Under the pieces are notes generated by a model. The model was not told where the DNA came from. It ran no database searches and saw only the letters and a list, made by a program, of their open reading frames with translations. A program made the translations under genes and the position numbers. Below, one piece after another: positions 1 to 64,000 of a stretch of DNA of 64,000 nt; position 1 is the first letter of the stretch; the number at the start of each line of letters is the position of its first letter. Origin of the DNA: an uncultured Pseudomonadota bacterium. GTDB taxonomy: Bacteria; Pseudomonadota; Alphaproteobacteria; RF32; CAG-239. The DNA lies in assembly GCA_949286215.1 (NCBI GenBank), contig CASDYX010000003.1, forward strand, positions 46,537-110,536, given 5' to 3'.

Positions 1-11
1 CCCTCCGCAAA

Positions 12-731
12 ATGACCAAAGACAAAATCATCCATCAAATGCTGGATGTTGAGCAAGCTTTTGTTGCTGTTGCCAAAACCTTCAATCAAGAAACCCCGGA
101 AGAGCACCATGCCGCAGTAACAGCCCAAGAGCTCAAAAAGATTCTTCCACTATTGACACGCACCGAAAAGCTCACAGCTTTTTATTGGATAAACAATTGC
201 CATTCATATATGTCAGATGTCGCCCCTCAAGAGCGATTAGAGACTTTACGAAACATTATCTCATTGACACCCGACAAAACACAAGCTGACCTCATCTATA
301 GCTGCGCCAACCAAGCCATTGACCTTGATGTTTCATCATCTGACAAATACCACACCATAAAAAAGGCCTATCAAAAAACCGATAAAAAGTCTCACACCAT
401 TCCACACTTAAAAGATATGCTCGGCAAAAGTGCCCAAAAATATTTTCAAACACTGCAAAAGCGTTTAGACAATCCGCAACTAGATTATGAGCAACGCCAA
501 CAAGCCGCACTTGAAGCCGTACACATTGCCAACGATTTTAAGGCTTCTGTTTCGCGCAAATGTTATCTCAAAATTGATACCTTAAAAAAACTGCACCACC
601 TGCAAATTCAACACCAAGACAAAGAAGGTATCCGCCACACCACAACCTTGTTGTGCAAATATTCTCAACAAATAGAAAACATCAAAAACCTAATGGGCAC
701 CAACCAAGCTCAAAAAGATTGGTATCGCTAA
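12..731 (+). CDS. hypothetical protein (239 aa), no recognisable domain
   Basis: Complete ORF with ATG at 12 and AT-rich codon usage like its neighbours. No motif recognised by eye. Confidence 0.4.
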   Translation: MTKDKIIHQMLDVEQAFVAVAKTFNQETPEEHHAAVTAQELKKILPLLTRTEKLTAFYWINNCHSYMSDVAPQERLETLRNIISLTPDKTQADLIYSCANQAIDLDVSSSDKYHTIKKAYQKTDKKSHTIPHLKDMLGKSAQKYFQTLQKRLDNPQLDYEQRQQAALEAVHIANDFKASVSRKCYLKIDTLKKLHHLQIQHQDKEGIRHTTTLLCKYSQQIENIKNLMGTNQAQKDWYR

Positions 732-743
732 GCCAAATAACAT

Positions 744-772
744 TTGACATTTTTGTCCAAATACTCTATATC
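744..772 (+). promoter_or_regulatory. sigma70-like promoter candidate (TTGACA-17 nt-TATATC) upstream of the 801 ORF
   Basis: ttgaca at 744-749, a 17-nt spacer, then tatatc at 767-772, about 30 nt upstream of the ATG at 801. Confidence 0.25.
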
Positions 773-800
773 TTAGCCATAACTTTTAATTATTTAGATT

Positions 801-1169
801 ATGGATATAAGAAGAGAAAAGCAGATAATTTCTGCTATTGCAAAAGCGTTTACTCAGCAAAACAACACATTAAAAATCTCCGTTCCCAAAGACGAGATTG
901 AACAAACCGCCATTGACTTGGCCGAGAGTGTATCACTCAGATTATTGCTCCAAAGCGGAAACAATAATGAAGCCGCCTATCTGGGCCGCCGAAAAATTTG
1001 TTTAGCACTCCAAAAAGAGCTGGGGGGCTGTATCAAACGCCGCGGTGTTTATACAATCTGGATTGGTCCCAACCTATCCGGTCGTGCATTTGAAATTGTC
1101 AATCAGCATCTTCAGGCCGAAATCGACACTCAAAAGAAAAAAACAACTCAAAAAAAACACCGCCCATAA
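801..1169 (+). CDS. hypothetical protein (122 aa)
   Basis: ORF preceded by a promoter-like element and followed by a hairpin terminator. Confidence 0.4.
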   Translation: MDIRREKQIISAIAKAFTQQNNTLKISVPKDEIEQTAIDLAESVSLRLLLQSGNNNEAAYLGRRKICLALQKELGGCIKRRGVYTIWIGPNLSGRAFEIVNQHLQAEIDTQKKKTTQKKHRP

Positions 1170-1183
1170 CGACGGTGTTTTTT
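1156..1183. terminator. bidirectional rho-independent terminator
   Basis: Stem aacaccg/cggtgtt is flanked by an A-run upstream and a T-run downstream. It lies between convergent genes (801..1169 plus, 1196..2254 minus). Confidence 0.5.
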
Positions 1184-1195
1184 AGTATAAAGAGA

Positions 1196-2254
1196 CTAAC
1201 CTACAGGTTCACATCCTGATTGATAAGCTGAATTACAACACTGATAAAATTGTTTATTGCACTTATCACACCACCTAACATAAGAATGATATCTTCCATC
1301 AGATCCTCTAAATTTCGGACATTCTCTTTCTATACTCTGGCTAATATGCTTAAACATACCCACTCCACACCCAAAAGCAAATGAACTACCATAAAGACAA
1401 ACATAACCATTAGAAGAAACAATTTCACTGCGGTTACCCAGTGTATAAATATAATGTAACTGACTTATACTAACATCTGTCAATGAAGAAGTTTCACCAT
1501 AATTAATAATAGCCAAAGTATTTCTTAATGTATCAACAGTACTTACACCATCAGAAAGACTAAAAGCAAAATAATTTTTTTCATCATTTAAAGTAGAGCT
1601 AGCCAACGCTCCTGATGGAAGATGGCTCAAACCTTCTAAACCTACAATTTCCTCTATGTTATGAAAAATATCTTGCAGTTCTTTAAGACTGGGAAGAAAC
1701 CAATGCCCATAACCATACCAAGACGCTGCCCAAGACGCTGGTACATTTAAGGGCTGAAATAATAAATTCTTATAGGAGGAATTTTGTGATGGCACAGGTA
1801 TGCCGCCAAAACTCTTAACGTTAAAAGCTGTACCACTCTCATCGGCTTCCAAATATATTTTTAGCTTTTTAGAATTTTCTTTACCATCTGTTCCACAATC
1901 CACCAAAGCTCTTTCGGAAGAACAATATTGCATATTATCTTTAGATAGTCTGCCAGATACAAAGAATGGTGTTTCCAAATCAATATAACCATTTGAATCT
2001 GTAGCATAAACGGCTAACTTTTTAACCGGATCAAAAACTATGCCTACCATTACCTTATTAATATCTCTGGTTTTTGAACAGCTTTGATCGGTATATAAAT
2101 AAGAACCAACGGTACAGCCATCAACTTCTACTATTTTCTTGCAATAATATTTGCTAGTGTCAAACGGACATTTGATTGAGGGTTTCGAGGCACATTCCGC
2201 CTCGGTTTGTGTATAGCCCAAGCTGGCACAATCTGGCGCTTGTGTACAGGTCAT
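1196..2254 (-). CDS. C-terminal portion of a Cys-rich secreted protein; contains a DUF1566/Fibrobacter-paralogous-like (lectin-fold) domain; separated from the upstream ORF by one in-frame TAA
   Basis: Same reading frame as 2309..3322, with only a TAA at 2309-2311 between them and no other stop in the 54 nt in between. The module CxxLGYxxxxxECxxxxxxKCP is repeated on both sides of the stop. A motif GHWFLPSLKELQDIF resembles the WRLPTxxEL signature of DUF1566/FISUMP domains. This ORF has no signal peptide of its own. Confidence 0.5.
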   Translation of the reverse strand: MTCTQAPDCASLGYTQTEAECASKPSIKCPFDTSKYYCKKIVEVDGCTVGSYLYTDQSCSKTRDINKVMVGIVFDPVKKLAVYATDSNGYIDLETPFFVSGRLSKDNMQYCSSERALVDCGTDGKENSKKLKIYLEADESGTAFNVKSFGGIPVPSQNSSYKNLLFQPLNVPASWAASWYGYGHWFLPSLKELQDIFHNIEEIVGLEGLSHLPSGALASSTLNDEKNYFAFSLSDGVSTVDTLRNTLAIINYGETSSLTDVSISQLHYIYTLGNRSEIVSSNGYVCLYGSSFAFGCGVGMFKHISQSIERECPKFRGSDGRYHSYVRWCDKCNKQFYQCCNSAYQSGCEPVG

Positions 2255-2308
2255 ATCAGCCTGTGCCCAATGATATAAGTGTTGTTCTCCTAAACATGGT
2301 CTTTCTCC

Positions 2309-3322
2309 TTAATCTTTATCACAAAAAACGGCTGCTTCGTTATATGGACATTTCACATAACTATAATAGCCACATTCACTCACGCTATTCACATAACCCA
2401 ATTTGGCACAATCGGTTTCAGGTATCGTACACCAATAGGCATAGCCACTGAGACAAGCATTCGCGCAATACTTTTGCGAACAATCTTCATACTCACACGA
2501 AACATTTTGAGGACAGCTCGAAAGTGAACATTTATTTTCACAAGTTTTGCAATTATTGTAATATTTAATCCCGTTCATTAGGCAGTAATCACTTGGGGTT
2601 ACCGGTCCTAATTCCGTACAGGTCATATTGTAGCCGCTCTTACATTGGCATGAGGTATAATAGGTCACGCCGTTTTGCGTACACCCCTCTCCGACACCTT
2701 CTTGATTTTGCCCATCACATTTTTGATTATAATTGCTGGGACAAACACATTTGCTGTAATAAGTTACGCCCTCTTCGGTGCAACCCGTTCCTTCCGGAAC
2801 TTGCGGTGAGCTACACCCCGTTAAAGGATACAAATTTCTGTCGCAATAACACATAAATTTACCGCCACAACTGTCGCCACTGACGGTATTAGGATATGAG
2901 CACGCACTCTTATCATATTTGTAGCGTGCATCACAACATTTATCAAAATAAGTTGAATTGTATGGACATTTTAAACCGGGCAACAAGCCGACATCACAAC
3001 TCGTCAGGCTATAGCCTTCTTTTTTGCATTGTTCAATTGTTGGGTCGCCAAAATCCATATTCCCAAAATCAAGATTTTTCTTTCCTGTAATAAATTGAAC
3101 AGATGCTGTCTGAAAACTTTTATAATTGGGCAAGCCCAATTCAAGGCTTGCCCTTGATAAAGGTTCAAAGGTTTGGTTTTGACAAGTTCTTACGAAGTGT
3201 ATGTATGTTGAGGCCACATTTTGCTGATAGCCATTAACACTAAAGTCTCTCACCCCTCCCAATCCGGTCAGAGCAAGAAAGGATAATCCTATCACAAGCT
3301 GCTTTCTCATAATATACCTCAT
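2309..3322 (-). CDS. N-terminal portion of a Cys-rich secreted protein (signal peptide plus repeated GCTxxGVTYYxxCxC modules)
   Basis: N-terminal signal peptide MRKQLVIGLSFLALTGLGG. Cysteine content is very high with tandem Cys-rich modules. It ends at the TAA that is in frame with the downstream ORF. Confidence 0.5.
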   Translation of the reverse strand: MRYIMRKQLVIGLSFLALTGLGGVRDFSVNGYQQNVASTYIHFVRTCQNQTFEPLSRASLELGLPNYKSFQTASVQFITGKKNLDFGNMDFGDPTIEQCKKEGYSLTSCDVGLLPGLKCPYNSTYFDKCCDARYKYDKSACSYPNTVSGDSCGGKFMCYCDRNLYPLTGCSSPQVPEGTGCTEEGVTYYSKCVCPSNYNQKCDGQNQEGVGEGCTQNGVTYYTSCQCKSGYNMTCTELGPVTPSDYCLMNGIKYYNNCKTCENKCSLSSCPQNVSCEYEDCSQKYCANACLSGYAYWCTIPETDCAKLGYVNSVSECGYYSYVKCPYNEAAVFCDKD

Positions 3323-3420
3323 TATAACTGAACCTTATCATGTTATAATTTAGCATACTCTTTTGATAGTGTCAAATAATTTTAAAAGAGAAATTTTATT
3401 TTGGCTAAAGACATTAAAAC

Positions 3421-3447
3421 AAAAGCCTCTCTAATGAGGGGCTTTTT
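3421..3447. terminator. hairpin terminator downstream of the EF-hand gene
   Basis: Stem agcctctc/gaggggct (one G-U pair) with T-runs on both strands. Confidence 0.35.
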
Positions 3448-3453
3448 CATAAT

Positions 3454-3813
3454 CTAATACAAATAATTCCCGCTATCTCTGAGCTTGCGAATATACTCGG
3501 CGCGTTCTTGCTCATCGACAAAGCCGTCATTATTTTTATCCATTTCTTTGAATTGCTCTTCAGGTGTTTTGTACGTGCCGTTCTTTTTGTTACGGCGAAT
3601 ATTGCGCCTGTCTTCTCTGGTCAAATTTTCAAAACGGCTTTCATATTCTTCCAAAGACAATTGCCCATCATCATTTTTATCATATTCTCGCATTTGATAA
3701 GCAGCAATTTCTTCCGAACGACTTTTTACATTCACTCCTTCAGGAAAAGTATATTTTCCCCAAGCCTGCCCCGATAACAACAACACACCTGCCAACACCA
3801 TCCAACTTTTCAT
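3454..3813 (-). CDS. secreted EF-hand calcium-binding protein (two EF-hand loops)
   Basis: Signal peptide MKSWMVLAGVLLLSGQAWG. Two canonical 12-residue EF-hand loops: DKNDDGQLSLEE and DKNNDGFVDEQE. Confidence 0.6.
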   Translation of the reverse strand: MKSWMVLAGVLLLSGQAWGKYTFPEGVNVKSRSEEIAAYQMREYDKNDDGQLSLEEYESRFENLTREDRRNIRRNKKNGTYKTPEEQFKEMDKNNDGFVDEQERAEYIRKLRDSGNYLY

Positions 3814-3824
3814 ACATTCCTCGC

Positions 3825-4556
3825 TTAATAAAAATTGCTCCCCTCTATCGGCACAAAAGCTTCCAATCGCTTATCGACCAATTTACCCTCTTCTAAAGAA
3901 ACTTTTCTATCCATTCTATCAGCCAACTCAAAGTTATGTGTGGCAATCAAAGCCGACAAGCCGGTTTCTTTCACAATTGCCAACAATTCGGCAAACACGA
4001 TTTCAGCGGTTTTAGGATCAAGGTTTCCGGTTGGCTCATCCGCCAACAACAACTTCGGAGCATTAGCCAAAGCCCGCGCAATAGCCACACGCTGCTGTTC
4101 ACCACCCGACAATTCCGCCGGACGATGCGAATATCTTTTCTCCAACTTCAAACGCGACAACAACCATCTGGCTTTTTCTCTTGCCTCTTTATATTTCACA
4201 CCGGCAATCAATTGCGGCAACATCACATTTTCAGTCGCATCAAAATCAGGCAAAAGATTGTGATATTGGTACACAAAGCCCAAATAGTCACGTCTTAAGG
4301 AAGTGCGCATTCCATCACCCAATTTGCTGCACTTTTGCCCATTGAGGTAGATTTCACCTTTTGAAGGCCTATCAAGCAAACCTGCAATTTGCAACATGGT
4401 TGATTTTCCGGAACCTGACGGTCCGATAAGAGCCACAACTTCTCCCGGCATAATTTCCAAATCAACCCCGCGCAAAACATCCAAGTTTTGACCACCTTGC
4501 TTAAAGGTTTTCACAACTTTTCTTAATTCCAAAGTAGGCACAACATTTTTATTCAT
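3825..4556 (-). CDS. lolD: lipoprotein-releasing ABC transporter ATP-binding protein LolD
   Basis: Walker [13 protein letters not shown] signature [15 protein letters not shown], Walker [13 protein letters not shown]. Translationally coupled to the upstream permease gene. Confidence 0.85.
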
Positions 4557-5796
4557 ATCTCAAAGCCTCCACCGGATCAAATTTAGCGGCACGATATGCC
4601 GGATATATGGTTGCCAAGAAAGACAACAATAAAGAAATCACCACAACGACACCGACTTCCATAGCATCGACTTTAGCCGGTAATTTTGATAAGAAATAAA
4701 TCTCAGCCGAGAACAAATCTTGCCCCAACAAAGATTGCAATCCCTGACGAATAGCCTCAATATTATCACAAAACAGCAATCCTAAAACTAAACCCAATGC
4801 CGTGCCGACCACACCTATTCCGGCACCATCCATAAAGAAAATGCGCATAATCATTCCCTTGGTTGCCCCCATGGTACGCAAAACTGCCACATCGCGTCCC
4901 TTGTCTTTCACGAGCATAATCAAACCTGTAATAATATTAAAGGCCGCCACGATAATGATGAGCGTGAGAATAATAAACATCACATTTCTTTCAACTTCAA
5001 TAGCATTAAAGAAAGCAGAATTACTTTGTTTCCAATCATACACATAAGCCCCTGCTCCGACACTTTCTTCAATAGCTTGACGCACGGGTTTGAGCATTTT
5101 TTCATCATCCAAAGTCACATCAATATTACTCACAGCCCCCGGCAACCCAAAATAAACCTGAGCACTTTCCAAAGGCATAAAGATAAAGCTGGAGTCATAC
5201 TCAAACATTCCCACTTCAAAAGTTCCCAAAATTGTATAAGACTTCATCCGCGGTACCGTACCAAAAGCCGTAATTTTGCCGTTTGGAGAAATAAGAGTGA
5301 TTTCATCTCCCTCAATCAGCCCCATTTTATTGGCCAAACGAGATCCGATAATCACATTGTTTCCCTTAAAGCGCGACATATCAATATTTTTAAGGCTGTT
5401 TCTCAAAATATCTTTTTTTAAGATATCCTCTTTTGTAATACCGCGCACCATAGCGCCTTCGGCGACTTTTCCAGAAGAAACCAAGAGCTGATTTTCAATC
5501 ATCGGAATAACGGTTTTTACATTTTCAAATTCTGCAATTTCTTTCACAGCCTGCTGATAATTATTAAACGGCAACCCGATTGTTGAGACAATACCGATAT
5601 GCCCGTTAATACCCAAAATACGAGCAAGCAATTCCTCGCGAAAACCATTCATCACCGACATCACAATAATCAAGGTAGCCACACCGAGAGCGATTCCTGT
5701 AAAAGCAAAACCGGTAATAACCGAAATAAAACCTTCTTTACGCTTGGCATGAATATAACGTCTGGCTACCAAACGTTCAAATTTTGAAAAAATCAT
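4549..5796 (-). CDS. lipoprotein-releasing system permease (LolC/LolE family)
   Basis: FtsX-like permease with 4 TM segments, a large periplasmic loop and C-terminal FtsX helices. The ORF track extends to 5913, but the Met at [14 protein letters not shown] matches typical LolC/E N-termini, so the start at 5796 is preferred. Confidence 0.75.
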
Positions 5797-5921
5797 TTTC
5801 AATTCTCCTGTTTCTTCATAAAAATTTATAAAGCGGGGAGCCCTCTTTGGCAACCTTACATTTACGATTATGTGCATAAAAAAAGCACCGATTTCTCGGT
5901 GCTTAACAATCATATTTCAAA

Positions 5922-6617
5922 TTAAGCCGGACGTTTAGACATCAAACCTTCAGAAATTTGCAGATTCGTCATAATCATACTGTCCAAAGCTTTGTGATTA
6001 AGGGAATCAACATTTTTACCGACTTCCAAAGTTCTGCAAGAAACATAATCAGCCAACTTAATCAAATTGCCTTTAGTTTCTCTCGGCAAAGGATTGTTTT
6101 CATCAGAGGCCAGAGTTTTGATATATACCCACAATTTCATATTATTATCCAAAGCACTAACCAAATCGGCAGTACTGTTATTTTCTCTGGCATTAGACAA
6201 GTCAACGGCACATTTCAACAAAGAAAAAGCCTCTTCTCTGGCCAAATTATTCTTAACGGCTTCAACCAAGCCCTCAGAAATTTGCATATTAATATTAACC
6301 AGACAATCAAAATCAGTTTTAGTCATTTTCAAGCCCTTAGAAAGAATCATTCTTTCTACGAACTTAGAGAGTTTCATCAAATTAGCTTTAATATCTTCGG
6401 GAAGCAAATTCTTTGCGTTCTTTAATGAAGTTTCTATTTCGACCCAAAGCTTCAAATTGCTGTCCAAAGCCTGAATGATTTCATGTTGATTATTGCTGGT
6501 TGAAGCTTTAGCCAACAACATCGCATGATTAAGCAAAACAACTGCTTCGTTTTCAGCATTTTTCACTTGGTTATTCGTATTCATTTTTACTTCCTCAAAA
6601 GTTAATAGTTCATACAC
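5922..6617 (-). CDS. flaF: flagellar biosynthesis regulator FlaF-like, tandem duplication of the FlaF domain
   Basis: Two internal repeats of about 115 aa. Each contains ALDxNxKLWVxI...LPxExKxNLxKLxxxV...NxQISEGL, which matches the conserved core of alphaproteobacterial FlaF. The gene lies between flgH and lolE on the minus strand. Confidence 0.6.
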   Translation of the reverse strand: MYELLTFEEVKMNTNNQVKNAENEAVVLLNHAMLLAKASTSNNQHEIIQALDSNLKLWVEIETSLKNAKNLLPEDIKANLMKLSKFVERMILSKGLKMTKTDFDCLVNINMQISEGLVEAVKNNLAREEAFSLLKCAVDLSNARENNSTADLVSALDNNMKLWVYIKTLASDENNPLPRETKGNLIKLADYVSCRTLEVGKNVDSLNHKALDSMIMTNLQISEGLMSKRPA

Positions 6618-6641
6618 AATATAAATTTTAGACTAATTTAT

Positions 6642-6656
6642 TTAAATCATAATTAA
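6642..6656. promoter_or_regulatory. CtrA-type box TTAA-N7-TTAA upstream of the flaF-like gene
   Basis: ttaa-atcataa-ttaa lies 25-40 nt upstream of the flaF-like ATG. In alphaproteobacteria this consensus is the CtrA binding site for class II flagellar promoters. Confidence 0.35.
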
Positions 6657-6811
6657 CAGACATCCACAACTTATATCCTAGGCCTGTCCAAAATGGGGAG
6701 AAAGACAGGCCTTCGGACATATTAGAGAGAAACACCTCGCAATAAAGTTTTCTCTCAAAACGCATCGAAACAAATGGGGGAGAATTCCGATGCGAAAGGC
6801 TTTTACATTGG

Positions 6812-7573
6812 CTAGAAAGGAGACAGAATATCAATCAACTGACGACCATATCTCGGTTCTTGCATATCAGAAACCGTACCTCTGCCGCCGTAAGATACTC
6901 TGAGTTCGGCAATTTTACTCGATTCGATAGAATTATCTGATTTAATATCCGCACGTCTGATAATACCACGAACGGTAAGTTGGCGCAGTTCATAGTTAAC
7001 ACGAATTTCCTGAGTTCCTTCAATTACCAGGTTATCATTTGGCAAAACTTGGGTAACAACAGCCGCCATCGTCATGCTGATATCTTCGGAACGATTAATC
7101 TTACCTTCGCCTTGAACATCGTGATTCGACATAACATTAAACAGATTCGTTACATCAACACCTTCCGGCAAATAGTCATGAGCATATTTTTCATATCCGG
7201 CCAAAGCATTAATATTAACCGTATCTTCGTTATCATCACGATATTGTTCGGTTTTGTTTTTCATAGATGCATTATCCGACGCCACGATATTAACTGTAAT
7301 AATATCACCGACTTTAGCGGCTCTCTGATCTTGGAAAAAGCCTGACGAGCCTCTTTTCCATAATGAGTTTGCACCGGCATATTGTTCTGGCTTAGCAGGC
7401 ATTGGCATAGAAACCGCTTGATATCCCGGAGCTTCAACCGGATTTTGAATCGGAGCCAACTCCGGTTCCTTACCGATACTAGACAATCTTGACCAGGTAT
7501 TGCACCCGCTCAAAGCCGTTGCCATCATCAGCACTGCGGCTAATTTACAAAATTTTTGTTTTGAGTTATTCAT
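6812..7573 (-). CDS. flgH: flagellar L-ring lipoprotein FlgH
   Basis: Lipobox ALSGC followed by the conserved FlgH core (KVGDIITVNIV...). Confidence 0.9.
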   Translation of the reverse strand: MNNSKQKFCKLAAVLMMATALSGCNTWSRLSSIGKEPELAPIQNPVEAPGYQAVSMPMPAKPEQYAGANSLWKRGSSGFFQDQRAAKVGDIITVNIVASDNASMKNKTEQYRDDNEDTVNINALAGYEKYAHDYLPEGVDVTNLFNVMSNHDVQGEGKINRSEDISMTMAAVVTQVLPNDNLVIEGTQEIRVNYELRQLTVRGIIRRADIKSDNSIESSKIAELRVSYGGRGTVSDMQEPRYGRQLIDILSPF

Positions 7574-7588
7574 AATCCAATCTCCCCT

Positions 7589-8311
7589 TTATTGGACATC
7601 AACTTTAACCGTATCGGCATCAATCACTTCACCGACAAGGATTTTTTTGCTTTTTGTATTTTCAACTTCAATTTTATCGCCTTTGGCACCATCTTGACGA
7701 GCTTGCCCGCGAGCGGTAATTTGCATTTTTTTGGTTTGGTACACCACCGTAATCAAATCATTTTTGTGAATAAGGATTTTCTCACCGATATCACGATCCG
7801 TAATAATTTTTCCGGCCTTAAGGTATTTTTTTGCTTCTTTGTTTACGAGTTTATCCAAATCCACCACAAACATAGGTTTAATTCTATTCATACGCACTTG
7901 AATGGTCTTGAGCATATCAGGCGTAATCACTTCGCCCTTATCAATATTTTTTGCCGGCACATAAATATCACCCAAAACATAAAACTTACCGCTAACGGTT
8001 GTTTTGGCAAAAGGTTGCCCATCGGCAAAAATTTCCACATTGCATGAAAACTTGTTTTGCAGCTCATTGGCTTCTAATTGTTCAACCAAAATTTTAGCGC
8101 GTTGAGCATTTTCGATTTGAAAGACAGTTTGCCCACCGAAAAATTCCAAATCAATTCTCTCCAAGTGTCCCTGCTCCACAAACTCTTTTTTAATTGCCGC
8201 TGATACTTCATCTTCGCTCACCATCAACAGATTACCTGTTGCCTCTGCCGCCTTCAAATTTCCGGCGGTTAAGATTAAAAATAACAAACTGCAAATCAAT
8301 CTAATTTTCAT
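7589..8311 (-). CDS. flgA: flagellar basal-body P-ring formation protein FlgA
   Basis: Signal peptide and a C-terminal SAF-like domain (GDKIEVENTKSKKILVGEVID). It sits between flgG and flgH, the usual position of flgA. Confidence 0.8.
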   Translation of the reverse strand: MKIRLICSLLFLILTAGNLKAAEATGNLLMVSEDEVSAAIKKEFVEQGHLERIDLEFFGGQTVFQIENAQRAKILVEQLEANELQNKFSCNVEIFADGQPFAKTTVSGKFYVLGDIYVPAKNIDKGEVITPDMLKTIQVRMNRIKPMFVVDLDKLVNKEAKKYLKAGKIITDRDIGEKILIHKNDLITVVYQTKKMQITARGQARQDGAKGDKIEVENTKSKKILVGEVIDADTVKVDVQ

Positions 8312-8330
8312 GAATAGCCCTTTACCACGC

Positions 8331-9119
8331 TTATCTCAGTTGCGTAATTGTACTCAACATCTGATCTGAGGTTTGAATAATTTTAGAGTTCATTTCATAA
8401 GCACGTTGAGCCGAAACCAACTCAGTAATTTCCGAAACCGCATTCACATTAGATGTTTCAAGATATCCTTGCAGGATTGAACCAAACCCTTCGGCATCCG
8501 GATTATCAAGTACCGGAGCGCCTGATGCTTGAGTTTCCAAGAACAAGTTTTGTCCCATGGCTTCCAAACCGGCCTCGTTTACAAAGGTTGCGAGTTCCAG
8601 TTGGCCGATATTAATTTCATCGGTTTCGCCATCTTGTTTCACCCAAACTTCACCTGAGTTATTGATATAAACTTCGGTTGCATCTTCAGGGATGGTAATT
8701 TCGGGTTGAACGACATAACCGTCATGAGTAACAATCACGCCGTCACCGTTTCTTTGGAAAGCACCGTCACGCGTATAAGCCGTTCCTTTGCCTTCCGGAA
8801 GTTCGATTTGAAAATATCCTCTGCCTTGAATAGCCAAATCCAGAGAGTTATTGGTATTGGTCAAACCCGTACCACCGGTAATACGATAAACTGCCGCGGT
8901 TCTGACACCAAGACCGAGTTGAACACCGGACGGAACGATTGTTTCACCGGCTGAAGACGCAGCTCCCGGACGAACAATATTTTGATAGAGCAAATCATTA
9001 AATTCAGCTCTGCGTTTGGTATAAGCCGTGGTGTTCATATTGGCAATATTGTTGGAAATAACGTCAACATTGGTTTGTTGAGCCAGCATTCCCGTTGCAC
9101 CGATAGCTAAAGATCTCAT
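8331..9119 (-). CDS. flgG: flagellar basal-body rod protein FlgG
   Basis: N-terminal rod motif MRSLAIGATGMLAQQ...ISNNIANMNTTAYK and a C-terminal rod domain; 262 aa. Confidence 0.9.
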   Translation of the reverse strand: MRSLAIGATGMLAQQTNVDVISNNIANMNTTAYTKRRAEFNDLLYQNIVRPGAASSAGETIVPSGVQLGLGVRTAAVYRITGGTGLTNTNNSLDLAIQGRGYFQIELPEGKGTAYTRDGAFQRNGDGVIVTHDGYVVQPEITIPEDATEVYINNSGEVWVKQDGETDEINIGQLELATFVNEAGLEAMGQNLFLETQASGAPVLDNPDAEGFGSILQGYLETSNVNAVSEITELVSAQRAYEMNSKIIQTSDQMLSTITQLR

Positions 9120-9136
9120 TTTCTCTCCCCTCTAAA

Positions 9137-9880
9137 TTAAGCCAGCTGAGAATAAGCTGTAATAGTGTTAGACAAACGTTCATGTTCTTCATCAATCATA
9201 CTTTGCACAATTTCGTATGAACGTTGCAGTTTAATCATTCTTGTCATTTCGCTGATTGAATCGACATTGGATTTTTCCAACGCACCTTGAACAATTTGTA
9301 CATCTGGTGCGCCGACAATCATGTCATTGCCGTCGATATTGGCAAACAAGGTATCGCCGATTTTTTCCAATTTTTGATTATCGGCAAATTTTACCGCCTT
9401 AATACGACCAATCGGACCATTTTCGGTCAAAACATCACCGCTTTCGCTGATGGTAATATCTCTTTCTCCCGGAGCAAAAAAGAACGGCTCATTATTTTCC
9501 GACATAACGGCATAACCTTCGCTCGTAACCAATTGTCCGTCAGCATTCAAAGTAAAGTTACCTTTTTTGGTGTACATTTCACCTTGCGGGGTTTCTACAG
9601 CAAAGAAATTATCGCCCCGAACCGCCAAATCAAAAACATTTCCGGTTTCCACAATAGCCCCTTCGCTAAAGTCATGATATTGCCCGTAATCCATTGTAAA
9701 ATAGACCGGAACTTTACCAAAACCTTGCGCTTGAGGCGTCTGTGTCAAATAAGATGTGAAAATTGCACCATCTTGCTTGTAACCTGAGGTGTTCATATTC
9801 GCCATATTATTGGAAACAATATCCATTTGTTTCCATAAGGCCATTTGGCGTGAAAGTGCAATATATTTGGTATTATCCAT
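9137..9880 (-). CDS. flgF: flagellar basal-body rod protein FlgF
   Basis: Rod-protein N- and C-terminal motifs; 247 aa; immediately upstream of flgG. Confidence 0.85.
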   Translation of the reverse strand: MDNTKYIALSRQMALWKQMDIVSNNMANMNTSGYKQDGAIFTSYLTQTPQAQGFGKVPVYFTMDYGQYHDFSEGAIVETGNVFDLAVRGDNFFAVETPQGEMYTKKGNFTLNADGQLVTSEGYAVMSENNEPFFFAPGERDITISESGDVLTENGPIGRIKAVKFADNQKLEKIGDTLFANIDGNDMIVGAPDVQIVQGALEKSNVDSISEMTRMIKLQRSYEIVQSMIDEEHERLSNTITAYSQLA

Positions 9881-9951
9881 TAATTTATTCTCCCCAATAA
9901 AAATCGGATAATTTTCTTTGCTTATGAGTAATGCAAATTGCGTGCCAAATT

Positions 9952-9966
9952 TTAAGAAAGTTTTAA
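9952..9966. promoter_or_regulatory. CtrA-type box TTAA-N7-TTAA upstream of the flgF operon
   Basis: ttaa-gaaagtt-ttaa lies about 75-85 nt upstream of the flgF start codon. Confidence 0.35.
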
Positions 9967-10002
9967 CAGATTATTTTTTATTTTGAAAATTCAGTAACTT
10001 AA

Positions 10003-10056
10003 ACAAAAAAAAGAGAGAGGGTGGAAGTTCCTCTCTCTCGTCCTCCTTACGGAGGT
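10003..10056 (-). terminator. rho-independent terminator(s) after the GC-rich ORF
   Basis: Stem agagagagg/cctctctct is followed on the minus strand by a U-run (plus-strand A8 at 10003-10010). A second small hairpin cctcc-ttac-ggagg is present. Confidence 0.4.
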
Positions 10057-10059
10057 AGG

Positions 10060-11082
10060 TTATTTACGGAAATAGTTAATGACCATAATGATGCTCTTCA
10101 CATCATCATAAGTCATTTTTTTGTTTCTTGGAGAACCACCGATTCCGACGTGTCCGCCGAAACCGGTACCTTCTTCCAGTCCATACAGCTCATTGAGCTT
10201 CGCATAAACCTTTTTAAGGCCGTTTTCTCCAAATAACTCCTCCGCAACTTCGGCGCAAGGGGTACCGATTAAAATGTTACCTTCATCATATAAGGCAACA
10301 ACAACCGGATTTTCCCATGCCGCTACAGTGCGGACATTTCCTTCTCTTTTTTGATACCAAGTGTCAAAGCCAAATACGGAAGCTCCACGAATCACAAGGA
10401 TTCCACTTTCCTTGTGTCCGCGCTCTACCATATCGGCCTCTGCCTTGGATATCAGTCTTTCCTGCTCCTGTACGGCAGCGGCATAAAATGGAGCCAACAT
10501 CTCCTCTTCGGAGAACATTAGCTTTCGCCAGCCGTGCACCGCCAACTCGGCATTTGACCCGAAGCCGGAATAAAATGCATGCCATAAAGACAGCATTTTA
10601 CCGAACGGTAAAGCCATTCGGTCCAACCCAACCGGGTCTGTGTCTAATAGGGCGATGGTCTTAGCCAGAGCCATGAAATCGCGGCTCATGACTTCTGCCA
10701 CCTTCCCTTTCAAGAACTTGCTGTTCTTATTAAAAGGAGATGGCAAATATCCCGCCAATGCCGCGATTGCAAAGGTGCAATCCGCATCAATGTGCGAGAT
10801 TACGAACCGGGGGTCTTGTCTTCTCTTGCCATAGCAATCGCGATAAGCACGAATAGCTACGGATTCAAGTTTTGATAAATCACGACCGTCTGGCGTTATC
10901 CCATGATGGTCCATCAACAGACCATCAACGATTGACCGGCCCCCGTAGGAGCATTCTACCGGGCAATAGCCCTGCTCAACAAATTTTTGCGCCTCTGCCG
11001 CAGTCTTGGCAAAGACGAGTTCTAAACTTTTCATATTATATAGGATTAAAAATTTGCATTTGAAATTGAGGCATGCAAACAA
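10060..11082 (-). CDS. DHH-superfamily phosphoesterase-like protein with locally elevated GC
   Basis: Motifs DHHGITPDGRD (like the NrnA HxNPDGD motif) and C-terminal GFGGHVGIGGS (like GGGH). GC content is visibly higher (about 50%) than the flanking genes. A more likely start is Met17 (MKSLELVF..., near 11034). It lies between the flagellar operon and the intergenic repeats. Confidence 0.4.
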   Translation of the reverse strand: MFACLNFKCKFLILYNMKSLELVFAKTAAEAQKFVEQGYCPVECSYGGRSIVDGLLMDHHGITPDGRDLSKLESVAIRAYRDCYGKRRQDPRFVISHIDADCTFAIAALAGYLPSPFNKNSKFLKGKVAEVMSRDFMALAKTIALLDTDPVGLDRMALPFGKMLSLWHAFYSGFGSNAELAVHGWRKLMFSEEEMLAPFYAAAVQEQERLISKAEADMVERGHKESGILVIRGASVFGFDTWYQKREGNVRTVAAWENPVVVALYDEGNILIGTPCAEVAEELFGENGLKKVYAKLNELYGLEEGTGFGGHVGIGGSPRNKKMTYDDVKSIIMVINYFRK

Positions 11083-11259
11083 ACGGCCTCGATATATAAA
11101 AAAAATACCTAAGCCGTCTCCATATTTATATGAAACGTAGGGTATAATAATAGAAATAGTCTTAGTGAATAGACTTTAATAATACCATATCTCCACCCTA
11201 CTGTCTAGACAAAAAAACGCCCTATTTTTGGAAATAAAAAAGAATTTGAAAAACAAACT

Positions 11260-11343
11260 TAACCCGCCGTAAGTTTTTTTACGACGTGTACAATTAGCCT
11301 CGCGAAAAAAATTTACAAGCAGTCCACCGTTATACAAGCTTTC
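11260..11343. repeat. intergenic 85-bp repeat, copy 1
   Basis: Shares about 75% identity with 11418-11504, including cgccgtaag-T6-acgacgtgtacaa ... aaaaatttacaag ... ccgttatacaagcttt. Contains a conserved small hairpin cgtaa-N5/6-ttacg. Confidence 0.5.
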
Positions 11344-11417
11344 CCAAAACCCGTTATATGAGATTGATAATAAGATTTAAGAGAGCTGCCACCGCAACAA
11401 ACCAAAAAAGCTTGGAG

Positions 11418-11504
11418 AACGAGCTTAATACGCCGTAAGTTTTTTACGACGTGTACAACGAGCTACACGAGTAAAAAATTTACAAGTAGAAAGCCGTTAT
11501 ACAA
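11418..11504. repeat. intergenic 85-bp repeat, copy 2 (possible sRNA or regulatory element downstream of era)
   Basis: See copy 1. It lies immediately beyond the era stop codon. Confidence 0.5.
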
Positions 11505-11511
11505 GCTTTTA

Positions 11512-12444
11512 TTAAGAGTTGAAGTCAAGATTCCACGCACTATACCTTGCCGGATCATCAATCCAGTTGGCGCGTACTTTCACAAATAAAAACAGATGAA
11601 CACGCTCTTCGAGCTCTCGTTCAATCTCGCAACGCGCCGATTGACCGATTTTTTTAATCATCTCACCGCCACGACCTAAAATAATGGTCTTTTGGTTATC
11701 TTTTTTGACATAGATAGTCATCTCGGCACGCACCGATCCATCTTCACGCCGTTCCCATAATTCGGGCTCAACAGTGAGCTCATAAGGAATTTCTTGTCGC
11801 AAATATAAAAAGAGCTTCTCACGCACAATTTCAGCTGCCAAAAGTTTCAGCGGCATATCAGACATCTGCTCTTCGGGATAATACCATGGAGATTCCGGTA
11901 AGTTGTCAGCCAAATATTTGTAGAAGTCATCAATATTTTGTCCGGTAAGAGCGGAAATCATAAACGTTTCTTTGAAATTTCCGGCCTCATTCAACGCAGC
12001 ACTTAAAGCCAAAAGCTTGGTCTTGTCAATAATATCAACTTTGTTCAAAACCAAAATGGCAGAGAGTTTGTTTTTGTTGAGCTGGTCAATAATGGCTCGG
12101 GTTTCATCATCAAACCCACGTTTGGCATCAACCACCAAAACGACAATATCGGCATCTTTCACTCCGCTCCAGGCCGAAGACACCATAGCCCTGTCCAAAC
12201 GTCTTTTGGGACGAAAGATACCCGGCGTATCAATAAAAATGATTTGCGTATTTTCATACACCCCGATACCTCTGACCATGGTACGCGTGGTTTGCACTTT
12301 CGGCGAAACGATGGAGACTTTTGACCCGACAAAATTATTGGTAATGGTTGATTTTCCGGCATTCGGCGCACCGATTAATGCCACAAATCCACATCTTAAA
12401 ACCTGAGTATCATTTGTGTCCATGCGGATATCCCAAAAAATCAA
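11512..12444 (-). CDS. era: GTPase Era
   Basis: G1 GAPNAGKST, G3 DTPG, G4 NKVD, and a C-terminal KH domain. The likely true start is the Met at 12423, which overlaps the rnc stop. Confidence 0.9.
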   Translation of the reverse strand: MIFWDIRMDTNDTQVLRCGFVALIGAPNAGKSTITNNFVGSKVSIVSPKVQTTRTMVRGIGVYENTQIIFIDTPGIFRPKRRLDRAMVSSAWSGVKDADIVVLVVDAKRGFDDETRAIIDQLNKNKLSAILVLNKVDIIDKTKLLALSAALNEAGNFKETFMISALTGQNIDDFYKYLADNLPESPWYYPEEQMSDMPLKLLAAEIVREKLFLYLRQEIPYELTVEPELWERREDGSVRAEMTIYVKKDNQKTIILGRGGEMIKKIGQSARCEIERELEERVHLFLFVKVRANWIDDPARYSAWNLDFNS

Positions 12445-13078
12445 GCATTTTAGCGGCCGCTTCTTGCTCGGCTAATTTTTTATTACGTCCGGCGCCGACT
12501 TGTGGTTCACCCCCATTGAGAGCAACCGACATATAAAACGTCGGCTCATGTTCACTCCCTTCTCTACCTTTCAGCTCATAAATCGGATTTCCCAAACCTT
12601 TGCTGTGAGCAACTTCTTGCAACAAGGTTTTGTTATCTTTTGGAGGAGCAACATTTTTATCAATCAGTTCTTTCCAATGTTGATTTACAAAATTGACTGC
12701 TTCTTCACAACCGGCATCCATAAAAATAGCTCCGATTACAGCCTCGCAAACATCGCACAACACATTTTCATTATGGCGAATTTCTTCATCCGCCACAATC
12801 ATAAACTTATCAAGTTTAAGAGTTAAAGCCACTTCGGAAACTGTTTCTTTGCAAACCAAACCGGTATGGCGTTGCGACAAACTCCCTTCGGGTTCATTAG
12901 GAAACATTCGATACAACAGACTGGCAATAGCCACTCCCAAAACTCTGTCTCCCAAAAACTCCAAACGCTCATAATTATCACACAAGCGCGCCGAATGACT
13001 GCTATGCGTCAAGGCTTGTTGCAACAAGTGTTGATTATGAAATTTATAATGAAGAATATTTTCCAAATCCTCAAGCAT
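12410..13078 (-). CDS. rnc: ribonuclease III
   Basis: RNase III signature ERLEFLGDRVLG and a C-terminal dsRBD; 222 aa. Confidence 0.9.
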   Translation of the reverse strand: MLEDLENILHYKFHNQHLLQQALTHSSHSARLCDNYERLEFLGDRVLGVAIASLLYRMFPNEPEGSLSQRHTGLVCKETVSEVALTLKLDKFMIVADEEIRHNENVLCDVCEAVIGAIFMDAGCEEAVNFVNQHWKELIDKNVAPPKDNKTLLQEVAHSKGLGNPIYELKGREGSEHEPTFYMSVALNGGEPQVGAGRNKKLAEQEAAAKMLDFLGYPHGHK

Positions 13079-13140
13079 GATAAACTCTTTTTTTAGTAAT
13101 GATATAAAACAAATACTTGTCCAACTCTTAATTTTGAGAG

Positions 13141-13893
13141 TTATTTAATTTTGTTAAACAAACGTTCCCAACGAATCATTTTCGGCCAAGTCCAAGGCTT
13201 ATACCAAGCCCCGTCATCGCTGTTAGAAAAGAACAAGAAACGTGCTTTACCAACCAAATTTTCAAAAGGAACAAAGCCGACATTAACGCGACTATCATCA
13301 GAGCGGTCACGATTATCCCCCATAACAAACAAACTACCTTCCGGAACGGTCAACTCTGGTAAATTATCTTCGTTTTCAAAATCGGAAACTTCCAAGATTT
13401 TGTGTTTTTTACCCCCCGGCAAGGTTTCCATATATTGGTGATAGCGTTCGGCGTTGCCTTGGCTGTCGCGAATAACAAAATCCTGCATTTCCTCGCGTTC
13501 AACCAATTCACCGTTCACAAACAAGCGCCCGTTTTCCATTTTGATTTTATCACCGGGCAAACCAATAACACGTTTGATATAATCGGTTTTGTTATCTTGC
13601 GGAAACTTAAAAACCACCACATCGCCGCGTTTGGGTTCATCTGCCCAAACTCTTCCCTCAAACAAAGGAATGCTAAACGGCAAAGAATGTTTGGAATAAC
13701 CATAAGTATATTTAGAGACAAACAAATAGTCCCCGACATAAAGGGTCGGATACATAGACCCTGAAGGAATTTTAAAAGGCTCAAACAAGAACGTTCTAAT
13801 CAGAATGGCGATAACGATTGCATAAAACAACGTTTTCACCGTATCCATTAAGCTTTCATCTTCTTCCATTTTAATCTCTTTTATAAAAAACAA
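13141..13893 (-). CDS. lepB: signal peptidase I
   Basis: N-terminal TM, catalytic Ser region GSMYPTL, and box E GDNRDRSDDSR. Confidence 0.85.
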   Translation of the reverse strand: MFFIKEIKMEEDESLMDTVKTLFYAIVIAILIRTFLFEPFKIPSGSMYPTLYVGDYLFVSKYTYGYSKHSLPFSIPLFEGRVWADEPKRGDVVVFKFPQDNKTDYIKRVIGLPGDKIKMENGRLFVNGELVEREEMQDFVIRDSQGNAERYHQYMETLPGGKKHKILEVSDFENEDNLPELTVPEGSLFVMGDNRDRSDDSRVNVGFVPFENLVGKARFLFFSNSDDGAWYKPWTWPKMIRWERLFNKIK

Positions 13894-14000
13894 TAACTTC
13901 TAGTCATTATTTTTGAAAAAAGCATGAACGCGTGCATTTTTCAAAAACAATCAATTTTTTTGCATACTAACCGCATATTTTACGGATAGCAACAACAAAA

Positions 14001-14405
14001 TCAAATTAATTCAATAATTACAAAAGCTTGCGCCCAAGGATAATCATCACTCATAGACACTTGCAGATTATACTCTTTTCCTTTGCTTAATTTTTGCAAA
14101 TGTTTCAACGCACCGCCATAAATTTTGAGCTGAGGCTTGCCTGATTTTTGGTGCACGATTGCAATATCTTTCATGAACACTCCTTCACGAAAGCCCGTTC
14201 CCAAAGCTTTTGCAAAAGCCTCTTTAGCGGCAAAGCGTTTTGCTAAAGTGCAAGCATATTCCTTTGGCGAAATAGCCTGACGTTTTTTAATTTCGGCAAA
14301 CTCAACCGGAGCAAAAGAGCGTTTCAAAAATCTCTCACCGAAGATGCTGATTGTTTCTTCAATACGGCTGATATTAGCCAAATCACTACCGACACCCAAA
14401 ATCAT
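14001..14405 (-). CDS. acpS: holo-[acyl-carrier-protein] synthase
   Basis: 134 aa starting MILGVGSDLANISRIE, typical of AcpS. Gene order acpS-lepB-rnc-era is conserved. Confidence 0.85.
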   Translation of the reverse strand: MILGVGSDLANISRIEETISIFGERFLKRSFAPVEFAEIKKRQAISPKEYACTLAKRFAAKEAFAKALGTGFREGVFMKDIAIVHQKSGKPQLKIYGGALKHLQKLSKGKEYNLQVSMSDDYPWAQAFVIIELI

Positions 14406-14518
14406 AAAAATAACCCTTTTCTAACCTTTTGATACGACACAAACATTTGATATATAGTATAAAAAATTCTCCCTCGCAACCCAGATTTAAGAAAAAACTC
14501 AAATTGTGGATTGTCTGC

Positions 14519-16702
14519 TTATTGATTGGCTCTTGCCACATAAGACACCACTTTACTGGCTTTAAGAGCGGCAATAATATCGGTTAAATGTTTGAGGTCT
14601 TTAACATCAATATCAATCAATAATTCAAAATAGCTGATTGTTCGATAAACGATATTCAAGTTAGAGATATTACCGTTATTTCTGGCCACCAGATTTGACA
14701 ATTCAGCCAGCGAACCGGGTTCATTGGCAAGCATAACTTTAAGACGTCCGGTATGCATTTCATTTTCGGCTTCTTCCCCCCAAGCAATATCGAGCCAACG
14801 TTCGGGCTCATCGGCATATTTCTCCAAGGCTTTACAATCAATTGTATGAACAGCAACCCCTTTACCTGTGGTAACAATACCGACAATTCTGTCGCCAGGC
14901 AGAGGGTGACAACACCCTGCAAAATGCACGGCCATTCCCGGAATAAGCCCTTTAATTTTAAGAGGCTCACCTTTTTTCTCTTTTTTGATAACTTTCTTAA
15001 AGCTCGGAACTTTAATGGATTTAACCACTTTTTCCAGTTTAGACTGCTTATAAGCCGGATAAACCGCCTTCAAGACATCCCAACCAGTCACTAACCCCTC
15101 ACCGACTTTAGCATAAACATCTTCTATCGATTCGGCCTCAAAATTCTGCAAAACGTTTACCAAGGCTTTTTCTGAAAATTCCAAATTTTCACCCTTAAAT
15201 AAGCGTTCCAAAATCTCTTGTCCCAGAGTAATGAATTGGTCGCGTTTATTTGCACGCACATAACGTCTGATGGCTGCTTTTGCTTTTCCGGTGACAACAA
15301 AGCGCTCCCATTCGGTTGATGGATGTTGAGCTTTAGAGGTCAAGATTTCAACTTGGTCACCATTTTGCAATACGGTTCGCAGAGGTCTGATTTCGCCGTT
15401 AATTTTGGCACCGACACAAGTATCGCCCACCGAAGAGTGAACGGCATAAGCAAAATCCACCGGTGTTGAATTAACCGGCAAACCGATTAAATCACCTTTT
15501 GGTGTAAAGCAAAATACCTGATCGTTATACATTTCGAGTTTGGTATTTTCTAAAAATTCTTCAGGATTGGAGGCTTGCTCCAAAATTTCCAACAACTCTC
15601 TAATCCAGCGATAATGCTTACCTTCGGCTTTTTGTCCTTGCTTATAGGCCCAGTGAGCGGCCACACCTTTTTCACCGATTTCATGCATTTCGTGCGTACG
15701 AATTTGAATTTCAATACGGGTATTTTCAGGACCAATCACACCGGTATGTATGGATTGATAGCCGTTAGGTTTCGGGGTGGAAATATAGTCCTTAAAGCGT
15801 CTTGGCACCATATGGTATTTGCTATGAACCACGCCCAAAGCCTGATAACAGGTTGCCACATCATCAACAATGATACGAAACGCCATAATATCGGAGAGCT
15901 GCTCAAATGAGGCATTTTTTTGCTGCATTTTGCGCCAAATGGAATAAGGCGTCTTTTCTCTTCCTGATACAGAAGCCTTAATGCCGTTTTCTTCCATATC
16001 TTTTTCAAGCTGTTGAATAATTTTCGGAACAATATTGCTTCCTTGCTCGCGCAAAAAGTTCAAACGCGCAACAATTGAATCATGAGCATCTTTATGCAGT
16101 TCGGCAAAAGCAATTTCCTCCAACTCGCTTTTGACTTCTTGCATACCGATACGTTCGGCTAACGGCGCATAAATATCCAACGTTTCACGAGCAATTCTGG
16201 CACGTTTTTCAGGCTTTTTCACAAAATGCAATGTCCGCATATTATGCAGTCTATCCGCCAATTTAATCAGCAAGACGCGGATATCTTCAGACATTGCCAG
16301 CAAGAGTTTACGGAAATTTTCGGCTTGTTTGTTATTAGCCGATTTCTGTTCAATCATCGCCAACTTGGTCAAACCATCCACCAACTGCGCTACTTGGTCA
16401 CCGAAAAGGGCGCGAATTTCTTCTACTGTAGTATCGGTATCTTCCACCGTGTCATGCAGAAGACCTGCAATAATCGAGGCTGAATCCAACTTAAACTTGG
16501 TCAAAATACCGGCAACTTCTACCGGATGCGAATAATACGGGTCACCGGATTCACGAAGTTGAGCTCCGTGTTTTTTCATGGCGAACACATAAGCGCGGTT
16601 GAGTGCATCTTCATCGGCATCAGGGTCATAAGATTTTACTAAATCGACTAATTCATACTGTCTTAACATTTTTACCCATAAACAAAAAGTTATCCGTAGC
16701 AA
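14519..16702 (-). CDS. spoT: bifunctional (p)ppGpp synthetase/hydrolase (RelA/SpoT homolog)
   Basis: HD hydrolase motif HDTVEDT, synthetase domain, TGS and ACT regions. About 716 aa if the start is the Met at MLRQYELVD (near 16669). Confidence 0.9.
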   Translation of the reverse strand: MLRITFCLWVKMLRQYELVDLVKSYDPDADEDALNRAYVFAMKKHGAQLRESGDPYYSHPVEVAGILTKFKLDSASIIAGLLHDTVEDTDTTVEEIRALFGDQVAQLVDGLTKLAMIEQKSANNKQAENFRKLLLAMSEDIRVLLIKLADRLHNMRTLHFVKKPEKRARIARETLDIYAPLAERIGMQEVKSELEEIAFAELHKDAHDSIVARLNFLREQGSNIVPKIIQQLEKDMEENGIKASVSGREKTPYSIWRKMQQKNASFEQLSDIMAFRIIVDDVATCYQALGVVHSKYHMVPRRFKDYISTPKPNGYQSIHTGVIGPENTRIEIQIRTHEMHEIGEKGVAAHWAYKQGQKAEGKHYRWIRELLEILEQASNPEEFLENTKLEMYNDQVFCFTPKGDLIGLPVNSTPVDFAYAVHSSVGDTCVGAKINGEIRPLRTVLQNGDQVEILTSKAQHPSTEWERFVVTGKAKAAIRRYVRANKRDQFITLGQEILERLFKGENLEFSEKALVNVLQNFEAESIEDVYAKVGEGLVTGWDVLKAVYPAYKQSKLEKVVKSIKVPSFKKVIKKEKKGEPLKIKGLIPGMAVHFAGCCHPLPGDRIVGIVTTGKGVAVHTIDCKALEKYADEPERWLDIAWGEEAENEMHTGRLKVMLANEPGSLAELSNLVARNNGNISNLNIVYRTISYFELLIDIDVKDLKHLTDIIAALKASKVVSYVARANQ

Positions 16703-16801
16703 TTGATTTAATACTACACCATTTATGTTAGAACCTACAACACAAAAATTAAAATTTGCTTTAAAACCCCCTTATTTTCAGCCTTCTTTGTACGAAAAGC
16801 A

Positions 16802-16830
16802 TAAAAAAAACGGAGCCATTTCGGCTCCGT
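16802..16830 (-). terminator. rho-independent terminator downstream of rpoZ
   Basis: Stem cggagcc/ggctccg, followed by a U-run on the minus strand (plus-strand A-run at 16802-16809). Confidence 0.45.
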
Positions 16831-16852
16831 CTAAGAATTTTTAGAGTAATGA

Positions 16853-17341
16853 CTATTCTTCATCATCAAAATTATCACCTAAGTCATCGCCCAGGTCAAA
16901 ATTATCGTCCATTCCGTCTTCATCACCTAAAGACAAGTCATCACCTTCTGCATCAGCGGCATCCAAATCCAAAACATCGTCATCTTCACCGTGAACTTGC
17001 ATACCATCAGACATTTCATTATCAAGCAAAACACCGGAGAATTGGTCATCCAAATCAGCCAATTCTTTTTCAGCGGCCATAATTTCCATTTCTTCTTCTT
17101 CAGGCTCTTCAACTTCAACATATTTTTGAAGTCCCAAAACCAAAGATTTTTGCAATTCTTCAATACTAACGGTTTCTTCGGCAATTTCACGCAAAGCGAC
17201 AACCGAGTTTTTATCATTATCGCGAGCAACCGTAAGCGGAGCTCCGGCAGCAATATCTTTAGCGCGCTGAGCCGCAACCATTAACAATTCATAACGGTTA
17301 GGAATTTTATCTACGCAATCTTCAACAGTTACACGAGCCAT
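16853..17341 (-). CDS. rpoZ: DNA-directed RNA polymerase omega subunit with a long acidic C-terminal tail
   Basis: N-terminal [30 protein letters not shown] matches the RpoZ core. It is followed by an Asp/Glu-rich tail of about 70 aa. Confidence 0.85.
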
Positions 17342-17440
17342 TTTCTCTCATCCTCAAAAATTAAACAGAGTTTTCTTAGCTTTATACAAACTAAAAAACA
17401 CAAATGCAATAACAAAATGCAAAAAAATTTTCAAATTACA

Positions 17441-18700
17441 TTAAAACGACAATACTTGCCCCAAAATTCGGTATTTTCCGGCTTCAAATTCCTTTTTTAA
17501 GAGTTGCCGATTTTTCCGCACTTCCAAAATATCATTCATCGGAGCCTTATACATTTCCACCATAGCCTGCATGGATGCAAATTGCAATTCAAGTTGTTTT
17601 GGGCGCAAAGTCTCGTGCAAATAAGCATCATACGCACCTCTTTGAAAAGCTTTCAGGCTAGCCAAGGTCGAACTATTCATCAGCCCCATTCGGTAGGCTT
17701 TAATTGTTTTATCGCAAGTATAAGCCCATTCTTCAGGAGAAAATCCCTCTCCTCCGACAGCCATACGCAGTTCGGTCTCCAAACCGGCCACACGCAGTTT
17801 TTGCACCAACCTTTGGCACGGATTAACCAAATCTTTCACGCCATTCATCGGCAAACCGATTTTATTTTCAATTTCCCAAATATCAAGAAGCGAACCGGCA
17901 CTATAAATTTTTCCCTGCACCCGAATATCCGCACCTATTTTATAAACATTAGGCAAAGTTCGGGCAAAAGCCTTCACATCAGCACTTGTAAGCGGACTAT
18001 TAATATCAGGATTAATGGTCCGCAAATCGCTAGCTCCAACCTTTACCTCAGGTTTAGCCCCGGGCACAAATTCATCTTCGGGAACAAGCTCTTTTATTTT
18101 TTGATATAATTTTTCATCATACTCTACTTTGGGCGATGCTTTTTTGATAACGGGTCTTTCTTGAGGTGTACGATTTTCGGGCCACATTTCAGGCATCAAA
18201 AGGTAATAGAGATAAGGTGACAAAAATTCCAAATCTTCAATTCCGGCCAATTGCGGTGCGATTCGGTTTGGAAATTTATTTTTAGTTTCTTTAATCCCCG
18301 GCATATTAAGCACTTTTTCGGGCATATTGGGTACCGTATGCAAATAAGGCCCGATGTATTGATAATATTCCTTAGGCATTAAAGCGAGCATATCAAGCAA
18401 ATCTTGCTCATGTTCGTTACGAATGCGCTTTTCTGTTGAGCCATAATCGGTTATGGTCAAACGAAATAAATCATCAAAAAGATTGCCGATATCCCAATGG
18501 AAATCATAACGCCGATTATAGCGCCGTCTGCCGACAATATATTTTTGTTCCAACTCTTCATACTTCGGCAAGGGCATATCCATGTCCACTTTAAAATACT
18601 TGGCAAAATCAGCCGCACCAGCACACACATTATGCGCCGCCAACAAAAATCCGCCACACAGACACGAACAAACAAATATTTTAGTTTTGGTTAAGAGCAC
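17441..18700 (-). CDS. exported hypothetical protein (419 aa)
   Basis: N-terminal signal peptide with a Cys-rich h-region. No recognised domain. Confidence 0.4.
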   Translation of the reverse strand: MLLTKTKIFVCSCLCGGFLLAAHNVCAGAADFAKYFKVDMDMPLPKYEELEQKYIVGRRRYNRRYDFHWDIGNLFDDLFRLTITDYGSTEKRIRNEHEQDLLDMLALMPKEYYQYIGPYLHTVPNMPEKVLNMPGIKETKNKFPNRIAPQLAGIEDLEFLSPYLYYLLMPEMWPENRTPQERPVIKKASPKVEYDEKLYQKIKELVPEDEFVPGAKPEVKVGASDLRTINPDINSPLTSADVKAFARTLPNVYKIGADIRVQGKIYSAGSLLDIWEIENKIGLPMNGVKDLVNPCQRLVQKLRVAGLETELRMAVGGEGFSPEEWAYTCDKTIKAYRMGLMNSSTLASLKAFQRGAYDAYLHETLRPKQLELQFASMQAMVEMYKAPMNDILEVRKNRQLLKKEFEAGKYRILGQVLSF

Positions 18701-20123
18701 TGCTTAATCTGACCTTATAAGAAAGAGTTGTTTTACCATTAGCCGGAACACTGACAAGCCACTCAGCCTTTTCGGCAGTTTTATCTTTTGCTGGAATATT
18801 TTCTTCCAACACTTTCCAAAGGGACCCAAAGCTCTGAACAAAGCTAACCGATTCGTTTTTATCCGATGCATTGCTAAAAGTGACCTCAATCAAAGCTTCA
18901 ACCGTATTTGACGCAACCTTTTGTACATTAACAACTTTTCCTTCAGCCATCAAATTAAAGGCTTTACCGAGTTTGAGTTCTGATTTTTCCCCGACCGCCA
19001 ATTGAGCAAACACATTTTCACCCAAGAAGGCTAAATTTTGCGATTGTTGCTTATCATAAAAACGAATAATACCTTGAGGCAACACTTCACCTAAGCCTGA
19101 ATTTTTATCATTGTTAAGTTGAACAATCACATCAGGTGTTTGTTTTTCAAAACTTCCCCCGGTTACACCGTTCCACAAATAAAGGGGCGACACAATTTTA
19201 TACTCTTTTTGATAAGTTACGTCTTTCTTTTCCAGCAAAGCCAATTGCTTTGACTGATTATTCAATACATCTGTTTTGAAAGGCAAAGTATAAAGATAGT
19301 AATTTCCAAGCGCCTGAGGTACTTGGTTAAGAGCCGTAGTTTTTTCCATTACGGCCATATCGGCATTTTGAGCTTTTGCCGACAACATCATCGCCCGCGG
19401 TTGAATACCGCTGTTGCTATTAACCTGATTAACTTCTCCTGCCACAAATTGTAATGAGGCATTTTTATAATCCGTTCCGGATTCATTATTCAGAGTAATC
19501 CACCCCAACAAATTTAGTTTATTATCACTCAACATTTCTGCCGTATAATCAACTTTCCAAGAAATCCCTTTAGTTAAATAAGATAAGCTTAAGGGTTGCT
19601 CTCCGCTCTTTTGAGTTATAACTTGCGTGGACAAGGTTGGAACCGAAACCAAACCATCTGGCAATTTATCAAAAATCAAACGCCCCGGAAAATTAATTTC
19701 GATACCATAGTCAAATTGCAAAACCGGTCGTCCATAACGACTATCAATTATCTTTGCCTCATCAAAAATTGTTTTTCCAGTTGCCTCATCAATAAGTGCT
19801 GTCTTCACGGTTTTGCCGATAGATGCATCGATAATATTCATCGGAGTTTGCAAATTATAGTTATAATTTTGCTCAATAACTTGAATATCCGCTCCTTTCA
19901 CAAAAGCAGTCTCTGGCAACATTTTTTCGGCAACATCATTAAAGACGATTGAATTTTCGCCATTTTGCAGAGTAAAATTGCGTACATCTTTTACCAAAGC
20001 CACGCCGCCGTTATAGATATTCAAAGCCACATCTGAGGATGAGCTTTCTGCCCAGCAAGGCAAAGCCAAGCTCAAAGAAATCAAACTAACGGCACTCAAA
20101 ACAGCAAAATTTCGCATAATCAA
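18681..20123 (-). CDS. exported protein, DUF4139/mucoidy-inhibitor-like family (tentative)
   Basis: Signal peptide MIMRNFAVLSAVSLISLSLALPCWA. The central region WKVDYTAEM...LLGWITLNNESGTDYKNASLQFVAGEV resembles conserved DUF4139 family blocks. Confidence 0.35.
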   Translation of the reverse strand: MIMRNFAVLSAVSLISLSLALPCWAESSSSDVALNIYNGGVALVKDVRNFTLQNGENSIVFNDVAEKMLPETAFVKGADIQVIEQNYNYNLQTPMNIIDASIGKTVKTALIDEATGKTIFDEAKIIDSRYGRPVLQFDYGIEINFPGRLIFDKLPDGLVSVPTLSTQVITQKSGEQPLSLSYLTKGISWKVDYTAEMLSDNKLNLLGWITLNNESGTDYKNASLQFVAGEVNQVNSNSGIQPRAMMLSAKAQNADMAVMEKTTALNQVPQALGNYYLYTLPFKTDVLNNQSKQLALLEKKDVTYQKEYKIVSPLYLWNGVTGGSFEKQTPDVIVQLNNDKNSGLGEVLPQGIIRFYDKQQSQNLAFLGENVFAQLAVGEKSELKLGKAFNLMAEGKVVNVQKVASNTVEALIEVTFSNASDKNESVSFVQSFGSLWKVLEENIPAKDKTAEKAEWLVSVPANGKTTLSYKVRLSSALNQN

Positions 20124-20267
20124 ATCCTCCTAAATCAAATTTATTACCAATATAATCGATAAAAAAACAAAAAAAAAGTGATAAAATGTGAATATTGCTA
20201 GACTCGTGGATATTATTGCCTTAATATCAAAACTAATTTAGTATTGCTCAAGAGAGGAGATTAGGAT

Positions 20268-20855
20268 ATGGCATGGACCGAGCAAATGATTGAAGACTTA
20301 AAACGGATGTGGGATGAAGGCCTGTCAACTGGGGAAATCGGCAAACGCTTAGGCGTAACCAAAAACTCCATTATTGGTAAAGTACACCGTTTGCAATTAA
20401 CGGCTCGCCCCTCTCCCATAAAGAAGAAAGAAGACGGTGCATCTTCCGCCCCAAAAGCCAAAGAAGCCAAAGCAACCAAGCCGGCACCCTCAAGCAAACA
20501 GGCTTCTGCCCCTAAGGCCTCTGCCCCAAGCACACCTAAAGCGACCCCTCAAGAGGCTCCCAAAGCTCCTAAGGAAGAACCAGAAGTTGCTCAAATTCCG
20601 GCAAAAGAAGAAATTGAGGAAATTTCTCCTAAGTTGGATCGTATTGAAACCATACGTAACTCTGTTCACGTTGACCACCCCAAAGGCAAGCATAAGACAA
20701 TGTTAACAGATTTGGACAATCACACTTGCCGTTGGCCGATAGGTGACCCCAAAGACGAAAACTTCCATTTTTGCGGCCGCAAAGTCAAAATCGGACAAAC
20801 CTACTGCGAAGAACACGCTGCCATAGCCTATGTTAAGGCCAACTCAAAAAAATAA
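20268..20855 (+). CDS. gcrA: cell-cycle regulator GcrA
   Basis: N-terminal MAWTEQMIEDLKRMWDEGLSTGEIGKRLGVTKNSIIGKVHRL and C-terminal CRWPIGDP...FCG...YCEEHA are highly characteristic of GcrA. A Pro/Ala/Lys-rich linker separates them. Confidence 0.85.
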   Translation: MAWTEQMIEDLKRMWDEGLSTGEIGKRLGVTKNSIIGKVHRLQLTARPSPIKKKEDGASSAPKAKEAKATKPAPSSKQASAPKASAPSTPKATPQEAPKAPKEEPEVAQIPAKEEIEEISPKLDRIETIRNSVHVDHPKGKHKTMLTDLDNHTCRWPIGDPKDENFHFCGRKVKIGQTYCEEHAAIAYVKANSKK

Positions 20856-20923
20856 ACTTTGCAAATTATTAACGAATTTGTGCTAAGTTTATAATAAACA
20901 AGTATTTATAAGGATTTAAGCAA

Positions 20924-21736
20924 ATGTCTATTGGAAGCCTTTTAGCCTTTTTGGCAGGTTGTGCAGTTGTAATTGGATCAATTTTGGCCGCCACGGATCG
21001 TCCAATGGCGTTTATCGATATTCCAAGTGTCATTATCGTTGTGGGTGGAACTTTTGCCGCTTCCTTTATTTCTTATGAAGCAAAGACAGCCTTAAGCGGA
21101 CTTAAACTTGGTTTAAGCACCTTCAAAAAGCACAAAGATTCGGAAAATTCCCTCAAAGATGAAGTTGGCCGCATTGTTCGCTGGGCCTACATCATTCAAA
21201 AAAATGGTCTGCAAGGCTTAGAAAATGAAATTACCGATGATTTGCGCGAAAGCAACGCCTTTTTAGCTTACGGCGCCGATTTGGTCGTTACGGGGTACAC
21301 CGGAGCCGAAATCAAACAAATTCTGGAACATATGTTGGAATCTCAGGCTGAGCGCAACAAACGCACCAGTGATGTTTTGATGAAATTGGGCGGCGATGCG
21401 CCGGCATTTGGTATGCTTGGTACCTTAATTGGTCTAATCATCATGCTGGGCAGCATGGGTGGCGACCCTTCAGCCATTGGTCCGAGTATGGCCGTCGCTT
21501 TGGTAACCACTTTTTATGGTATTATTCTTGCCCGTATCATTTTCATTCCGTTAGCAACCAAAGCCAACTCCCGTAATGATGTCACTTTATTTAAAAACAC
21601 CTTACAAATGGAAGGATTGGTCTTGTTAGCTGAACGTAAAAGCCCGCGCTACATTCAAGACAAAATCAACTCCTTTGTTGATACCAAAGAACAATTCCTG
21701 ATTGATAGAGATATGAACAATACCTCAGCTCAATAA
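20924..21736 (+). CDS. motA: flagellar motor stator protein MotA (MotA/TolQ/ExbB family)
   Basis: Four TM helices and the conserved C-terminal channel helix ALVTTFYGIILARIIFIPLA. Immediately followed by motB. Confidence 0.7.
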   Translation: MSIGSLLAFLAGCAVVIGSILAATDRPMAFIDIPSVIIVVGGTFAASFISYEAKTALSGLKLGLSTFKKHKDSENSLKDEVGRIVRWAYIIQKNGLQGLENEITDDLRESNAFLAYGADLVVTGYTGAEIKQILEHMLESQAERNKRTSDVLMKLGGDAPAFGMLGTLIGLIIMLGSMGGDPSAIGPSMAVALVTTFYGIILARIIFIPLATKANSRNDVTLFKNTLQMEGLVLLAERKSPRYIQDKINSFVDTKEQFLIDRDMNNTSAQ

Positions 21737-21751
21737 TTCAAGGAAACGAGC

Positions 21752-22411
21752 ATGAAAAAGAAACAAGCCGAAAAGATTGATGAAGATTGGATGTCCACCT
21801 ATGGTGACATGGTGACATTGTTGCTATGTTTCTTTGTCATGATGTTAGCCGCCTCCACCCCCGATGCTGCCAAGTTTGAACAAATTCAAGCCGGATTAAA
21901 CGAAGGCGTCGGCAAGCAAGAACCCCAACCTCGCCCAATAGAAATGATGATGGTTGAGTTAAGCGATGACATTCAGTCCATGGATGTTGAAGATAAGGTA
22001 GCCCTTGGCACAGACTCTCAAGGTATTGTGTTAGAATTTGAAGGAGACACCTTATTTGACTATGGTTCAGCAGTCATCAAAAAAGAGATGATACCGGCCC
22101 TCAAACGCATTGCCGCCACTCTTCAGTCTGAAAGATACAACAAATTCATATTCAGCATTGAGGGTCATACCAGCGATGAAAAATTCTCAAGCGCACAATA
22201 TCCATCAAATTGGGAATTGTCATCAGCACGCGCCGGCGCTGTTGCCCGTTTTTTTGAAGAAAGAGGCATTGACCGCGTCAGATTACGCACTTCCGGGTTA
22301 TATGATGTTTCGCCCAAATACCCAAACAAAGATCCGTTTGGTGAACCAATTCCGCAAAACCGCATCAAAAATCGCCGTGTAGTTATTCACGTTGAACCAT
22401 CCTATAACTAA
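21752..22411 (+). CDS. motB: flagellar motor protein MotB (OmpA-like C-terminal domain)
   Basis: N-terminal WMSTYGDMVTLLLCFFVMM (conserved Asp in the TM) and a C-terminal OmpA-like peptidoglycan-binding domain (NRRVVIHV). Confidence 0.75.
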   Translation: MKKKQAEKIDEDWMSTYGDMVTLLLCFFVMMLAASTPDAAKFEQIQAGLNEGVGKQEPQPRPIEMMMVELSDDIQSMDVEDKVALGTDSQGIVLEFEGDTLFDYGSAVIKKEMIPALKRIAATLQSERYNKFIFSIEGHTSDEKFSSAQYPSNWELSSARAGAVARFFEERGIDRVRLRTSGLYDVSPKYPNKDPFGEPIPQNRIKNRRVVIHVEPSYN

Positions 22412-22414
22412 GTC

Positions 22415-22996
22415 TTAAAAAAGATTTCCTTCCATCTGCCAAGAAGAGCCGTTCCACACCAACAAAAAGGCGGCACAATTAGGAATTTTATCAAAAGAGA
22501 AATTCAGTTTATTGAGCATAGCTGCCATTGTTCCGCCATGAATTGCAATCCCCATTTTCTGATAGGGTAAATTTTTCAATTCATCTAACACGGTCCATAC
22601 ACGATTTAGCGCTACATCTTTTCGCTCTCCGTTAGCAAAAGCAATATTCATATATTGCGGCTTACTCCAGTTATTAACGATTTCAGGACAAGAGTGTTGC
22701 AAATCCGCAATCAACTGCCCTTCGGCATCACCATAAAAACACTCCCGCAAATCATCTTTAATCACAACCGGCAAATGGAGCGCATCACCTAACACTTGCG
22801 CCGTATGTTTTGCCCGCACCAAAGGCGAGGAAAAGATAATTTCCAAATTTTTATCCTTCAGCTTTTCAATCAGCCCTTGCGCTTGGCGAACACCTGTTTC
22901 ATTTAAATCATAATCCATACCGGAACCTTGCCAACGCTTTTGCAAATTCAAATCGGTTTCACCATGTCTAAAAACATAAAACTCTTTTCTCATCAC
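22415..22996 (-). CDS. histidine phosphatase family protein (phosphoglycerate-mutase-like)
   Basis: Catalytic RHGETDLN motif at the N-terminus; 193 aa. Confidence 0.7.
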   Translation of the reverse strand: MMRKEFYVFRHGETDLNLQKRWQGSGMDYDLNETGVRQAQGLIEKLKDKNLEIIFSSPLVRAKHTAQVLGDALHLPVVIKDDLRECFYGDAEGQLIADLQHSCPEIVNNWSKPQYMNIAFANGERKDVALNRVWTVLDELKNLPYQKMGIAIHGGTMAAMLNKLNFSFDKIPNCAAFLLVWNGSSWQMEGNLF

Positions 22997-23310
22997 TCTA
23001 TTCCTTATTGTTTAGATTGTAATAAATATAAAAAATCACAAAATCTCACCCAACGCACGAAAAAAACACATTTTGTTACCTATCCTATCTATAAATTAAA
23101 AAAATTGTTATAAAAATGACAAGACCTAAAAAAATATTTTCTTGATTACTAAACAAATATTGCTAGTATATACCTAGGTTGTATTTATAAAAGAATAATT
23201 TACTTAAAGTTTTAATATAAAATATACTAAAAAAACACAAGCGATTAGACTTTGCAATACAGTCTCTTGAAACAAAGTATATCCAACCACTTTCAAAGGA
23301 ACTTAATCTC

Positions 23311-23607
23311 ATGAAAAAAATTCTATTAACCTTGATATTTTGCTTAGGTCTATCAGCATGCGCTATAACCAATACACCTGTTATTCATACTATTGAATTA
23401 AAAGACATGGATTATTCAAATATCGAAAACATAAAAGAAGGAGAAAGCTGTTCTTTTTCTATTTTAGGCTTAATAGGTCCGTTTGGTGATGTTAAATTAA
23501 CAGAAGCAATTAAAAACGGTCATATTACAAAACTAGCCAACTATGACGTAAACGCAAGAAATTATATTTTAATACAACGCTACTGCATTCGTGTATATGG
23601 CTATTAA
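23311..23607 (+). CDS. small lipoprotein, possibly TRL-like family
   Basis: Lipobox LSAC and a short beta-rich body (GESCSFSILGLIGPFGD...) of about 98 aa. Confidence 0.45.
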   Translation: MKKILLTLIFCLGLSACAITNTPVIHTIELKDMDYSNIENIKEGESCSFSILGLIGPFGDVKLTEAIKNGHITKLANYDVNARNYILIQRYCIRVYGY

Positions 23608-23625
23608 GTAAAAAAAATAGCCCAT

Positions 23626-23656
23626 AAAAAAAGCACCTTCATGGTGCTTTTTTTTC
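23626..23656. terminator. bidirectional rho-independent terminator
   Basis: Stem agcacc/ggtgct with an A-run upstream and T8 downstream. It lies between the lipoprotein gene and tRNA-Gly. Confidence 0.5.
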
Positions 23657-23660
23657 AAAA

Positions 23661-23734
23661 TGGAGCGGGCAACGGGAATCGAACCCGCATTATAAGCTTG
23701 GGAAGCTCACGTTCTACCATTGAACTATGCCCGC
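23661..23734 (-). tRNA. tRNA-Gly (anticodon CCC)
   Basis: The reverse complement folds as a 74-nt cloverleaf: acceptor GCGGGCA/TGCCCGC, D-arm GTTC/GAAC, anticodon loop TTCCCAA, T-loop TTCGATT, encoded CCA. It is near-identical in layout to enterobacterial glyU. Confidence 0.85.
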
Positions 23735-23810
23735 AACAGCTTCTTATAAATAAAACATTCTTTGCTACTTCGCAAGTCCTACTTACACAAAAGCCACAAA
23801 AAACTTCAAG

Positions 23811-24110
23811 CTACTTCAAACTTGTGCCCACATTCTGCGTCAACAAAGCGGTTGCATTACGATATGCGGTATTTTGTAAAAAATCATCTCTGATTTTGAG
23901 TTTTTCTAAACAAGTTTCTGCCACCTTGCGAACAGTTGCCTCGTTACCATACATCGCAACAGTTCCGTCTTGCAGAGCCGAATTCACCTCATCACGCAAA
24001 CAAACATTGAGTTGCCCCAACGGCGTTAACGGGGTTTTATTTCCCTGCCCCCAAAGAGCACAACCACTCATAAGCACACAAGCCAATATGAGAATTTTAT
24101 TTTTAGACAT
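23811..24110 (-). CDS. hypothetical lipoprotein (99 aa)
   Basis: Signal peptide with lipobox LMSGC. Confidence 0.4.
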   Translation of the reverse strand: MSKNKILILACVLMSGCALWGQGNKTPLTPLGQLNVCLRDEVNSALQDGTVAMYGNEATVRKVAETCLEKLKIRDDFLQNTAYRNATALLTQNVGTSLK

Positions 24111-24450
24111 TTTGCCCTCACTTATCTATCTTTTATCAAGATAACCTAAAATTTATTAAAAAGCGCTAAATTCGCGGAATAATAAGCACAAAACCAAAAA
24201 TTTTGCAACAATTTTCCACAACGCCCCATGAAACGAGCAACCCCTTGCTCCGATTCGCTTTGAGTCATATTTTATTGGCTAGAATATGCATTTTTTAATA
24301 GATTTTTGAGAAATAACGTGCTATAAAACCGCCCATATAGATGGAAAGATTCTATATTCCAGTTAACCAAGCCGGAGGATTAGGCATAAAACTGTCTATT
24401 TTGAAGGCTCTTTTTGTGTTTTTTAACACCAACCATATAAGGAAATATAT

Positions 24451-27400
24451 ATGTCAGATGTAAAGATGAAAATGATGGATGGTAACGAAGCCGCTGCTTC
24501 TGTTGCCCACCGCATGAATGAAGTCTGCGTTATTTACCCGATTACCCCGTCTTCACCGATGGGCGAATGGGCAGATGCGTGGTCTGCCGCCAAACAGAAA
24601 AACCTGTGGGGCGTTGTTCCTGAAGTTCAAGAAATGCAATCCGAAGCTGGTGCTGCCGGTGCTTGCCACGGTTCAATCCAAGCAGGTGCTTTAACCACCA
24701 CCTTTACGGCTTCTCAAGGCTTACTCTTGATGATTCCGAACATGTACAAAATTGCCGGTGAACTTTCTCCGTTTGTAATGCACGTTGCCGCACGTTCTTT
24801 GGCATATCATGCTTTGTCAATTTTCGGTGACCACACTGACGTAATGGGCTGCCGTCAAACCGGTTTTGCAATGCTTTGCTCAAACTCTGTACAAGAAGCT
24901 CACGATATGGCCGCCATTGCACAAACCTCTACCTTGCGTAGCCGCGTACCGTTTATGCACTTCTTTGACGGTTTCCGTACTTCTCACGAAATCAAAAAAA
25001 TCAAATTGCTCTCTGATGACGATTTACGCGCTATGTTAGAAGGCGTTGATTATGCATTCAATGCCAAACATGCTCTTCGTCCGGAATCTCCGGTTATCCG
25101 CGGTACAGCTCAAAACCCGGATGTATTCTTCCAAGGACGTGAGGCTTCTAATCCTTACTACAATAAGGTTGAAGGCATTGTTCAAGAAGAAATGGATAAA
25201 TTTGCCAAAATCAGCGGCCGCCAATACCATGTTGTTGACTATGTTGGTGCTCCTGATGCCGAACAAGTTATCGTAATTATGGGTTCTGGTGCTGAAACCG
25301 TTGAAGAAACCATCAATTACCTCAACGCTCAAGGCGCAAAATTAGGTGTAATGAAAGTACACCTCTATCGTCCTTTCCCAGAAAAATCTTTCCTCAAAGC
25401 TTTGCCGAAATCTGTTAAAGTTGTATCTGTTTTGGATAGAACCAAAGAATCAGGCTCAACCGGTGAACCTTTGTACTTAGACGTAGTTGCCACCTTGAAC
25501 CAAGCATTTGCCAACGGCGAAATTGCTTCTATGCCGAAAATCTACGGCGGTCGTTATGGCTTGTCTTCAAAAGAATTCACCCCGGGCATGGTTAAAGCTG
25601 TTTATGACAATGGCTTTGCCGCTCACCCGATTAACGGCTTCTCTGTTGGTATTAATGATGATGTCAACAAGACCTCTTTGCCGTTTGATGATTCGATTGA
25701 CACCGAACCTAAAGATGTTGTTCGTGCCGTATTCTATGGCTTGGGCGCAGATGGTACGGTTGGTGCCAACAAGAACTCCATTAAAATTATTGCTGAAGAT
25801 GCCGGCAAATACGGACAAGGTTATTTCGTATATGACTCACGTAAATCCGGTTCTATGACCACTTCACACTTACGTTTCTCGGACAATCCGATTAAATCGG
25901 CTTATTTGATTAACAAAGCAGACTTTGTTGCCTGCCACCAATTCCCGTTCATGCGTAAGGTTGACATTTTAAAAATTGCCAAACCGGGCGCAACCTTCTT
26001 GTTAAACGCACCTTACAGTGCTGAAGAAGTATGGGATCATCTTCCGATTGAAGTTCAAGAAGAAATCATCAATAAGAAATTGAAATTCTACACCATTAAC
26101 GCTGTAGAAGTTGCTCGTGCAACCGGAATGGGTCAACGCATTAACACCGTAATGCAGACCTGCTTCTTTGCAATTTCTAACATTTTGCCGAAAGATGAAG
26201 CAATTGCACAAATCAAAAATGCAATTAAGAAAACTTACAGCAAAAAAGGTGATGCAATCGTTCAAAAGAACTTCCAAGCTGTTGATGCTTCTTTGGAACA
26301 CCTGCATGAAGTTAACTATCCAGACCATGTAACTTCCAACTTCCACCGTTCATTGCCTGTTCCGGCTGATGCTCCTGAGTTTGTTAAAAAGCTCACAGGT
26401 GAAATCATTGCTGACCGTGGTAATGAATTACCGGTTTCTGCTTTCAGCGAAGTTGTTGATGGTACATGGCCGACCGGAACCACCAAATTTGAAAAACGTT
26501 GCATTGCAACCGAAATTCCGGTTTGGGATCCTGATACATGTATTCAATGCGGTAAATGCTCACTCGTTTGCCCGCACGGCGTAATTCGTATGAAAGTTGC
26601 CTCTGAAGAAGAGCTCAAAAACGCTCCTCAAGGCTTCAAATCTGCCGCTTACAAAGGTAAAGAATTCGCTGGTAAACAATTCATCTGGCAAATGTCTCCG
26701 GAAGACTGCACAGGTTGCGGTATCTGCGTCAGCGCTTGCCCGGCTAAAAACAAAGCTGATCCTTCTAAGAAAGCCATCAATATGGATCATATTGAAAACC
26801 ACTTGGAAGAACAAGTTGCTTGCTGGAAGTTCTTTGAAACTCTGCCTTACGTAAAACGTACCGAAGTTGTTAAGAACTTGCCGAAGACCACCCAATTAAT
26901 TCAACCTTTGTTTGAATTCTCTGGTGCTTGCGCCGGCTGTGGTGAAACGCCTTATGTTAAATTGTTGACCCAATTGTTTGGTGACAGAATGGTTGTTGCC
27001 AATGCAACCGGATGCTCTTCAATTTACTCTGGTAACTTACCGACCACACCTTATGCAAAAGACGAAAAAGGACATGGTCCGGCTTGGGCAAACTCTTTGT
27101 TTGAAGACAACGCCGAATTTGGTTTGGGTATGAGATTTTCTATCGACCAACAAACCCACTTTGCACAAACCTTGCTTGAAGGTCTGAAAGACAAAGTCGG
27201 TGCTGAATTGGTTGAAAAGATTACTTCTAACCCGCAAAAGACCGATGCTGAAATTGATGCTCAACGCGACCTCGTCAAAGCCTTGAGAGAAAAATTAGCC
27301 TCTATCAACACTGAAGAAGCTAAACACCTCGACAAATTGGCTGACTACCTGATTAAGAAATCTGTATGGATTTTAGGTGGTGACGGTTGGGCTTATGATA

Positions 27401-28020
27401 TTGGCTTCGGCGGTCTTGACCATGCAATTGCCTCTGGCAAAAACATCAACATCTTGGTAATGGATACAGGTGTATATTCTAACACCGGTGGTCAACAATC
27501 CAAGGCTACCCCGATGGGTGCAAGTGCCAAATTTGCAACTGCCGGCAAGTCCTTACCGAAGAAAGATTTGGGTATGATTGCCATGTCTTATGGTAATGTT
27601 TACGTTGCTCAAGTTGCCTTTGGTGCTAACGATACTCAAGTAATCAAAGCTTTGAACGAAGCAGAAGCTTATGATGGACCGTCTTTGGTTATCTGCTACT
27701 CACACTGTATTGCTCAAGGCTTCAACTTGGCTGATGGTTTACAACACCAAAAAGACGCCGTTGAAACTGGTTCTTGGCCTTTGTATCGTTACAATCCGGA
27801 CAACATTGCTCAAGGCAAAGCTCCTCTGACTTTGGACTCCAAAGCTCCGAGCAAACCTTTGTCTGACTATATGTCCAACGAGACCCGCTTCCAAATCGTT
27901 AACAAGATGAATCCTGAACGTTATGAAACCTTGTTGAATAAGGCTCAGGAGAACGTTAAAGAAAAACGGTCTTTGTATGAACACATGGCTGAATTTGCAA
28001 TCAAAGAAGGTGCTGAATAG
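24451..28020 (+). CDS. nifJ: pyruvate:ferredoxin (flavodoxin) oxidoreductase, single-polypeptide NifJ/PFOR type
   Basis: 1189 aa with two 4Fe-4S ferredoxin motifs (CIQCGKCSLVCP, CTGCGICVSACP) and a TPP-binding domain (GGDGWAYDIG). Domain order is that of homodimeric PFOR. Confidence 0.9.
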   Translation: MSDVKMKMMDGNEAAASVAHRMNEVCVIYPITPSSPMGEWADAWSAAKQKNLWGVVPEVQEMQSEAGAAGACHGSIQAGALTTTFTASQGLLLMIPNMYKIAGELSPFVMHVAARSLAYHALSIFGDHTDVMGCRQTGFAMLCSNSVQEAHDMAAIAQTSTLRSRVPFMHFFDGFRTSHEIKKIKLLSDDDLRAMLEGVDYAFNAKHALRPESPVIRGTAQNPDVFFQGREASNPYYNKVEGIVQEEMDKFAKISGRQYHVVDYVGAPDAEQVIVIMGSGAETVEETINYLNAQGAKLGVMKVHLYRPFPEKSFLKALPKSVKVVSVLDRTKESGSTGEPLYLDVVATLNQAFANGEIASMPKIYGGRYGLSSKEFTPGMVKAVYDNGFAAHPINGFSVGINDDVNKTSLPFDDSIDTEPKDVVRAVFYGLGADGTVGANKNSIKIIAEDAGKYGQGYFVYDSRKSGSMTTSHLRFSDNPIKSAYLINKADFVACHQFPFMRKVDILKIAKPGATFLLNAPYSAEEVWDHLPIEVQEEIINKKLKFYTINAVEVARATGMGQRINTVMQTCFFAISNILPKDEAIAQIKNAIKKTYSKKGDAIVQKNFQAVDASLEHLHEVNYPDHVTSNFHRSLPVPADAPEFVKKLTGEIIADRGNELPVSAFSEVVDGTWPTGTTKFEKRCIATEIPVWDPDTCIQCGKCSLVCPHGVIRMKVASEEELKNAPQGFKSAAYKGKEFAGKQFIWQMSPEDCTGCGICVSACPAKNKADPSKKAINMDHIENHLEEQVACWKFFETLPYVKRTEVVKNLPKTTQLIQPLFEFSGACAGCGETPYVKLLTQLFGDRMVVANATGCSSIYSGNLPTTPYAKDEKGHGPAWANSLFEDNAEFGLGMRFSIDQQTHFAQTLLEGLKDKVGAELVEKITSNPQKTDAEIDAQRDLVKALREKLASINTEEAKHLDKLADYLIKKSVWILGGDGWAYDIGFGGLDHAIASGKNINILVMDTGVYSNTGGQQSKATPMGASAKFATAGKSLPKKDLGMIAMSYGNVYVAQVAFGANDTQVIKALNEAEAYDGPSLVICYSHCIAQGFNLADGLQHQKDAVETGSWPLYRYNPDNIAQGKAPLTLDSKAPSKPLSDYMSNETRFQIVNKMNPERYETLLNKAQENVKEKRSLYEHMAEFAIKEGAE

Positions 28021-28039
28021 TCCTTCCCGCAAATGAAAA

Positions 28040-28070
28040 ATACCCCGAAGCAATTCGGGGTATTTTTTTT
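28040..28070 (+). terminator. rho-independent terminator of the PFOR gene
   Basis: Stem ataccccgaa/ttcggggtat followed by T8. Confidence 0.55.
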
Positions 28071-28077
28071 GCACAAA

Positions 28078-28110
28078 AAAACAGGTTGCTCCTCAAATAG
28101 CAACCTGTTT
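28078..28110 (-). terminator. rho-independent terminator for the minus-strand 28119..30224 operon
   Basis: Stem aacaggttgct/agcaacctgtt followed on the minus strand by a U-run. Confidence 0.45.
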
Positions 28111-28118
28111 CGTTAGAA

Positions 28119-28724
28119 TTAATAATAAATACATCCCTTACAAAGGCAGAGCTTTCCGAGCCGAACGCCATGTTTGAGCTTGGTTTTCAAAGCCTTTCCG
28201 CCAACAATCGGAAACGTATCCACCTTTTGATTAGGATTCAAATTAAGCCATTTGTGCACATTGCACCACAAACCGTTATGATTAGGTGTCAACACATCAA
28301 CCAATCCATGAGGCGATGGCACCAAAACACGGTAAATCACATCATCTATTGGGGCCATTTTTTGAATTTCACCAAAAGAATAATTACTTTCTGCGAAGTG
28401 AATATGTTCTAAAATATTGTCTTCTTTAGTGTAAAATTGCTCTGGTTTAAAATAAATTTTACCAAGCGTCTCATCAAATTTTACCAAAGGAACAAACACT
28501 TCACCAATATTCTTTCGTTCAATAATCTCCCGATAGAAAAACCTCCCCAAATAATCCTGATAAACATCCACCTCTAACATTCTGTTTCCAAAATGAAGTT
28601 GCCAAATATCCAAAGGAACATTTTTAAGAAGTTTTTTGTGGCTAGCTTTACAAATTTTTTTCATAAAAATAAAAAAACAGAACTCCCCAGCCACTATCAG
28701 CCAGGGAGTCCAACAGTAAAACAA
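28119..28724 (-). CDS. hypothetical protein (201 aa; likely start at MKKICK)
   Basis: Contiguous with the upstream gene (stop at 28725, start at 28724). No domain recognised. Confidence 0.4.
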   Translation of the reverse strand: MFYCWTPWLIVAGEFCFFIFMKKICKASHKKLLKNVPLDIWQLHFGNRMLEVDVYQDYLGRFFYREIIERKNIGEVFVPLVKFDETLGKIYFKPEQFYTKEDNILEHIHFAESNYSFGEIQKMAPIDDVIYRVLVPSPHGLVDVLTPNHNGLWCNVHKWLNLNPNQKVDTFPIVGGKALKTKLKHGVRLGKLCLCKGCIYY

Positions 28725-29189
28725 TTATTTTCTTCGAGCCTCAAAGACTGTTAGAATATGCCCGATTGCGGCATATCTGGTCTTTTCGGAATGTGTCATT
28801 TGAGCTTTTCCGCCAAGAGTTTTCCACTCTTTACGGAAATTCTCAAGCTGTTTTTCGTTTTTTGGCAGCAAATCCTTAAATCCTCGCAACACTGCATCGG
28901 TTTGAGAATATGTTTTTTTCGCATAGAAGCGGCGTGACTTCATCAAAGGCGGTTCTTCCACCTTGATAACTTCTTCTTCAAACACTTCTTCTTCCGTTTC
29001 AGGCATATCGTCCTCTGGTTCATCACTTACGGGAAAATCCTCATCTTTTAATTCTGACTTCCGAGAGCGAATTTGATATACCCCAAAAATTACCAATACG
29101 ACAATGCAGATGAGCAATAAAGCATATGCCCATTCATGCAAAAAAGAATAAATTGTTTCCATTTTTTTTAGATTTTTATAGTTAAACAA
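28725..29189 (-). CDS. membrane-anchored acidic hypothetical protein
   Basis: One N-terminal TM helix followed by a Glu-rich segment. Confidence 0.4.
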   Translation of the reverse strand: MFNYKNLKKMETIYSFLHEWAYALLLICIVVLVIFGVYQIRSRKSELKDEDFPVSDEPEDDMPETEEEVFEEEVIKVEEPPLMKSRRFYAKKTYSQTDAVLRGFKDLLPKNEKQLENFRKEWKTLGGKAQMTHSEKTRYAAIGHILTVFEARRK

Positions 29190-29198
29190 TGAGATTTT

Positions 29199-30224
29199 TT
29201 AGACTGGTAACTTTCCTAATTTCATCCATTCATCAAGAATGTTTTCCACCATTGCCCCCAGCTGATGATATAATTCAGGCACTGAGCTAGATTTCCATCC
29301 CTCACCTACTTTTTTACCATCGATATCAAAGCCGGTAATTTCGACTTTGCGTTGATTAACCAAAGGCAAAGCCTCAGCGGCTGGAATACCCAACATTTCC
29401 CACATTTCTTTATAAGGCATATAGAAGGTATAGCCTTTGAGAAAATATTTCTTTATCGTCTTAAGTAATCCTGCAGGGTTTGGCTCTGATGTCAATTTAG
29501 GGAAAAGAGCAATTTTTTCATCCGACAACGGAAGACGTTCCCTATCCCAGTTCATCATTGTCCGCAATGCGCAACCAATAATGACGTCAACAGCATAGCC
29601 ATTGACAATTGATTCCACATCGAACGAACGATCGCATAACAGCGTCAAAGGTGTTTCATAGAAATAAAACTCCACCTCAGGCATCAACAGACCAAACTGC
29701 TGAGCCGCGGTCAATGAATAACCTGCATGTGTTACCATTCCGATTCGTGGACAATCAATTTGCGAAAGAGCCGGCGAATTTTGAATAATCTGACGCAATT
29801 CCGCCACATTACCAACCGTATCCGTTGCAAATGTCTGAATCAGGTTCTTGCGTACCCTCTTGGAATCAAAACCGAGTTGTTCCAGTAAAGATGCATAAAT
29901 CTGCGCTTCAGATCCTGGAGTATCCTGCCCTTTGTTAGGCTTATACCCAAGCATGGCAATCTCCACTTCGGTGTCTAAATAGAGATGATCATGCTTCATC
30001 CATACCTCACCTAAGTGTTTGACCAATCTTGGATATCCCCCGAAAACAACCAATAAATCCAACTCAGGCACATTATTCAACGAGAATGAATGTACCGTCA
30101 TCGGAGCTCCGGTAATTGACGATGAATAACACAACGGGTACTCCTGGCTATAGGTTCCCCATTTCTGGATTGCAAGAACTTCTTGCACCTCTGTGTTTGT
30201 CAGAGGTTTTACTGTCTTTTCCAT
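29199..30224 (-). CDS. DUF218 (YdcF/ElyC/SanA-like) domain protein
   Basis: Blocks LLVVFGGYPRL, GSEAQIYASLL, TDTVGNVAELRQI and IGMVTHAGYSLTAAQ follow the DUF218 pattern. Confidence 0.4.
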   Translation of the reverse strand: MEKTVKPLTNTEVQEVLAIQKWGTYSQEYPLCYSSSITGAPMTVHSFSLNNVPELDLLVVFGGYPRLVKHLGEVWMKHDHLYLDTEVEIAMLGYKPNKGQDTPGSEAQIYASLLEQLGFDSKRVRKNLIQTFATDTVGNVAELRQIIQNSPALSQIDCPRIGMVTHAGYSLTAAQQFGLLMPEVEFYFYETPLTLLCDRSFDVESIVNGYAVDVIIGCALRTMMNWDRERLPLSDEKIALFPKLTSEPNPAGLLKTIKKYFLKGYTFYMPYKEMWEMLGIPAAEALPLVNQRKVEITGFDIDGKKVGEGWKSSSVPELYHQLGAMVENILDEWMKLGKLPV

Positions 30225-30635
30225 AAAAAAAATAAATTAAAGTAAAACAATAAACGGGTACAAGAAAATATCTCAAAGTTAAACTTTGAAAAAATTTTAA
30301 TAATACCCATCATAATTAATCACTAAGCAAGAGTCCTACCACAAAAAAAGCAACTTATCAAGACAAAATTTAGACAAATGATATTTACAGACACCTATTT
30401 TTCTGCTATACTAAATTTATAACAACAATAAAGGCATATTATTTTATTTCATTTCATAAAATATCAATTTTTGAATCAGGCAAAAGATTTTAAATAAATA
30501 GCGGTTATCAAGACAAGATTTTTTCCAGATTCGCAATAAGCATAAATTTCTTGTGGATTAATTTAAATTTTATGTGAAAAATTTTCTTTAAAGATGAAAA
30601 TAGACACATTAAATATACAAAATTAGGAAAAAAAG

Positions 30636-31133
30636 ATGACAGAACAAAAATCTCAATCAAATATTCCAGCTGAAGACATTAACAATTTGGAATATTTCAA
30701 AAATTTACCCAATCAAAAATACTTAAGAACAGCTGAACAAAGCAGCAAAAAATTTCGCTCTCATGATGGTGCCGCCAAACGTGCCATTATGGAAAAAGCA
30801 ATGATTCACACCGAAGCCTACAAGTTTTCAAAACGCGGTCAAGCCGAAACCAAAGACATGTCTGCCGAAGAAAAAGACGCCCGCATGGCTTTTGTCTTCC
30901 AAAAGTTTTGCACTTTCTATGCTTACAGCGATGAATCCTTAAAATATCGTCGCGGTATTCGTGATATTATGAATGAGCACAAAGCCTTCTACAGCACCTA
31001 TACCTCTGAAGAATCCCGCGCGATTGCCCGTCAAATTAAGGTTCGCAACCTTGCCAACCAAATTGATTCTGGCGATTACCGCGGCTATGCCATTACCAGA
31101 TTTTACAAACAACACGAAGGTCAAAGTTTGTAA
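30636..31133 (+). CDS. hypothetical protein (165 aa)
   Basis: ORF with a strong downstream terminator. No domain recognised. Confidence 0.4.
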   Translation: MTEQKSQSNIPAEDINNLEYFKNLPNQKYLRTAEQSSKKFRSHDGAAKRAIMEKAMIHTEAYKFSKRGQAETKDMSAEEKDARMAFVFQKFCTFYAYSDESLKYRRGIRDIMNEHKAFYSTYTSEESRAIARQIKVRNLANQIDSGDYRGYAITRFYKQHEGQSL

Positions 31134-31154
31134 TTATCTGCAAAAATTTACCCC

Positions 31155-31182
31155 AAGGGAGGTTTTTACCTCCCTTTTTTTA
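31155..31182 (+). terminator. rho-independent terminator
   Basis: Stem aagggaggt/acctccctt followed by T7. Confidence 0.55.
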
Positions 31183-31263
31183 TTGCACTTTTTCCAAACT
31201 GTATTTATGCTGAAAATAAATTGATATTAATTTAGTAATTATTCACTTAAAAATATACGTCTT

Positions 31264-31962
31264 ATGAAAAAGATGAGCTTTTTAGAGACAACCATTCCGG
31301 TAGGTGCGGAATGTTTGTACCCAAGCAGGCAAGACGCCCAAAACTTTTTTGATGAGCAACTCCTCTCCGGAGAATTATTGTTTGGTGTCGGCTTTACCAA
31401 CCACATGGAAAAAGACTTACTCTGGCTCTTAAAAACACCTAAAGGGGCTTTTGTTCCACTTTGGGCCTTTGAGAGAAAACAACCCATAACAGGAGAGTTA
31501 ATCTTCTTCCACCAAGAGGTATGCGGCAACTACATCCACCGCCACCAGCATAATTATCTGTTGTGTCAAGATGATATCTTGGGACTAAGTATCAGAGAAC
31601 TGGCTGTTTTTGCAGACGAAACTGACATAAAAGCCTTATTAAATATCATGCATGAGCCGTTTGAAGAAATTGCTTTGATTAATGTCTATACTTCAAATTT
31701 TGACCTCACACCGGCTTTTACCAGTTGGATTGTCACCAAACCCGACAACACCGCCAGCATACGCCCGACTTTTCTCGAAGATGTGCTGATACACAGAGGT
31801 TTTGACCCACAACAAGCCTCATGGGATTTTTTAGGAGTAGGAGATACTTTTTATCATTTTAATGACAAATACCGTGTCGATTTTGATTCCCAAACCGGTT
31901 GGTATTTTTCAAAAGTATTTCACAATCCTTACATGAAGATTTACACCAAAAATGCCATCTAA
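31264..31962 (+). CDS. hypothetical protein (232 aa)
   Basis: ORF followed by a terminator. No domain recognised. Confidence 0.4.
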   Translation: MKKMSFLETTIPVGAECLYPSRQDAQNFFDEQLLSGELLFGVGFTNHMEKDLLWLLKTPKGAFVPLWAFERKQPITGELIFFHQEVCGNYIHRHQHNYLLCQDDILGLSIRELAVFADETDIKALLNIMHEPFEEIALINVYTSNFDLTPAFTSWIVTKPDNTASIRPTFLEDVLIHRGFDPQQASWDFLGVGDTFYHFNDKYRVDFDSQTGWYFSKVFHNPYMKIYTKNAI

Positions 31963-31963
31963 A

Positions 31964-31990
31964 AAGGAGAGAATATTCTCTCCTTTTTTT
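31964..31990. terminator. bidirectional rho-independent terminator
   Basis: Perfect stem aaggagagaat/attctctcctt followed by a T-run. It lies between convergent genes. Confidence 0.5.
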
Positions 31991-33113
31991 ATTTCAAATT
32001 TTTGGGATTTAAGGCTTTAAGAGCATCAAGTACAAATTCGCCATCTTTTCTGATAAGAACGTCATCAAAATAAATTTCTCCGCCGCCATGCGCCTTATCC
32101 TGCATTTGAATCAAATCCCAATGCACGGCTGAAGTATTTCCGTTTGGTGCAACATCATATGAATTTCCGATTGCCATATGGAAAGAACCGCCGATTTTTT
32201 CATCAAACAAAATATCCAAAATCGGATGCGTAATTCCCGGATTAAGCCCCAGAGCGAATTCGCCCATATATTTTGCCCCATCATCGGTATTTAAAATTTC
32301 TTGCAATTTATCGTTATTGGTCAAAGACGTAGCTTTTATGATTTTTCCGTCCTTAAATTCTAAGCGAATGTTAGAGCAAAAAACACCATTAAATACCGTA
32401 TCGGTATTAAATTGAACCACACCGTTAATTGAATTTTTCACCGGAGCGGTATAAACCTCACCATCTGGAATATTGCACTCCCCGCAACTTTTCACCGCCG
32501 GAATCCCTTTAATTGAAAATTCCAAATGCGTATCGGGAGCAATAATTTTCACCTTATCTGTTTTAGCCATCAATTTCTGCAAAGGATCCATCGCTTTTGA
32601 CATTTTGGCATAATCGACCAAGCAAGCATCAAAATAAAAATCTTCAAAAGATTGCAACGACATTTTCGCCAATGCGGCCATAGACGGGTTTGGATAACGC
32701 ATCACGCACCAACGAGTATGAGGAATACGAGTTGACCGATGAACCGGATTAAAATAATGTTTCATATAAAGAGCCATCTGTTTTTCAGGAACATCCGCTA
32801 AAGCAAAAATATCATCAAAACCTCTGATAGCGATATAAACATCACTTTCCGCCATCTGCCGACGATACACCTCGCCAAAACTCTCCATCTGTTTGGGCGA
32901 TGCATTGGCAATAACCGATTTCAACAAATGTTCATCATTATAAAAATAAAACGGCACTGCTCCCATTTTGGTTGCGGTTTGAATAAAGATTTCAAACAAA
33001 TCCAACACCGAGTTCCCAAAGGCCTCAATATAAATTTTTTCGCCTTTTTTCAGTTTAACTGAGTGTTTCAGCACGTTTTCAGCTAATTTATATAATCTCT
33101 CATCTTTTCTCAT
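31989..33113 (-). CDS. aminopeptidase, M29 (AmpS/PepS) family
   Basis: 374 aa. Overall composition and blocks are typical of thermophilic-metalloprotease M29 aminopeptidases. Translationally coupled to pepA. Confidence 0.55.
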   Translation of the reverse strand: MRKDERLYKLAENVLKHSVKLKKGEKIYIEAFGNSVLDLFEIFIQTATKMGAVPFYFYNDEHLLKSVIANASPKQMESFGEVYRRQMAESDVYIAIRGFDDIFALADVPEKQMALYMKHYFNPVHRSTRIPHTRWCVMRYPNPSMAALAKMSLQSFEDFYFDACLVDYAKMSKAMDPLQKLMAKTDKVKIIAPDTHLEFSIKGIPAVKSCGECNIPDGEVYTAPVKNSINGVVQFNTDTVFNGVFCSNIRLEFKDGKIIKATSLTNNDKLQEILNTDDGAKYMGEFALGLNPGITHPILDILFDEKIGGSFHMAIGNSYDVAPNGNTSAVHWDLIQMQDKAHGGGEIYFDDVLIRKDGEFVLDALKALNPKNLK

Positions 33114-34537
33114 TTACTTTTCTCCATCAGTAAATTAATAACCTCTGTTAATAAAGCCACACCAAAACCGCTGGCATTACCATTTTCATCAGCCTCGCAA
33201 CCGGCAATATCCAAATGCGCCCAAGCAGTCCCGTCTTTAATAAAGTTTTGCAAAAAACAAGCTGCTTGAGTAGAATCCGCCTCTTTTTTTCCTAATTGTT
33301 TCAAATCAGCGATTTCAGACTTCAACCGTTTGGCAATATCTTCATCTATTGGCAGTTCCCAAACTTTTTCATTTGCTATTTCGGCTGCTTTTTTAACTGT
33401 TTTCATCAAGGCTTCGTCATTACCAAGCAATGCAGCATACAAGCCTGCAAAAATATAAGCAGTTGAACCTGTCAGCGTTGCCACATCAATAATTTTTTTC
33501 GCACCGAATTTTTCTTGCAAAAACCACAAAGCGTCTGCCAAAATCAAGCGTCCTTCTGCATCAGTATCAACAATTTCCACGGTTTTTGAAGACATTGACG
33601 TTAAAACATCATCCGGTTTATAAGCATTTCCTGCCGGCATATTTTCTATCAACGGCAATACTGCAATCAAGTTGATGGGCAATTTTTGTAAAGCAGCCAC
33701 TTTCATTGCCGCAATCACAGCCGCCGCCCCGCACATATCTTTCTTTTCACCGACTTGCTGATTATCCAATTTTAAGGATATCCCACCGCTGTCATAGGTC
33801 ACACCTTTTCCGACCAAACCCAAATTCCATGTCTTTTGTTTCGGGTTACCCTCATATTGCATCACCACCAAATACGATTTGTTAGACGAACCTTTGGCAA
33901 CCGCCTCAATTAACCCCATTTTATTTTTTTTAATAAAATCCATATCAAACAAATCAACGCGAATATCCAAATATTCCAAACGCTTAATATCAAGTGCCAA
34001 CACTTCCGGCGTCAAAACATTGGCCGGCTCATTCCCTAAATCTCGTGCATAGCGCACCCCGTTCGTCAACGCGACAACTTTTTTCCAATTCTGCGGTTGT
34101 TCCGTTTTCATCCAATAAATAGTTTCCAATTGAGCAAATTCTTCACTTTTTTTGGTAGTTTTATATTTATCGAAACTATAAGCCGCATATTCCAAAGCCA
34201 ATGCCAAATTTTCAACCTCTAATTTGCACTGAGGTGCAACAATCAAACTCACCTTTTGAAAATCTGCGATTTTATTATAAATTTTCTGCCCGATTTTTTT
34301 ATAATTTTTATCTTTTATAACCAAAACAATAAAAATCTCACCATCAAACAAAATTTGAGCCGCTTGTTTTCTATTTAAAATTGGCGTTAAAACTTCCTCA
34401 TTTTTCGACCAAATATCTTGAATTTTTTTATGTTCTTTTCCGAGTCGTTCAATATCTTTTTGCCAATTCTCACTAAGCACCACAACTTTTGGACAATTTT
34501 CTTCCATTTTTTCATCTCTAAAGGCAAACTCTATCAT
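33110..34537 (-). CDS. pepA: leucyl aminopeptidase (M17)
   Basis: M17 signature NTDAEGRL (VDTDAEGRLILADAL) and the catalytic domain; 475 aa. Confidence 0.85.
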   Translation of the reverse strand: MIEFAFRDEKMEENCPKVVVLSENWQKDIERLGKEHKKIQDIWSKNEEVLTPILNRKQAAQILFDGEIFIVLVIKDKNYKKIGQKIYNKIADFQKVSLIVAPQCKLEVENLALALEYAAYSFDKYKTTKKSEEFAQLETIYWMKTEQPQNWKKVVALTNGVRYARDLGNEPANVLTPEVLALDIKRLEYLDIRVDLFDMDFIKKNKMGLIEAVAKGSSNKSYLVVMQYEGNPKQKTWNLGLVGKGVTYDSGGISLKLDNQQVGEKKDMCGAAAVIAAMKVAALQKLPINLIAVLPLIENMPAGNAYKPDDVLTSMSSKTVEIVDTDAEGRLILADALWFLQEKFGAKKIIDVATLTGSTAYIFAGLYAALLGNDEALMKTVKKAAEIANEKVWELPIDEDIAKRLKSEIADLKQLGKKEADSTQAACFLQNFIKDGTAWAHLDIAGCEADENGNASGFGVALLTEVINLLMEKSK

Positions 34538-34664
34538 AAAATTTCCTCCTCAAAGTACAGAATAAGCATAATATAATCACAAATTAATAATAAACCCCTA
34601 ATTAAAGCTGGAATTTTTATAAAAATAGTGTATATTTTAGACAAAAAGCGTTTAGGAGAAATGG

Positions 34665-37600
34665 ATGAGTTCTAAAAAAAAGCGCTATAATCCATTAAAA
34701 GATGCTTCTGACTACCTCGTAGATGAAGCACAAACTCCTGCGGAAAAAATAATGGATGCAATGCGTCCGTCTCTCCCCATTATCTCCGATGACGAATTAA
34801 AAGACCCCTCACCGATTATCCAACACCTTGAACAAACTCAAGATAAGGAAGACGCTCAAAGTGCCGAAAAAGAACTCTTAGACTTACTTGATAAATACTA
34901 TAACGGTGATCGAGATGTCTCAAAAGAACTCCGTTATAAGAACAAAGCCATTTACAAACAGCTTCTCATCCAAAAATTCAAACAATGGGGCTTAATTTAT
35001 ATCGAAAAGAAGCACTACGCCTTAAGCCGTCCGGAAAAACACTTAATCCGAATTGACTTCTACGGTACGGTCAACAAACCGCGCCCAGACCAAAAAAGTG
35101 AAGCTTACACCCAGAACTCCACCGTTTTTGCTGAAGAACTCAGCCGCAAAGAAAAAAAGAAAGCCAAAAATTCTTCAAACAACAATATTGTCCAAGCAAG
35201 CTCTTCTGAGCCACAAGAAAAAAAGAAATACTCTCCGCAAGATTATGACTTAAGCACCTCCCCTACTTGGAGATTAATGCGCACTTTTCCACGCTTTCAC
35301 ACCATTGAAAACAAAGTCCGTATCCAAATGGCCAAACAAGGACTCAACCCTCAAATCTTGCCTTACTTAAATGTTTATGACTATTCTGATATTTTATACA
35401 ACTATTACCAAAAACCCGAGACCCAAGAAGGCGAGAGTGTCAGAATTTTCTTAGGGGCACGTCAGGCCTTTATCAAAGACCTATTTAGAAAGAATGCTGA
35501 TTGGTTCAGAGATTACTTCAAACGTCACAATTATGATGAACGCTATGCAGAAGCGCTCATTAAATCGGCACAAAGAAAAGGTGTGACAGCAAATATTGAA
35601 TTAAAAGATAATATGCAGGATTATATTTTTGAATATTTGCATAACCACAAACAAAACTTCATCTCGTTTACTCAACAAGAAATACATAACGGCAATCATG
35701 TTACTGGCATTTTAGAAAGGCTGAACAATCCCAATGCCCCTTTAACTGACGAAATGAAAAATTTCATACAAGAAAATGAAACTAAATTTCAAAACCACCT
35801 CAAAAGAAAATACATTACCAGTCACCTACTCAATGCCACTTTTGAAGTATTAAATGACAAAGAAATTCCTTTTTACTTAAAAGAAAACATCAGAAGCTTT
35901 GTTTTATCCTCTCCTGACGAATTTAAAAAATTCATCATACAGAATAACTTCTCGGAAAGAGAATACGAGGTTATGAAAGAAAAAATAAAAAACAAACCTC
36001 CCAGAGAAAAACTGGAAAGCTTAATTAACGCATACGCCAAACAAAACTTAGAAAAATTTCAAAATTTCTTAATCGCTGAAAATCGCGATGAAAATTATAT
36101 CAAATACGCCACCAACTGCTTAAGACCACCACTCGTTCCCGAATATATCAGAGAAAGCCTATATAATTTTATTTTAAGCAAAGAGGATTCACCTTTAAGT
36201 CAACAACTTCAAAAAGAAGGCATTACGCGCGAAAACTTTGCCTCGGTAAAAGAATATATTTTACAGCACCGCAAAGAATACAGTGATTTTTTCAAACAAA
36301 ACAATATTTTAACCAACCAAGAGCTCAACGAGCAATATACGGATATTACAAACTTCATCATAAAAACGCAAAATATGCCTTCTTACATCAAAGATTTTGC
36401 GCAACAATTTATTCGTCGCAACCAAACCGTTTTCCGCTATTGGTATGCAAATTTCAGAGTCCGTCAACACCAAAAAGATGCCGAACAAAAACATAAAAAC
36501 ATTATGGAAAAGGGGCTTTCGGAAACTGATTTCCAAGAAGTATCAACATTTATCAAAGAACGTCTGGATATTTTCAGTGAATTTTGCCAAGGGAAAGGAC
36601 TTAACTTGCCCTCTCAAGAGATTAAGGTAATATTTAATCAGGGAAATTTTCTTAACCCGCAAGTACTCAATAAATCCTCTAACAAAGAAACCCTTAGCTC
36701 AATGCGCAATTTATTGGAACAATTCATTCGTCGCAATGGCTATATTTATCGTAATTCACTCGTTCAGCAACATATTCAAGCCAAAGAGAATGAGGCCGAT
36801 ATCATCTTAAAAAAAATCACCCAACAAGGCATCACCTCAACCACAATGGCCATAGCTCACAAATTTATATTAAACAACAAACCATTGTTTAATAATGATT
36901 TCTACAACAGTAGCGATGCCCAAGATTATAGCCAGGATATTATCTCCAATTTAATGGAGAACACAGCCAATAAAGATATTTTGCAAATTTCCAAAAATTT
37001 CATTTTGCATAACCAAGATGAATTTACAACTTTTATTAAAGAACCGCAAAATATTGAAAATTATATCTCCAATATAACCCAAAAATTAGAAACTTCACAA
37101 AACAAAGGCGATGTTTCTTATTGGGGATTACAATATATCACCCAAAATCAAGATGATTTTATCCAATATCTAGAAGCAGAAAAAATCGGGTCTGAAAATA
37201 TTGAAAACATCAAAAAACAACTTTCAATACAATCATTATCACAAAACATTAAAATGCTATTTGAAAACGACAATTTAGCACTGCAATTTAATGATGGAAA
37301 CACAATAAAAACAACAATTTCCGTACACCACATTAAAGCAGTACAAGATAGTTTTGAGGAAGACATTCCAATTTCGCAAACGCTGCAAGACCAAGAAGAT
37401 TTTAAGCAAGATGCTTTATATGTTCCGAACTTAGCTGCCGCCAACTATTTTAAGAATTTATGCGCTGTCATTGATGACCCCTACCATATTCGCTTTTTCC
37501 ACGGCATGGATAAAACCGAAAAATTTGATAACTTGGAACGTTACATTGGCCGCATTTACCCCCTTAATCAGCATATTGTCTTTTTTGGCGGTCTTGACCT

Positions 37601-37763
37601 GCAAGACCAACTCTCTTATGATTATACTCAAGACGAGCGCACCAAACGTTACCAAAGACATACAGAAAAAATGATGCAATTAAACGAAGAGCAAAGACAA
37701 CTTGATACCTTAAGTCCGGAAATGAGATTTTACATTGTCACCGGCAGCCGCCAAGGACGATAA
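34665..37763 (+). CDS. large helical-repeat protein (1032 aa) with a distinct C-terminal domain of about 120 aa; candidate polymorphic toxin or secreted effector
   Basis: At least 11 tandem repeats of about 40-45 aa with the core F(I/L)xxNxxxFxxF (examples FILHNQDEFTTFIKE, FIQENETKFQNHL, FIIQNNFSEREYE). A non-repeat C-terminal domain is present (HIRFFHGMDKTEKFDNLERYIGRIYPL...). Immediately followed by a SUKH-family immunity-like gene. Confidence 0.5.
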   Translation: MSSKKKRYNPLKDASDYLVDEAQTPAEKIMDAMRPSLPIISDDELKDPSPIIQHLEQTQDKEDAQSAEKELLDLLDKYYNGDRDVSKELRYKNKAIYKQLLIQKFKQWGLIYIEKKHYALSRPEKHLIRIDFYGTVNKPRPDQKSEAYTQNSTVFAEELSRKEKKKAKNSSNNNIVQASSSEPQEKKKYSPQDYDLSTSPTWRLMRTFPRFHTIENKVRIQMAKQGLNPQILPYLNVYDYSDILYNYYQKPETQEGESVRIFLGARQAFIKDLFRKNADWFRDYFKRHNYDERYAEALIKSAQRKGVTANIELKDNMQDYIFEYLHNHKQNFISFTQQEIHNGNHVTGILERLNNPNAPLTDEMKNFIQENETKFQNHLKRKYITSHLLNATFEVLNDKEIPFYLKENIRSFVLSSPDEFKKFIIQNNFSEREYEVMKEKIKNKPPREKLESLINAYAKQNLEKFQNFLIAENRDENYIKYATNCLRPPLVPEYIRESLYNFILSKEDSPLSQQLQKEGITRENFASVKEYILQHRKEYSDFFKQNNILTNQELNEQYTDITNFIIKTQNMPSYIKDFAQQFIRRNQTVFRYWYANFRVRQHQKDAEQKHKNIMEKGLSETDFQEVSTFIKERLDIFSEFCQGKGLNLPSQEIKVIFNQGNFLNPQVLNKSSNKETLSSMRNLLEQFIRRNGYIYRNSLVQQHIQAKENEADIILKKITQQGITSTTMAIAHKFILNNKPLFNNDFYNSSDAQDYSQDIISNLMENTANKDILQISKNFILHNQDEFTTFIKEPQNIENYISNITQKLETSQNKGDVSYWGLQYITQNQDDFIQYLEAEKIGSENIENIKKQLSIQSLSQNIKMLFENDNLALQFNDGNTIKTTISVHHIKAVQDSFEEDIPISQTLQDQEDFKQDALYVPNLAAANYFKNLCAVIDDPYHIRFFHGMDKTEKFDNLERYIGRIYPLNQHIVFFGGLDLQDQLSYDYTQDERTKRYQRHTEKMMQLNEEQRQLDTLSPEMRFYIVTGSRQGR

Positions 37764-37764
37764 A

Positions 37765-38181
37765 ATGCTTACACTTTTAAAACGCATTAAAAACAAAATT
37801 CATCCCCCCAAAGAAGTGCTACTTACTCAAGCTTTAATCTCTCAAGCCTCGCAAATTTTAGCACAACACCACATTGCCTCTATTCCAAGTGATTACCTTC
37901 ATTTTCTGCATTTTTGCAATGGTCTTCAATATCAAGATGCTTGGTTATTAGGAATTTTTGAGGAACATACTCAAATCAATGATATTTGTCGTTTCAACCT
38001 CCAAATCTCTCACCCTTTGTCAAAAGACATTATCATTTTAGGTTTTGATGAATTTGACTTACTTGGATATAATCAAAAATGGAACAGCTATCAAATCATT
38101 GACAAAGACGATTTTGAGGTGCTAGAAGAGTATCAGGACTTAGAAACGGCATTAAATTATATATTGAAGATAGAATCATGA
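37765..38181 (+). CDS. SUKH (SMI1/KNR4) family immunity-like protein
   Basis: Motifs IPSDYLHFLHFCNGL and IIILGFDEFDLLGYNQKWNSYQIIDKDDFE match the SUKH-1 pattern (LPxDYxxFL..NG ... ipia.d..gn.l.ld....yy.D.e). The start at 37765 is 1 nt after the stop of the large gene, with a Shine-Dalgarno aagga 8 nt upstream. The ORF track starts at 37735, inside the previous gene. Confidence 0.55.
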   Translation: MLTLLKRIKNKIHPPKEVLLTQALISQASQILAQHHIASIPSDYLHFLHFCNGLQYQDAWLLGIFEEHTQINDICRFNLQISHPLSKDIIILGFDEFDLLGYNQKWNSYQIIDKDDFEVLEEYQDLETALNYILKIES

Positions 38182-39125
38182 GTAATATTTACGACATATC
38201 AGCAGAAAACATATCCAAGGCCGCCGACGTAATCAAAAATGGAGGTCTCGTCGCTTTTCCAACCGAAACAGTTTATGGTCTGGGTGCAAATGTTTATCTC
38301 TCTAACGCTGTTGCCAGAATTTTTTCAGCCAAACAGCGCCCACAATTTGACCCTTTGATTTCCCACATTGCCGACATTAATTTCTTACCAGAATATGCCC
38401 AAACAGATGATAGAGCCATGAACCTCGCACGTCATTTTTGGCCGGGGCCGCTCACTCTCATTCTAAAAAGAAAAGATTCTAATCCCTCAATAGATTTGGC
38501 TTGTTCAGGCTTACCCAACATAGCGGTTAGAATGCCATCTCATCCGGTTGCTTTGCAACTCATCAAAGAAAGCGGCGTTCCTATTGTTGCCCCGTCAGCC
38601 AACAAATTTAAATCTATCAGTCCGACAACGGCTTATCATGTTCAAGAAAGTTTAGGCGATAAAGTTGATATGATACTGGACGGCGGTCAATGTGCCGTTG
38701 GCGTAGAATCAACAATTATTGATGTTACCGGCAAACAAGTTGTCTTGCTTAGAGCCGGAGGAACAACTTTGGAAGCTTTAGAGGACTTCTTAAACGAACA
38801 AGTTCTCATCTCTCATGGTAATCCCAACCAACCAAGCGCCCCCGGACAACTCCTCAAACACTACGCTCCGGGAAAACCATTAAGAATAAATGCCACCTCA
38901 AGACAAGAAGGGGAATTTTATATTGGCTTTGGCGATGTTTCCGCCTCGGATATTAACCTTTCTCCAACCGGAAATTTGGAAGAGGCGGCCAGTCGCTTGT
39001 TTGCGTTTTTACGTTTTGCTGACCGTCAACCCGGTTACACTGGAATTTGTATGTCGCCTATTCCGCTCAAAGGCTTAGGGCTCGCCATCAACGACCGTAT
39101 CAAACGTGCAGCTTATAAAGAATAG
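38178..39125 (+). CDS. tsaC: L-threonylcarbamoyladenylate synthase (YrdC plus Sua5 domains)
   Basis: YrdC-type fold motifs GGLVAFPTETVYGLGA, a SUA5 C-terminal domain; 315 aa. Confidence 0.8.
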   Translation: MSNIYDISAENISKAADVIKNGGLVAFPTETVYGLGANVYLSNAVARIFSAKQRPQFDPLISHIADINFLPEYAQTDDRAMNLARHFWPGPLTLILKRKDSNPSIDLACSGLPNIAVRMPSHPVALQLIKESGVPIVAPSANKFKSISPTTAYHVQESLGDKVDMILDGGQCAVGVESTIIDVTGKQVVLLRAGGTTLEALEDFLNEQVLISHGNPNQPSAPGQLLKHYAPGKPLRINATSRQEGEFYIGFGDVSASDINLSPTGNLEEAASRLFAFLRFADRQPGYTGICMSPIPLKGLGLAINDRIKRAAYKE

Positions 39126-39127
39126 AC

Positions 39128-39895
39128 ATGACAACCAATATTTCTGAGCTCAACCATACCAATGATTACCTGTTAGATAAAAGGGTAAAAATATTCCAAC
39201 CCGTTAACGGATACCGCGCCTCAACAGACGCTGTATTGGTTTCGTCTCTAATTTCCAAAGTCAAAAGTACAGATAAGATACTAGATGTCGGCTCAGGTAC
39301 GGGAGCAATATCTTTGTGCCTAGCCTCCCGTTTTCAAGCAATCCGCCCACAAATTTTGGGTTTAGAGTTACAAAGCGAACTGTGTATGCTTTCTAACCAA
39401 AGTGCGCAAGCTAATGGGTTTTCAGAATTCTTAAGTTATCAAAATGCAGACATTCGCCAAAAACTAACAAATATAACACCTTGTAGTTTTCAACACGTTA
39501 TTAGCAATCCGCCCTATAGCGAGCACGATATGCCCTCACCCAATCCGAGCAAGGCGGCAGCACATAATCATCAAGGTTTAACTCTAATGGATTGGTTACA
39601 TTTCTGCCTCAAAATGACAGCTCCGCAAGGACATTTATACTTCATCAATCGCGCAGAAGCCATTACCGAAACTCTATCAATATTGCAAGGCAAAGCCGGC
39701 GCCATAAAAATCATTCCGCTTTTTTCCAAACAAGGACAAGTAGCAAAGCGCGTCATGATAACAGCCCAAAAGGCTTCAAAAGCCCCAACACAAATTTTGC
39801 CGGGACTTATCACTCATAACCTTGATGGCACTTACACTCCCCAAACCCAACAAATTTTGCGTGCTGGCAAAGGATTTTTTGATACTTTAGGCTAG
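39128..39895 (+). CDS. SAM-dependent methyltransferase, TrmN6/YfiC-like (N6-adenine class, NPPY motif)
   Basis: SAM-binding LDVGSGTGAISL and catalytic VISNPPY. Confidence 0.55.
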   Translation: MTTNISELNHTNDYLLDKRVKIFQPVNGYRASTDAVLVSSLISKVKSTDKILDVGSGTGAISLCLASRFQAIRPQILGLELQSELCMLSNQSAQANGFSEFLSYQNADIRQKLTNITPCSFQHVISNPPYSEHDMPSPNPSKAAAHNHQGLTLMDWLHFCLKMTAPQGHLYFINRAEAITETLSILQGKAGAIKIIPLFSKQGQVAKRVMITAQKASKAPTQILPGLITHNLDGTYTPQTQQILRAGKGFFDTLG

Positions 39896-41022
39896 AGCCC
39901 AAAAATTTGCATCCGATTTCCGCCTTCTTTTTGAGCCCTTTGCAAAGACAAGATTGCTTGTTCAATCAACTTTTTGGCAGAAGTTGCCGGCTCAGGAAAA
40001 ACACTCACACCGATAGATGCAGAAATTTCATGATTTGTAAAATTATCAGCTACCGGTTCTCTAAAAATAGCTTGAATTTTACTAAGCTCCAATTTTAAGC
40101 TTTCTTCATCCATAACGTCGGGCAACAAAATCCAAAAATGATATTTCAAGCCACTTCCGACCGTATATGTTTTTCGTAAAGTCAGCATCAATTTTTCAGC
40201 CAACTTTCTTAAAATTAAATCATGTAAACCTATAGATTTAAAAGCCTCAAAATTATCCAACGCAATACAAGCCACTGCAATCATATTCCGCTTTTGGCGC
40301 ACATCTTTATAATTTTCGTAATTAACAATAACTTGAACTCTATCTTCAAACAAATAAAAATTCGGCAAACCGGTCAAGGAATCATACATACTAAGAGTGT
40401 TTGCAGCTCGCCTGTTAAGACGCTCACCAATTAAAATAAAAGTAAAATGCTGCTTATCAAAAATATACATAGCATCAAATTTTGCTTTAATAATCTTATG
40501 AGCACCACTAATCATATTAATTTCCATAGCGGCATTATTGGTAAGCATTTCACCTATATTTTTAGCCAAAAAATCCCAATCTTCTTTTGCTACCAATTTC
40601 AAAAATTTTTGATGCAAAATATCATCAATATTTGGACATTCTAACAAATTCAAAAAAGTCTGATTAGCATATTCTATCTTATCATCTCTAATAATAACAA
40701 AAGGTCTATCCGAACGCCGAAAAACTTTATCAATAACATCTCTCAAGCTAACATCAGTTTCATCTAAAAAAGGATCGAGCTGAGGGGCTGACAACTTTTT
40801 TGTAACAACAGCTTTTGAATCGTCTATTTTAGTCAATTGTTCTTGTTTTGCTGTTTTAGAATAATTTAAATCTTCCAGCCCCAAAACATACTCTTCTGAC
40901 AACGGCTCATTATAATCAACAAGAGTTGGGTTTTCATCGTCTAACCCTTCTAAAAAATCAATACTCGTATTATCCAAAACGTCCATACCTTTTTCATAAA
41001 CTTGTGAAAAATACCCAAACAC
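39892..41022 (-). CDS. GGDEF-domain protein with a degenerate active site
   Basis: The C-terminal half has the GGDEF-domain framework (DSLTGLPN..., ACIALDNFEAFKSIGLHDLILRKLA, ASIGVSV). The GG(D/E)EF and DxxHFK motifs are replaced (VGSGLKY, DNFEAF). Confidence 0.5.
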   Translation of the reverse strand: MFGYFSQVYEKGMDVLDNTSIDFLEGLDDENPTLVDYNEPLSEEYVLGLEDLNYSKTAKQEQLTKIDDSKAVVTKKLSAPQLDPFLDETDVSLRDVIDKVFRRSDRPFVIIRDDKIEYANQTFLNLLECPNIDDILHQKFLKLVAKEDWDFLAKNIGEMLTNNAAMEINMISGAHKIIKAKFDAMYIFDKQHFTFILIGERLNRRAANTLSMYDSLTGLPNFYLFEDRVQVIVNYENYKDVRQKRNMIAVACIALDNFEAFKSIGLHDLILRKLAEKLMLTLRKTYTVGSGLKYHFWILLPDVMDEESLKLELSKIQAIFREPVADNFTNHEISASIGVSVFPEPATSAKKLIEQAILSLQRAQKEGGNRMQIFGL

Positions 41023-41131
41023 AAAATATTTTAGCGGTATTTTTTTGAAAAAACAAAAAATATTTGTGTTTTATTAACCCTTATTATTATATAAAAATAA
41101 GAAATGGAATAAAATGAAAGATAATACCTGA

Positions 41132-43186
41132 ATGACTGAAGAAAATACAGAACAGGAAACGCCCCTTGAAAACATTCCCGCTACCGAACCTGAGGTAATA
41201 GAAAATTTCCAGACCGGCAGCAAAGAAAATGTTTACGTTTTAAAGGAAAGATATACTATTGACTTTTCCGCTCCTTTAACGTGGCTAGATAACAACGGCG
41301 CCAAGGCATATAAAGTTGAAGACAAAATAAATGATAAAAAAGAACTATTTGCCCTGATTTGCAACAACTTCACTTCGCCGCGCAGTTCATTATTGCCCTA
41401 CTTAAAATCGATTGATCATCCGTCAATAATGAAACTTGTTGAATATGGCGTAGTCAGTTACGGCAAAGAAAATTCTCGGAATATGGCTTTAATCTACGAG
41501 CTGCCTCAAGGCGGAAAAGTAATTGATGCTCAAGGAGCCTACTCTCTCAAAAATCAACCCGAAAAATTCAAATCATTATTATTATCAATGCTTTCGGCTG
41601 TCGAAACCCTCAAAGGTTATGGGGTAACACATCGCGCCATTAGAGCTGATAATATTTATTACAAAGATGAGACCAGAGAACAATTAGTTCTCGGAGATTG
41701 TCTAGCCTCTTTTCCTGCCTACAACCAACCATCTGCGTTTGAAACCATAGAAAGTCTAATGGCACAAAAAGAAGGAAGAGGTAATGGTTCCGACAAGGAC
41801 GACATTTACGCTGTTGGTGTTTTAGCCTTACAATTACTTCTTGGACATTCCTTTTTTGATGATATGTCGGACAAAGAAGTCCTCAGACTTAAATTAAAGA
41901 AAGGAAGCTACCTCGCATTATTGAGCAATGATAAAATTTCTGCTCAATATGCAACCATCCTCAAAGGATTGTTAAACGACAATGAAGAAGAGCGTTGGAC
42001 CTATCTCCAAACATACAACCTCTTAGAAGGAAAACCTGGAAACACTCCTCAATCCAGCACGGAACGCCCCAAAAAGTCATTAACAATCAATGGTGAAAAA
42101 GTTTACAACATAACAGAAGTTGCTTACGCTCTTCTACAAAATCCCGAAGAAGGATATGACTTATTAAAATCTGGGAAAATTACTGATTGGATTAAAAACG
42201 GTCTGGAAAACGAAAAACTCAATACTCAAATTGAGAAGTTAATTCATACCAACTCGGAAAACACCTCCAGCCGAGAACTATTAATTTCCAAGCTGTGCAT
42301 AATGTTAGCCCCTCATCTGCCTCTAAAGTACAAAACCCTATGGCTTTTTCCGGCAGGCATTCCCAAATCCATATTTTTAGCCATAAAAAATAAAGAAAAT
42401 TTAAGTATTTATTACGATTTATTCAATTCAGACTTAATAAAATTATGGTATCAAGAACAAAGTAATGTCAGAGCACCAGCTAACAGCGGAGAATTTAAAA
42501 GTTACATCAGTCGCCGCGATATGGGCTATGGAATTGACCGTATTATGTACGATTTTGATGAAGATTTACCCTGCATCAGCCCCTTACTTGGCGAAGAATT
42601 TGTAAACAGCGCTCCCCGCATTTTAAGAGCTTTAGACAACACCTATGCTCACACCAAAGTAATGTCCATGCCTTATGATCGCAACATAATGGCTTACCTT
42701 CGCTGTAAAATGGGCAAAAAAATCGATGGAATTTTAACCGATATCAATACCGGACGAGAAGCTTTGCAAGCCAGTGCTATTTTGCGCCTATACACAGATA
42801 TGCAAAATAAATACGGTCCGTCACAGCTTCCAAATTTAGCCAAATGGCTGGTAAGTGCTTGCATGTTGACAATAAAGAGTTATCACAACGTCAAATATCA
42901 AAAATATTTGGAACGAGAAGTTCTTAAAATACACAAGAATGGCAAACTTCATGAAATTACGGAAATAATTGAAAATGAAGAAGCCAGACAAAAAGACAGC
43001 ATCGACTATGCCAACGCGCTAAAGAATGCAAATTTATTAATAAGCGAAAAAAATAATTTACAAAACAATTCTGCCAAATGGGATGACGAAGCCCGAGAAG
43101 TTGCAATGCGTTTTGCAAATATTTTAGCTCTGCTAACAATGATTGCTTCTTTTGTTCTTAACCTTTTCTTTTGGATATTAAAATGA
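41132..43186 (+). CDS. eukaryotic-like protein kinase fold protein (predicted pseudokinase) with a C-terminal TM helix
   Basis: The order of kinase subdomains is recognisable: HPSIMKLVEYG; hinge ALIYELPQGG; catalytic loop GVTHRAIRADNIYY (HRD-to-HRA); LVLGDCLAS (DFG-to-DCL); DIYAVGVLALQLLLG (subdomain IX). No glycine-rich loop. C-terminal hydrophobic helix. Confidence 0.5.
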   Translation: MTEENTEQETPLENIPATEPEVIENFQTGSKENVYVLKERYTIDFSAPLTWLDNNGAKAYKVEDKINDKKELFALICNNFTSPRSSLLPYLKSIDHPSIMKLVEYGVVSYGKENSRNMALIYELPQGGKVIDAQGAYSLKNQPEKFKSLLLSMLSAVETLKGYGVTHRAIRADNIYYKDETREQLVLGDCLASFPAYNQPSAFETIESLMAQKEGRGNGSDKDDIYAVGVLALQLLLGHSFFDDMSDKEVLRLKLKKGSYLALLSNDKISAQYATILKGLLNDNEEERWTYLQTYNLLEGKPGNTPQSSTERPKKSLTINGEKVYNITEVAYALLQNPEEGYDLLKSGKITDWIKNGLENEKLNTQIEKLIHTNSENTSSRELLISKLCIMLAPHLPLKYKTLWLFPAGIPKSIFLAIKNKENLSIYYDLFNSDLIKLWYQEQSNVRAPANSGEFKSYISRRDMGYGIDRIMYDFDEDLPCISPLLGEEFVNSAPRILRALDNTYAHTKVMSMPYDRNIMAYLRCKMGKKIDGILTDINTGREALQASAILRLYTDMQNKYGPSQLPNLAKWLVSACMLTIKSYHNVKYQKYLEREVLKIHKNGKLHEITEIIENEEARQKDSIDYANALKNANLLISEKNNLQNNSAKWDDEAREVAMRFANILALLTMIASFVLNLFFWILK

Positions 43187-43686
43187 GCAAAATAAACCCT
43201 GTCAGACCTATCCGAAAACTCCCCTCACAAAGAGGAAATAGTTTTCGTTTAAATATTTTTCAAAAAGTATTATTAACTCTGGCGCTTTTAATTGCGGTAG
43301 TAACCACTCTTCCGGTAATGGTTGTTTTACTCATTGGATTACTTCCAACATTTACAATCATGATAACCGACAAAAACAACACCAACAAACTCATCATTGT
43401 CGGCTGTTTTAATCTGGCTGGTGTATTTATTTACCTATTCCATGTCATAAGCAACTTTACCATTCGCGACGCCTTTTTTATCTTCAGCGACATATTTAAT
43501 TTAATCATAATGCTTGGCTCTGCCGGATTAGGATTAATTGTCTATTTAGAAGTCCCCAATCTTTTCATTTACATTTATAAAATAATGGCACAAAAACGCC
43601 TCAAAACCATAGATGAGCAACTAAACAAATTAGCAGAAGACTGGGGTGAAGGAATTAAAGGTAACGGAGCCACGCCGACTGTTTAA
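43171..43686 (+). CDS. polytopic membrane protein (171 aa, 4 predicted TM)
   Basis: Overlaps the kinase-like gene by 16 nt. Hydrophobic segments are present. Confidence 0.4.
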   Translation: MDIKMSKINPVRPIRKLPSQRGNSFRLNIFQKVLLTLALLIAVVTTLPVMVVLLIGLLPTFTIMITDKNNTNKLIIVGCFNLAGVFIYLFHVISNFTIRDAFFIFSDIFNLIIMLGSAGLGLIVYLEVPNLFIYIYKIMAQKRLKTIDEQLNKLAEDWGEGIKGNGATPTV

Positions 43687-43687
43687 A

Positions 43688-43711
43688 GAAAATCCCCAAA
43701 TTGGGGATTTT
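43688..43711. terminator. bidirectional rho-independent terminator
   Basis: Perfect stem aaaatcccca/tggggatttt between convergent genes (43171..43686 plus, rpoH minus). Confidence 0.5.
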
Positions 43712-43712
43712 C

Positions 43713-44600
43713 TCATATCTCAAAAATAGCTTTTCGGATTTTCTTAATAGAATTTAGTTCTATTTGTCGCACCCTTTCTTTTGAAATTGCATAAAGTTTG
43801 CTCAAATCATCCAAAGTCACGGCTTTTTCCACCAACCGACGCTTAAATAAAATATCTTTTTCTCTCGGATTCAGGCAACTAAGTGCTTTCTGAAATAAGC
43901 GTTTTCGATACAGAAAAGTTTCTGAATAGGCTAATTTCTCTTCCTGATTAGGTTTTTTATCAGAAATAAAATCTATCCATTCACTACCGCTATCTGAAGA
44001 CGTATCAATTAAAGTATTAAGCGACCCATCATGAGCTTTCAAGCGCATATTCATATCCGTCACTTCTTGAACACTCACATCAAGGCTTTCAGCAATATCT
44101 CCTAAAATTTTTTGAGAGAGTTCACGATCATCCATAAGGTTCAGTTGATTTTTTATTTTTCGCAAATTAAAGAAAAGTTTTTTTTGTGCAGCTGTCGTTC
44201 CTATTTTCACCAACGACCAAGAATTTAAGATATATTTTTGAATAGAGGCCTTAATCCACCATAAAGCATAAGTTGAGAACCGAAATCCTTTATTCGGCTC
44301 AAATTTATTCACGGCATAGAGTAAACCGATATTTCCTTCTGAAATCATTTCACTAAGAGGCAAACCATAACCTCGATATTTTGCCACCACCTTGACAACC
44401 AGCCTTAAATGAGAATCAACCAATTGCTGAGCAATTTTGGGGTCACGGCTTTTTTTATATTCAACTGCCAAAGCATATTCTTTTTCCGGAGAAAGAATAG
44501 GAAATTTGCGAATACTCTGTAAATAGCGCACCAGATTTATTTCCGGTGAAAAGTCAAGTCCGTTCAGAGTGAAGTCTTTATCCATAATAGCCTCCCTCAA
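43713..44600 (-). CDS. rpoH: RNA polymerase sigma-32 factor
   Basis: RpoH box QRKLFFNLRKIK plus sigma70 regions 2 and 4. The rluD-rpoH arrangement is conserved in alphaproteobacteria. Confidence 0.9.
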   Translation of the reverse strand: MREAIMDKDFTLNGLDFSPEINLVRYLQSIRKFPILSPEKEYALAVEYKKSRDPKIAQQLVDSHLRLVVKVVAKYRGYGLPLSEMISEGNIGLLYAVNKFEPNKGFRFSTYALWWIKASIQKYILNSWSLVKIGTTAAQKKLFFNLRKIKNQLNLMDDRELSQKILGDIAESLDVSVQEVTDMNMRLKAHDGSLNTLIDTSSDSGSEWIDFISDKKPNQEEKLAYSETFLYRKRLFQKALSCLNPREKDILFKRRLVEKAVTLDDLSKLYAISKERVRQIELNSIKKIRKAIFEI

Positions 44601-44689
44601 AAATAATTGACAGAGGCAACAATATTAGAATTTCAAGATATACTCAACCTAACTTTTAGTTTTATATAAAAATAAACGCAATAATAGAA

Positions 44690-45667
44690 TTAAGAGAGAT
44701 TTAATCGGAGCAACAAATCCTCAAAGTCTGCAGGATAGGAAGAATCAAATTGCATAAATTCTTTTGTACGCGGGTGCACAAAGCCAAGACTTTTGGCATG
44801 CAATGCTTGCCTCGGAAAGTGATTAATAAAAGCTTTGAGTTCTTGAGAAACACCGCTAATTGAGGTTTTAGAACTTTTTACATAGAGTTGATCTCCAATC
44901 AAATTGCACCCAATACTTGACAAATGCACTCTGATTTGATGTGTTCTTCCGGTTTCTAGATTGCATTGCACTAATGAGGCCGTATTACCGCAAAGTTTTA
45001 GGGTTTTATAATTGGTAACCGCTCGTTTCCCTCCCATTTGCACAATTGCCATTTTTTTGCGGTCATAACGACTTCGTCCGATATTTCCTTCAATTAGTCC
45101 TTGTAAAGGATTAGGCACGCCATACACAACTGCATGGTAGGTCCGCTCAATAGAATGTTCTGCAAATTGCTCAGCCAAACCACGATGTGTCAAATCATTT
45201 TTAGCCACAACCAACAAACCACTTGTGTCTTTATCTATGCGATGAACAATACCAGGGCGTTTAACCCCTCCGATTCCTGAAAGATTATCTTTGCAATGAA
45301 AGAGCAGCGCGTTAACCAAAGTCCCGCTATGAGCCCCTGGTGCCGGATGAACTGTCATGCCGGCAGGCTTATTCACCACAATCAAATCATCATCTTCATA
45401 AACAACATTCAGGGGAATATCTTCCGGTACAGGATTAGCTTCTTCTAAAGGAGGCACTTCAACTTGAAATTCCTCTCCTTTACGAACTTTGTAAGCACAA
45501 TCAGAAATCAATCTGTCTTCGCAACTCACCATTCCTTGTTCAATTAGTCTTTGCACTTGTGAACGAGACAATTCAGAAATATTTTGCGCCAAAAATTTAT
45601 CCACCCTTGTACCGGCAGAACAATCATCAACTTCTGACGAGGTAAAAATGTTAGAATCAAATTCCAT
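44690..45667 (-). CDS. rluD: 23S rRNA pseudouridine synthase (RluA family, RluD-like)
   Basis: S4 domain and catalytic motif HRIDKDTSGLLVVAKN. Confidence 0.85.
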   Translation of the reverse strand: MEFDSNIFTSSEVDDCSAGTRVDKFLAQNISELSRSQVQRLIEQGMVSCEDRLISDCAYKVRKGEEFQVEVPPLEEANPVPEDIPLNVVYEDDDLIVVNKPAGMTVHPAPGAHSGTLVNALLFHCKDNLSGIGGVKRPGIVHRIDKDTSGLLVVAKNDLTHRGLAEQFAEHSIERTYHAVVYGVPNPLQGLIEGNIGRSRYDRKKMAIVQMGGKRAVTNYKTLKLCGNTASLVQCNLETGRTHQIRVHLSSIGCNLIGDQLYVKSSKTSISGVSQELKAFINHFPRQALHAKSLGFVHPRTKEFMQFDSSYPADFEDLLLRLNLS

Positions 45668-45752
45668 GGACTTAGCAATAAAAAATTTACACTTTCGAGA
45701 ATATAATATTTGTTAAGATACAAGTAATCTGCTAAAATGCAAGGATAAGATT

Positions 45753-46034
45753 ATGGATAAATTAAAATTAATCAAAACGATTGTCTTTTTTATAACCTTT
45801 TTATTAGTCATAGGGAGTATAAGTCTTTTAGGAATTATTTATAAAAAAGCAACCCACAAAACAGAATTGGCCTCAAGCACAATTAACCTTCAGCAAGAAA
45901 AAGGAAGTGAAATATCCTCATTTAAAGTAGAAAACGGAACAATATATCTTTTGGTAAAAGGCTCCAGCCAACCCGATCGAATTATCATCCTTCGTGAAGA
46001 TAGCGCTGAACCGCAACAAATTCATCTAAATTAG
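45753..46034 (+). CDS. small membrane-anchored protein (93 aa); first gene of the T4CP-associated cluster
   Basis: Single N-terminal TM helix. Divergent from rluD. Confidence 0.35.
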   Translation: MDKLKLIKTIVFFITFLLVIGSISLLGIIYKKATHKTELASSTINLQQEKGSEISSFKVENGTIYLLVKGSSQPDRIIILREDSAEPQQIHLN

Positions 46035-46046
46035 AGGGGTATTTTT

Positions 46047-47084
46047 ATGAGTGAGAATCAACAACCCAAAAAGGTATTCAAAAAAATAAAACACAAAAGA
46101 CCAATGTCCCAAGGTTCAAGAATTCCTCCCACGATGTCTGTTCCCGCATCAACCGAAGCAGACATTAAAGCCCTATTGGCAGAAGACACGCCGCCTCAAG
46201 AGCAAAAGGTCTCTTCCACTCCCCAAAACAATGATGAAGAAGACGAATTTGAGCGTTTACTTAATGAATTCATCAGTGCCGAATTAGATGATTCATTAGA
46301 AAATGCCCAAGAAAATTTGGAAAATGTAAAAAACGGCGACATCCAAGAACAAAAACAAACTCTTCCTTTCAGCAACACCGATGAAGAAAACGCCAACCTT
46401 CTGGAAGATCCTGAAAAATCTCTTTATCGAGCTTATCAAAATTACTTTTTTGCGATTCGAGCAATGACTGAGAGTAAAAATATTACTCCTACATCTCCCT
46501 CTCTCACCGCCGAAAATTTTTACCCTCACTACAAACCACGCCTTGGCATTCGCATTTCCAAAGAAATTATGCAAGGTTGGGATATAATGCTCAAAGTATT
46601 TCCTCAAGATTTAGCATCATTAAATCCCGGAGGAACTGATGATGAGCTTTTAGACTTTGCGGAACAAGCCAATGATGAAAATTTACAATTAGCCGTAATT
46701 TCTTATGTTGAGATTTTAATTGAAATGGAAGGCTGCGATATTCAATATGAAACACGCAAACTTAAAGCCGAGCGTCGTAAAATTGAAAAAGAGATTTACG
46801 AAGCCCATCAAGCGCGCGTAGAACGCAGCCAAAAATATATAGAAGCCATCAAAAACAAAGAATTTCCAATAGATGCCGAAAGATTGGTCAAAAACTTTTT
46901 CAAAACCTCAAATAAAGATGCCGAAGGAGCTTATAAAATGCTAACCACCAATCCGGCAACTTTTTCGCCAATTGAAATCAGCAAAATCAGGCCTAGACTC
47001 TTTGGGCTCATTAAAGTTACACCACAAGATGGCATTAGAGTAAATCGCGAAATTGGAGAATTTATAAAAAAACTAAAAGCATAA
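46047..47084 (+). CDS. acidic hypothetical protein (345 aa)
   Basis: ORF in a tight co-directional cluster. No recognised domain. Confidence 0.4.
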   Translation: MSENQQPKKVFKKIKHKRPMSQGSRIPPTMSVPASTEADIKALLAEDTPPQEQKVSSTPQNNDEEDEFERLLNEFISAELDDSLENAQENLENVKNGDIQEQKQTLPFSNTDEENANLLEDPEKSLYRAYQNYFFAIRAMTESKNITPTSPSLTAENFYPHYKPRLGIRISKEIMQGWDIMLKVFPQDLASLNPGGTDDELLDFAEQANDENLQLAVISYVEILIEMEGCDIQYETRKLKAERRKIEKEIYEAHQARVERSQKYIEAIKNKEFPIDAERLVKNFFKTSNKDAEGAYKMLTTNPATFSPIEISKIRPRLFGLIKVTPQDGIRVNREIGEFIKKLKA

Positions 47085-47154
47085 ATGTTTTTACAAAAAT
47101 ATAGACAAAAAACATTTTTAATGCTACACTAAAGTTAATGAACAAGATTTTAAG

Positions 47155-48618
47155 GTGAAGAATATGGCAGATACCCCTAAAACAGTAAGCGTAAACGAAG
47201 CATCCGCTCCTCAAGCCCCACAACCGGTACAACAACCGGCACCTCAACCTACGCCTCAAAACAATTCTGAGCCGCAAAGAACCATTGCCTTATCACAAAA
47301 CCCCAAGAAAGAAGCTCAAACCTTCCAAGGAATGACTGTTGCTCAAAAATTAAACTATCTTAATATTAAAGAAAAGCGCGGAATTTTAACTCCTGATGAA
47401 CGTAAGCAACAGGAAGAATGCCGCGAGCAATTAGCTAAAGAACAAGAAGGTGATGAAGGTGAAATCACTCCTGAAGACGGAACCAAGGTCGGCGATAAAG
47501 ATGATGAACCCAAAGACCTCTTCAAAGAACAAGACATCATTCAATATATGTATAATGAGTGGCTGTTAGGCGGCGCCAACTGGCTCTACAAAAAAACCTA
47601 CAAACAAGTTGACAAGATGTATGAGTCATTCAAAAATCGTTGTGCTCAAGCTAAAATGGATGCCCAAAAACGCAAAAATGCAACTTATGACACCATTACC
47701 ACCCGTGATAACATTGATGACAAAGCAGTCAAACTTTATGATGGGCAAAAGGCCTCTATCGACAAAGGCAAGGAAGGACTTAAAGCTGTTTTAGAAGACA
47801 TTAAAAACGGCAATATTGATGCCTCCAAAGCCACAGGCTTAACCAAACGCCTTATGCAAGAATTGCCTGAAGGCAAACGTCAACAATTTTGCACCGAAGC
47901 ACAAGCCATGATTGAAAACTTGGCTGAGAATATGAAAACCATTCATTTCGTTGCAGGTCAACTTGCTCGTGCCCAAATGGCTGAAAGCATATGTATCAAC
48001 CAAAACGCTTTCAAAAATTCCGTGCCGGCCAATGTTTTTGAGGCCATGGAAAAACGCAACGCCTTAGCTATTGCCGCCCAAATGGATGAATGGCAAAAAC
48101 AAGGCAAGAATCCGGCTAAACTCATTCAAAAATTAAAAGATGACGTTGAAAAAGCCAACAAATTTGCCGACAAGCAATACAAGAAAGAAAAATTTGATGA
48201 AGCTGGCAAAAAAGGTAAAGAAAACAAGACGCTCCGTAAAATTAACGAAACTTTAGGTATTCCCTCTGAAGAAGTCACTAAACCACAACACTACGCACCA
48301 CAAACCATGTTGCAGCATTTGATTGTATCAAACAACTTGGAAATGGGAATAACAGAAAAACTAAACAAACTAAATGGCCGTCAAATGGTTCAGGCGGCAC
48401 GGAATGACAACTATCAAGACAGGAGAGCCAATCTGCATAACCGTGTAGCTAACGCTGCACGATATAGTGAAATGATACGTTCTCGTGTCAACCCGAATGG
48501 TCTTCTTGTAATGGATACGCAAGGACAACGTCGCGCGCAACAACTCCAAGGCGTACGCCCGCAATTTAATATGGATGCCTACCGCATGGCTCAACAGCAA
48601 CAAGGAGCCACTAAGTAA
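47155..48618 (+). CDS. hypothetical protein (487 aa), Pro/Gln-rich N-terminus, predicted coiled coil
   Basis: ORF in a tight co-directional cluster. Low-complexity PQ-rich N-terminus. Confidence 0.4.
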   Translation: MKNMADTPKTVSVNEASAPQAPQPVQQPAPQPTPQNNSEPQRTIALSQNPKKEAQTFQGMTVAQKLNYLNIKEKRGILTPDERKQQEECREQLAKEQEGDEGEITPEDGTKVGDKDDEPKDLFKEQDIIQYMYNEWLLGGANWLYKKTYKQVDKMYESFKNRCAQAKMDAQKRKNATYDTITTRDNIDDKAVKLYDGQKASIDKGKEGLKAVLEDIKNGNIDASKATGLTKRLMQELPEGKRQQFCTEAQAMIENLAENMKTIHFVAGQLARAQMAESICINQNAFKNSVPANVFEAMEKRNALAIAAQMDEWQKQGKNPAKLIQKLKDDVEKANKFADKQYKKEKFDEAGKKGKENKTLRKINETLGIPSEEVTKPQHYAPQTMLQHLIVSNNLEMGITEKLNKLNGRQMVQAARNDNYQDRRANLHNRVANAARYSEMIRSRVNPNGLLVMDTQGQRRAQQLQGVRPQFNMDAYRMAQQQQGATK

Positions 48619-48620
48619 CC

Positions 48621-49118
48621 ATGCTCAAAAAGCTTCTGAAATTTTGCAAATGGCTTATGGTCGGAATAATCTGGACGTATGTATTTTTATACGCCAGCTT
48701 ATTTTTCACCAGTACAATTTGGAATTTCAACTACCTATCACTCATTGATTGGGAAATTATTTCAGCTTATTGGAATCAAGGCGGCAGCATTAAAGAAGCC
48801 ACTGATTACGGTCTATTTCTGACCTTAATTTTACTCATTCCGTTCTGGATTTTAGGCTGGAGATTTTTCTATCATCGAGATTTCATAGCCCTCATACTAG
48901 CTCCCATAAACTGGTATAATCAAAAACAAATAAAAAAATATGGTCAAAACGCCTCACGTATTGTTATAAAGAATATGGGAAGCACAGGCAAAAAAATTAA
49001 TCCCGAAGAAGTAATTGAAGCAAAATTAAAAGATTTCAAATCGAATATGGAGCACCAAGAAAAAAACTCAGATATCTTAAGAGAAAAGCTCAAAGAGAAA
49101 TTTGATAAAAAAAATTAA
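48621..49118 (+). CDS. membrane protein paralogous to the N-terminal transmembrane domain of the VirD4-like coupling protein
   Basis: TM1, aromatic periplasmic loop and TM2 (WNFNYLSLIDWEIISAYWNQGG...LFLTLILLIPFWILGW) align by eye with the same region of 49178 and of the VirD4-like protein (YWNWLKQISNY...LWLPILPFISLPFG). No ATPase domain. Confidence 0.45.
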   Translation: MLKKLLKFCKWLMVGIIWTYVFLYASLFFTSTIWNFNYLSLIDWEIISAYWNQGGSIKEATDYGLFLTLILLIPFWILGWRFFYHRDFIALILAPINWYNQKQIKKYGQNASRIVIKNMGSTGKKINPEEVIEAKLKDFKSNMEHQEKNSDILREKLKEKFDKKN

Positions 49119-49177
49119 ATAAAGAATTAACCAATAAGAGATAAACTTAACGCAAAACAAATGGGAGAAAATAACCT

Positions 49178-50488
49178 TTGAAACCCTTTTTAATAACAGT
49201 CCGCATTATATTTGTAGGCATCTTCTGGAGCATATTTTTTCTGGAAGGGATAAGGGTTATTATGCTCACCAACTGGCGTTTTGATATTTTCCGTTCCCGC
49301 CATTGGGAGCATTTATACAATCTATGGTACCAAGGTTGGACCATACAAGCTCCCAAAGAATGGGCATTTATCTTAATCATTTTAACATTTATTCCTTTAT
49401 GGTTAACCGGCTGGGCTGCTTTAAGCTTGATAGAGTGGGATAAACTATTGGTTAAATTGGTCGTTTACCCAATAAAACTCTTTCGAAAACTATTCTACAA
49501 ACAAGTAACTGTCATTGCGACTAAAAAGCATGGTCAACCAGTAAAAAAGAAAAGATCTTACAAAGAAATAAGACCTCGTAGTATCCGAGCTCCGATTGAT
49601 GACCGCATAGAAGATGCACTGCCTCGTCCGACAACATTGAGCAACCAAGTCACCAAAACACATAGCGCTCCCAAAATAACACCGCCTACTTTAGCCGCTT
49701 TGAGTTCTCCTCCTCCGAGTGAGCCTAAAACTTTTGATCATTCATTATTCCAATTTGACGATGGCGAAAGTGACGATTTCGACTTTAATTTTGATGCTTT
49801 TGATACTCCGCCTGCACCTCAAAAAGAAGAAAGTCCTAAGTCCGAGGAAAAAAGAGCTCCCCGAGAAAAAGAAAAAAACAAAGAAAATCGGGACTTTAGA
49901 GATACGAGAGAAAAGAAAGACTTTAGCAAAAGCCCTAAAGAGGGACGTAAACCTCAAGCTAATAATCGCGGAGAAAATCAAGTTCAGCGTGGCGGCTCTC
50001 TTATGGATGTTCTCAAACAAAAAGGCTATGAAATCATTACCGGAGCAACCCTTGCCAATAATTTAATAGACTTTATCGGTGTTGCCGATAAGAAAATTTG
50101 TGTTTGCCTGCTTGATAAAGAGCCCGGAGATTGGTTAGCCGATGAAGAAAGATTTAACGACGAGGAACCTCTCTGGTTTTCGGAAAGCAGCCATAGAATT
50201 TCTCCGGTCAGAAAAATTACGTTATCCTGCCAAGCTTTAGAAGAAAAATTAAAAGAAGCAGATTTAAATTTCAGCGTCATACCTTATGTCATTATTCAAC
50301 TCGGAAACATCATCAATGCCGAAGATATGTTTGAAATCTGGGATGATATGAAAGTTAATGTAACTCGTATTGACAGAGGTACTCCAAAAGAAATTAAGCT
50401 TTTTGCCAAAACTTTGGAAGAAGCTGAAAATCACATAGATAACGATAAATTTGAAAAGCTCAAAAAATTAATTCGTAATATAAAGTAA
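49178..50488 (+). CDS. membrane protein with a T4CP-N-terminal-like TM domain, a Pro/Glu/Lys-rich linker and a C-terminal NERD-like (nuclease-related) domain
   Basis: The N-terminus is paralogous to 48621 and to the VirD4 TM domain (HWEHLYNLWYQGW...FILIILTFIPLWLTGW). The C-terminal block GATLANNLIDFIGVADKKICVCLLDKEPG resembles the NERD core (IDHvvi..Givvievk). A low-complexity charged linker of about 150 aa separates them. Confidence 0.45.
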   Translation: MKPFLITVRIIFVGIFWSIFFLEGIRVIMLTNWRFDIFRSRHWEHLYNLWYQGWTIQAPKEWAFILIILTFIPLWLTGWAALSLIEWDKLLVKLVVYPIKLFRKLFYKQVTVIATKKHGQPVKKKRSYKEIRPRSIRAPIDDRIEDALPRPTTLSNQVTKTHSAPKITPPTLAALSSPPPSEPKTFDHSLFQFDDGESDDFDFNFDAFDTPPAPQKEESPKSEEKRAPREKEKNKENRDFRDTREKKDFSKSPKEGRKPQANNRGENQVQRGGSLMDVLKQKGYEIITGATLANNLIDFIGVADKKICVCLLDKEPGDWLADEERFNDEEPLWFSESSHRISPVRKITLSCQALEEKLKEADLNFSVIPYVIIQLGNIINAEDMFEIWDDMKVNVTRIDRGTPKEIKLFAKTLEEAENHIDNDKFEKLKKLIRNIK

Positions 50489-50511
50489 AAATAACCTAAA
50501 AGAGTAAGAAG

Positions 50512-52746
50512 ATGGAAAAACAAGGCGAAGAATGGGAAGAGTACAATAACGCGGTCCGTTGGGTATTGATAACCTTCATCATAACATTTCTGGTTACTGC
50601 AGCTTTGGCTATTATCTCTATGCCGTTGGGCTATCTAATTGGTAGCGGCGTATCCAAAGATACCTTAGGTGAAGTCGGAAAATTTTTACAAACCATATTC
50701 AACTCACCTGATTACCTGTTTTCCAGATATTGGAATTGGCTCAAGCAAATATCCAATTACCATGGTCCATTTTCTGTTGGGCTATGGCTTCCGATTCTCC
50801 CTTTTATTTCTTTACCTTTTGGTATTGTTATCGGCACCGTAAGCAACCCTTACCGTTTTCAATCCAATATTCACGGTTCCGCCCGCATTGCCGAGTTAAA
50901 AGACATTAAAAAGATGGGCTTACTTGATGGTTTCTGCATGGTTGTCGGCAAATACAAAGGGCATCTGTTAATGTTAAAAGAAACCCTTTCAACCTTGTGC
51001 TGCGCACCTCCGGGTACCGGTAAAACTGCCGGAGTAGTTATTCCGACAATTTTCCACTCTCACGGCATGAGCATTGTGGTAAACGACCCAAAACCTGAGT
51101 TGTGCTTCACTACCACGGGTGCCAGAGCCAAAGATGGACCGGTATTTGTCATTAACTGGGGTGCCGAAGATAATCCGGCAGAAGGTATTTATTACCCGAG
51201 CTGGAATCCTTTGTCGCCGAATGCTTTGCCAGCCCCTGGTCCTGACCGTGATATGTATGTGGACTCAATGTGTAATATTTTGGTTGAAGACCCGAAAGGC
51301 GGCGCAGACCCGCACTGGTCAAAAACCGGTCGTGCCGCACTAACCGGCTTCATACACTTTATTGCCTCCAAATGCGAGCGAGCTCGCGCCAACGACTACT
51401 TTATCGGCCGTGTTTATGAAGGTAAACTCGACGATGAAGATAAAAGAGTTCTGGAAGGCTACTATTTGGAAATGCGTGATCCTATGGCCGCTCAAGCCAT
51501 TCAAAACCTCCATAGCGGGACTTTAACGATTGATAACTATCTCCCGATAGGTACTTGGTCATTATTGCCCGAAAAATGGATTGGCCACGAATCTTGCCTA
51601 GCAATGATTTTGGAGTGGATTACCGAGTCGCAAATTAAACAATCCCAAGAAATCAAGCGCCGTCTTGATGAAGGTGACCAAATGGCCGCCATGGCAGACC
51701 CAATGCGTGATATGTTGGAAGAAGCCATAGAAGAAGCCAGAAAATACGGCTACTCACCACGTTGTATTGTAGAACTTAGCCAATTAAGTTCTATGCCTGA
51801 TAAAGAGCGTGGTTCCGTATTGTCCACCGGTTTCTCAGGTATTGGTATTTTCAAAAACTCAGCCGTTGTATCGCGTACCAGCTTTTCTGACTTACACTTT
51901 AAGGATTTGCGCGGTATGAAGGACCCGATTACCGGCGAGTGGAAACCAATTTCGGTTTATCTGTCAGTTAACCAAGTTGATGCGAGAGCCTTGGGTGTTA
52001 TTTCAGGAACATTTATTGAGTTAATGTCCTCTTACCTAATTGCTAACCCGCCAAAATTTCAAAACAAAACCGATGGTCAAATGGGACCTTTCCCAACCTT
52101 GTTTGTATTGGACGAGTTTCCGCAAATGCCTAAATTAAAAGCCATCATTGATGGTCCGGCGGTCGGACGTGGTCAAAAAGTATCATACTTGCTGATTGGC
52201 CAAGACTTAGGACAAATTTCGGGTAAATACGGAAAAGATGACTTGGAAACGGTTATTTCTACCACGGCTTGCAAAGTTATTTTATCTCAAAACAACGAGC
52301 AAACCGCCCAACGTTTCTCCAAAATGATTGGTAACAAAACCGTCCAAACCACCTCATTCTCAAAGAACGAAGGTATCAGCTTCCAAAAAGGCTCAAACCC
52401 GTTCAGTAAAAACGTTAGTTACCAATTACAAGGAACATCTGTAATTAGTACAACGCAATTGCTGAGCTTGCCGATGCTCAAACAAGTAGTTCTGATGCAA
52501 GGTTTCATTGATCGTCCGATTATGGCAGATGCCCCTCGTTTTTATCTGGATAAGCAAATGTTGGCCTTATCAAAACTTCCGCCATCACCTTATGTTCCGG
52601 ATTGGATTGTTGCCCAACGAGAAGATATCAATGAAGATATGCTCTCCAAACTGGGTATTGAATATGATCCGAACGAAGATTATGATGACGAAGACTTTGA
52701 TGATGACGACTATAATGAAGAAGACATCAATACAAACCCAAATTAA
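50512..52746 (+). CDS. virD4: type IV secretion/conjugation coupling protein, VirD4/TraG family (744 aa), with an acidic C-terminal tail
   Basis: Two N-terminal TM helices. The HGSARIA motif aligns with the VirD4 HGTARWA block. Walker A APPGTGKTAGVVIPT (compare VirD4 APTRSGKGVGVVIPT). LFVLDEFPQMPKL aligns with the VirD4 LFLLDEF..LGKL block. The D/E-rich C-terminus is DYDDEDFDDDDYNEED. Confidence 0.85.
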   Translation: MEKQGEEWEEYNNAVRWVLITFIITFLVTAALAIISMPLGYLIGSGVSKDTLGEVGKFLQTIFNSPDYLFSRYWNWLKQISNYHGPFSVGLWLPILPFISLPFGIVIGTVSNPYRFQSNIHGSARIAELKDIKKMGLLDGFCMVVGKYKGHLLMLKETLSTLCCAPPGTGKTAGVVIPTIFHSHGMSIVVNDPKPELCFTTTGARAKDGPVFVINWGAEDNPAEGIYYPSWNPLSPNALPAPGPDRDMYVDSMCNILVEDPKGGADPHWSKTGRAALTGFIHFIASKCERARANDYFIGRVYEGKLDDEDKRVLEGYYLEMRDPMAAQAIQNLHSGTLTIDNYLPIGTWSLLPEKWIGHESCLAMILEWITESQIKQSQEIKRRLDEGDQMAAMADPMRDMLEEAIEEARKYGYSPRCIVELSQLSSMPDKERGSVLSTGFSGIGIFKNSAVVSRTSFSDLHFKDLRGMKDPITGEWKPISVYLSVNQVDARALGVISGTFIELMSSYLIANPPKFQNKTDGQMGPFPTLFVLDEFPQMPKLKAIIDGPAVGRGQKVSYLLIGQDLGQISGKYGKDDLETVISTTACKVILSQNNEQTAQRFSKMIGNKTVQTTSFSKNEGISFQKGSNPFSKNVSYQLQGTSVISTTQLLSLPMLKQVVLMQGFIDRPIMADAPRFYLDKQMLALSKLPPSPYVPDWIVAQREDINEDMLSKLGIEYDPNEDYDDEDFDDDDYNEEDINTNPN

Positions 52747-52772
52747 AAGAGGCTGATGAAATGAGGTAAGAG

Positions 52773-53372
52773 ATGTGGGAGTGGTCAAATCAAAAACATC
52801 AAAATAACTTAATACTTCCTTATAATGATGATGACTCCTCCCTGCTCTCAGCCTATGATGATTTGCTCACCAAAGGCATTCCGCCTTCAGCCCAACCCTT
52901 TCAAAATGCGCTTAACAAACAGCATCTGCAAGACATTGCGGAGATGGAGCACAAACTTGAAAGAAAATTAAAAGAACTACACCTAACCACCTTTCATTTG
53001 GAAAAACACGCCTATCTTCCCCTCACTTGGGAAAAACAAACCTCCCTTTATCAAGAAACTTGGAAATTAAGAAACATCTTTCTGAAAAGGCTCGCCTATA
53101 CAGATGAATACGCTCTCAAAACAATAGGTCTGAACTTTCAAGACATAAATCTGCTAAAACAAGGAATTACCCCCGAAAACTTTAATGTTCATATTAAAAT
53201 TCCGTTTGACTTTGGAGGTAAGGCTGAATTAAATAATTTATGCTTAATGCGTGCCCACCCCACACACGAAAATTTACACAAAATCATAGACATTCAGTTA
53301 AATTCCAACTTTTTGCGCCAACAAAAAATGTTATTACTGCCAATTTCCGAGGGAAAAATCTGTCATGACTGA
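52773..53372 (+). CDS. HNH/EndoVII-fold nuclease domain protein (toxin-like)
   Basis: C-terminal NVHIKIPFDFGGKAELNNLCLMRAHPTHENLH fits the HNH core (H-h-h-P-x3-GG-x5-N-L-x2-L-C-x3-H-x2-H). 27 nt downstream of virD4 and overlaps the following SUKH gene. Confidence 0.5.
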   Translation: MWEWSNQKHQNNLILPYNDDDSSLLSAYDDLLTKGIPPSAQPFQNALNKQHLQDIAEMEHKLERKLKELHLTTFHLEKHAYLPLTWEKQTSLYQETWKLRNIFLKRLAYTDEYALKTIGLNFQDINLLKQGITPENFNVHIKIPFDFGGKAELNNLCLMRAHPTHENLHKIIDIQLNSNFLRQQKMLLLPISEGKICHD

Positions 53373-53781
53373 AAATTTACCGATAATTTATTTTCCCCCA
53401 ACCCTAATAAAAGAAATTGAAGAGAGCAACAATTGGCTTCTCATGCAAAAATTTTGCGCCCTGCCGGAAGAATATCAAAAATTTCTCCTCAACACCAACG
53501 GTCTAACTTGCAATGGACTAGATTTATATGGAAGTTGCGCTCATTATAGAGAAACAAAGAATTACAAATTTCCTTCCATTCAAGACATCAACAAAAATTT
53601 CATCAACTATCGTTTTTTCAAAGATAAAGTCATCATCGGCAATTGGAACGAGAGTCTGATTTATTACGATAAACGAGGCAACTACTATGCTCTTGCCGAC
53701 AGAATCAATCTGCGTTCAAGATACGAGGCCGATAGTTTTGAAAAAATCTTAAACTACCTTATGGAAGCCATAAAATCTTAA
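53365..53781 (+). CDS. SUKH (SMI1/KNR4) family immunity-like protein
   Basis: ALPEEYQKFLLNTNGL and VIIGNWNESLIYYDKRGNYYAL match the SUKH-1 signature. Its start overlaps the HNH gene stop (ATGACTGA). Confidence 0.55.
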   Translation: MTENLPIIYFPPTLIKEIEESNNWLLMQKFCALPEEYQKFLLNTNGLTCNGLDLYGSCAHYRETKNYKFPSIQDINKNFINYRFFKDKVIIGNWNESLIYYDKRGNYYALADRINLRSRYEADSFEKILNYLMEAIKS

Positions 53782-53786
53782 ATAGA

Positions 53787-53894
53787 CCAGACGAACCCTT
53801 GGGTTCGAGCCCGATGCAATTACAAAAACATTAAAATTTAAAAACAAAAAATCTCCCTCACGGGAGATTTTTAAATGGGGCGAACGATCGGGCT
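53787..53894. repeat. 108-bp direct repeat, copy A (tRNA-like T-arm fragment, terminator hairpin, last 19 nt of the tRNA-His 3' end); att-like
   Basis: Near-identical to 54037..54143 (one 1-nt indel). It ends exactly where copy B continues into the intact tRNA-His. Confidence 0.7.
53846..53871. terminator. bidirectional hairpin terminator (within repeat copy A); terminates the plus-strand T4CP cluster
   Basis: Perfect stem aaaatctccc/gggagatttt with loop tcac. T-run downstream on plus, and a T-rich run on minus. Confidence 0.5.
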
Positions 53895-54036
53895 GAAGAA
53901 AAGAAAACAATCCTGTGAATTGTTTTCTTGATTCAGGCGCAGGTTTGTTAGCTTTGAGACAAGAGAAACACCGTCGAAAAAGCGTTACAAACCAAGTGAC
54001 CGCAGCGAGTTAGCGAAATCTCATTGAGCTTACGAG

Positions 54037-54143
54037 CCAGACGAACCCTTGGGTTCGAGCCCGATGCAATTACAAAACATTAAAATTTAAAAACAAAAAA
54101 TCTCCCTCACGGGAGATTTTTAAATGGGGCGAACGATCGGGCT
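54037..54143. repeat. 107-bp direct repeat, copy B (overlaps the 3' end of tRNA-His)
   Basis: See copy A. Confidence 0.7.
54096..54121 (-). terminator. hairpin terminator immediately downstream of tRNA-His
   Basis: Same gggagatttt/aaaatctccc stem as copy A, 3 nt beyond the tRNA CCA end on the minus strand. Confidence 0.5.
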
Positions 54144-54201
54144 CGAACCGACGACAACCGGTACCACAAACCGGGGCTCTACCAACTGAGCTACGTTCGC
54201 C
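54125..54201 (-). tRNA. tRNA-His (anticodon GUG) with encoded G-1 and CCA
   Basis: The reverse complement folds as G(-1)-GCGAACG...; anticodon loop TTGTGGT; T-loop TTCGAGC; acceptor 3' strand CGTTCGC, then discriminator C, then CCA. The extra 5' G opposite the discriminator C is the tRNA-His hallmark. Confidence 0.85.
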
Positions 54202-54365
54202 ATCGCCATTGAGTTTTACAAACAATAATAAATAAAGTCAAGCTAAAAATAACATCAAAAGATTATTTATAAAAAAAATTTTTCACGCATCTGAAATTAA
54301 TAATTTATTTGCATTTTAACGCTAATACTAATAGCAAGAAAATTTCAGAGAAAAAGTAAAGAAGA

Positions 54366-55625
54366 ATGATAACCTTTAACAAATTAGCATTTGTACACAA
54401 AGCTCTATATGCACTCTGTGGCTTAGGGCTTGTTTTATTGACCACAAAACCGGCAACTGCATCTACATCATCCATCATCATTGATGCCGAAAGCGGAGAT
54501 ATTTTATCATCTTCCAACGCCGACGAATTACGTTATCCTGCTTCTCTTACCAAAGTTATGACCTTATACATAACTTTTGACGCTCTCAATAAAGGAATCA
54601 TTAAATTAGACGATGACTTAAAAGTAAGTCGTCACGCAGCCAACATGGCTCCATCCAGATTAGGTCTTCGCCCCGGAGAAACGGTCAAAGTAAAAACTTG
54701 TATTGAAGCTTTAATTGTTAAATCCGCCAATGATTGCGCTACTGTTTTAGCAGAAAACCTTGGTTATAGCGAAAAGAACTTTGCCCAAACAATGACGCAA
54801 GTTGCCAAAGAATTAGGAATGAAAAACACCACTTTCCGTAACGCCAACGGATTGCCTAACAAAGCTCAAAAAACCACGGCACGCGATATGGCTTTGCTTG
54901 GTGCTGCAATGTATCACCACTTTCCGCAATACTACAAACTATTTTCATTGAAAAAATTTACCTATGAAGGCAAAACCATCTACACCCACAATAATATCTT
55001 AAAAACCTTCGAAGGTGCCGATGGTATGAAAACCGGCTTTACCAACGCCGCTGGCTTTAACATTATTACCTCTGCTCAACGTGATGGACATCGCGTCATT
55101 GCTGTTACCATGGGACACAACACCGCCAAAGAGCGTGACCGCCATGTTGCCAGAATGATGGATAAAGGTCTAAAAAGATTAGCCTTAAACGACCGTTTCA
55201 AAGATTCCAACATGTATGCTAACTTAGAGAGCAATAAGGTCATTAAAGAAGAAAACACCGCTCAAACCGCCGCAATTACACCGGCCAACAAAAAAACCGA
55301 TTGGGAAACCTCCTCTTCCAAAGAAGAAAATACTCAAGATGATAAAGCACAATGGGGAATTCAAGTTGGTGCCTTTTCAAACTATTCCAAAGCCAGAAGT
55401 TATGCTCTGAAAATTAAATCCGAAGCTAAAAAATTAGCCTCCAATCCAATAGATATTGAGCCTGTAGCAAATGGTTCTGCAATCATTTATCGCTCAAAGA
55501 TTGTCGGCATGGGAAAATCAACTGCGGATAAAGCCTGCCAGAACTTGAAACGCAAAAATAAATCGTGTATCGTAGTCGCTATAAAGAACGATAACTCACT
55601 CTTGTTAGCGAATAGTCAATACTAA
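54366..55625 (+). CDS. D-alanyl-D-alanine carboxypeptidase (PBP5/6-like, S11) with a C-terminal SPOR domain
   Basis: Signal peptide; SxxK ASLTKVMT; SxN KSAND; KTG KTGFT. The C-terminal segment of about 80 aa resembles SPOR (WGIQVGAFSNYSKARSYALKI...). Confidence 0.8.
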   Translation: MITFNKLAFVHKALYALCGLGLVLLTTKPATASTSSIIIDAESGDILSSSNADELRYPASLTKVMTLYITFDALNKGIIKLDDDLKVSRHAANMAPSRLGLRPGETVKVKTCIEALIVKSANDCATVLAENLGYSEKNFAQTMTQVAKELGMKNTTFRNANGLPNKAQKTTARDMALLGAAMYHHFPQYYKLFSLKKFTYEGKTIYTHNNILKTFEGADGMKTGFTNAAGFNIITSAQRDGHRVIAVTMGHNTAKERDRHVARMMDKGLKRLALNDRFKDSNMYANLESNKVIKEENTAQTAAITPANKKTDWETSSSKEENTQDDKAQWGIQVGAFSNYSKARSYALKIKSEAKKLASNPIDIEPVANGSAIIYRSKIVGMGKSTADKACQNLKRKNKSCIVVAIKNDNSLLLANSQY

Positions 55626-56425
55626 TGGAACCACAAAAGAAAGCACATATCATCGTCGTCAGTAACGAAAAAGGCGGCACAGGGAAATCAACTATTTCCA
55701 TGCACTTGGCCATTAAGTTATTGCAAGAAGGTTTTTCTGTTGCCACAATTGATATGGACGGACGTCAAGGTACACTTTCACGTTATCTGGAAAACCGCAA
55801 AAATTTTTGCGAAAAGCACAAATTAGATTTACCGATTCCGGCATTTTATAAATTTGAACCTCAAGAAAATTATACATTAATTCCAGCAGACCGTGGGCGC
55901 GTCAATCATGAAATAACCAAATTAATTCCTTGTTATGACGCCATAATTATTGATACCCCTGGTAACAAAAACTATCTTTTTGAAGAAGCTCATAAATTTG
56001 CCGACACACTCATCACCCCGATTTCTGACAGCCTAATAGACCTCAACGTCTTGTCAGAAATTGATTTTGAATCAGGGCACATCGGCAAACCGGGCCACTA
56101 CGCAAGCTACATTTGGGAAGTAAAAAAATATCTGGCTTCACAAGGCAAAACCTACCTCAACTGGATAGTTGTCGGCAATAAAATCTCAGCTCTAAATTCG
56201 CGCAACAAAGCCCAATTTTTTGAATATTTGGAAAAGCTCTCCAAACTTTATGGCTTTAGAATAACACCCGGATTTAAGGATAGAGTTATCTATAAAGAAC
56301 TATTTTTGGAAGGCCTGACGGTTTTGGATATGCAAACCCCAGAATTAAAGCGCAAAATGAGCGTTTCGCACATTGCCGCCAAAAGAGAGATTAGAGCCTT
56401 AGCAGAATTTATTTGTCCGGAATAA
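55625..56425 (+). CDS. mipZ: division-plane positioning ATPase MipZ (ParA/MinD family)
   Basis: Deviant Walker A NEKGGTGKST. Collinear, strong similarity to Caulobacter MipZ, including GFRITPGFKDRVIYKELFLEGLTVLDM (compare GFRIGPGLRDRVIYRELFPFGLTIADL). Confidence 0.8.
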   Translation: MEPQKKAHIIVVSNEKGGTGKSTISMHLAIKLLQEGFSVATIDMDGRQGTLSRYLENRKNFCEKHKLDLPIPAFYKFEPQENYTLIPADRGRVNHEITKLIPCYDAIIIDTPGNKNYLFEEAHKFADTLITPISDSLIDLNVLSEIDFESGHIGKPGHYASYIWEVKKYLASQGKTYLNWIVVGNKISALNSRNKAQFFEYLEKLSKLYGFRITPGFKDRVIYKELFLEGLTVLDMQTPELKRKMSVSHIAAKREIRALAEFICPE

Positions 56426-56952
56426 GCATGAAAGAATTAGCTTACCTAATGTTTTTTCTGGGAGCCGGCTATGCCATAAACTTGCTGGTTACCTCTTTGA
56501 TGGATAAAAAAAACCGCAAAATCTATGTCAGCTATCCCTCTTCGTCCAAATTTAACCTATTATGGGGATTTTTGTTTTATGCCGGTTTTGCCTGGCTGAC
56601 CACAACAAATTTATACCTAAAAATAGCCCTAGCTGTGATTATTTTAGGCTTAAGCTTGACCTTGGCACACAACTACCTTCTTATCCGTTGTCTCAAAAAA
56701 TCCGGTCACGGCATATATGCTAAAATTTTGCAAAATAAATTTTCCCGCCAACAACTAGAGGATAAAGCCCATAATAAAGCTTATAGCCGAGCAGAAATCT
56801 TAACTATTTTGGGGTTAGAGCCCAACCAAGCAAACAACCCAACCCTTTTATCCTCACGCCTGCAAATATACGAGCAACTTGCCTCCTCTCCCCAATTTGC
56901 ATACGCAGCTGAGTTCCACAAAAAGATTCGAGCCACACTTGAGGCAAAATAA
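56413..56952 (+). CDS. membrane protein (179 aa, 3 TM) with a J-domain-like C-terminus lacking HPD
   Basis: TM helices. The C-terminal alpha-helical region is loosely J-like. Overlaps the mipZ stop. Confidence 0.35.
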   Translation: MSGISMKELAYLMFFLGAGYAINLLVTSLMDKKNRKIYVSYPSSSKFNLLWGFLFYAGFAWLTTTNLYLKIALAVIILGLSLTLAHNYLLIRCLKKSGHGIYAKILQNKFSRQQLEDKAHNKAYSRAEILTILGLEPNQANNPTLLSSRLQIYEQLASSPQFAYAAEFHKKIRATLEAK

Positions 56953-57043
56953 TCGGTTATTAATAACTATGTTCCCTCTTGAGTTTAAGAGAGGAAGTGC
57001 TAAACTCAACACAATTAAAGTAAAACAATGTAAAGGATGAGCA

Positions 57044-58663
57044 ATGATTACAACTGTTTCCACAACCCCTTACACCGACCAAAAGATGGGCACGGCAGGT
57101 TTGAGAAAAAAGTCTAAAATCGCCATGCAACCCAACTATGTTGAAAACTTCATGCAAAGCATATTCAACGCAATCGGACGCTTAGATGACAAAACCTTTT
57201 TAGTTGGCGGAGACGGACGTTTTTATAACGACATTGCCATTCAAAAAATCATCAAGATGGCCGCAGCCAATGGCGTCAAAAAATTGGTTATCGGTCAAAA
57301 CGGCTTTGTTTCAACACCGGCTGGCTCCAACATCATCTTAAAAAACAAACTCGATGGTGGGTTTGTACTGTCAGCCTCCCACAATCCCGGCGGCGAGAAC
57401 GGTGATTTCGGAATTAAATATTCCAACCAAACCGGCGGACAAGTTCCGGCCTCCGTTACCGATAAAATTTATGCCAACACTTTATCGATTCGTGAATATA
57501 AAATCTATGATGCACCCGATATTGATTTATCACACCTTGGCACCCAACACTTAGGTACTATGGAAATTGAAGTTATCGACCCTGTGGTTGACTATGTTGA
57601 AATGGTAGAACATATTTTTGACTTTAACGCCATCAAAGCCTTGTTTGCTAAAGGTTTTACCATGCGTTTTGATGCCATGAATGCCGTTACCGGTCCTTAT
57701 GCCATCCGCATTTTTGAAGAGATTTTAGGCGCCCCTAAAGGCAGTGTTGTTCATGCCAAACCATTGCCTGATTTTGGCGGTCTGCATCCGGACCCGAACT
57801 TGGTTTATGCCAAAGAATTGGTTGATTTAATGTTCTCCGATTCTGCACCTGATTTCGGCGGAGCCAACGACGGTGACGGCGACCGCAATATGATTTTAGG
57901 TAAAAAGTTTTTCGTTACACCATCAGACAGCTTAGCTATTTTAACCGATAATTATCAATACATTCCGGCCTATAAAAACGGCATATTCGGCGTTGCCAAA
58001 TCAGCCGCCACCTCAACTGCCGTCGGCCGCGTAGCTAAAGCACACAATATTGGCTACTACGAAGTTCCGACCGGATGGAAATATTTTGTAAATCTGATGG
58101 ATTCGCAACGCATTACTTTCTGCGGAGAAGAAAGCTTTGGTACCGGCTCGGCACATATTCGTGAAAAAGACGGCATCTGGGCCATTTTATTCTGGCTCAA
58201 CATCATTGCCGCCACCGGCAAATCGGTTGAACAAATCACCCGTGAACATTGGCAAAAATATGGCCGCAGCTATTATATGCGTTTTGACTTTGAGGGCTTG
58301 GATACTGCCGTTGCCGATAAATTAATGAGCGACTTGGAAGCTAAACTTCCTTCTCTTAATAATCAAGAATTTAACGGCTACAAAGTCTCCGAAGCCGCTC
58401 CATTTGTTTATAATGATCCGGTTGACAATTCGAGCACCAAGAACGGCTTAATTGTTAAATTTGCCGATGGTTCACGCATTGTTTACCGTTTATCGGGAAC
58501 AGGCTCAAGCGGCGCAACTTTACGCGTTTATTTAGAGAAATACGAGCAAAACAAATTAGCTGAAGAACCACTAGATATGCTCAAACCGATTTTAGCAATT
58601 GCGATGGAAATTGCAGAAATCACACCACGCACAGGGAAACAACACGCAGATGTCATTACCTAG
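57044..58663 (+). CDS. pgm: phosphoglucomutase (alpha-D-glucose phosphate-specific)
   Basis: Active-site phosphoserine loop SASHNPGG, Mg loop DGDGDRN, sugar-binding GEESFG; 539 aa. Confidence 0.9.
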   Translation: MITTVSTTPYTDQKMGTAGLRKKSKIAMQPNYVENFMQSIFNAIGRLDDKTFLVGGDGRFYNDIAIQKIIKMAAANGVKKLVIGQNGFVSTPAGSNIILKNKLDGGFVLSASHNPGGENGDFGIKYSNQTGGQVPASVTDKIYANTLSIREYKIYDAPDIDLSHLGTQHLGTMEIEVIDPVVDYVEMVEHIFDFNAIKALFAKGFTMRFDAMNAVTGPYAIRIFEEILGAPKGSVVHAKPLPDFGGLHPDPNLVYAKELVDLMFSDSAPDFGGANDGDGDRNMILGKKFFVTPSDSLAILTDNYQYIPAYKNGIFGVAKSAATSTAVGRVAKAHNIGYYEVPTGWKYFVNLMDSQRITFCGEESFGTGSAHIREKDGIWAILFWLNIIAATGKSVEQITREHWQKYGRSYYMRFDFEGLDTAVADKLMSDLEAKLPSLNNQEFNGYKVSEAAPFVYNDPVDNSSTKNGLIVKFADGSRIVYRLSGTGSSGATLRVYLEKYEQNKLAEEPLDMLKPILAIAMEIAEITPRTGKQHADVIT

Positions 58664-59762
58664 CACTTTTAAAGCAATAGTTTTTAGCAGCGCGCTGATG
58701 GCCTCATCTAGCGCGTATGCTGGGTTATACGGTTTTGACAATATCCACCCCTACACCAAAGAAGAACAACTCTTAAATATGGTGGTCGCCCCCAAAAACA
58801 TCATCAACTATCGCAATTTGTTAAGAGAAAACATCACCGGTCTGGCTCATTACGCCAAGGCCAATAAACCCGACTTTCAAATTATGGTGCACGAGGGGCA
58901 AGACTTACTCACCAAAAGTCTTTGGGAATATCATTTGGAAGGCTACCTCAAGGCCCGTAACGAAGGTCAAGATGTAGAAGACCCTTCATTTTTGCTCAAC
59001 CTTAAACAAACCTCGCCAGAGTTTGAACCGGTTGTCGGCTCCGCTTCGGCGGAATATTTAAAAAGTATTGATGCCATTGTCGTCAACAACTACTTTTGCT
59101 CCAATCGTGCCGTTTCTCCGATAATCCGTCAAGAGCACCTCAAGCTCTTTTCAATCGATGAATGCACAGATAAAAAATCGTTTGCTAAAGCCATTTCTTC
59201 CGCTCTCAAAGAAGGAACACCACTTTATGCCTTCATCAATTCCGACACGGCATTTAAGAAAATAGTAGCTCAACCGATAATCAAAGAAAATGCCAAAAAT
59301 ATTTTTGACCTTAAATCGGCACAAAACATTGCCTTTTTGCTAAAAGATGATTTGTATGCCGACAAACAAGACTTTATTGACGCCGTCCGCGCCTCCAACT
59401 ATGATGTCGTTGTGATTGAGCCCTATTTCAGAAACAAAACACCTTTCACACCTGATGAAATCAACGCTATGAAATATAAAAAGAACGGTACCAGACGCCA
59501 ACTTCTGGCACGCTTTAGCGTTACCGAGGCCAAAGACAATGCTTTTTATTGGCAACCTGGATGGAAAATCGGTTCTCCCGAATGGTTGGTTCGCCCATCT
59601 TTGTCAGATGAACACGGCATTATCACCCGTTATTGGAACCCTGATTGGAAAAACTATATGTCACGTTACTTTAGAGGTTTAATCCAATCAGACTATGACG
59701 GAGCCTTTTTAACCGGACTTGAAAACCACCGCTATTTTGAAAAACTGACGCCGTTGGAATAG
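58650..59762 (+). CDS. exported GH114/TM1410-like putative glycoside hydrolase
   Basis: Signal peptide MSLPSTFKAIVFSSALMASSSAYA. Blocks DVVVIEPYF...LLARFSVTEAKDNAFYWQPGW...WNPDWKNYM...YDGAFLTGLE follow the GH114 TIM-barrel family pattern. The ORF track start (58599) is probably upstream of the true start. Confidence 0.45.
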   Translation: MSLPSTFKAIVFSSALMASSSAYAGLYGFDNIHPYTKEEQLLNMVVAPKNIINYRNLLRENITGLAHYAKANKPDFQIMVHEGQDLLTKSLWEYHLEGYLKARNEGQDVEDPSFLLNLKQTSPEFEPVVGSASAEYLKSIDAIVVNNYFCSNRAVSPIIRQEHLKLFSIDECTDKKSFAKAISSALKEGTPLYAFINSDTAFKKIVAQPIIKENAKNIFDLKSAQNIAFLLKDDLYADKQDFIDAVRASNYDVVVIEPYFRNKTPFTPDEINAMKYKKNGTRRQLLARFSVTEAKDNAFYWQPGWKIGSPEWLVRPSLSDEHGIITRYWNPDWKNYMSRYFRGLIQSDYDGAFLTGLENHRYFEKLTPLE

Positions 59763-59772
59763 GATACCGCCC

Positions 59773-60045
59773 ATGAATGAAGTAGAAGTTTTAGAAATTT
59801 CCCGCACAGCAATTTTCACCTTATTGAAAATTGTCACGCCGGTATTATTGGTTGCGCTCTTCATTGGTTTGATTATTGGTATTTTTCAAGCCTTGACCCA
59901 AATTCAAGAAATGACATTAGCCTTTGTTCCTAAAATCTTAGGCGTATTTGTCGCCATAATTTTGTTGTTTCCGTTTATGTTAGGTCAAATGCAAATGTTA
60001 TCAGACGGCTTATTTGATAAAATCATCACCGGCGGCGGGTTATGA
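59773..60045 (+). CDS. fliQ: flagellar export apparatus protein FliQ
   Basis: 90-aa two-TM protein with the typical FliQ sequence, directly upstream of fliR. Confidence 0.85.
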   Translation: MNEVEVLEISRTAIFTLLKIVTPVLLVALFIGLIIGIFQALTQIQEMTLAFVPKILGVFVAIILLFPFMLGQMQMLSDGLFDKIITGGGL

Positions 60046-60797
60046 CAGAGCTCTTAAACCAAGAAATATACAAATTTATTTTAGTCTTTTTGCGTATTGG
60101 TTCGGCATTAATGTTAATGCCGGGCTTTTCGGCATCTTATATAAATGTCCGCCAACGTCTTTCAATTGCTCTGGCCATTTCTTTGGTTTTGGTTCCGTTT
60201 TTAAGTGATAAATTACCGCCTCAGCCAAATGATACCTTAGAATGCATACAAATGTATTTGTTTGAAATCATCTATGGCATTTTCTTTGGCGTCATAATGC
60301 AAATTCTGTTTTCCTCTCTTAACTTATGTGGTAACTTTATCGGACAAGCAATCGGTTTTTCCAATGCCCAAATTTTTGACCCTGCCTTTCAAACCCAAAG
60401 TATCGTAATTGAAACTTTTCTGACGATTCTGGCGTTAACGGTTGTGTTTGTCACCGACCTTCACCACCTTATGCTCAGTGCGGTTATCGATAGTTATACG
60501 CTTTTTCCGGTAGGCTCTCCCTTACCGGTAGCAGATTTTTCAAATTTTGCCAGCCAAAGCCTCAACGAGAGTTTTATCATGGGCTTTAAGATTGGCTCCC
60601 CGTTTATAGCCTTTTCGATTGTGTTTTATGTTGGTATGGGATTGGTCTCACGCCTCATGCCGCAATTAAACATCTTTTTTCTCTCCCTGCCTTTGCAAAT
60701 CTACTTAGGCGTAGGCTTGTTGCTCATAACCACTCCGATGATGATTCTCTGGTTCATAAGATATTATGAAGAGGGTCTGAAGCGTTTTTTGGAATAG
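60042..60797 (+). CDS. fliR: flagellar export apparatus protein FliR
   Basis: 251 aa polytopic protein. Translationally coupled in the fliQ-fliR-flhB order. Confidence 0.85.
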   Translation: MTELLNQEIYKFILVFLRIGSALMLMPGFSASYINVRQRLSIALAISLVLVPFLSDKLPPQPNDTLECIQMYLFEIIYGIFFGVIMQILFSSLNLCGNFIGQAIGFSNAQIFDPAFQTQSIVIETFLTILALTVVFVTDLHHLMLSAVIDSYTLFPVGSPLPVADFSNFASQSLNESFIMGFKIGSPFIAFSIVFYVGMGLVSRLMPQLNIFFLSLPLQIYLGVGLLLITTPMMILWFIRYYEEGLKRFLE

Positions 60798-60809
60798 AAA
60801 GGAAGAAGC

Positions 60810-61883
60810 ATGGTCCCTGAAGACGATGACGACGCCTCGAAAACCGAAGAACCGTCGGAACGAAAGATATCTAAAGCCAAAGAAGAAGGTGATGTTGCGC
60901 TCTCGCAAGATGCCAAAAGTTTTATTATGTTGCTGGGTATGCTTTTTGTGGTCTGGCTTTTGTTACCGCTGTTGATGAAGTGGTTTTACATCATGTCGGT
61001 CAAATTCATTGAAACTCCGGAAACCATCCCCACCGACCCCAAACACTTACAACTGCTCTTATTTAATGTTGTCTTAGGCATTTTCAAAATCTTAGGGATT
61101 CCTTTTGCAATTTTTATGGTTTTAGGACTTTTTGCCAGCATTGCCCAAACTGGTTTTGTCTTTGCCCCCAAGAAACTGGAGCCTGATTGGAACAAATTAA
61201 ATATCTTTGCCGCCCTTCCGAAATTTATCAACATGAAAAAAATTGTTGAGAGCTTAAAAGGCATTATCAAAATAACCGTGATAGCTTTTGTTTCGATTCT
61301 CGTCATCCGCCCCTATCTTGAAAATGTCAACCTTATGCCCACCATGGAAACGATGGCGATTTTAGCTTATATCCACAAGGTTGTTGTTTTACTTATTTTC
61401 ACGGTTGTAATAGCCACACTCATCATTGCCGTTGCAGACTTTGCCTACCAAAAATACAGCCACTTCAAAAAATTGCGCATGACCAAACAAGAAGTCAAAG
61501 ACGAATACAAACAAACCGAAGGAGACCCTTTGGTCAAATCCCGTATTCGCCAAGTTCGCATGGAAAGAGCACGCCACCGCATGATGGATGCGGTTCCTCG
61601 AGCCGATGTAATAATTGTCAACCCGACGCATTATGCGGTTGCACTTGAATATAAAATGGATAAAATGGATGCGCCGATAGTTGTTGCCAAGGGTTTAGAC
61701 AACATCGCGCTTAAGATTCGCGAGATAGCCGAAGAACACGATATTCCGATAGTGGAAAATCCGCCGCTTGCAAGAGCGTTGTTCGCCTCTGTTGAAATCG
61801 ACCAAATGATACCCTCAGAACACTTTAAAGCCGTAGCCGAGGTAATAGGATATGTTATGCAGCTTAAAAACCCCCAGACCTGA
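60810..61883 (+). CDS. flhB: flagellar export apparatus protein FlhB
   Basis: Four TM helices and the autocleavage NPTH motif (VNPTHYAVAL); 357 aa. Confidence 0.9.
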   Translation: MVPEDDDDASKTEEPSERKISKAKEEGDVALSQDAKSFIMLLGMLFVVWLLLPLLMKWFYIMSVKFIETPETIPTDPKHLQLLLFNVVLGIFKILGIPFAIFMVLGLFASIAQTGFVFAPKKLEPDWNKLNIFAALPKFINMKKIVESLKGIIKITVIAFVSILVIRPYLENVNLMPTMETMAILAYIHKVVVLLIFTVVIATLIIAVADFAYQKYSHFKKLRMTKQEVKDEYKQTEGDPLVKSRIRQVRMERARHRMMDAVPRADVIIVNPTHYAVALEYKMDKMDAPIVVAKGLDNIALKIREIAEEHDIPIVENPPLARALFASVEIDQMIPSEHFKAVAEVIGYVMQLKNPQT

Positions 61884-64000
61884 TAAATTACTGCAAAATC
61901 GCCTGATACTACTGGCTTATGCTCTAATACTACTGACCATTTCCTTAGTCTTATTTCTGATGTATCCGGAATATAGACTTCTTTTGGTATTTGCCTTTAT
62001 TCTCACGACGGTATGCTGTTTATCCCTCACAATCAAAACCATCAATGCCGCGGAAGAAGCCATCACTTATGGCGGTTTTGCCAACGAAATCATCAAAAAC
62101 AAATATGAGATTATCCGCATTGATAATCCCTCAGGCGAGCCGGTTATTCAAAACGACCTTGCACAAGAAATGTTCCATAACAACAATTTGCTCAACTATT
62201 TGGAACAACACCTATCCAACCAATCAGGAAATTCCGCAGCATTTTTCCGCCTCAAAACGGCATATAACAATTTGGTTTCAGAAAAAGTCACTTTATCCTT
62301 ATTGCCGACACAAGACGATTCGAAAATTTTCACACCCGAGGAATGGTACACAATCAGCATCAAACCGATATACTTGAAAAAAACCGATATTTTTGAAGGC
62401 AAATTTTCCGTAAAGGCCATTAAGAAATATACCTACATTTATTGGAAATTAGAAAACATTACCGCCTCTAAAAACATGGAACAAGTCTTCCAAGAAGAAC
62501 GTAAATCTCTGCACGATTTTTTAGATTATCTTCCGGTTGGTGTTTATACTTGTAATGAAGATTACCGCATAGAATATTGCAACCATGCTCTGGCACAAGC
62601 TCTGGGCTATAACCGCGAAGAAATCATTGGCGAAAACTTATGGCGTTTTTTAAGTCCGCATTGCGAATTGCCAGAAAAACATTCACTCTGGAAAGGAACG
62701 CTTTACCTCATAGATGCCGCTAACGACACCCAAGAATATTACGTTGCTCAAGAGAGTTTTCGTGAGGATAAAGAAATTAAATTCCGTGGCGTAATGATTA
62801 ATGATTTACCAAACGACACCGAACTCAAACAAAACTTAGAACACTCTCTAGATGAAATCAGCTGGTTGTTTAACGATGCCCCTGTCGGCATTGCTTTTAT
62901 TAACACCGACGGCACCATAGAAGATTGCAATGCCGCAGTTGAAAAATTCTTAGACCGCTCTAAAGAGCAAATTCTTCATAAAAAGATATTTGATTATATC
63001 CGCCAAGAAGATTGTGAACTTCTGCAAAAAGAAATCCACGCCATAAACGGCACCAGCCAACTCTCGAAAGCCATAGATATTCATATTACGCTGGATAAGA
63101 ATGAAAAGATTGCCTCTCTTTACTTAAGCCCGATGCAAAAACTCCACACGGCACACCCCGAACACATCGATGGTTTAGTTGTTTATGTCATCGATGCTAC
63201 CCAACAAAAAAGTTTGGAGATGCAATTTGCCCAAGCTCAAAAAATGCAAGCCATGGGACAGATGGCCGGAGGTGTTGCTCATGACTTCAATAACTTACTA
63301 ACCGCCATGATTGGCTTTTGTGACTTATTGTTGCAACGCCACGGTGTCGGTGACCCCTCCTTTACGGACTTAATACAAATCAAGCAAAACGCCAACCGCG
63401 CCGCAGGGCTTGTAAGACAATTACTTGCATTTTCGAGAAAACAACCCCTCAAACCCAAACTCATTGACGTAACGGAAAACTTTGTAGAATTAAGCCATAT
63501 GCTCAAACGTATCTTAGGCGAGCAAATTGTTCTGCATTTTTACCATGGTAACGATTTAGGCTTTATTCGGGTTGATCCGGTTCAATTTTCACAAGTAATT
63601 ATTAACTTAGCCGTTAATGCAAAAGACGCCATGAACGGCAACGGAACTTTGAGTATTACCACACGTGTCGAAACCCTAACCACCCCCTACCAATTTGGAG
63701 CAGATACGATTAAGCCGGGCGAATTTGTTGTAATTGATGTCACCGATACCGGTTGCGGCATTCCCAAAGAAAACCTCAACCGCATATTCGAACCGTTTTT
63801 CTCCACCAAACAAAACGTTGTTGGTTCCGGTACGGGTTTAGGCTTGGCAACAGTTTATGGTATTGTCCGCCAAACCGAAGGTTTCATCAAAGTGAGCAGT
63901 ATTGTAGGCCAAGGCACCACATTTTCAATTCATCTGCCACGATTTGAAACCAACACCGATGAAGAAGAACAAAATCAAATAGAAGCCAAAGAACGCATCA
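61852..64000 (+). CDS. membrane-anchored PAS-domain sensor histidine kinase (3' partial; runs off the window)
   Basis: Frame 1 is open from 61852 to the window end and is absent from the ORF track because it has no stop. Two N-terminal TM helices, PAS-like repeats, HisKA H-box GGVAHDFNNLLTAMIG, N-box LAVNAKDAM, G-boxes DTGCGIP and GSGTGLGLA. A start at the ATG at 61852 (overlapping flhB) or 61960 is unresolved. Confidence 0.75.
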   Translation, partial: MLCSLKTPRPDKLLQNRLILLAYALILLTISLVLFLMYPEYRLLLVFAFILTTVCCLSLTIKTINAAEEAITYGGFANEIIKNKYEIIRIDNPSGEPVIQNDLAQEMFHNNNLLNYLEQHLSNQSGNSAAFFRLKTAYNNLVSEKVTLSLLPTQDDSKIFTPEEWYTISIKPIYLKKTDIFEGKFSVKAIKKYTYIYWKLENITASKNMEQVFQEERKSLHDFLDYLPVGVYTCNEDYRIEYCNHALAQALGYNREEIIGENLWRFLSPHCELPEKHSLWKGTLYLIDAANDTQEYYVAQESFREDKEIKFRGVMINDLPNDTELKQNLEHSLDEISWLFNDAPVGIAFINTDGTIEDCNAAVEKFLDRSKEQILHKKIFDYIRQEDCELLQKEIHAINGTSQLSKAIDIHITLDKNEKIASLYLSPMQKLHTAHPEHIDGLVVYVIDATQQKSLEMQFAQAQKMQAMGQMAGGVAHDFNNLLTAMIGFCDLLLQRHGVGDPSFTDLIQIKQNANRAAGLVRQLLAFSRKQPLKPKLIDVTENFVELSHMLKRILGEQIVLHFYHGNDLGFIRVDPVQFSQVIINLAVNAKDAMNGNGTLSITTRVETLTTPYQFGADTIKPGEFVVIDVTDTGCGIPKENLNRIFEPFFSTKQNVVGSGTGLGLATVYGIVRQTEGFIKVSSIVGQGTTFSIHLPRFETNTDEEEQNQIEAKERI

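Follow-up and report, generated by a model that had tools for sequence, protein, structure and literature searches.

[quoted passage not shown] The S. maltophilia effector TfdA is a T4SS-delivered HNH-superfamily DNase that is accompanied by an immunity protein (PMC11253643). HNH-type DNases are also used by type VI secretion systems (T6SSs): the Hcp-ET1-type HNH-DNase is an antibacterial effector delivered by the T6SS (PMC6730261). The Hcp-ET1-type enzyme of Ma et al. 2017 may not be E. coli K-12 YhhZ itself, a protein with a T6SS_HCP plus HNH architecture whose gene is directly followed and overlapped by yrhA. In polymorphic toxin systems with SUKH immunity (Zhang et al. 2011, 2012), a C-terminal toxin domain common to LXG, RHS, PAAR, and HINT proteins is followed by a SUKH gene, and Tox-REHH is a divergent HNH-type DNase toxin found on many secretion systems (bioRxiv 10.64898/2026.09.22.753552). 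Here we compare these systems with a two-gene locus that directly follows a coupling-protein gene in the window, by which we mean the whole 64-kb stretch of DNA that was analyzed.

The first gene of the pair, ORF1 (52773-53372, + strand), encodes a free-standing, toxin-derived protein of 199 aa with an HNH fold of a PEN/H-Ile variant, while the second gene, ORF2 (53365-53781, + strand), encodes a 138-aa YrhA-family (SUKH) protein that lacks a signal peptide and presumably binds or inhibits ORF1. The two genes overlap by 8 nt (53365-53372, + strand), with the ORF2 ATG at 53365 and the ORF1 stop codon at 53370-53372. The same -8 overlap was found in more than 20 orthologous loci, which suggests that translation of the two genes is coupled. 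The motif strings highlighted in a preliminary description of this DNA were present as claimed, with HIKIPFDFGGKAELNNLCLMRAHPTHENLH corresponding to ORF1 residues 140-169 and both LPEEYQKFLLNTNG and IIGNWNESLIYYDKRGNYY being found in ORF2. The coordinates and stop/start overlap it gave were likewise correct, as was its placement of the pair directly 3' of a coupling protein: the gene for a VirD4/TraG-type coupling protein (T4CP; 50512-52746, + strand) ends 26 nt ahead of ORF1. Analysis of dN/dS revealed purifying selection on both ORFs (0.02-0.12 for ORF1 and ORF2; 0.02-0.08 for ORF1 alone), indicating that both are real genes. A promoter and terminator scan gave nothing above shuffled expectation.

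ORF1 matched no Pfam or NCBIfam family at E-values up to 1, so the HNH profile match anticipated for this protein was not obtained with ORF1 itself, which reaches no Pfam or curated HNH model. PADLOC, PHROGs, and PDB sequence searches, run with the single sequence and with the family profile, returned nothing usable, and comparing the ORF1 model with the PDB using Foldseek yielded no significant match. A profile search, in contrast with these single-family assignments, recovered 463 relatives (the ORF1 family comprises ~26 clusters), and profile positions ~60-200 matched the C-termini of LXG, RHS, PAAR-like, PT-HINT, PT-TG, and Mu-portal proteins, with the LXG, RHS, PAAR-like, and HINT proteins matching at E ~1e-11. 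This region largely coincides with the toxin-type domain of ORF1 (residues 71-199; 52983-53369, + strand), which is homologous to the C-terminal domains of these toxin classes and of Hcp toxins. At the corresponding stretch, these toxin C-termini gave weak Pfam HNH matches that were sub-threshold or borderline for PF01844, and the C-terminal IPxFEGKIYHD of ORF1 corresponds to the WPIPxGxIYP of the toxins. When aligned using hhalign, ORF1 residues 71-168 matched residues 257-352 of E. coli YhhZ with a probability of 96.1% (E 3.3e-9, 31% identity over 95 columns), and hmmsearch with the ORF1 profile matched YhhZ at 8e-13 in a small database. A 1032-aa protein encoded at 34665-37763 was also considered as a second HNH toxin of the ORF1 family, but it was rejected on the basis of an hhalign probability of 0.5%, its resemblance being at the motif level only.

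ORF2 scored 57.7 bits against the NCBIfam YrhA family NF038335 (cut-off 55) and 25.2 bits against Pfam SMI1_KNR4, 0.2 below the cut-off of 25.4, and it matched SUKH_5 and SUKH_6 at ~5e-4. All 15 relatives tested matched the YrhA family (best E 4.8e-20), and the SUKH identity first proposed for ORF2 is upheld by these matches. No DNA-binding domain was matched in Pfam or NCBIfam, the ORF2 profile had no match among PDB sequences, and an AlphaFold model of ORF2 built from 9 sequences was too poor to use (pLDDT 51). Since ORF1 resembles the YhhZ C-terminus and ORF2 falls in the YrhA family, both members of the locus have their homologues in one and the same HNH toxin/immunity pair of T6SS type. 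Taken together, the profile matches and the YhhZ/yrhA homology support the view that ORF1 and ORF2 descend from a nuclease-toxin/SUKH-immunity pair, and it is as a statement about ancestry that the toxin-plus-immunity layout seen at first reading was borne out.

The preliminary description had also tied the pair specifically to the coupling protein, and this association was supported. The pair lies directly 3' of the T4CP gene in 24/24 species-representative genome loci that carry it, and the T4CP gene was directly upstream in 47 of the 49 informative loci of a metagenome scan as well as in all 6 of 6 distant cases looked up individually. The same arrangement occurs in distant loci whose T4CPs are only 49-68% identical and whose flanks differ. 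A YrhA-like gene was directly downstream of the ORF1 homologue in 50/51 loci of the metagenome scan, and we thus consider both the pairing and the post-T4CP position to be obligate. A 108-nt direct repeat follows ORF2; however, a tRNA-His-associated island carrying the pair was ruled out, because the pair stays with the T4CP despite entirely different downstream genes, and the repeat therefore does not explain the pair.

The pair co-diverges with the T4CP, the Spearman correlations between pairwise identities being 0.74-0.84, and it evolves several times faster than the T4CP. Where the pair is missing, ORF1 and ORF2 are absent together (~38 of 65 species loci), and they have been lost from whole clades. 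The loci seen contained no alternative toxin cassettes, orphan immunity genes, or signs of horizontal exchange. As judged from these comparisons, the pair is vertically inherited with the T4CP, and the system is not polymorphic here, although its layout had earlier been likened to that of polymorphic toxin systems. Because ORF1 and ORF2 strictly co-occur and their divergence is correlated (rho 0.84), we infer that ORF2 binds and neutralizes ORF1.

The T4CP itself (744 aa; Walker A PPGTGKT, Walker B LDEFP, and an acidic C-terminal tail) matched Pfam T4SS-DNA_transf PF02534 at 189.5 bits (cut-off 20.1), TraG-D_C PF12696 at 82.5 bits, and TrwB_AAD_bind, and it reached no NCBIfam equivalog threshold. 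It is 74-99% identical among the RF32-like species genomes (within the 65 loci), with a dN/dS of 0.015-0.022. Its constant upstream partner is g436 (49178-50488, + strand), a membrane protein whose cytoplasmic C-terminal domain is highly conserved and which has a weak NERD match (E 0.02); it accompanies the T4CP in the distant loci L063, L074, L076, and L080 and in metagenome loci. The cluster further contains g165 (48621-49118, + strand), a conserved small membrane protein that is a paralogue of the membrane region at the g436 N-terminus (BLASTP E 1e-11) and has a 122-aa counterpart in L080, and two more conserved genes, g345 and g487 (46047-48618, + strand). While g345 was present in nearly every RF32-like locus covering the region, g487 was detected in part of them only; neither was detected in the distant loci L063 and L080, and neither received a Pfam, PDB, PADLOC, or PHROG assignment. 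PDB profile searches with g345 and g436 returned no matches. The T4CP cluster is a syntenic chromosomal core locus between housekeeping genes, and it is more conserved than the neighboring housekeeping genes compared. With its constant partner proteins, it represents an uncharacterized system worth study.

The beta-beta-alpha-metal core of ORF1 (residues 134-177; 53172-53303, + strand) comprises PEN135-136, H140, I141, GG148-149, N155, H165, and H169, with strands at 137-141 and 156-160 and a helix at 163-177 in the ORF1 model. The core features of an HNH / His-Me finger are present, namely the Omega-loop (P..GG), the structural Asn, and the helix His/Asn ligands, and E135, N136, H140, N155, H165, and H169 are invariant in 26/26 locus copies. 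In a gap-free alignment to HHKLP-type relatives and YhhZ, H140 occupies the metal-ligand position and I141 the position of the canonical general base, and the general-base His is replaced by Ile, Leu, Met, Val, Gln, or Arg in every T4CP-linked copy. Thus, the HNH motif originally read in ORF1 holds up in terms of the beta-beta-alpha-metal core, the ligand His, and the Asn, but it is not a canonical HNH, as Ile141 replaces the general-base His. Almost all active His-Me nucleases retain this catalytic His, which sits at the C-terminal end of beta-1 (PMC5714182). Since it is missing in all T4CP-linked copies, nuclease activity cannot be assumed for ORF1; with Ile at this position, catalysis, if retained, must use another residue, for which the invariant, clade-specific Glu135 is a candidate. 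The three metal-binding histidines and the Asn are kept in the window's subclade, while in three relatives from the same clade the remaining catalytic histidines have been lost as well. In both of the two such relatives whose loci were examined, an intact, overlapping YrhA-like partner is kept, and one of the all-His-lost relatives sits between the T4CP and VirB7/8/9-like genes. That these copies keep their partner argues that selection can maintain the pair for a purpose other than cutting DNA.

The T4CP-linked copies also share a distinctive N-terminus. The ORF1 leader (residues 1-60; 52773-52952, + strand) begins with MWEWS, followed by SLLSAYDDL, and is predicted to be disordered, with pLDDT <50 over residues 1-50 of the predicted structure. 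M1, W2, E3, W4, and S5 are invariant in A1/A2 even as codons 3 and 5 vary synonymously, so the motif is conserved at the protein level. Every T4CP-linked copy has an MW[ED]W N-terminus, and conversely all 44 of the full-length proteins with MW[ED]W are of the T4CP-linked active-site variant (H-nonH in 44/44). Residues 1-60 had no domain match and carry no Hcp, LXG, RHS, PAAR, or HINT fusion. The statement that ORF1 lacks a recognizable trafficking domain is therefore accurate for domains of known type, but the conserved MW[ED]W N-terminus and disordered leader provide a candidate element, and the same leader is the candidate for the VirD4-interaction signal suspected in the N-terminal part of the protein. 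On this evidence, the leader may serve as a T4CP-recognition or trafficking signal. To our knowledge, the T4SS signals described so far are C-terminal or internal, and an N-terminal signal would be unusual. Searching for other cargo with the N-terminal 59 residues returned four short fragments and nothing else, and this search thus gave no evidence for a leader shared with other cargo.

VirB8 and VirB9 homologues were sought in the window and in all loci and were found in L080 and L127 only. L080 has, downstream of the pair, genes for a VirB7-like lipoprotein, VirB8, and VirB9, while in L127 a VirB8 gene lies 6 kb upstream of the module. The 64-kb window contained no VirB gene, and none of the close relatives had one within 10 kb of its T4CP gene. 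The analogy to the logic of X-Tfe/X-Tfi pairs drawn previously is reasonable given the VirB8/VirB9 genes that adjoin the module in L080 and the VirB8 gene near that of L127.

The best reading of these data, to which we give a little less than even probability, is that ORF1 and ORF2 are an effector/immunity pair that is dedicated to the T4CP, has a non-canonical active site, and was captured by a T4CP module. A YhhZ-CT/YrhA-type (Hcp-ET1-like HNH-DNase/SUKH) pair would have been captured by a chromosomal VirD4-type module in a gut-Alphaproteobacteria ancestor and would have been inherited with this coupling-protein module ever since. ORF1 and ORF2 would be made together through translational coupling, and in the producer cytoplasm ORF2 would bind ORF1, neutralizing or chaperoning it. 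The MWEWS leader would substitute for the trafficking domains (Hcp, LXG, RHS, or PAAR) found in ORF1 relatives and pass ORF1 on to the neighboring T4CP and to g436, the membrane partner of the T4CP, so that it is exported via a type IV secretion channel encoded elsewhere in the genome. If the recipient has no ORF2, its DNA would be damaged by the HNH-fold domain. Counting for the effector reading are that the pair is dispensable for the T4CP and evolves faster than it, that the 8-nt overlap is kept, and that the metal ligands and Asn are invariant in 26/26 copies. Against it stand the loss of the general base, the lack of the cassettes and exchange that typify antagonism loci, and the absence of VirB genes near the window locus.

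The main rival explanation, which we consider possible but rather unlikely, is that a non-toxic HNH-fold protein and its SUKH partner were exapted to serve the VirD4-g436 coupling complex, with metal binding and possibly DNA binding being kept. In this role the pair might act as a receptor or adaptor for substrates, regulate or plug the ATPase, or process DNA with a different nucleophile. Such an accessory would fit the loss of the general-base His from all T4CP-linked copies and the appearance of the invariant, clade-specific PEN motif, the retention of all-His-lost members with their overlapping partner (including the one next to VirB7/8/9-like genes), the long vertical co-inheritance with the T4CP, the strong purifying selection, and the lack of cassette polymorphism. 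Inactive or re-wired His-Me fingers also have precedents in ENPP nuclease-like domains and in PacI, which has a Tyr nucleophile (PMC5714182). However, entire clades that have lost the pair still hold the T4CP, g436, g165, and g345 under constraint that is just as strong, so the pair is not needed for core T4CP function. Furthermore, the window's subclade shows no variation in the three metal ligands or the Asn, and strict retention of an immunity-type partner is what would be expected if ORF1 were still dangerous. Although many long forms have an Omega-loop Tyr, this residue is Phe147 in the window's subclade, so a PacI-like mechanism is not supported there. It seems unlikely to us that the toxin-derived HNH fold, with its three-histidine metal site kept and its water-activating His lost, was turned together with its SUKH partner into a dedicated subunit of a hitherto undescribed chromosomal VirD4-g436 coupling complex belonging to the core of a gut-alphaproteobacterial clade; as such a subunit, the domesticated pair could act as a substrate/DNA receptor, a gate, or a nickase with a different nucleophile.

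ORF1/ORF2 could also be an effector/immunity pair whose T4CP adjacency is only historical or regulatory (a shared operon), with ORF1 being released by lysis, vesicles, or another secretion system or acting solely inside the cell. Close relatives of the ORF1 domain do use many delivery systems, VirB genes are absent from the vicinity of the window locus, and in L072 and L079 free-standing HH-type relatives are found with YrhA-like partners but apart from any T4CP; mid-range free-standing HH-type relatives ending in '...GR' were likewise not linked to a T4CP when checked. We nevertheless find this explanation improbable, given that the T4CP neighbor persists down to 49% T4CP identity and across many flanking contexts and that the MW[ED]W leader and active-site change are confined to the T4CP-linked clade. 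Finally, the pair could belong to an intracellular conflict module, either as an addiction toxin-antitoxin pair that stabilizes the cluster or as the nuclease and inhibitor of an anti-plasmid/anti-phage system built around a T4CP-like ATPase. Both versions had been raised in the preliminary description, and neither gained positive support. The two-gene overlapping toxin/inhibitor layout, the weak NERD match in g436 (E 0.02), and a weak PADLOC match of ORF2 to KwaB (E 6e-4, 16.9 bits) would fit such a module, but ORF2 is a SUKH protein encoded downstream of the toxin and without a DNA-binding domain, unlike type II antitoxins, which usually lie upstream and carry such a domain. Apart from a mad8 match of the T4CP at E 0.011, no PADLOC model matched ORF1, the T4CP, or the partners. 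In addition, the cluster is a syntenic chromosomal core beside housekeeping genes that persists without the pair, and the extreme conservation (dN/dS ~0.02) and vertical inheritance of the T4CP are unlike those of defence islands, making a conflict module very improbable.

Under the favored effector/immunity reading, the ORF1 family would add a second family of effector type that is widespread, unrelated to the first, and hard-wired to a coupling protein of the VirD4 type. Its hosts are abundant but uncultured gut Alphaproteobacteria, and its short N-terminal motif could represent a novel type of signal for recognition by the T4CP. If exaptation is true instead, a toxin/immunity pair has been domesticated as secretion-machine hardware. 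The series from the canonical HH toxin through loss of the general base to loss of all histidines makes such domestication directly testable.

Compared with the described systems, PacI and the ENPP nuclease-like domain resemble ORF1 in having a beta-beta-alpha-metal fold without the general-base His rather than in sequence (PMC5714182), and PacI has an Omega-loop Tyr where ORF1 has Phe. Assignment of ORF1 to Tox-REHH was rejected on residue pattern, since the Rehh residues R46, H52, E53, H102, and H121 do not fit the spacing of H140/N155/H165/H169; moreover, the Rehh representative in that paper is neutralized by an Imm22-domain protein (RehhI), whereas the ORF1 partner is a YrhA/SUKH protein (bioRxiv 10.64898/2026.09.22.753552). 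ORF1/ORF2 differ from the polymorphic toxin systems of Zhang et al. 2011, 2012 in their lack of cassette arrays and polymorphism, their vertical inheritance, and the loss of the catalytic His. With the X-Tfe/X-Tfi pair of TfdA they share an HNH-superfamily nuclease-type effector, a cognate immunity gene, and a functional tie to VirD4 (PMC11253643), although the HNH subfamily and the immunity family are different. TfdA is 899 aa long, with an N-terminal GHH/HNH nuclease and a C-terminal XVIPCD, whereas in the 199-aa ORF1 the nuclease-type domain runs to the last residue, the candidate signal is N-terminal, and XVIPCD is absent, the C-terminus being the end of the toxin domain with no domain match. 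Unlike X-Tfe/X-Tfi genes, ORF1/ORF2 invariably adjoin virD4, and virB genes are not adjacent. E. coli YhhZ/YrhA has a homologous toxin domain, the same NCBIfam immunity family, the same gene order, and an overlapping stop/start; relative to this pair, ORF1 has a 60-residue MWEWS leader and no Hcp domain, its HH doublet has become H-Ile, and ORF1/ORF2 are linked to a T4CP rather than to a T6SS, in an alphaproteobacterial host.

The ORF1/ORF2 pair, as placed in the preliminary description, was confirmed with exact coordinates: ORF1 (52773-53372, + strand, 199 aa) and ORF2 (53365-53781, + strand, 138 aa) overlap by 8 nt, and 26 nt separate the start of ORF1 from the end of the gene for a 744-aa VirD4/TraG-type coupling protein (T4CP, 50512-52746). 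The T4CP matched the Pfam domains T4SS-DNA_transf (189.5 bits), TraG-D_C and TrwB_AAD_bind, and it carries Walker A (PPGTGKT) and Walker B (LDEFP) motifs and an acidic C-terminal tail. Otherwise the 64-kb window consists of ordinary chromosomal DNA, with genes including those for PFOR, SpoT, peptidases, Sua5, a sigma factor, RluD, MipZ, phosphoglucomutase, flagellar export and a PBP5-type carboxypeptidase with a SPOR domain; the nearest public genomes are from uncultured gut Alphaproteobacteria, e.g. 'Candidatus Scatocola' and 'uncultured Azospirillum sp. UMGS63'.

Right after ORF2 lies a direct repeat of ~108 nt with 250-nt spacing (53787-53894 and 54037-54143), which includes the final 19 nt of tRNA-His (54125-54200, - strand), a hairpin AAAAATCTCCCTCACGGGAGATTTTT and a T-arm-like segment GGTTCGAGCCCGAT. 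Since the interval between ORF2 and the carboxypeptidase gene consists of 0.5-6 kb of variable DNA in related species, this region may be a hotspot for integration, or a scar left by one. At the related locus L001, a separate HNH_3-type gene (11058-11624, - strand) sits in this variable region before the carboxypeptidase gene, just 3' of the ORF2 homologue and on the opposite strand. Elsewhere in the window (34665-38181), a 1032-aa protein with internal helical repeats and the C-terminus VHHIKAV...NLCAVIDDPYHIRFFH is followed by an overlapping gene for a 148-aa YrhA-family/SUKH protein (37735-38181). These genes look like a second, large toxin/immunity-type pair; a domain search with the 1032-aa protein returned no match, and its comparison with the ORF1 family was not significant (hhalign probability 0.5%).

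ORF1 searched as a single sequence matched no domain, family or structure. Its family is small (~26 clusters, 35-84% identity), and the family profile recovered 463 relatives from 1.84 billion representative proteins. Profile positions ~60-200 corresponded to the extreme C-termini of LXG, PAAR-like, RHS, PT-HINT, PT-TG and Mu-portal proteins, and this stretch in LXG, RHS, PAAR-like and other such proteins gave weak Pfam HNH matches. The profile also aligned with E. coli K-12 YhhZ ('putative endonuclease YhhZ'), which combines a T6SS_HCP domain with a C-terminal HNH (96.1% probability, E 3.3e-9; YhhZ 257-352 against ORF1 71-168), and yrhA overlaps the end of yhhZ. ORF2 scored above the NCBIfam cut-off for the YrhA family (57.7 bits vs 55), which was matched by 15/15 ORF2 orthologues and distant relatives tested (best E 4.8e-20), while three Pfam SUKH models matched ORF2 slightly below threshold. 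No signal peptide was found in ORF2, and its AlphaFold model, built from nine sequences only, was too poor for use (pLDDT 51). From the YhhZ alignment, the YrhA-family match of ORF2 and the yhhZ-yrhA overlap, ORF1-CT/ORF2 is homologous, as a pair, to an HNH-DNase effector of the Hcp-ET1 type with its immunity protein, a class reported to kill bacteria via a T6SS (PMC6730261). That ORF1 and ORF2 derive from a DNase-toxin/SUKH-immunity pair is robust.

Free-standing relatives with the canonical 'HH' core (~200-240 aa, C-termini ...GR) were present in L072 (89-1483), L073 and L079 (1996-3970) as tandem paralogues among housekeeping genes, followed in L079 by a YrhA-like gene; no T4CP was found near them within these short contigs. 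They share a '...SGGKxKHDRSVYAGF...GR' tail, absent from ORF1, with the long T4CP-linked forms. Among the profile relatives, P0067 (301 aa) is an apparent hybrid, with a canonical 'HHKLPIHGGG' core and a Q/P-rich N-terminal part and pre-HNH helices like those of the long forms, which suggests recombination between the HH-type and T4CP-linked subfamilies.

Scanning one genome per species for the T4CP yielded 65 loci, with 74-99% identity in RF32-like species genomes and 59% and 48% in two outlying loci. Gene order was syntenic (RluD on the opposite strand, DUF6476, g345, g487, g165, g436, T4CP), with g345, g165 and g436 in nearly every locus covering that region and g487 detected in only part of them. 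ORF1 and ORF2 occurred jointly, directly 3' of the T4CP, in 24/65 loci and were both missing from ~38; neither was found without the other at any of the 65. Because a quick neighbour-joining tree of the T4CP placed the pair in outgroups and two or three clades and showed it absent from other whole clades, its distribution indicates ancestral presence with a few later losses. Pairwise identities were correlated (Spearman 0.74 for ORF1 vs T4CP, 0.77 for ORF2 vs T4CP and 0.84 for ORF1 vs ORF2, with P values that ignore the non-independence of pairs). The pair's evolutionary rate was several-fold above that of the T4CP, and dN/dS against close orthologues ranged over 0.015-0.022 (T4CP), 0.024-0.082 (ORF1) and 0.059-0.124 (ORF2).

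The T4CP cluster (window 46047-52746; L001-L067) is a syntenic core locus of the clade, whose T4CP (dN/dS ~0.02) exceeds the neighbouring RluD and MipZ genes in amino-acid identity. The g436 C-terminal motif DKEPGDWLADEERFNDEEPLWFSESSHRISPV is almost invariant, and g165 and the membrane part of g436 are paralogous; g345, g487, g165 and g436 received no family or PDB assignment.

More distant genomes gave the same arrangement: P0057, P0054, P0062, P0052, P0079 and the L063 pair each have a T4CP (59-68% identical) on one side and a YrhA-like gene on the other, with varying flanks and a g436-like gene upstream wherever the sequence extends far enough. An independent metagenome scan with the ORF1 motif, whose pattern demanded 'Hx[KR]' and was hence blind to HH-type genes, found 58 loci. 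On short contigs T4CP adjacency is informative only where upstream sequence is present, and a T4CP stood immediately 5' of the ORF1 homologue in 47/49 informative loci; it was 3 kb off in one of the other two and missing from the second. A YrhA-like gene was immediately 3' in 50/51 informative loci. The ~3 kb separation, in L089 (~6992-9950), was the only one among the metagenome loci. Taken together, ORF1/ORF2 robustly form a single functional unit, and its attachment to a VirD4-type coupling module is, equally robustly, specific and ancient.

'HH[KI]xP' is the core of every relative outside the T4CP-linked clade, YhhZ and the LXG, RHS and PAAR-like toxins among them, whereas the T4CP-linked core reads 'PEN[FY]NxH-[I/L/M/V/Q/R]-[K/R]xP', and gap-free alignments put Ile141 at the second-His position. 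H140, H165 and H169 (ligand positions) and the structural N155 were invariant in 26/26 locus copies, and all 44 full-length MW[ED]W proteins had the H-nonH state plus an invariant Glu135. In colicin E9, H103 is the general base, H102 the preceding ligand and H127/H131 the helix ligands. His-Me finger nucleases have a near-invariant His general base at the C-terminal end of beta-1, and the residue before it and helix residues spaced +4 often bind the metal (PMC5714182). By this rule, ORF1 retains the three ligand positions and the structural Asn but is without the canonical general base. Long forms having an Omega-loop Tyr could conceivably use it as a PacI-like nucleophile; this position is Phe147 in the window's subclade.

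Three members of the T4CP-linked clade (P0085, P0101 and P0118) have lost the remaining histidines too. At L080, from a distant relative, P0085 follows g436-like, g165-like and T4CP (49% identical) genes and precedes an overlapping YrhA-like gene, a 61-aa VirB7-like lipoprotein, VirB8 (PF04335, 5e-19), VirB9/CagX (7e-16) and a large beta-flower repeat protein (1022-aa+, six 5-fold repeats). At L127 (T4CP 64% identical), a VirB8 gene lies 6 kb 5' of the module. These VirB genes place the module with type IV secretion genes in two lineages at least. No VirB gene was found anywhere in the 64-kb window, and in close relatives no VirB8/VirB9 homologue was present in the 10 kb to either side of the T4CP. 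L080 (5943-17017; JGI 3300010167) has flagellar hook genes on its flanks, as do the close relatives L018, L020 and L023. P0101 keeps an overlapping YrhA-like partner at L081 (6229-10986), where 921-aa and 336-aa proteins lacking domain matches precede it, an RHH_4 gene follows the pair and no recognisable T4CP was found upstream.

We tentatively favor, at slightly under an even chance, ORF1 being a T4CP-dedicated effector with ORF2 as its immunity protein or chaperone, because the T4CP can do without the pair, which evolves faster than it, because the immunity partner and metal site are always kept, and because T4SS-delivered TfdA is an experimentally supported analogue. The MWEWS leader would then replace the trafficking domains of ORF1's relatives. 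Its M-W-[E/D]-W-[S/T] N-terminus is invariant or nearly so in the T4CP-linked clade, and long forms keep an MW[ED]W-type start despite a Q/P-rich linker of 100-250 residues before the nuclease-type domain. Synonymous variation at leader codons 3 and 5 indicates that the constraint acts on the protein; the first ~50 residues of ORF1 are predicted to be disordered, in structural models of moderate or low confidence.

The main rival, which we consider rather unlikely, is that the pair was domesticated and now serves the coupling complex in a non-toxic accessory role. This reading draws support from the general base having been lost throughout the clade, from histidine-less copies that are still kept, partner included, within a T4SS cluster, and from the complete lack of cassette polymorphism; the rate difference and dispensability weigh toward the dedicated effector. 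Neither the toxin-antitoxin addiction module nor the defence/conflict system raised in the preliminary description found support.

A literature search found no paper on this T4CP/ORF1/ORF2 module. The HNH superfamily, the YhhZ-CT type toxin domain and YrhA/SUKH are already known; the obligate, vertically inherited coupling of the pair to a T4CP is new, as are the motif at the N-terminus, the change in the catalytic site and the spread across gut Alphaproteobacteria. E. coli YhhZ/YrhA shares the toxin-domain type, immunity family and overlapping gene order of ORF1/ORF2, but YhhZ has an Hcp domain and an 'HH' core where ORF1 has the MWEWS leader and His-Ile. Later Xanthomonadales effectors carry a C-terminal XVIPCD, in contrast with ORF1, which lacks one.
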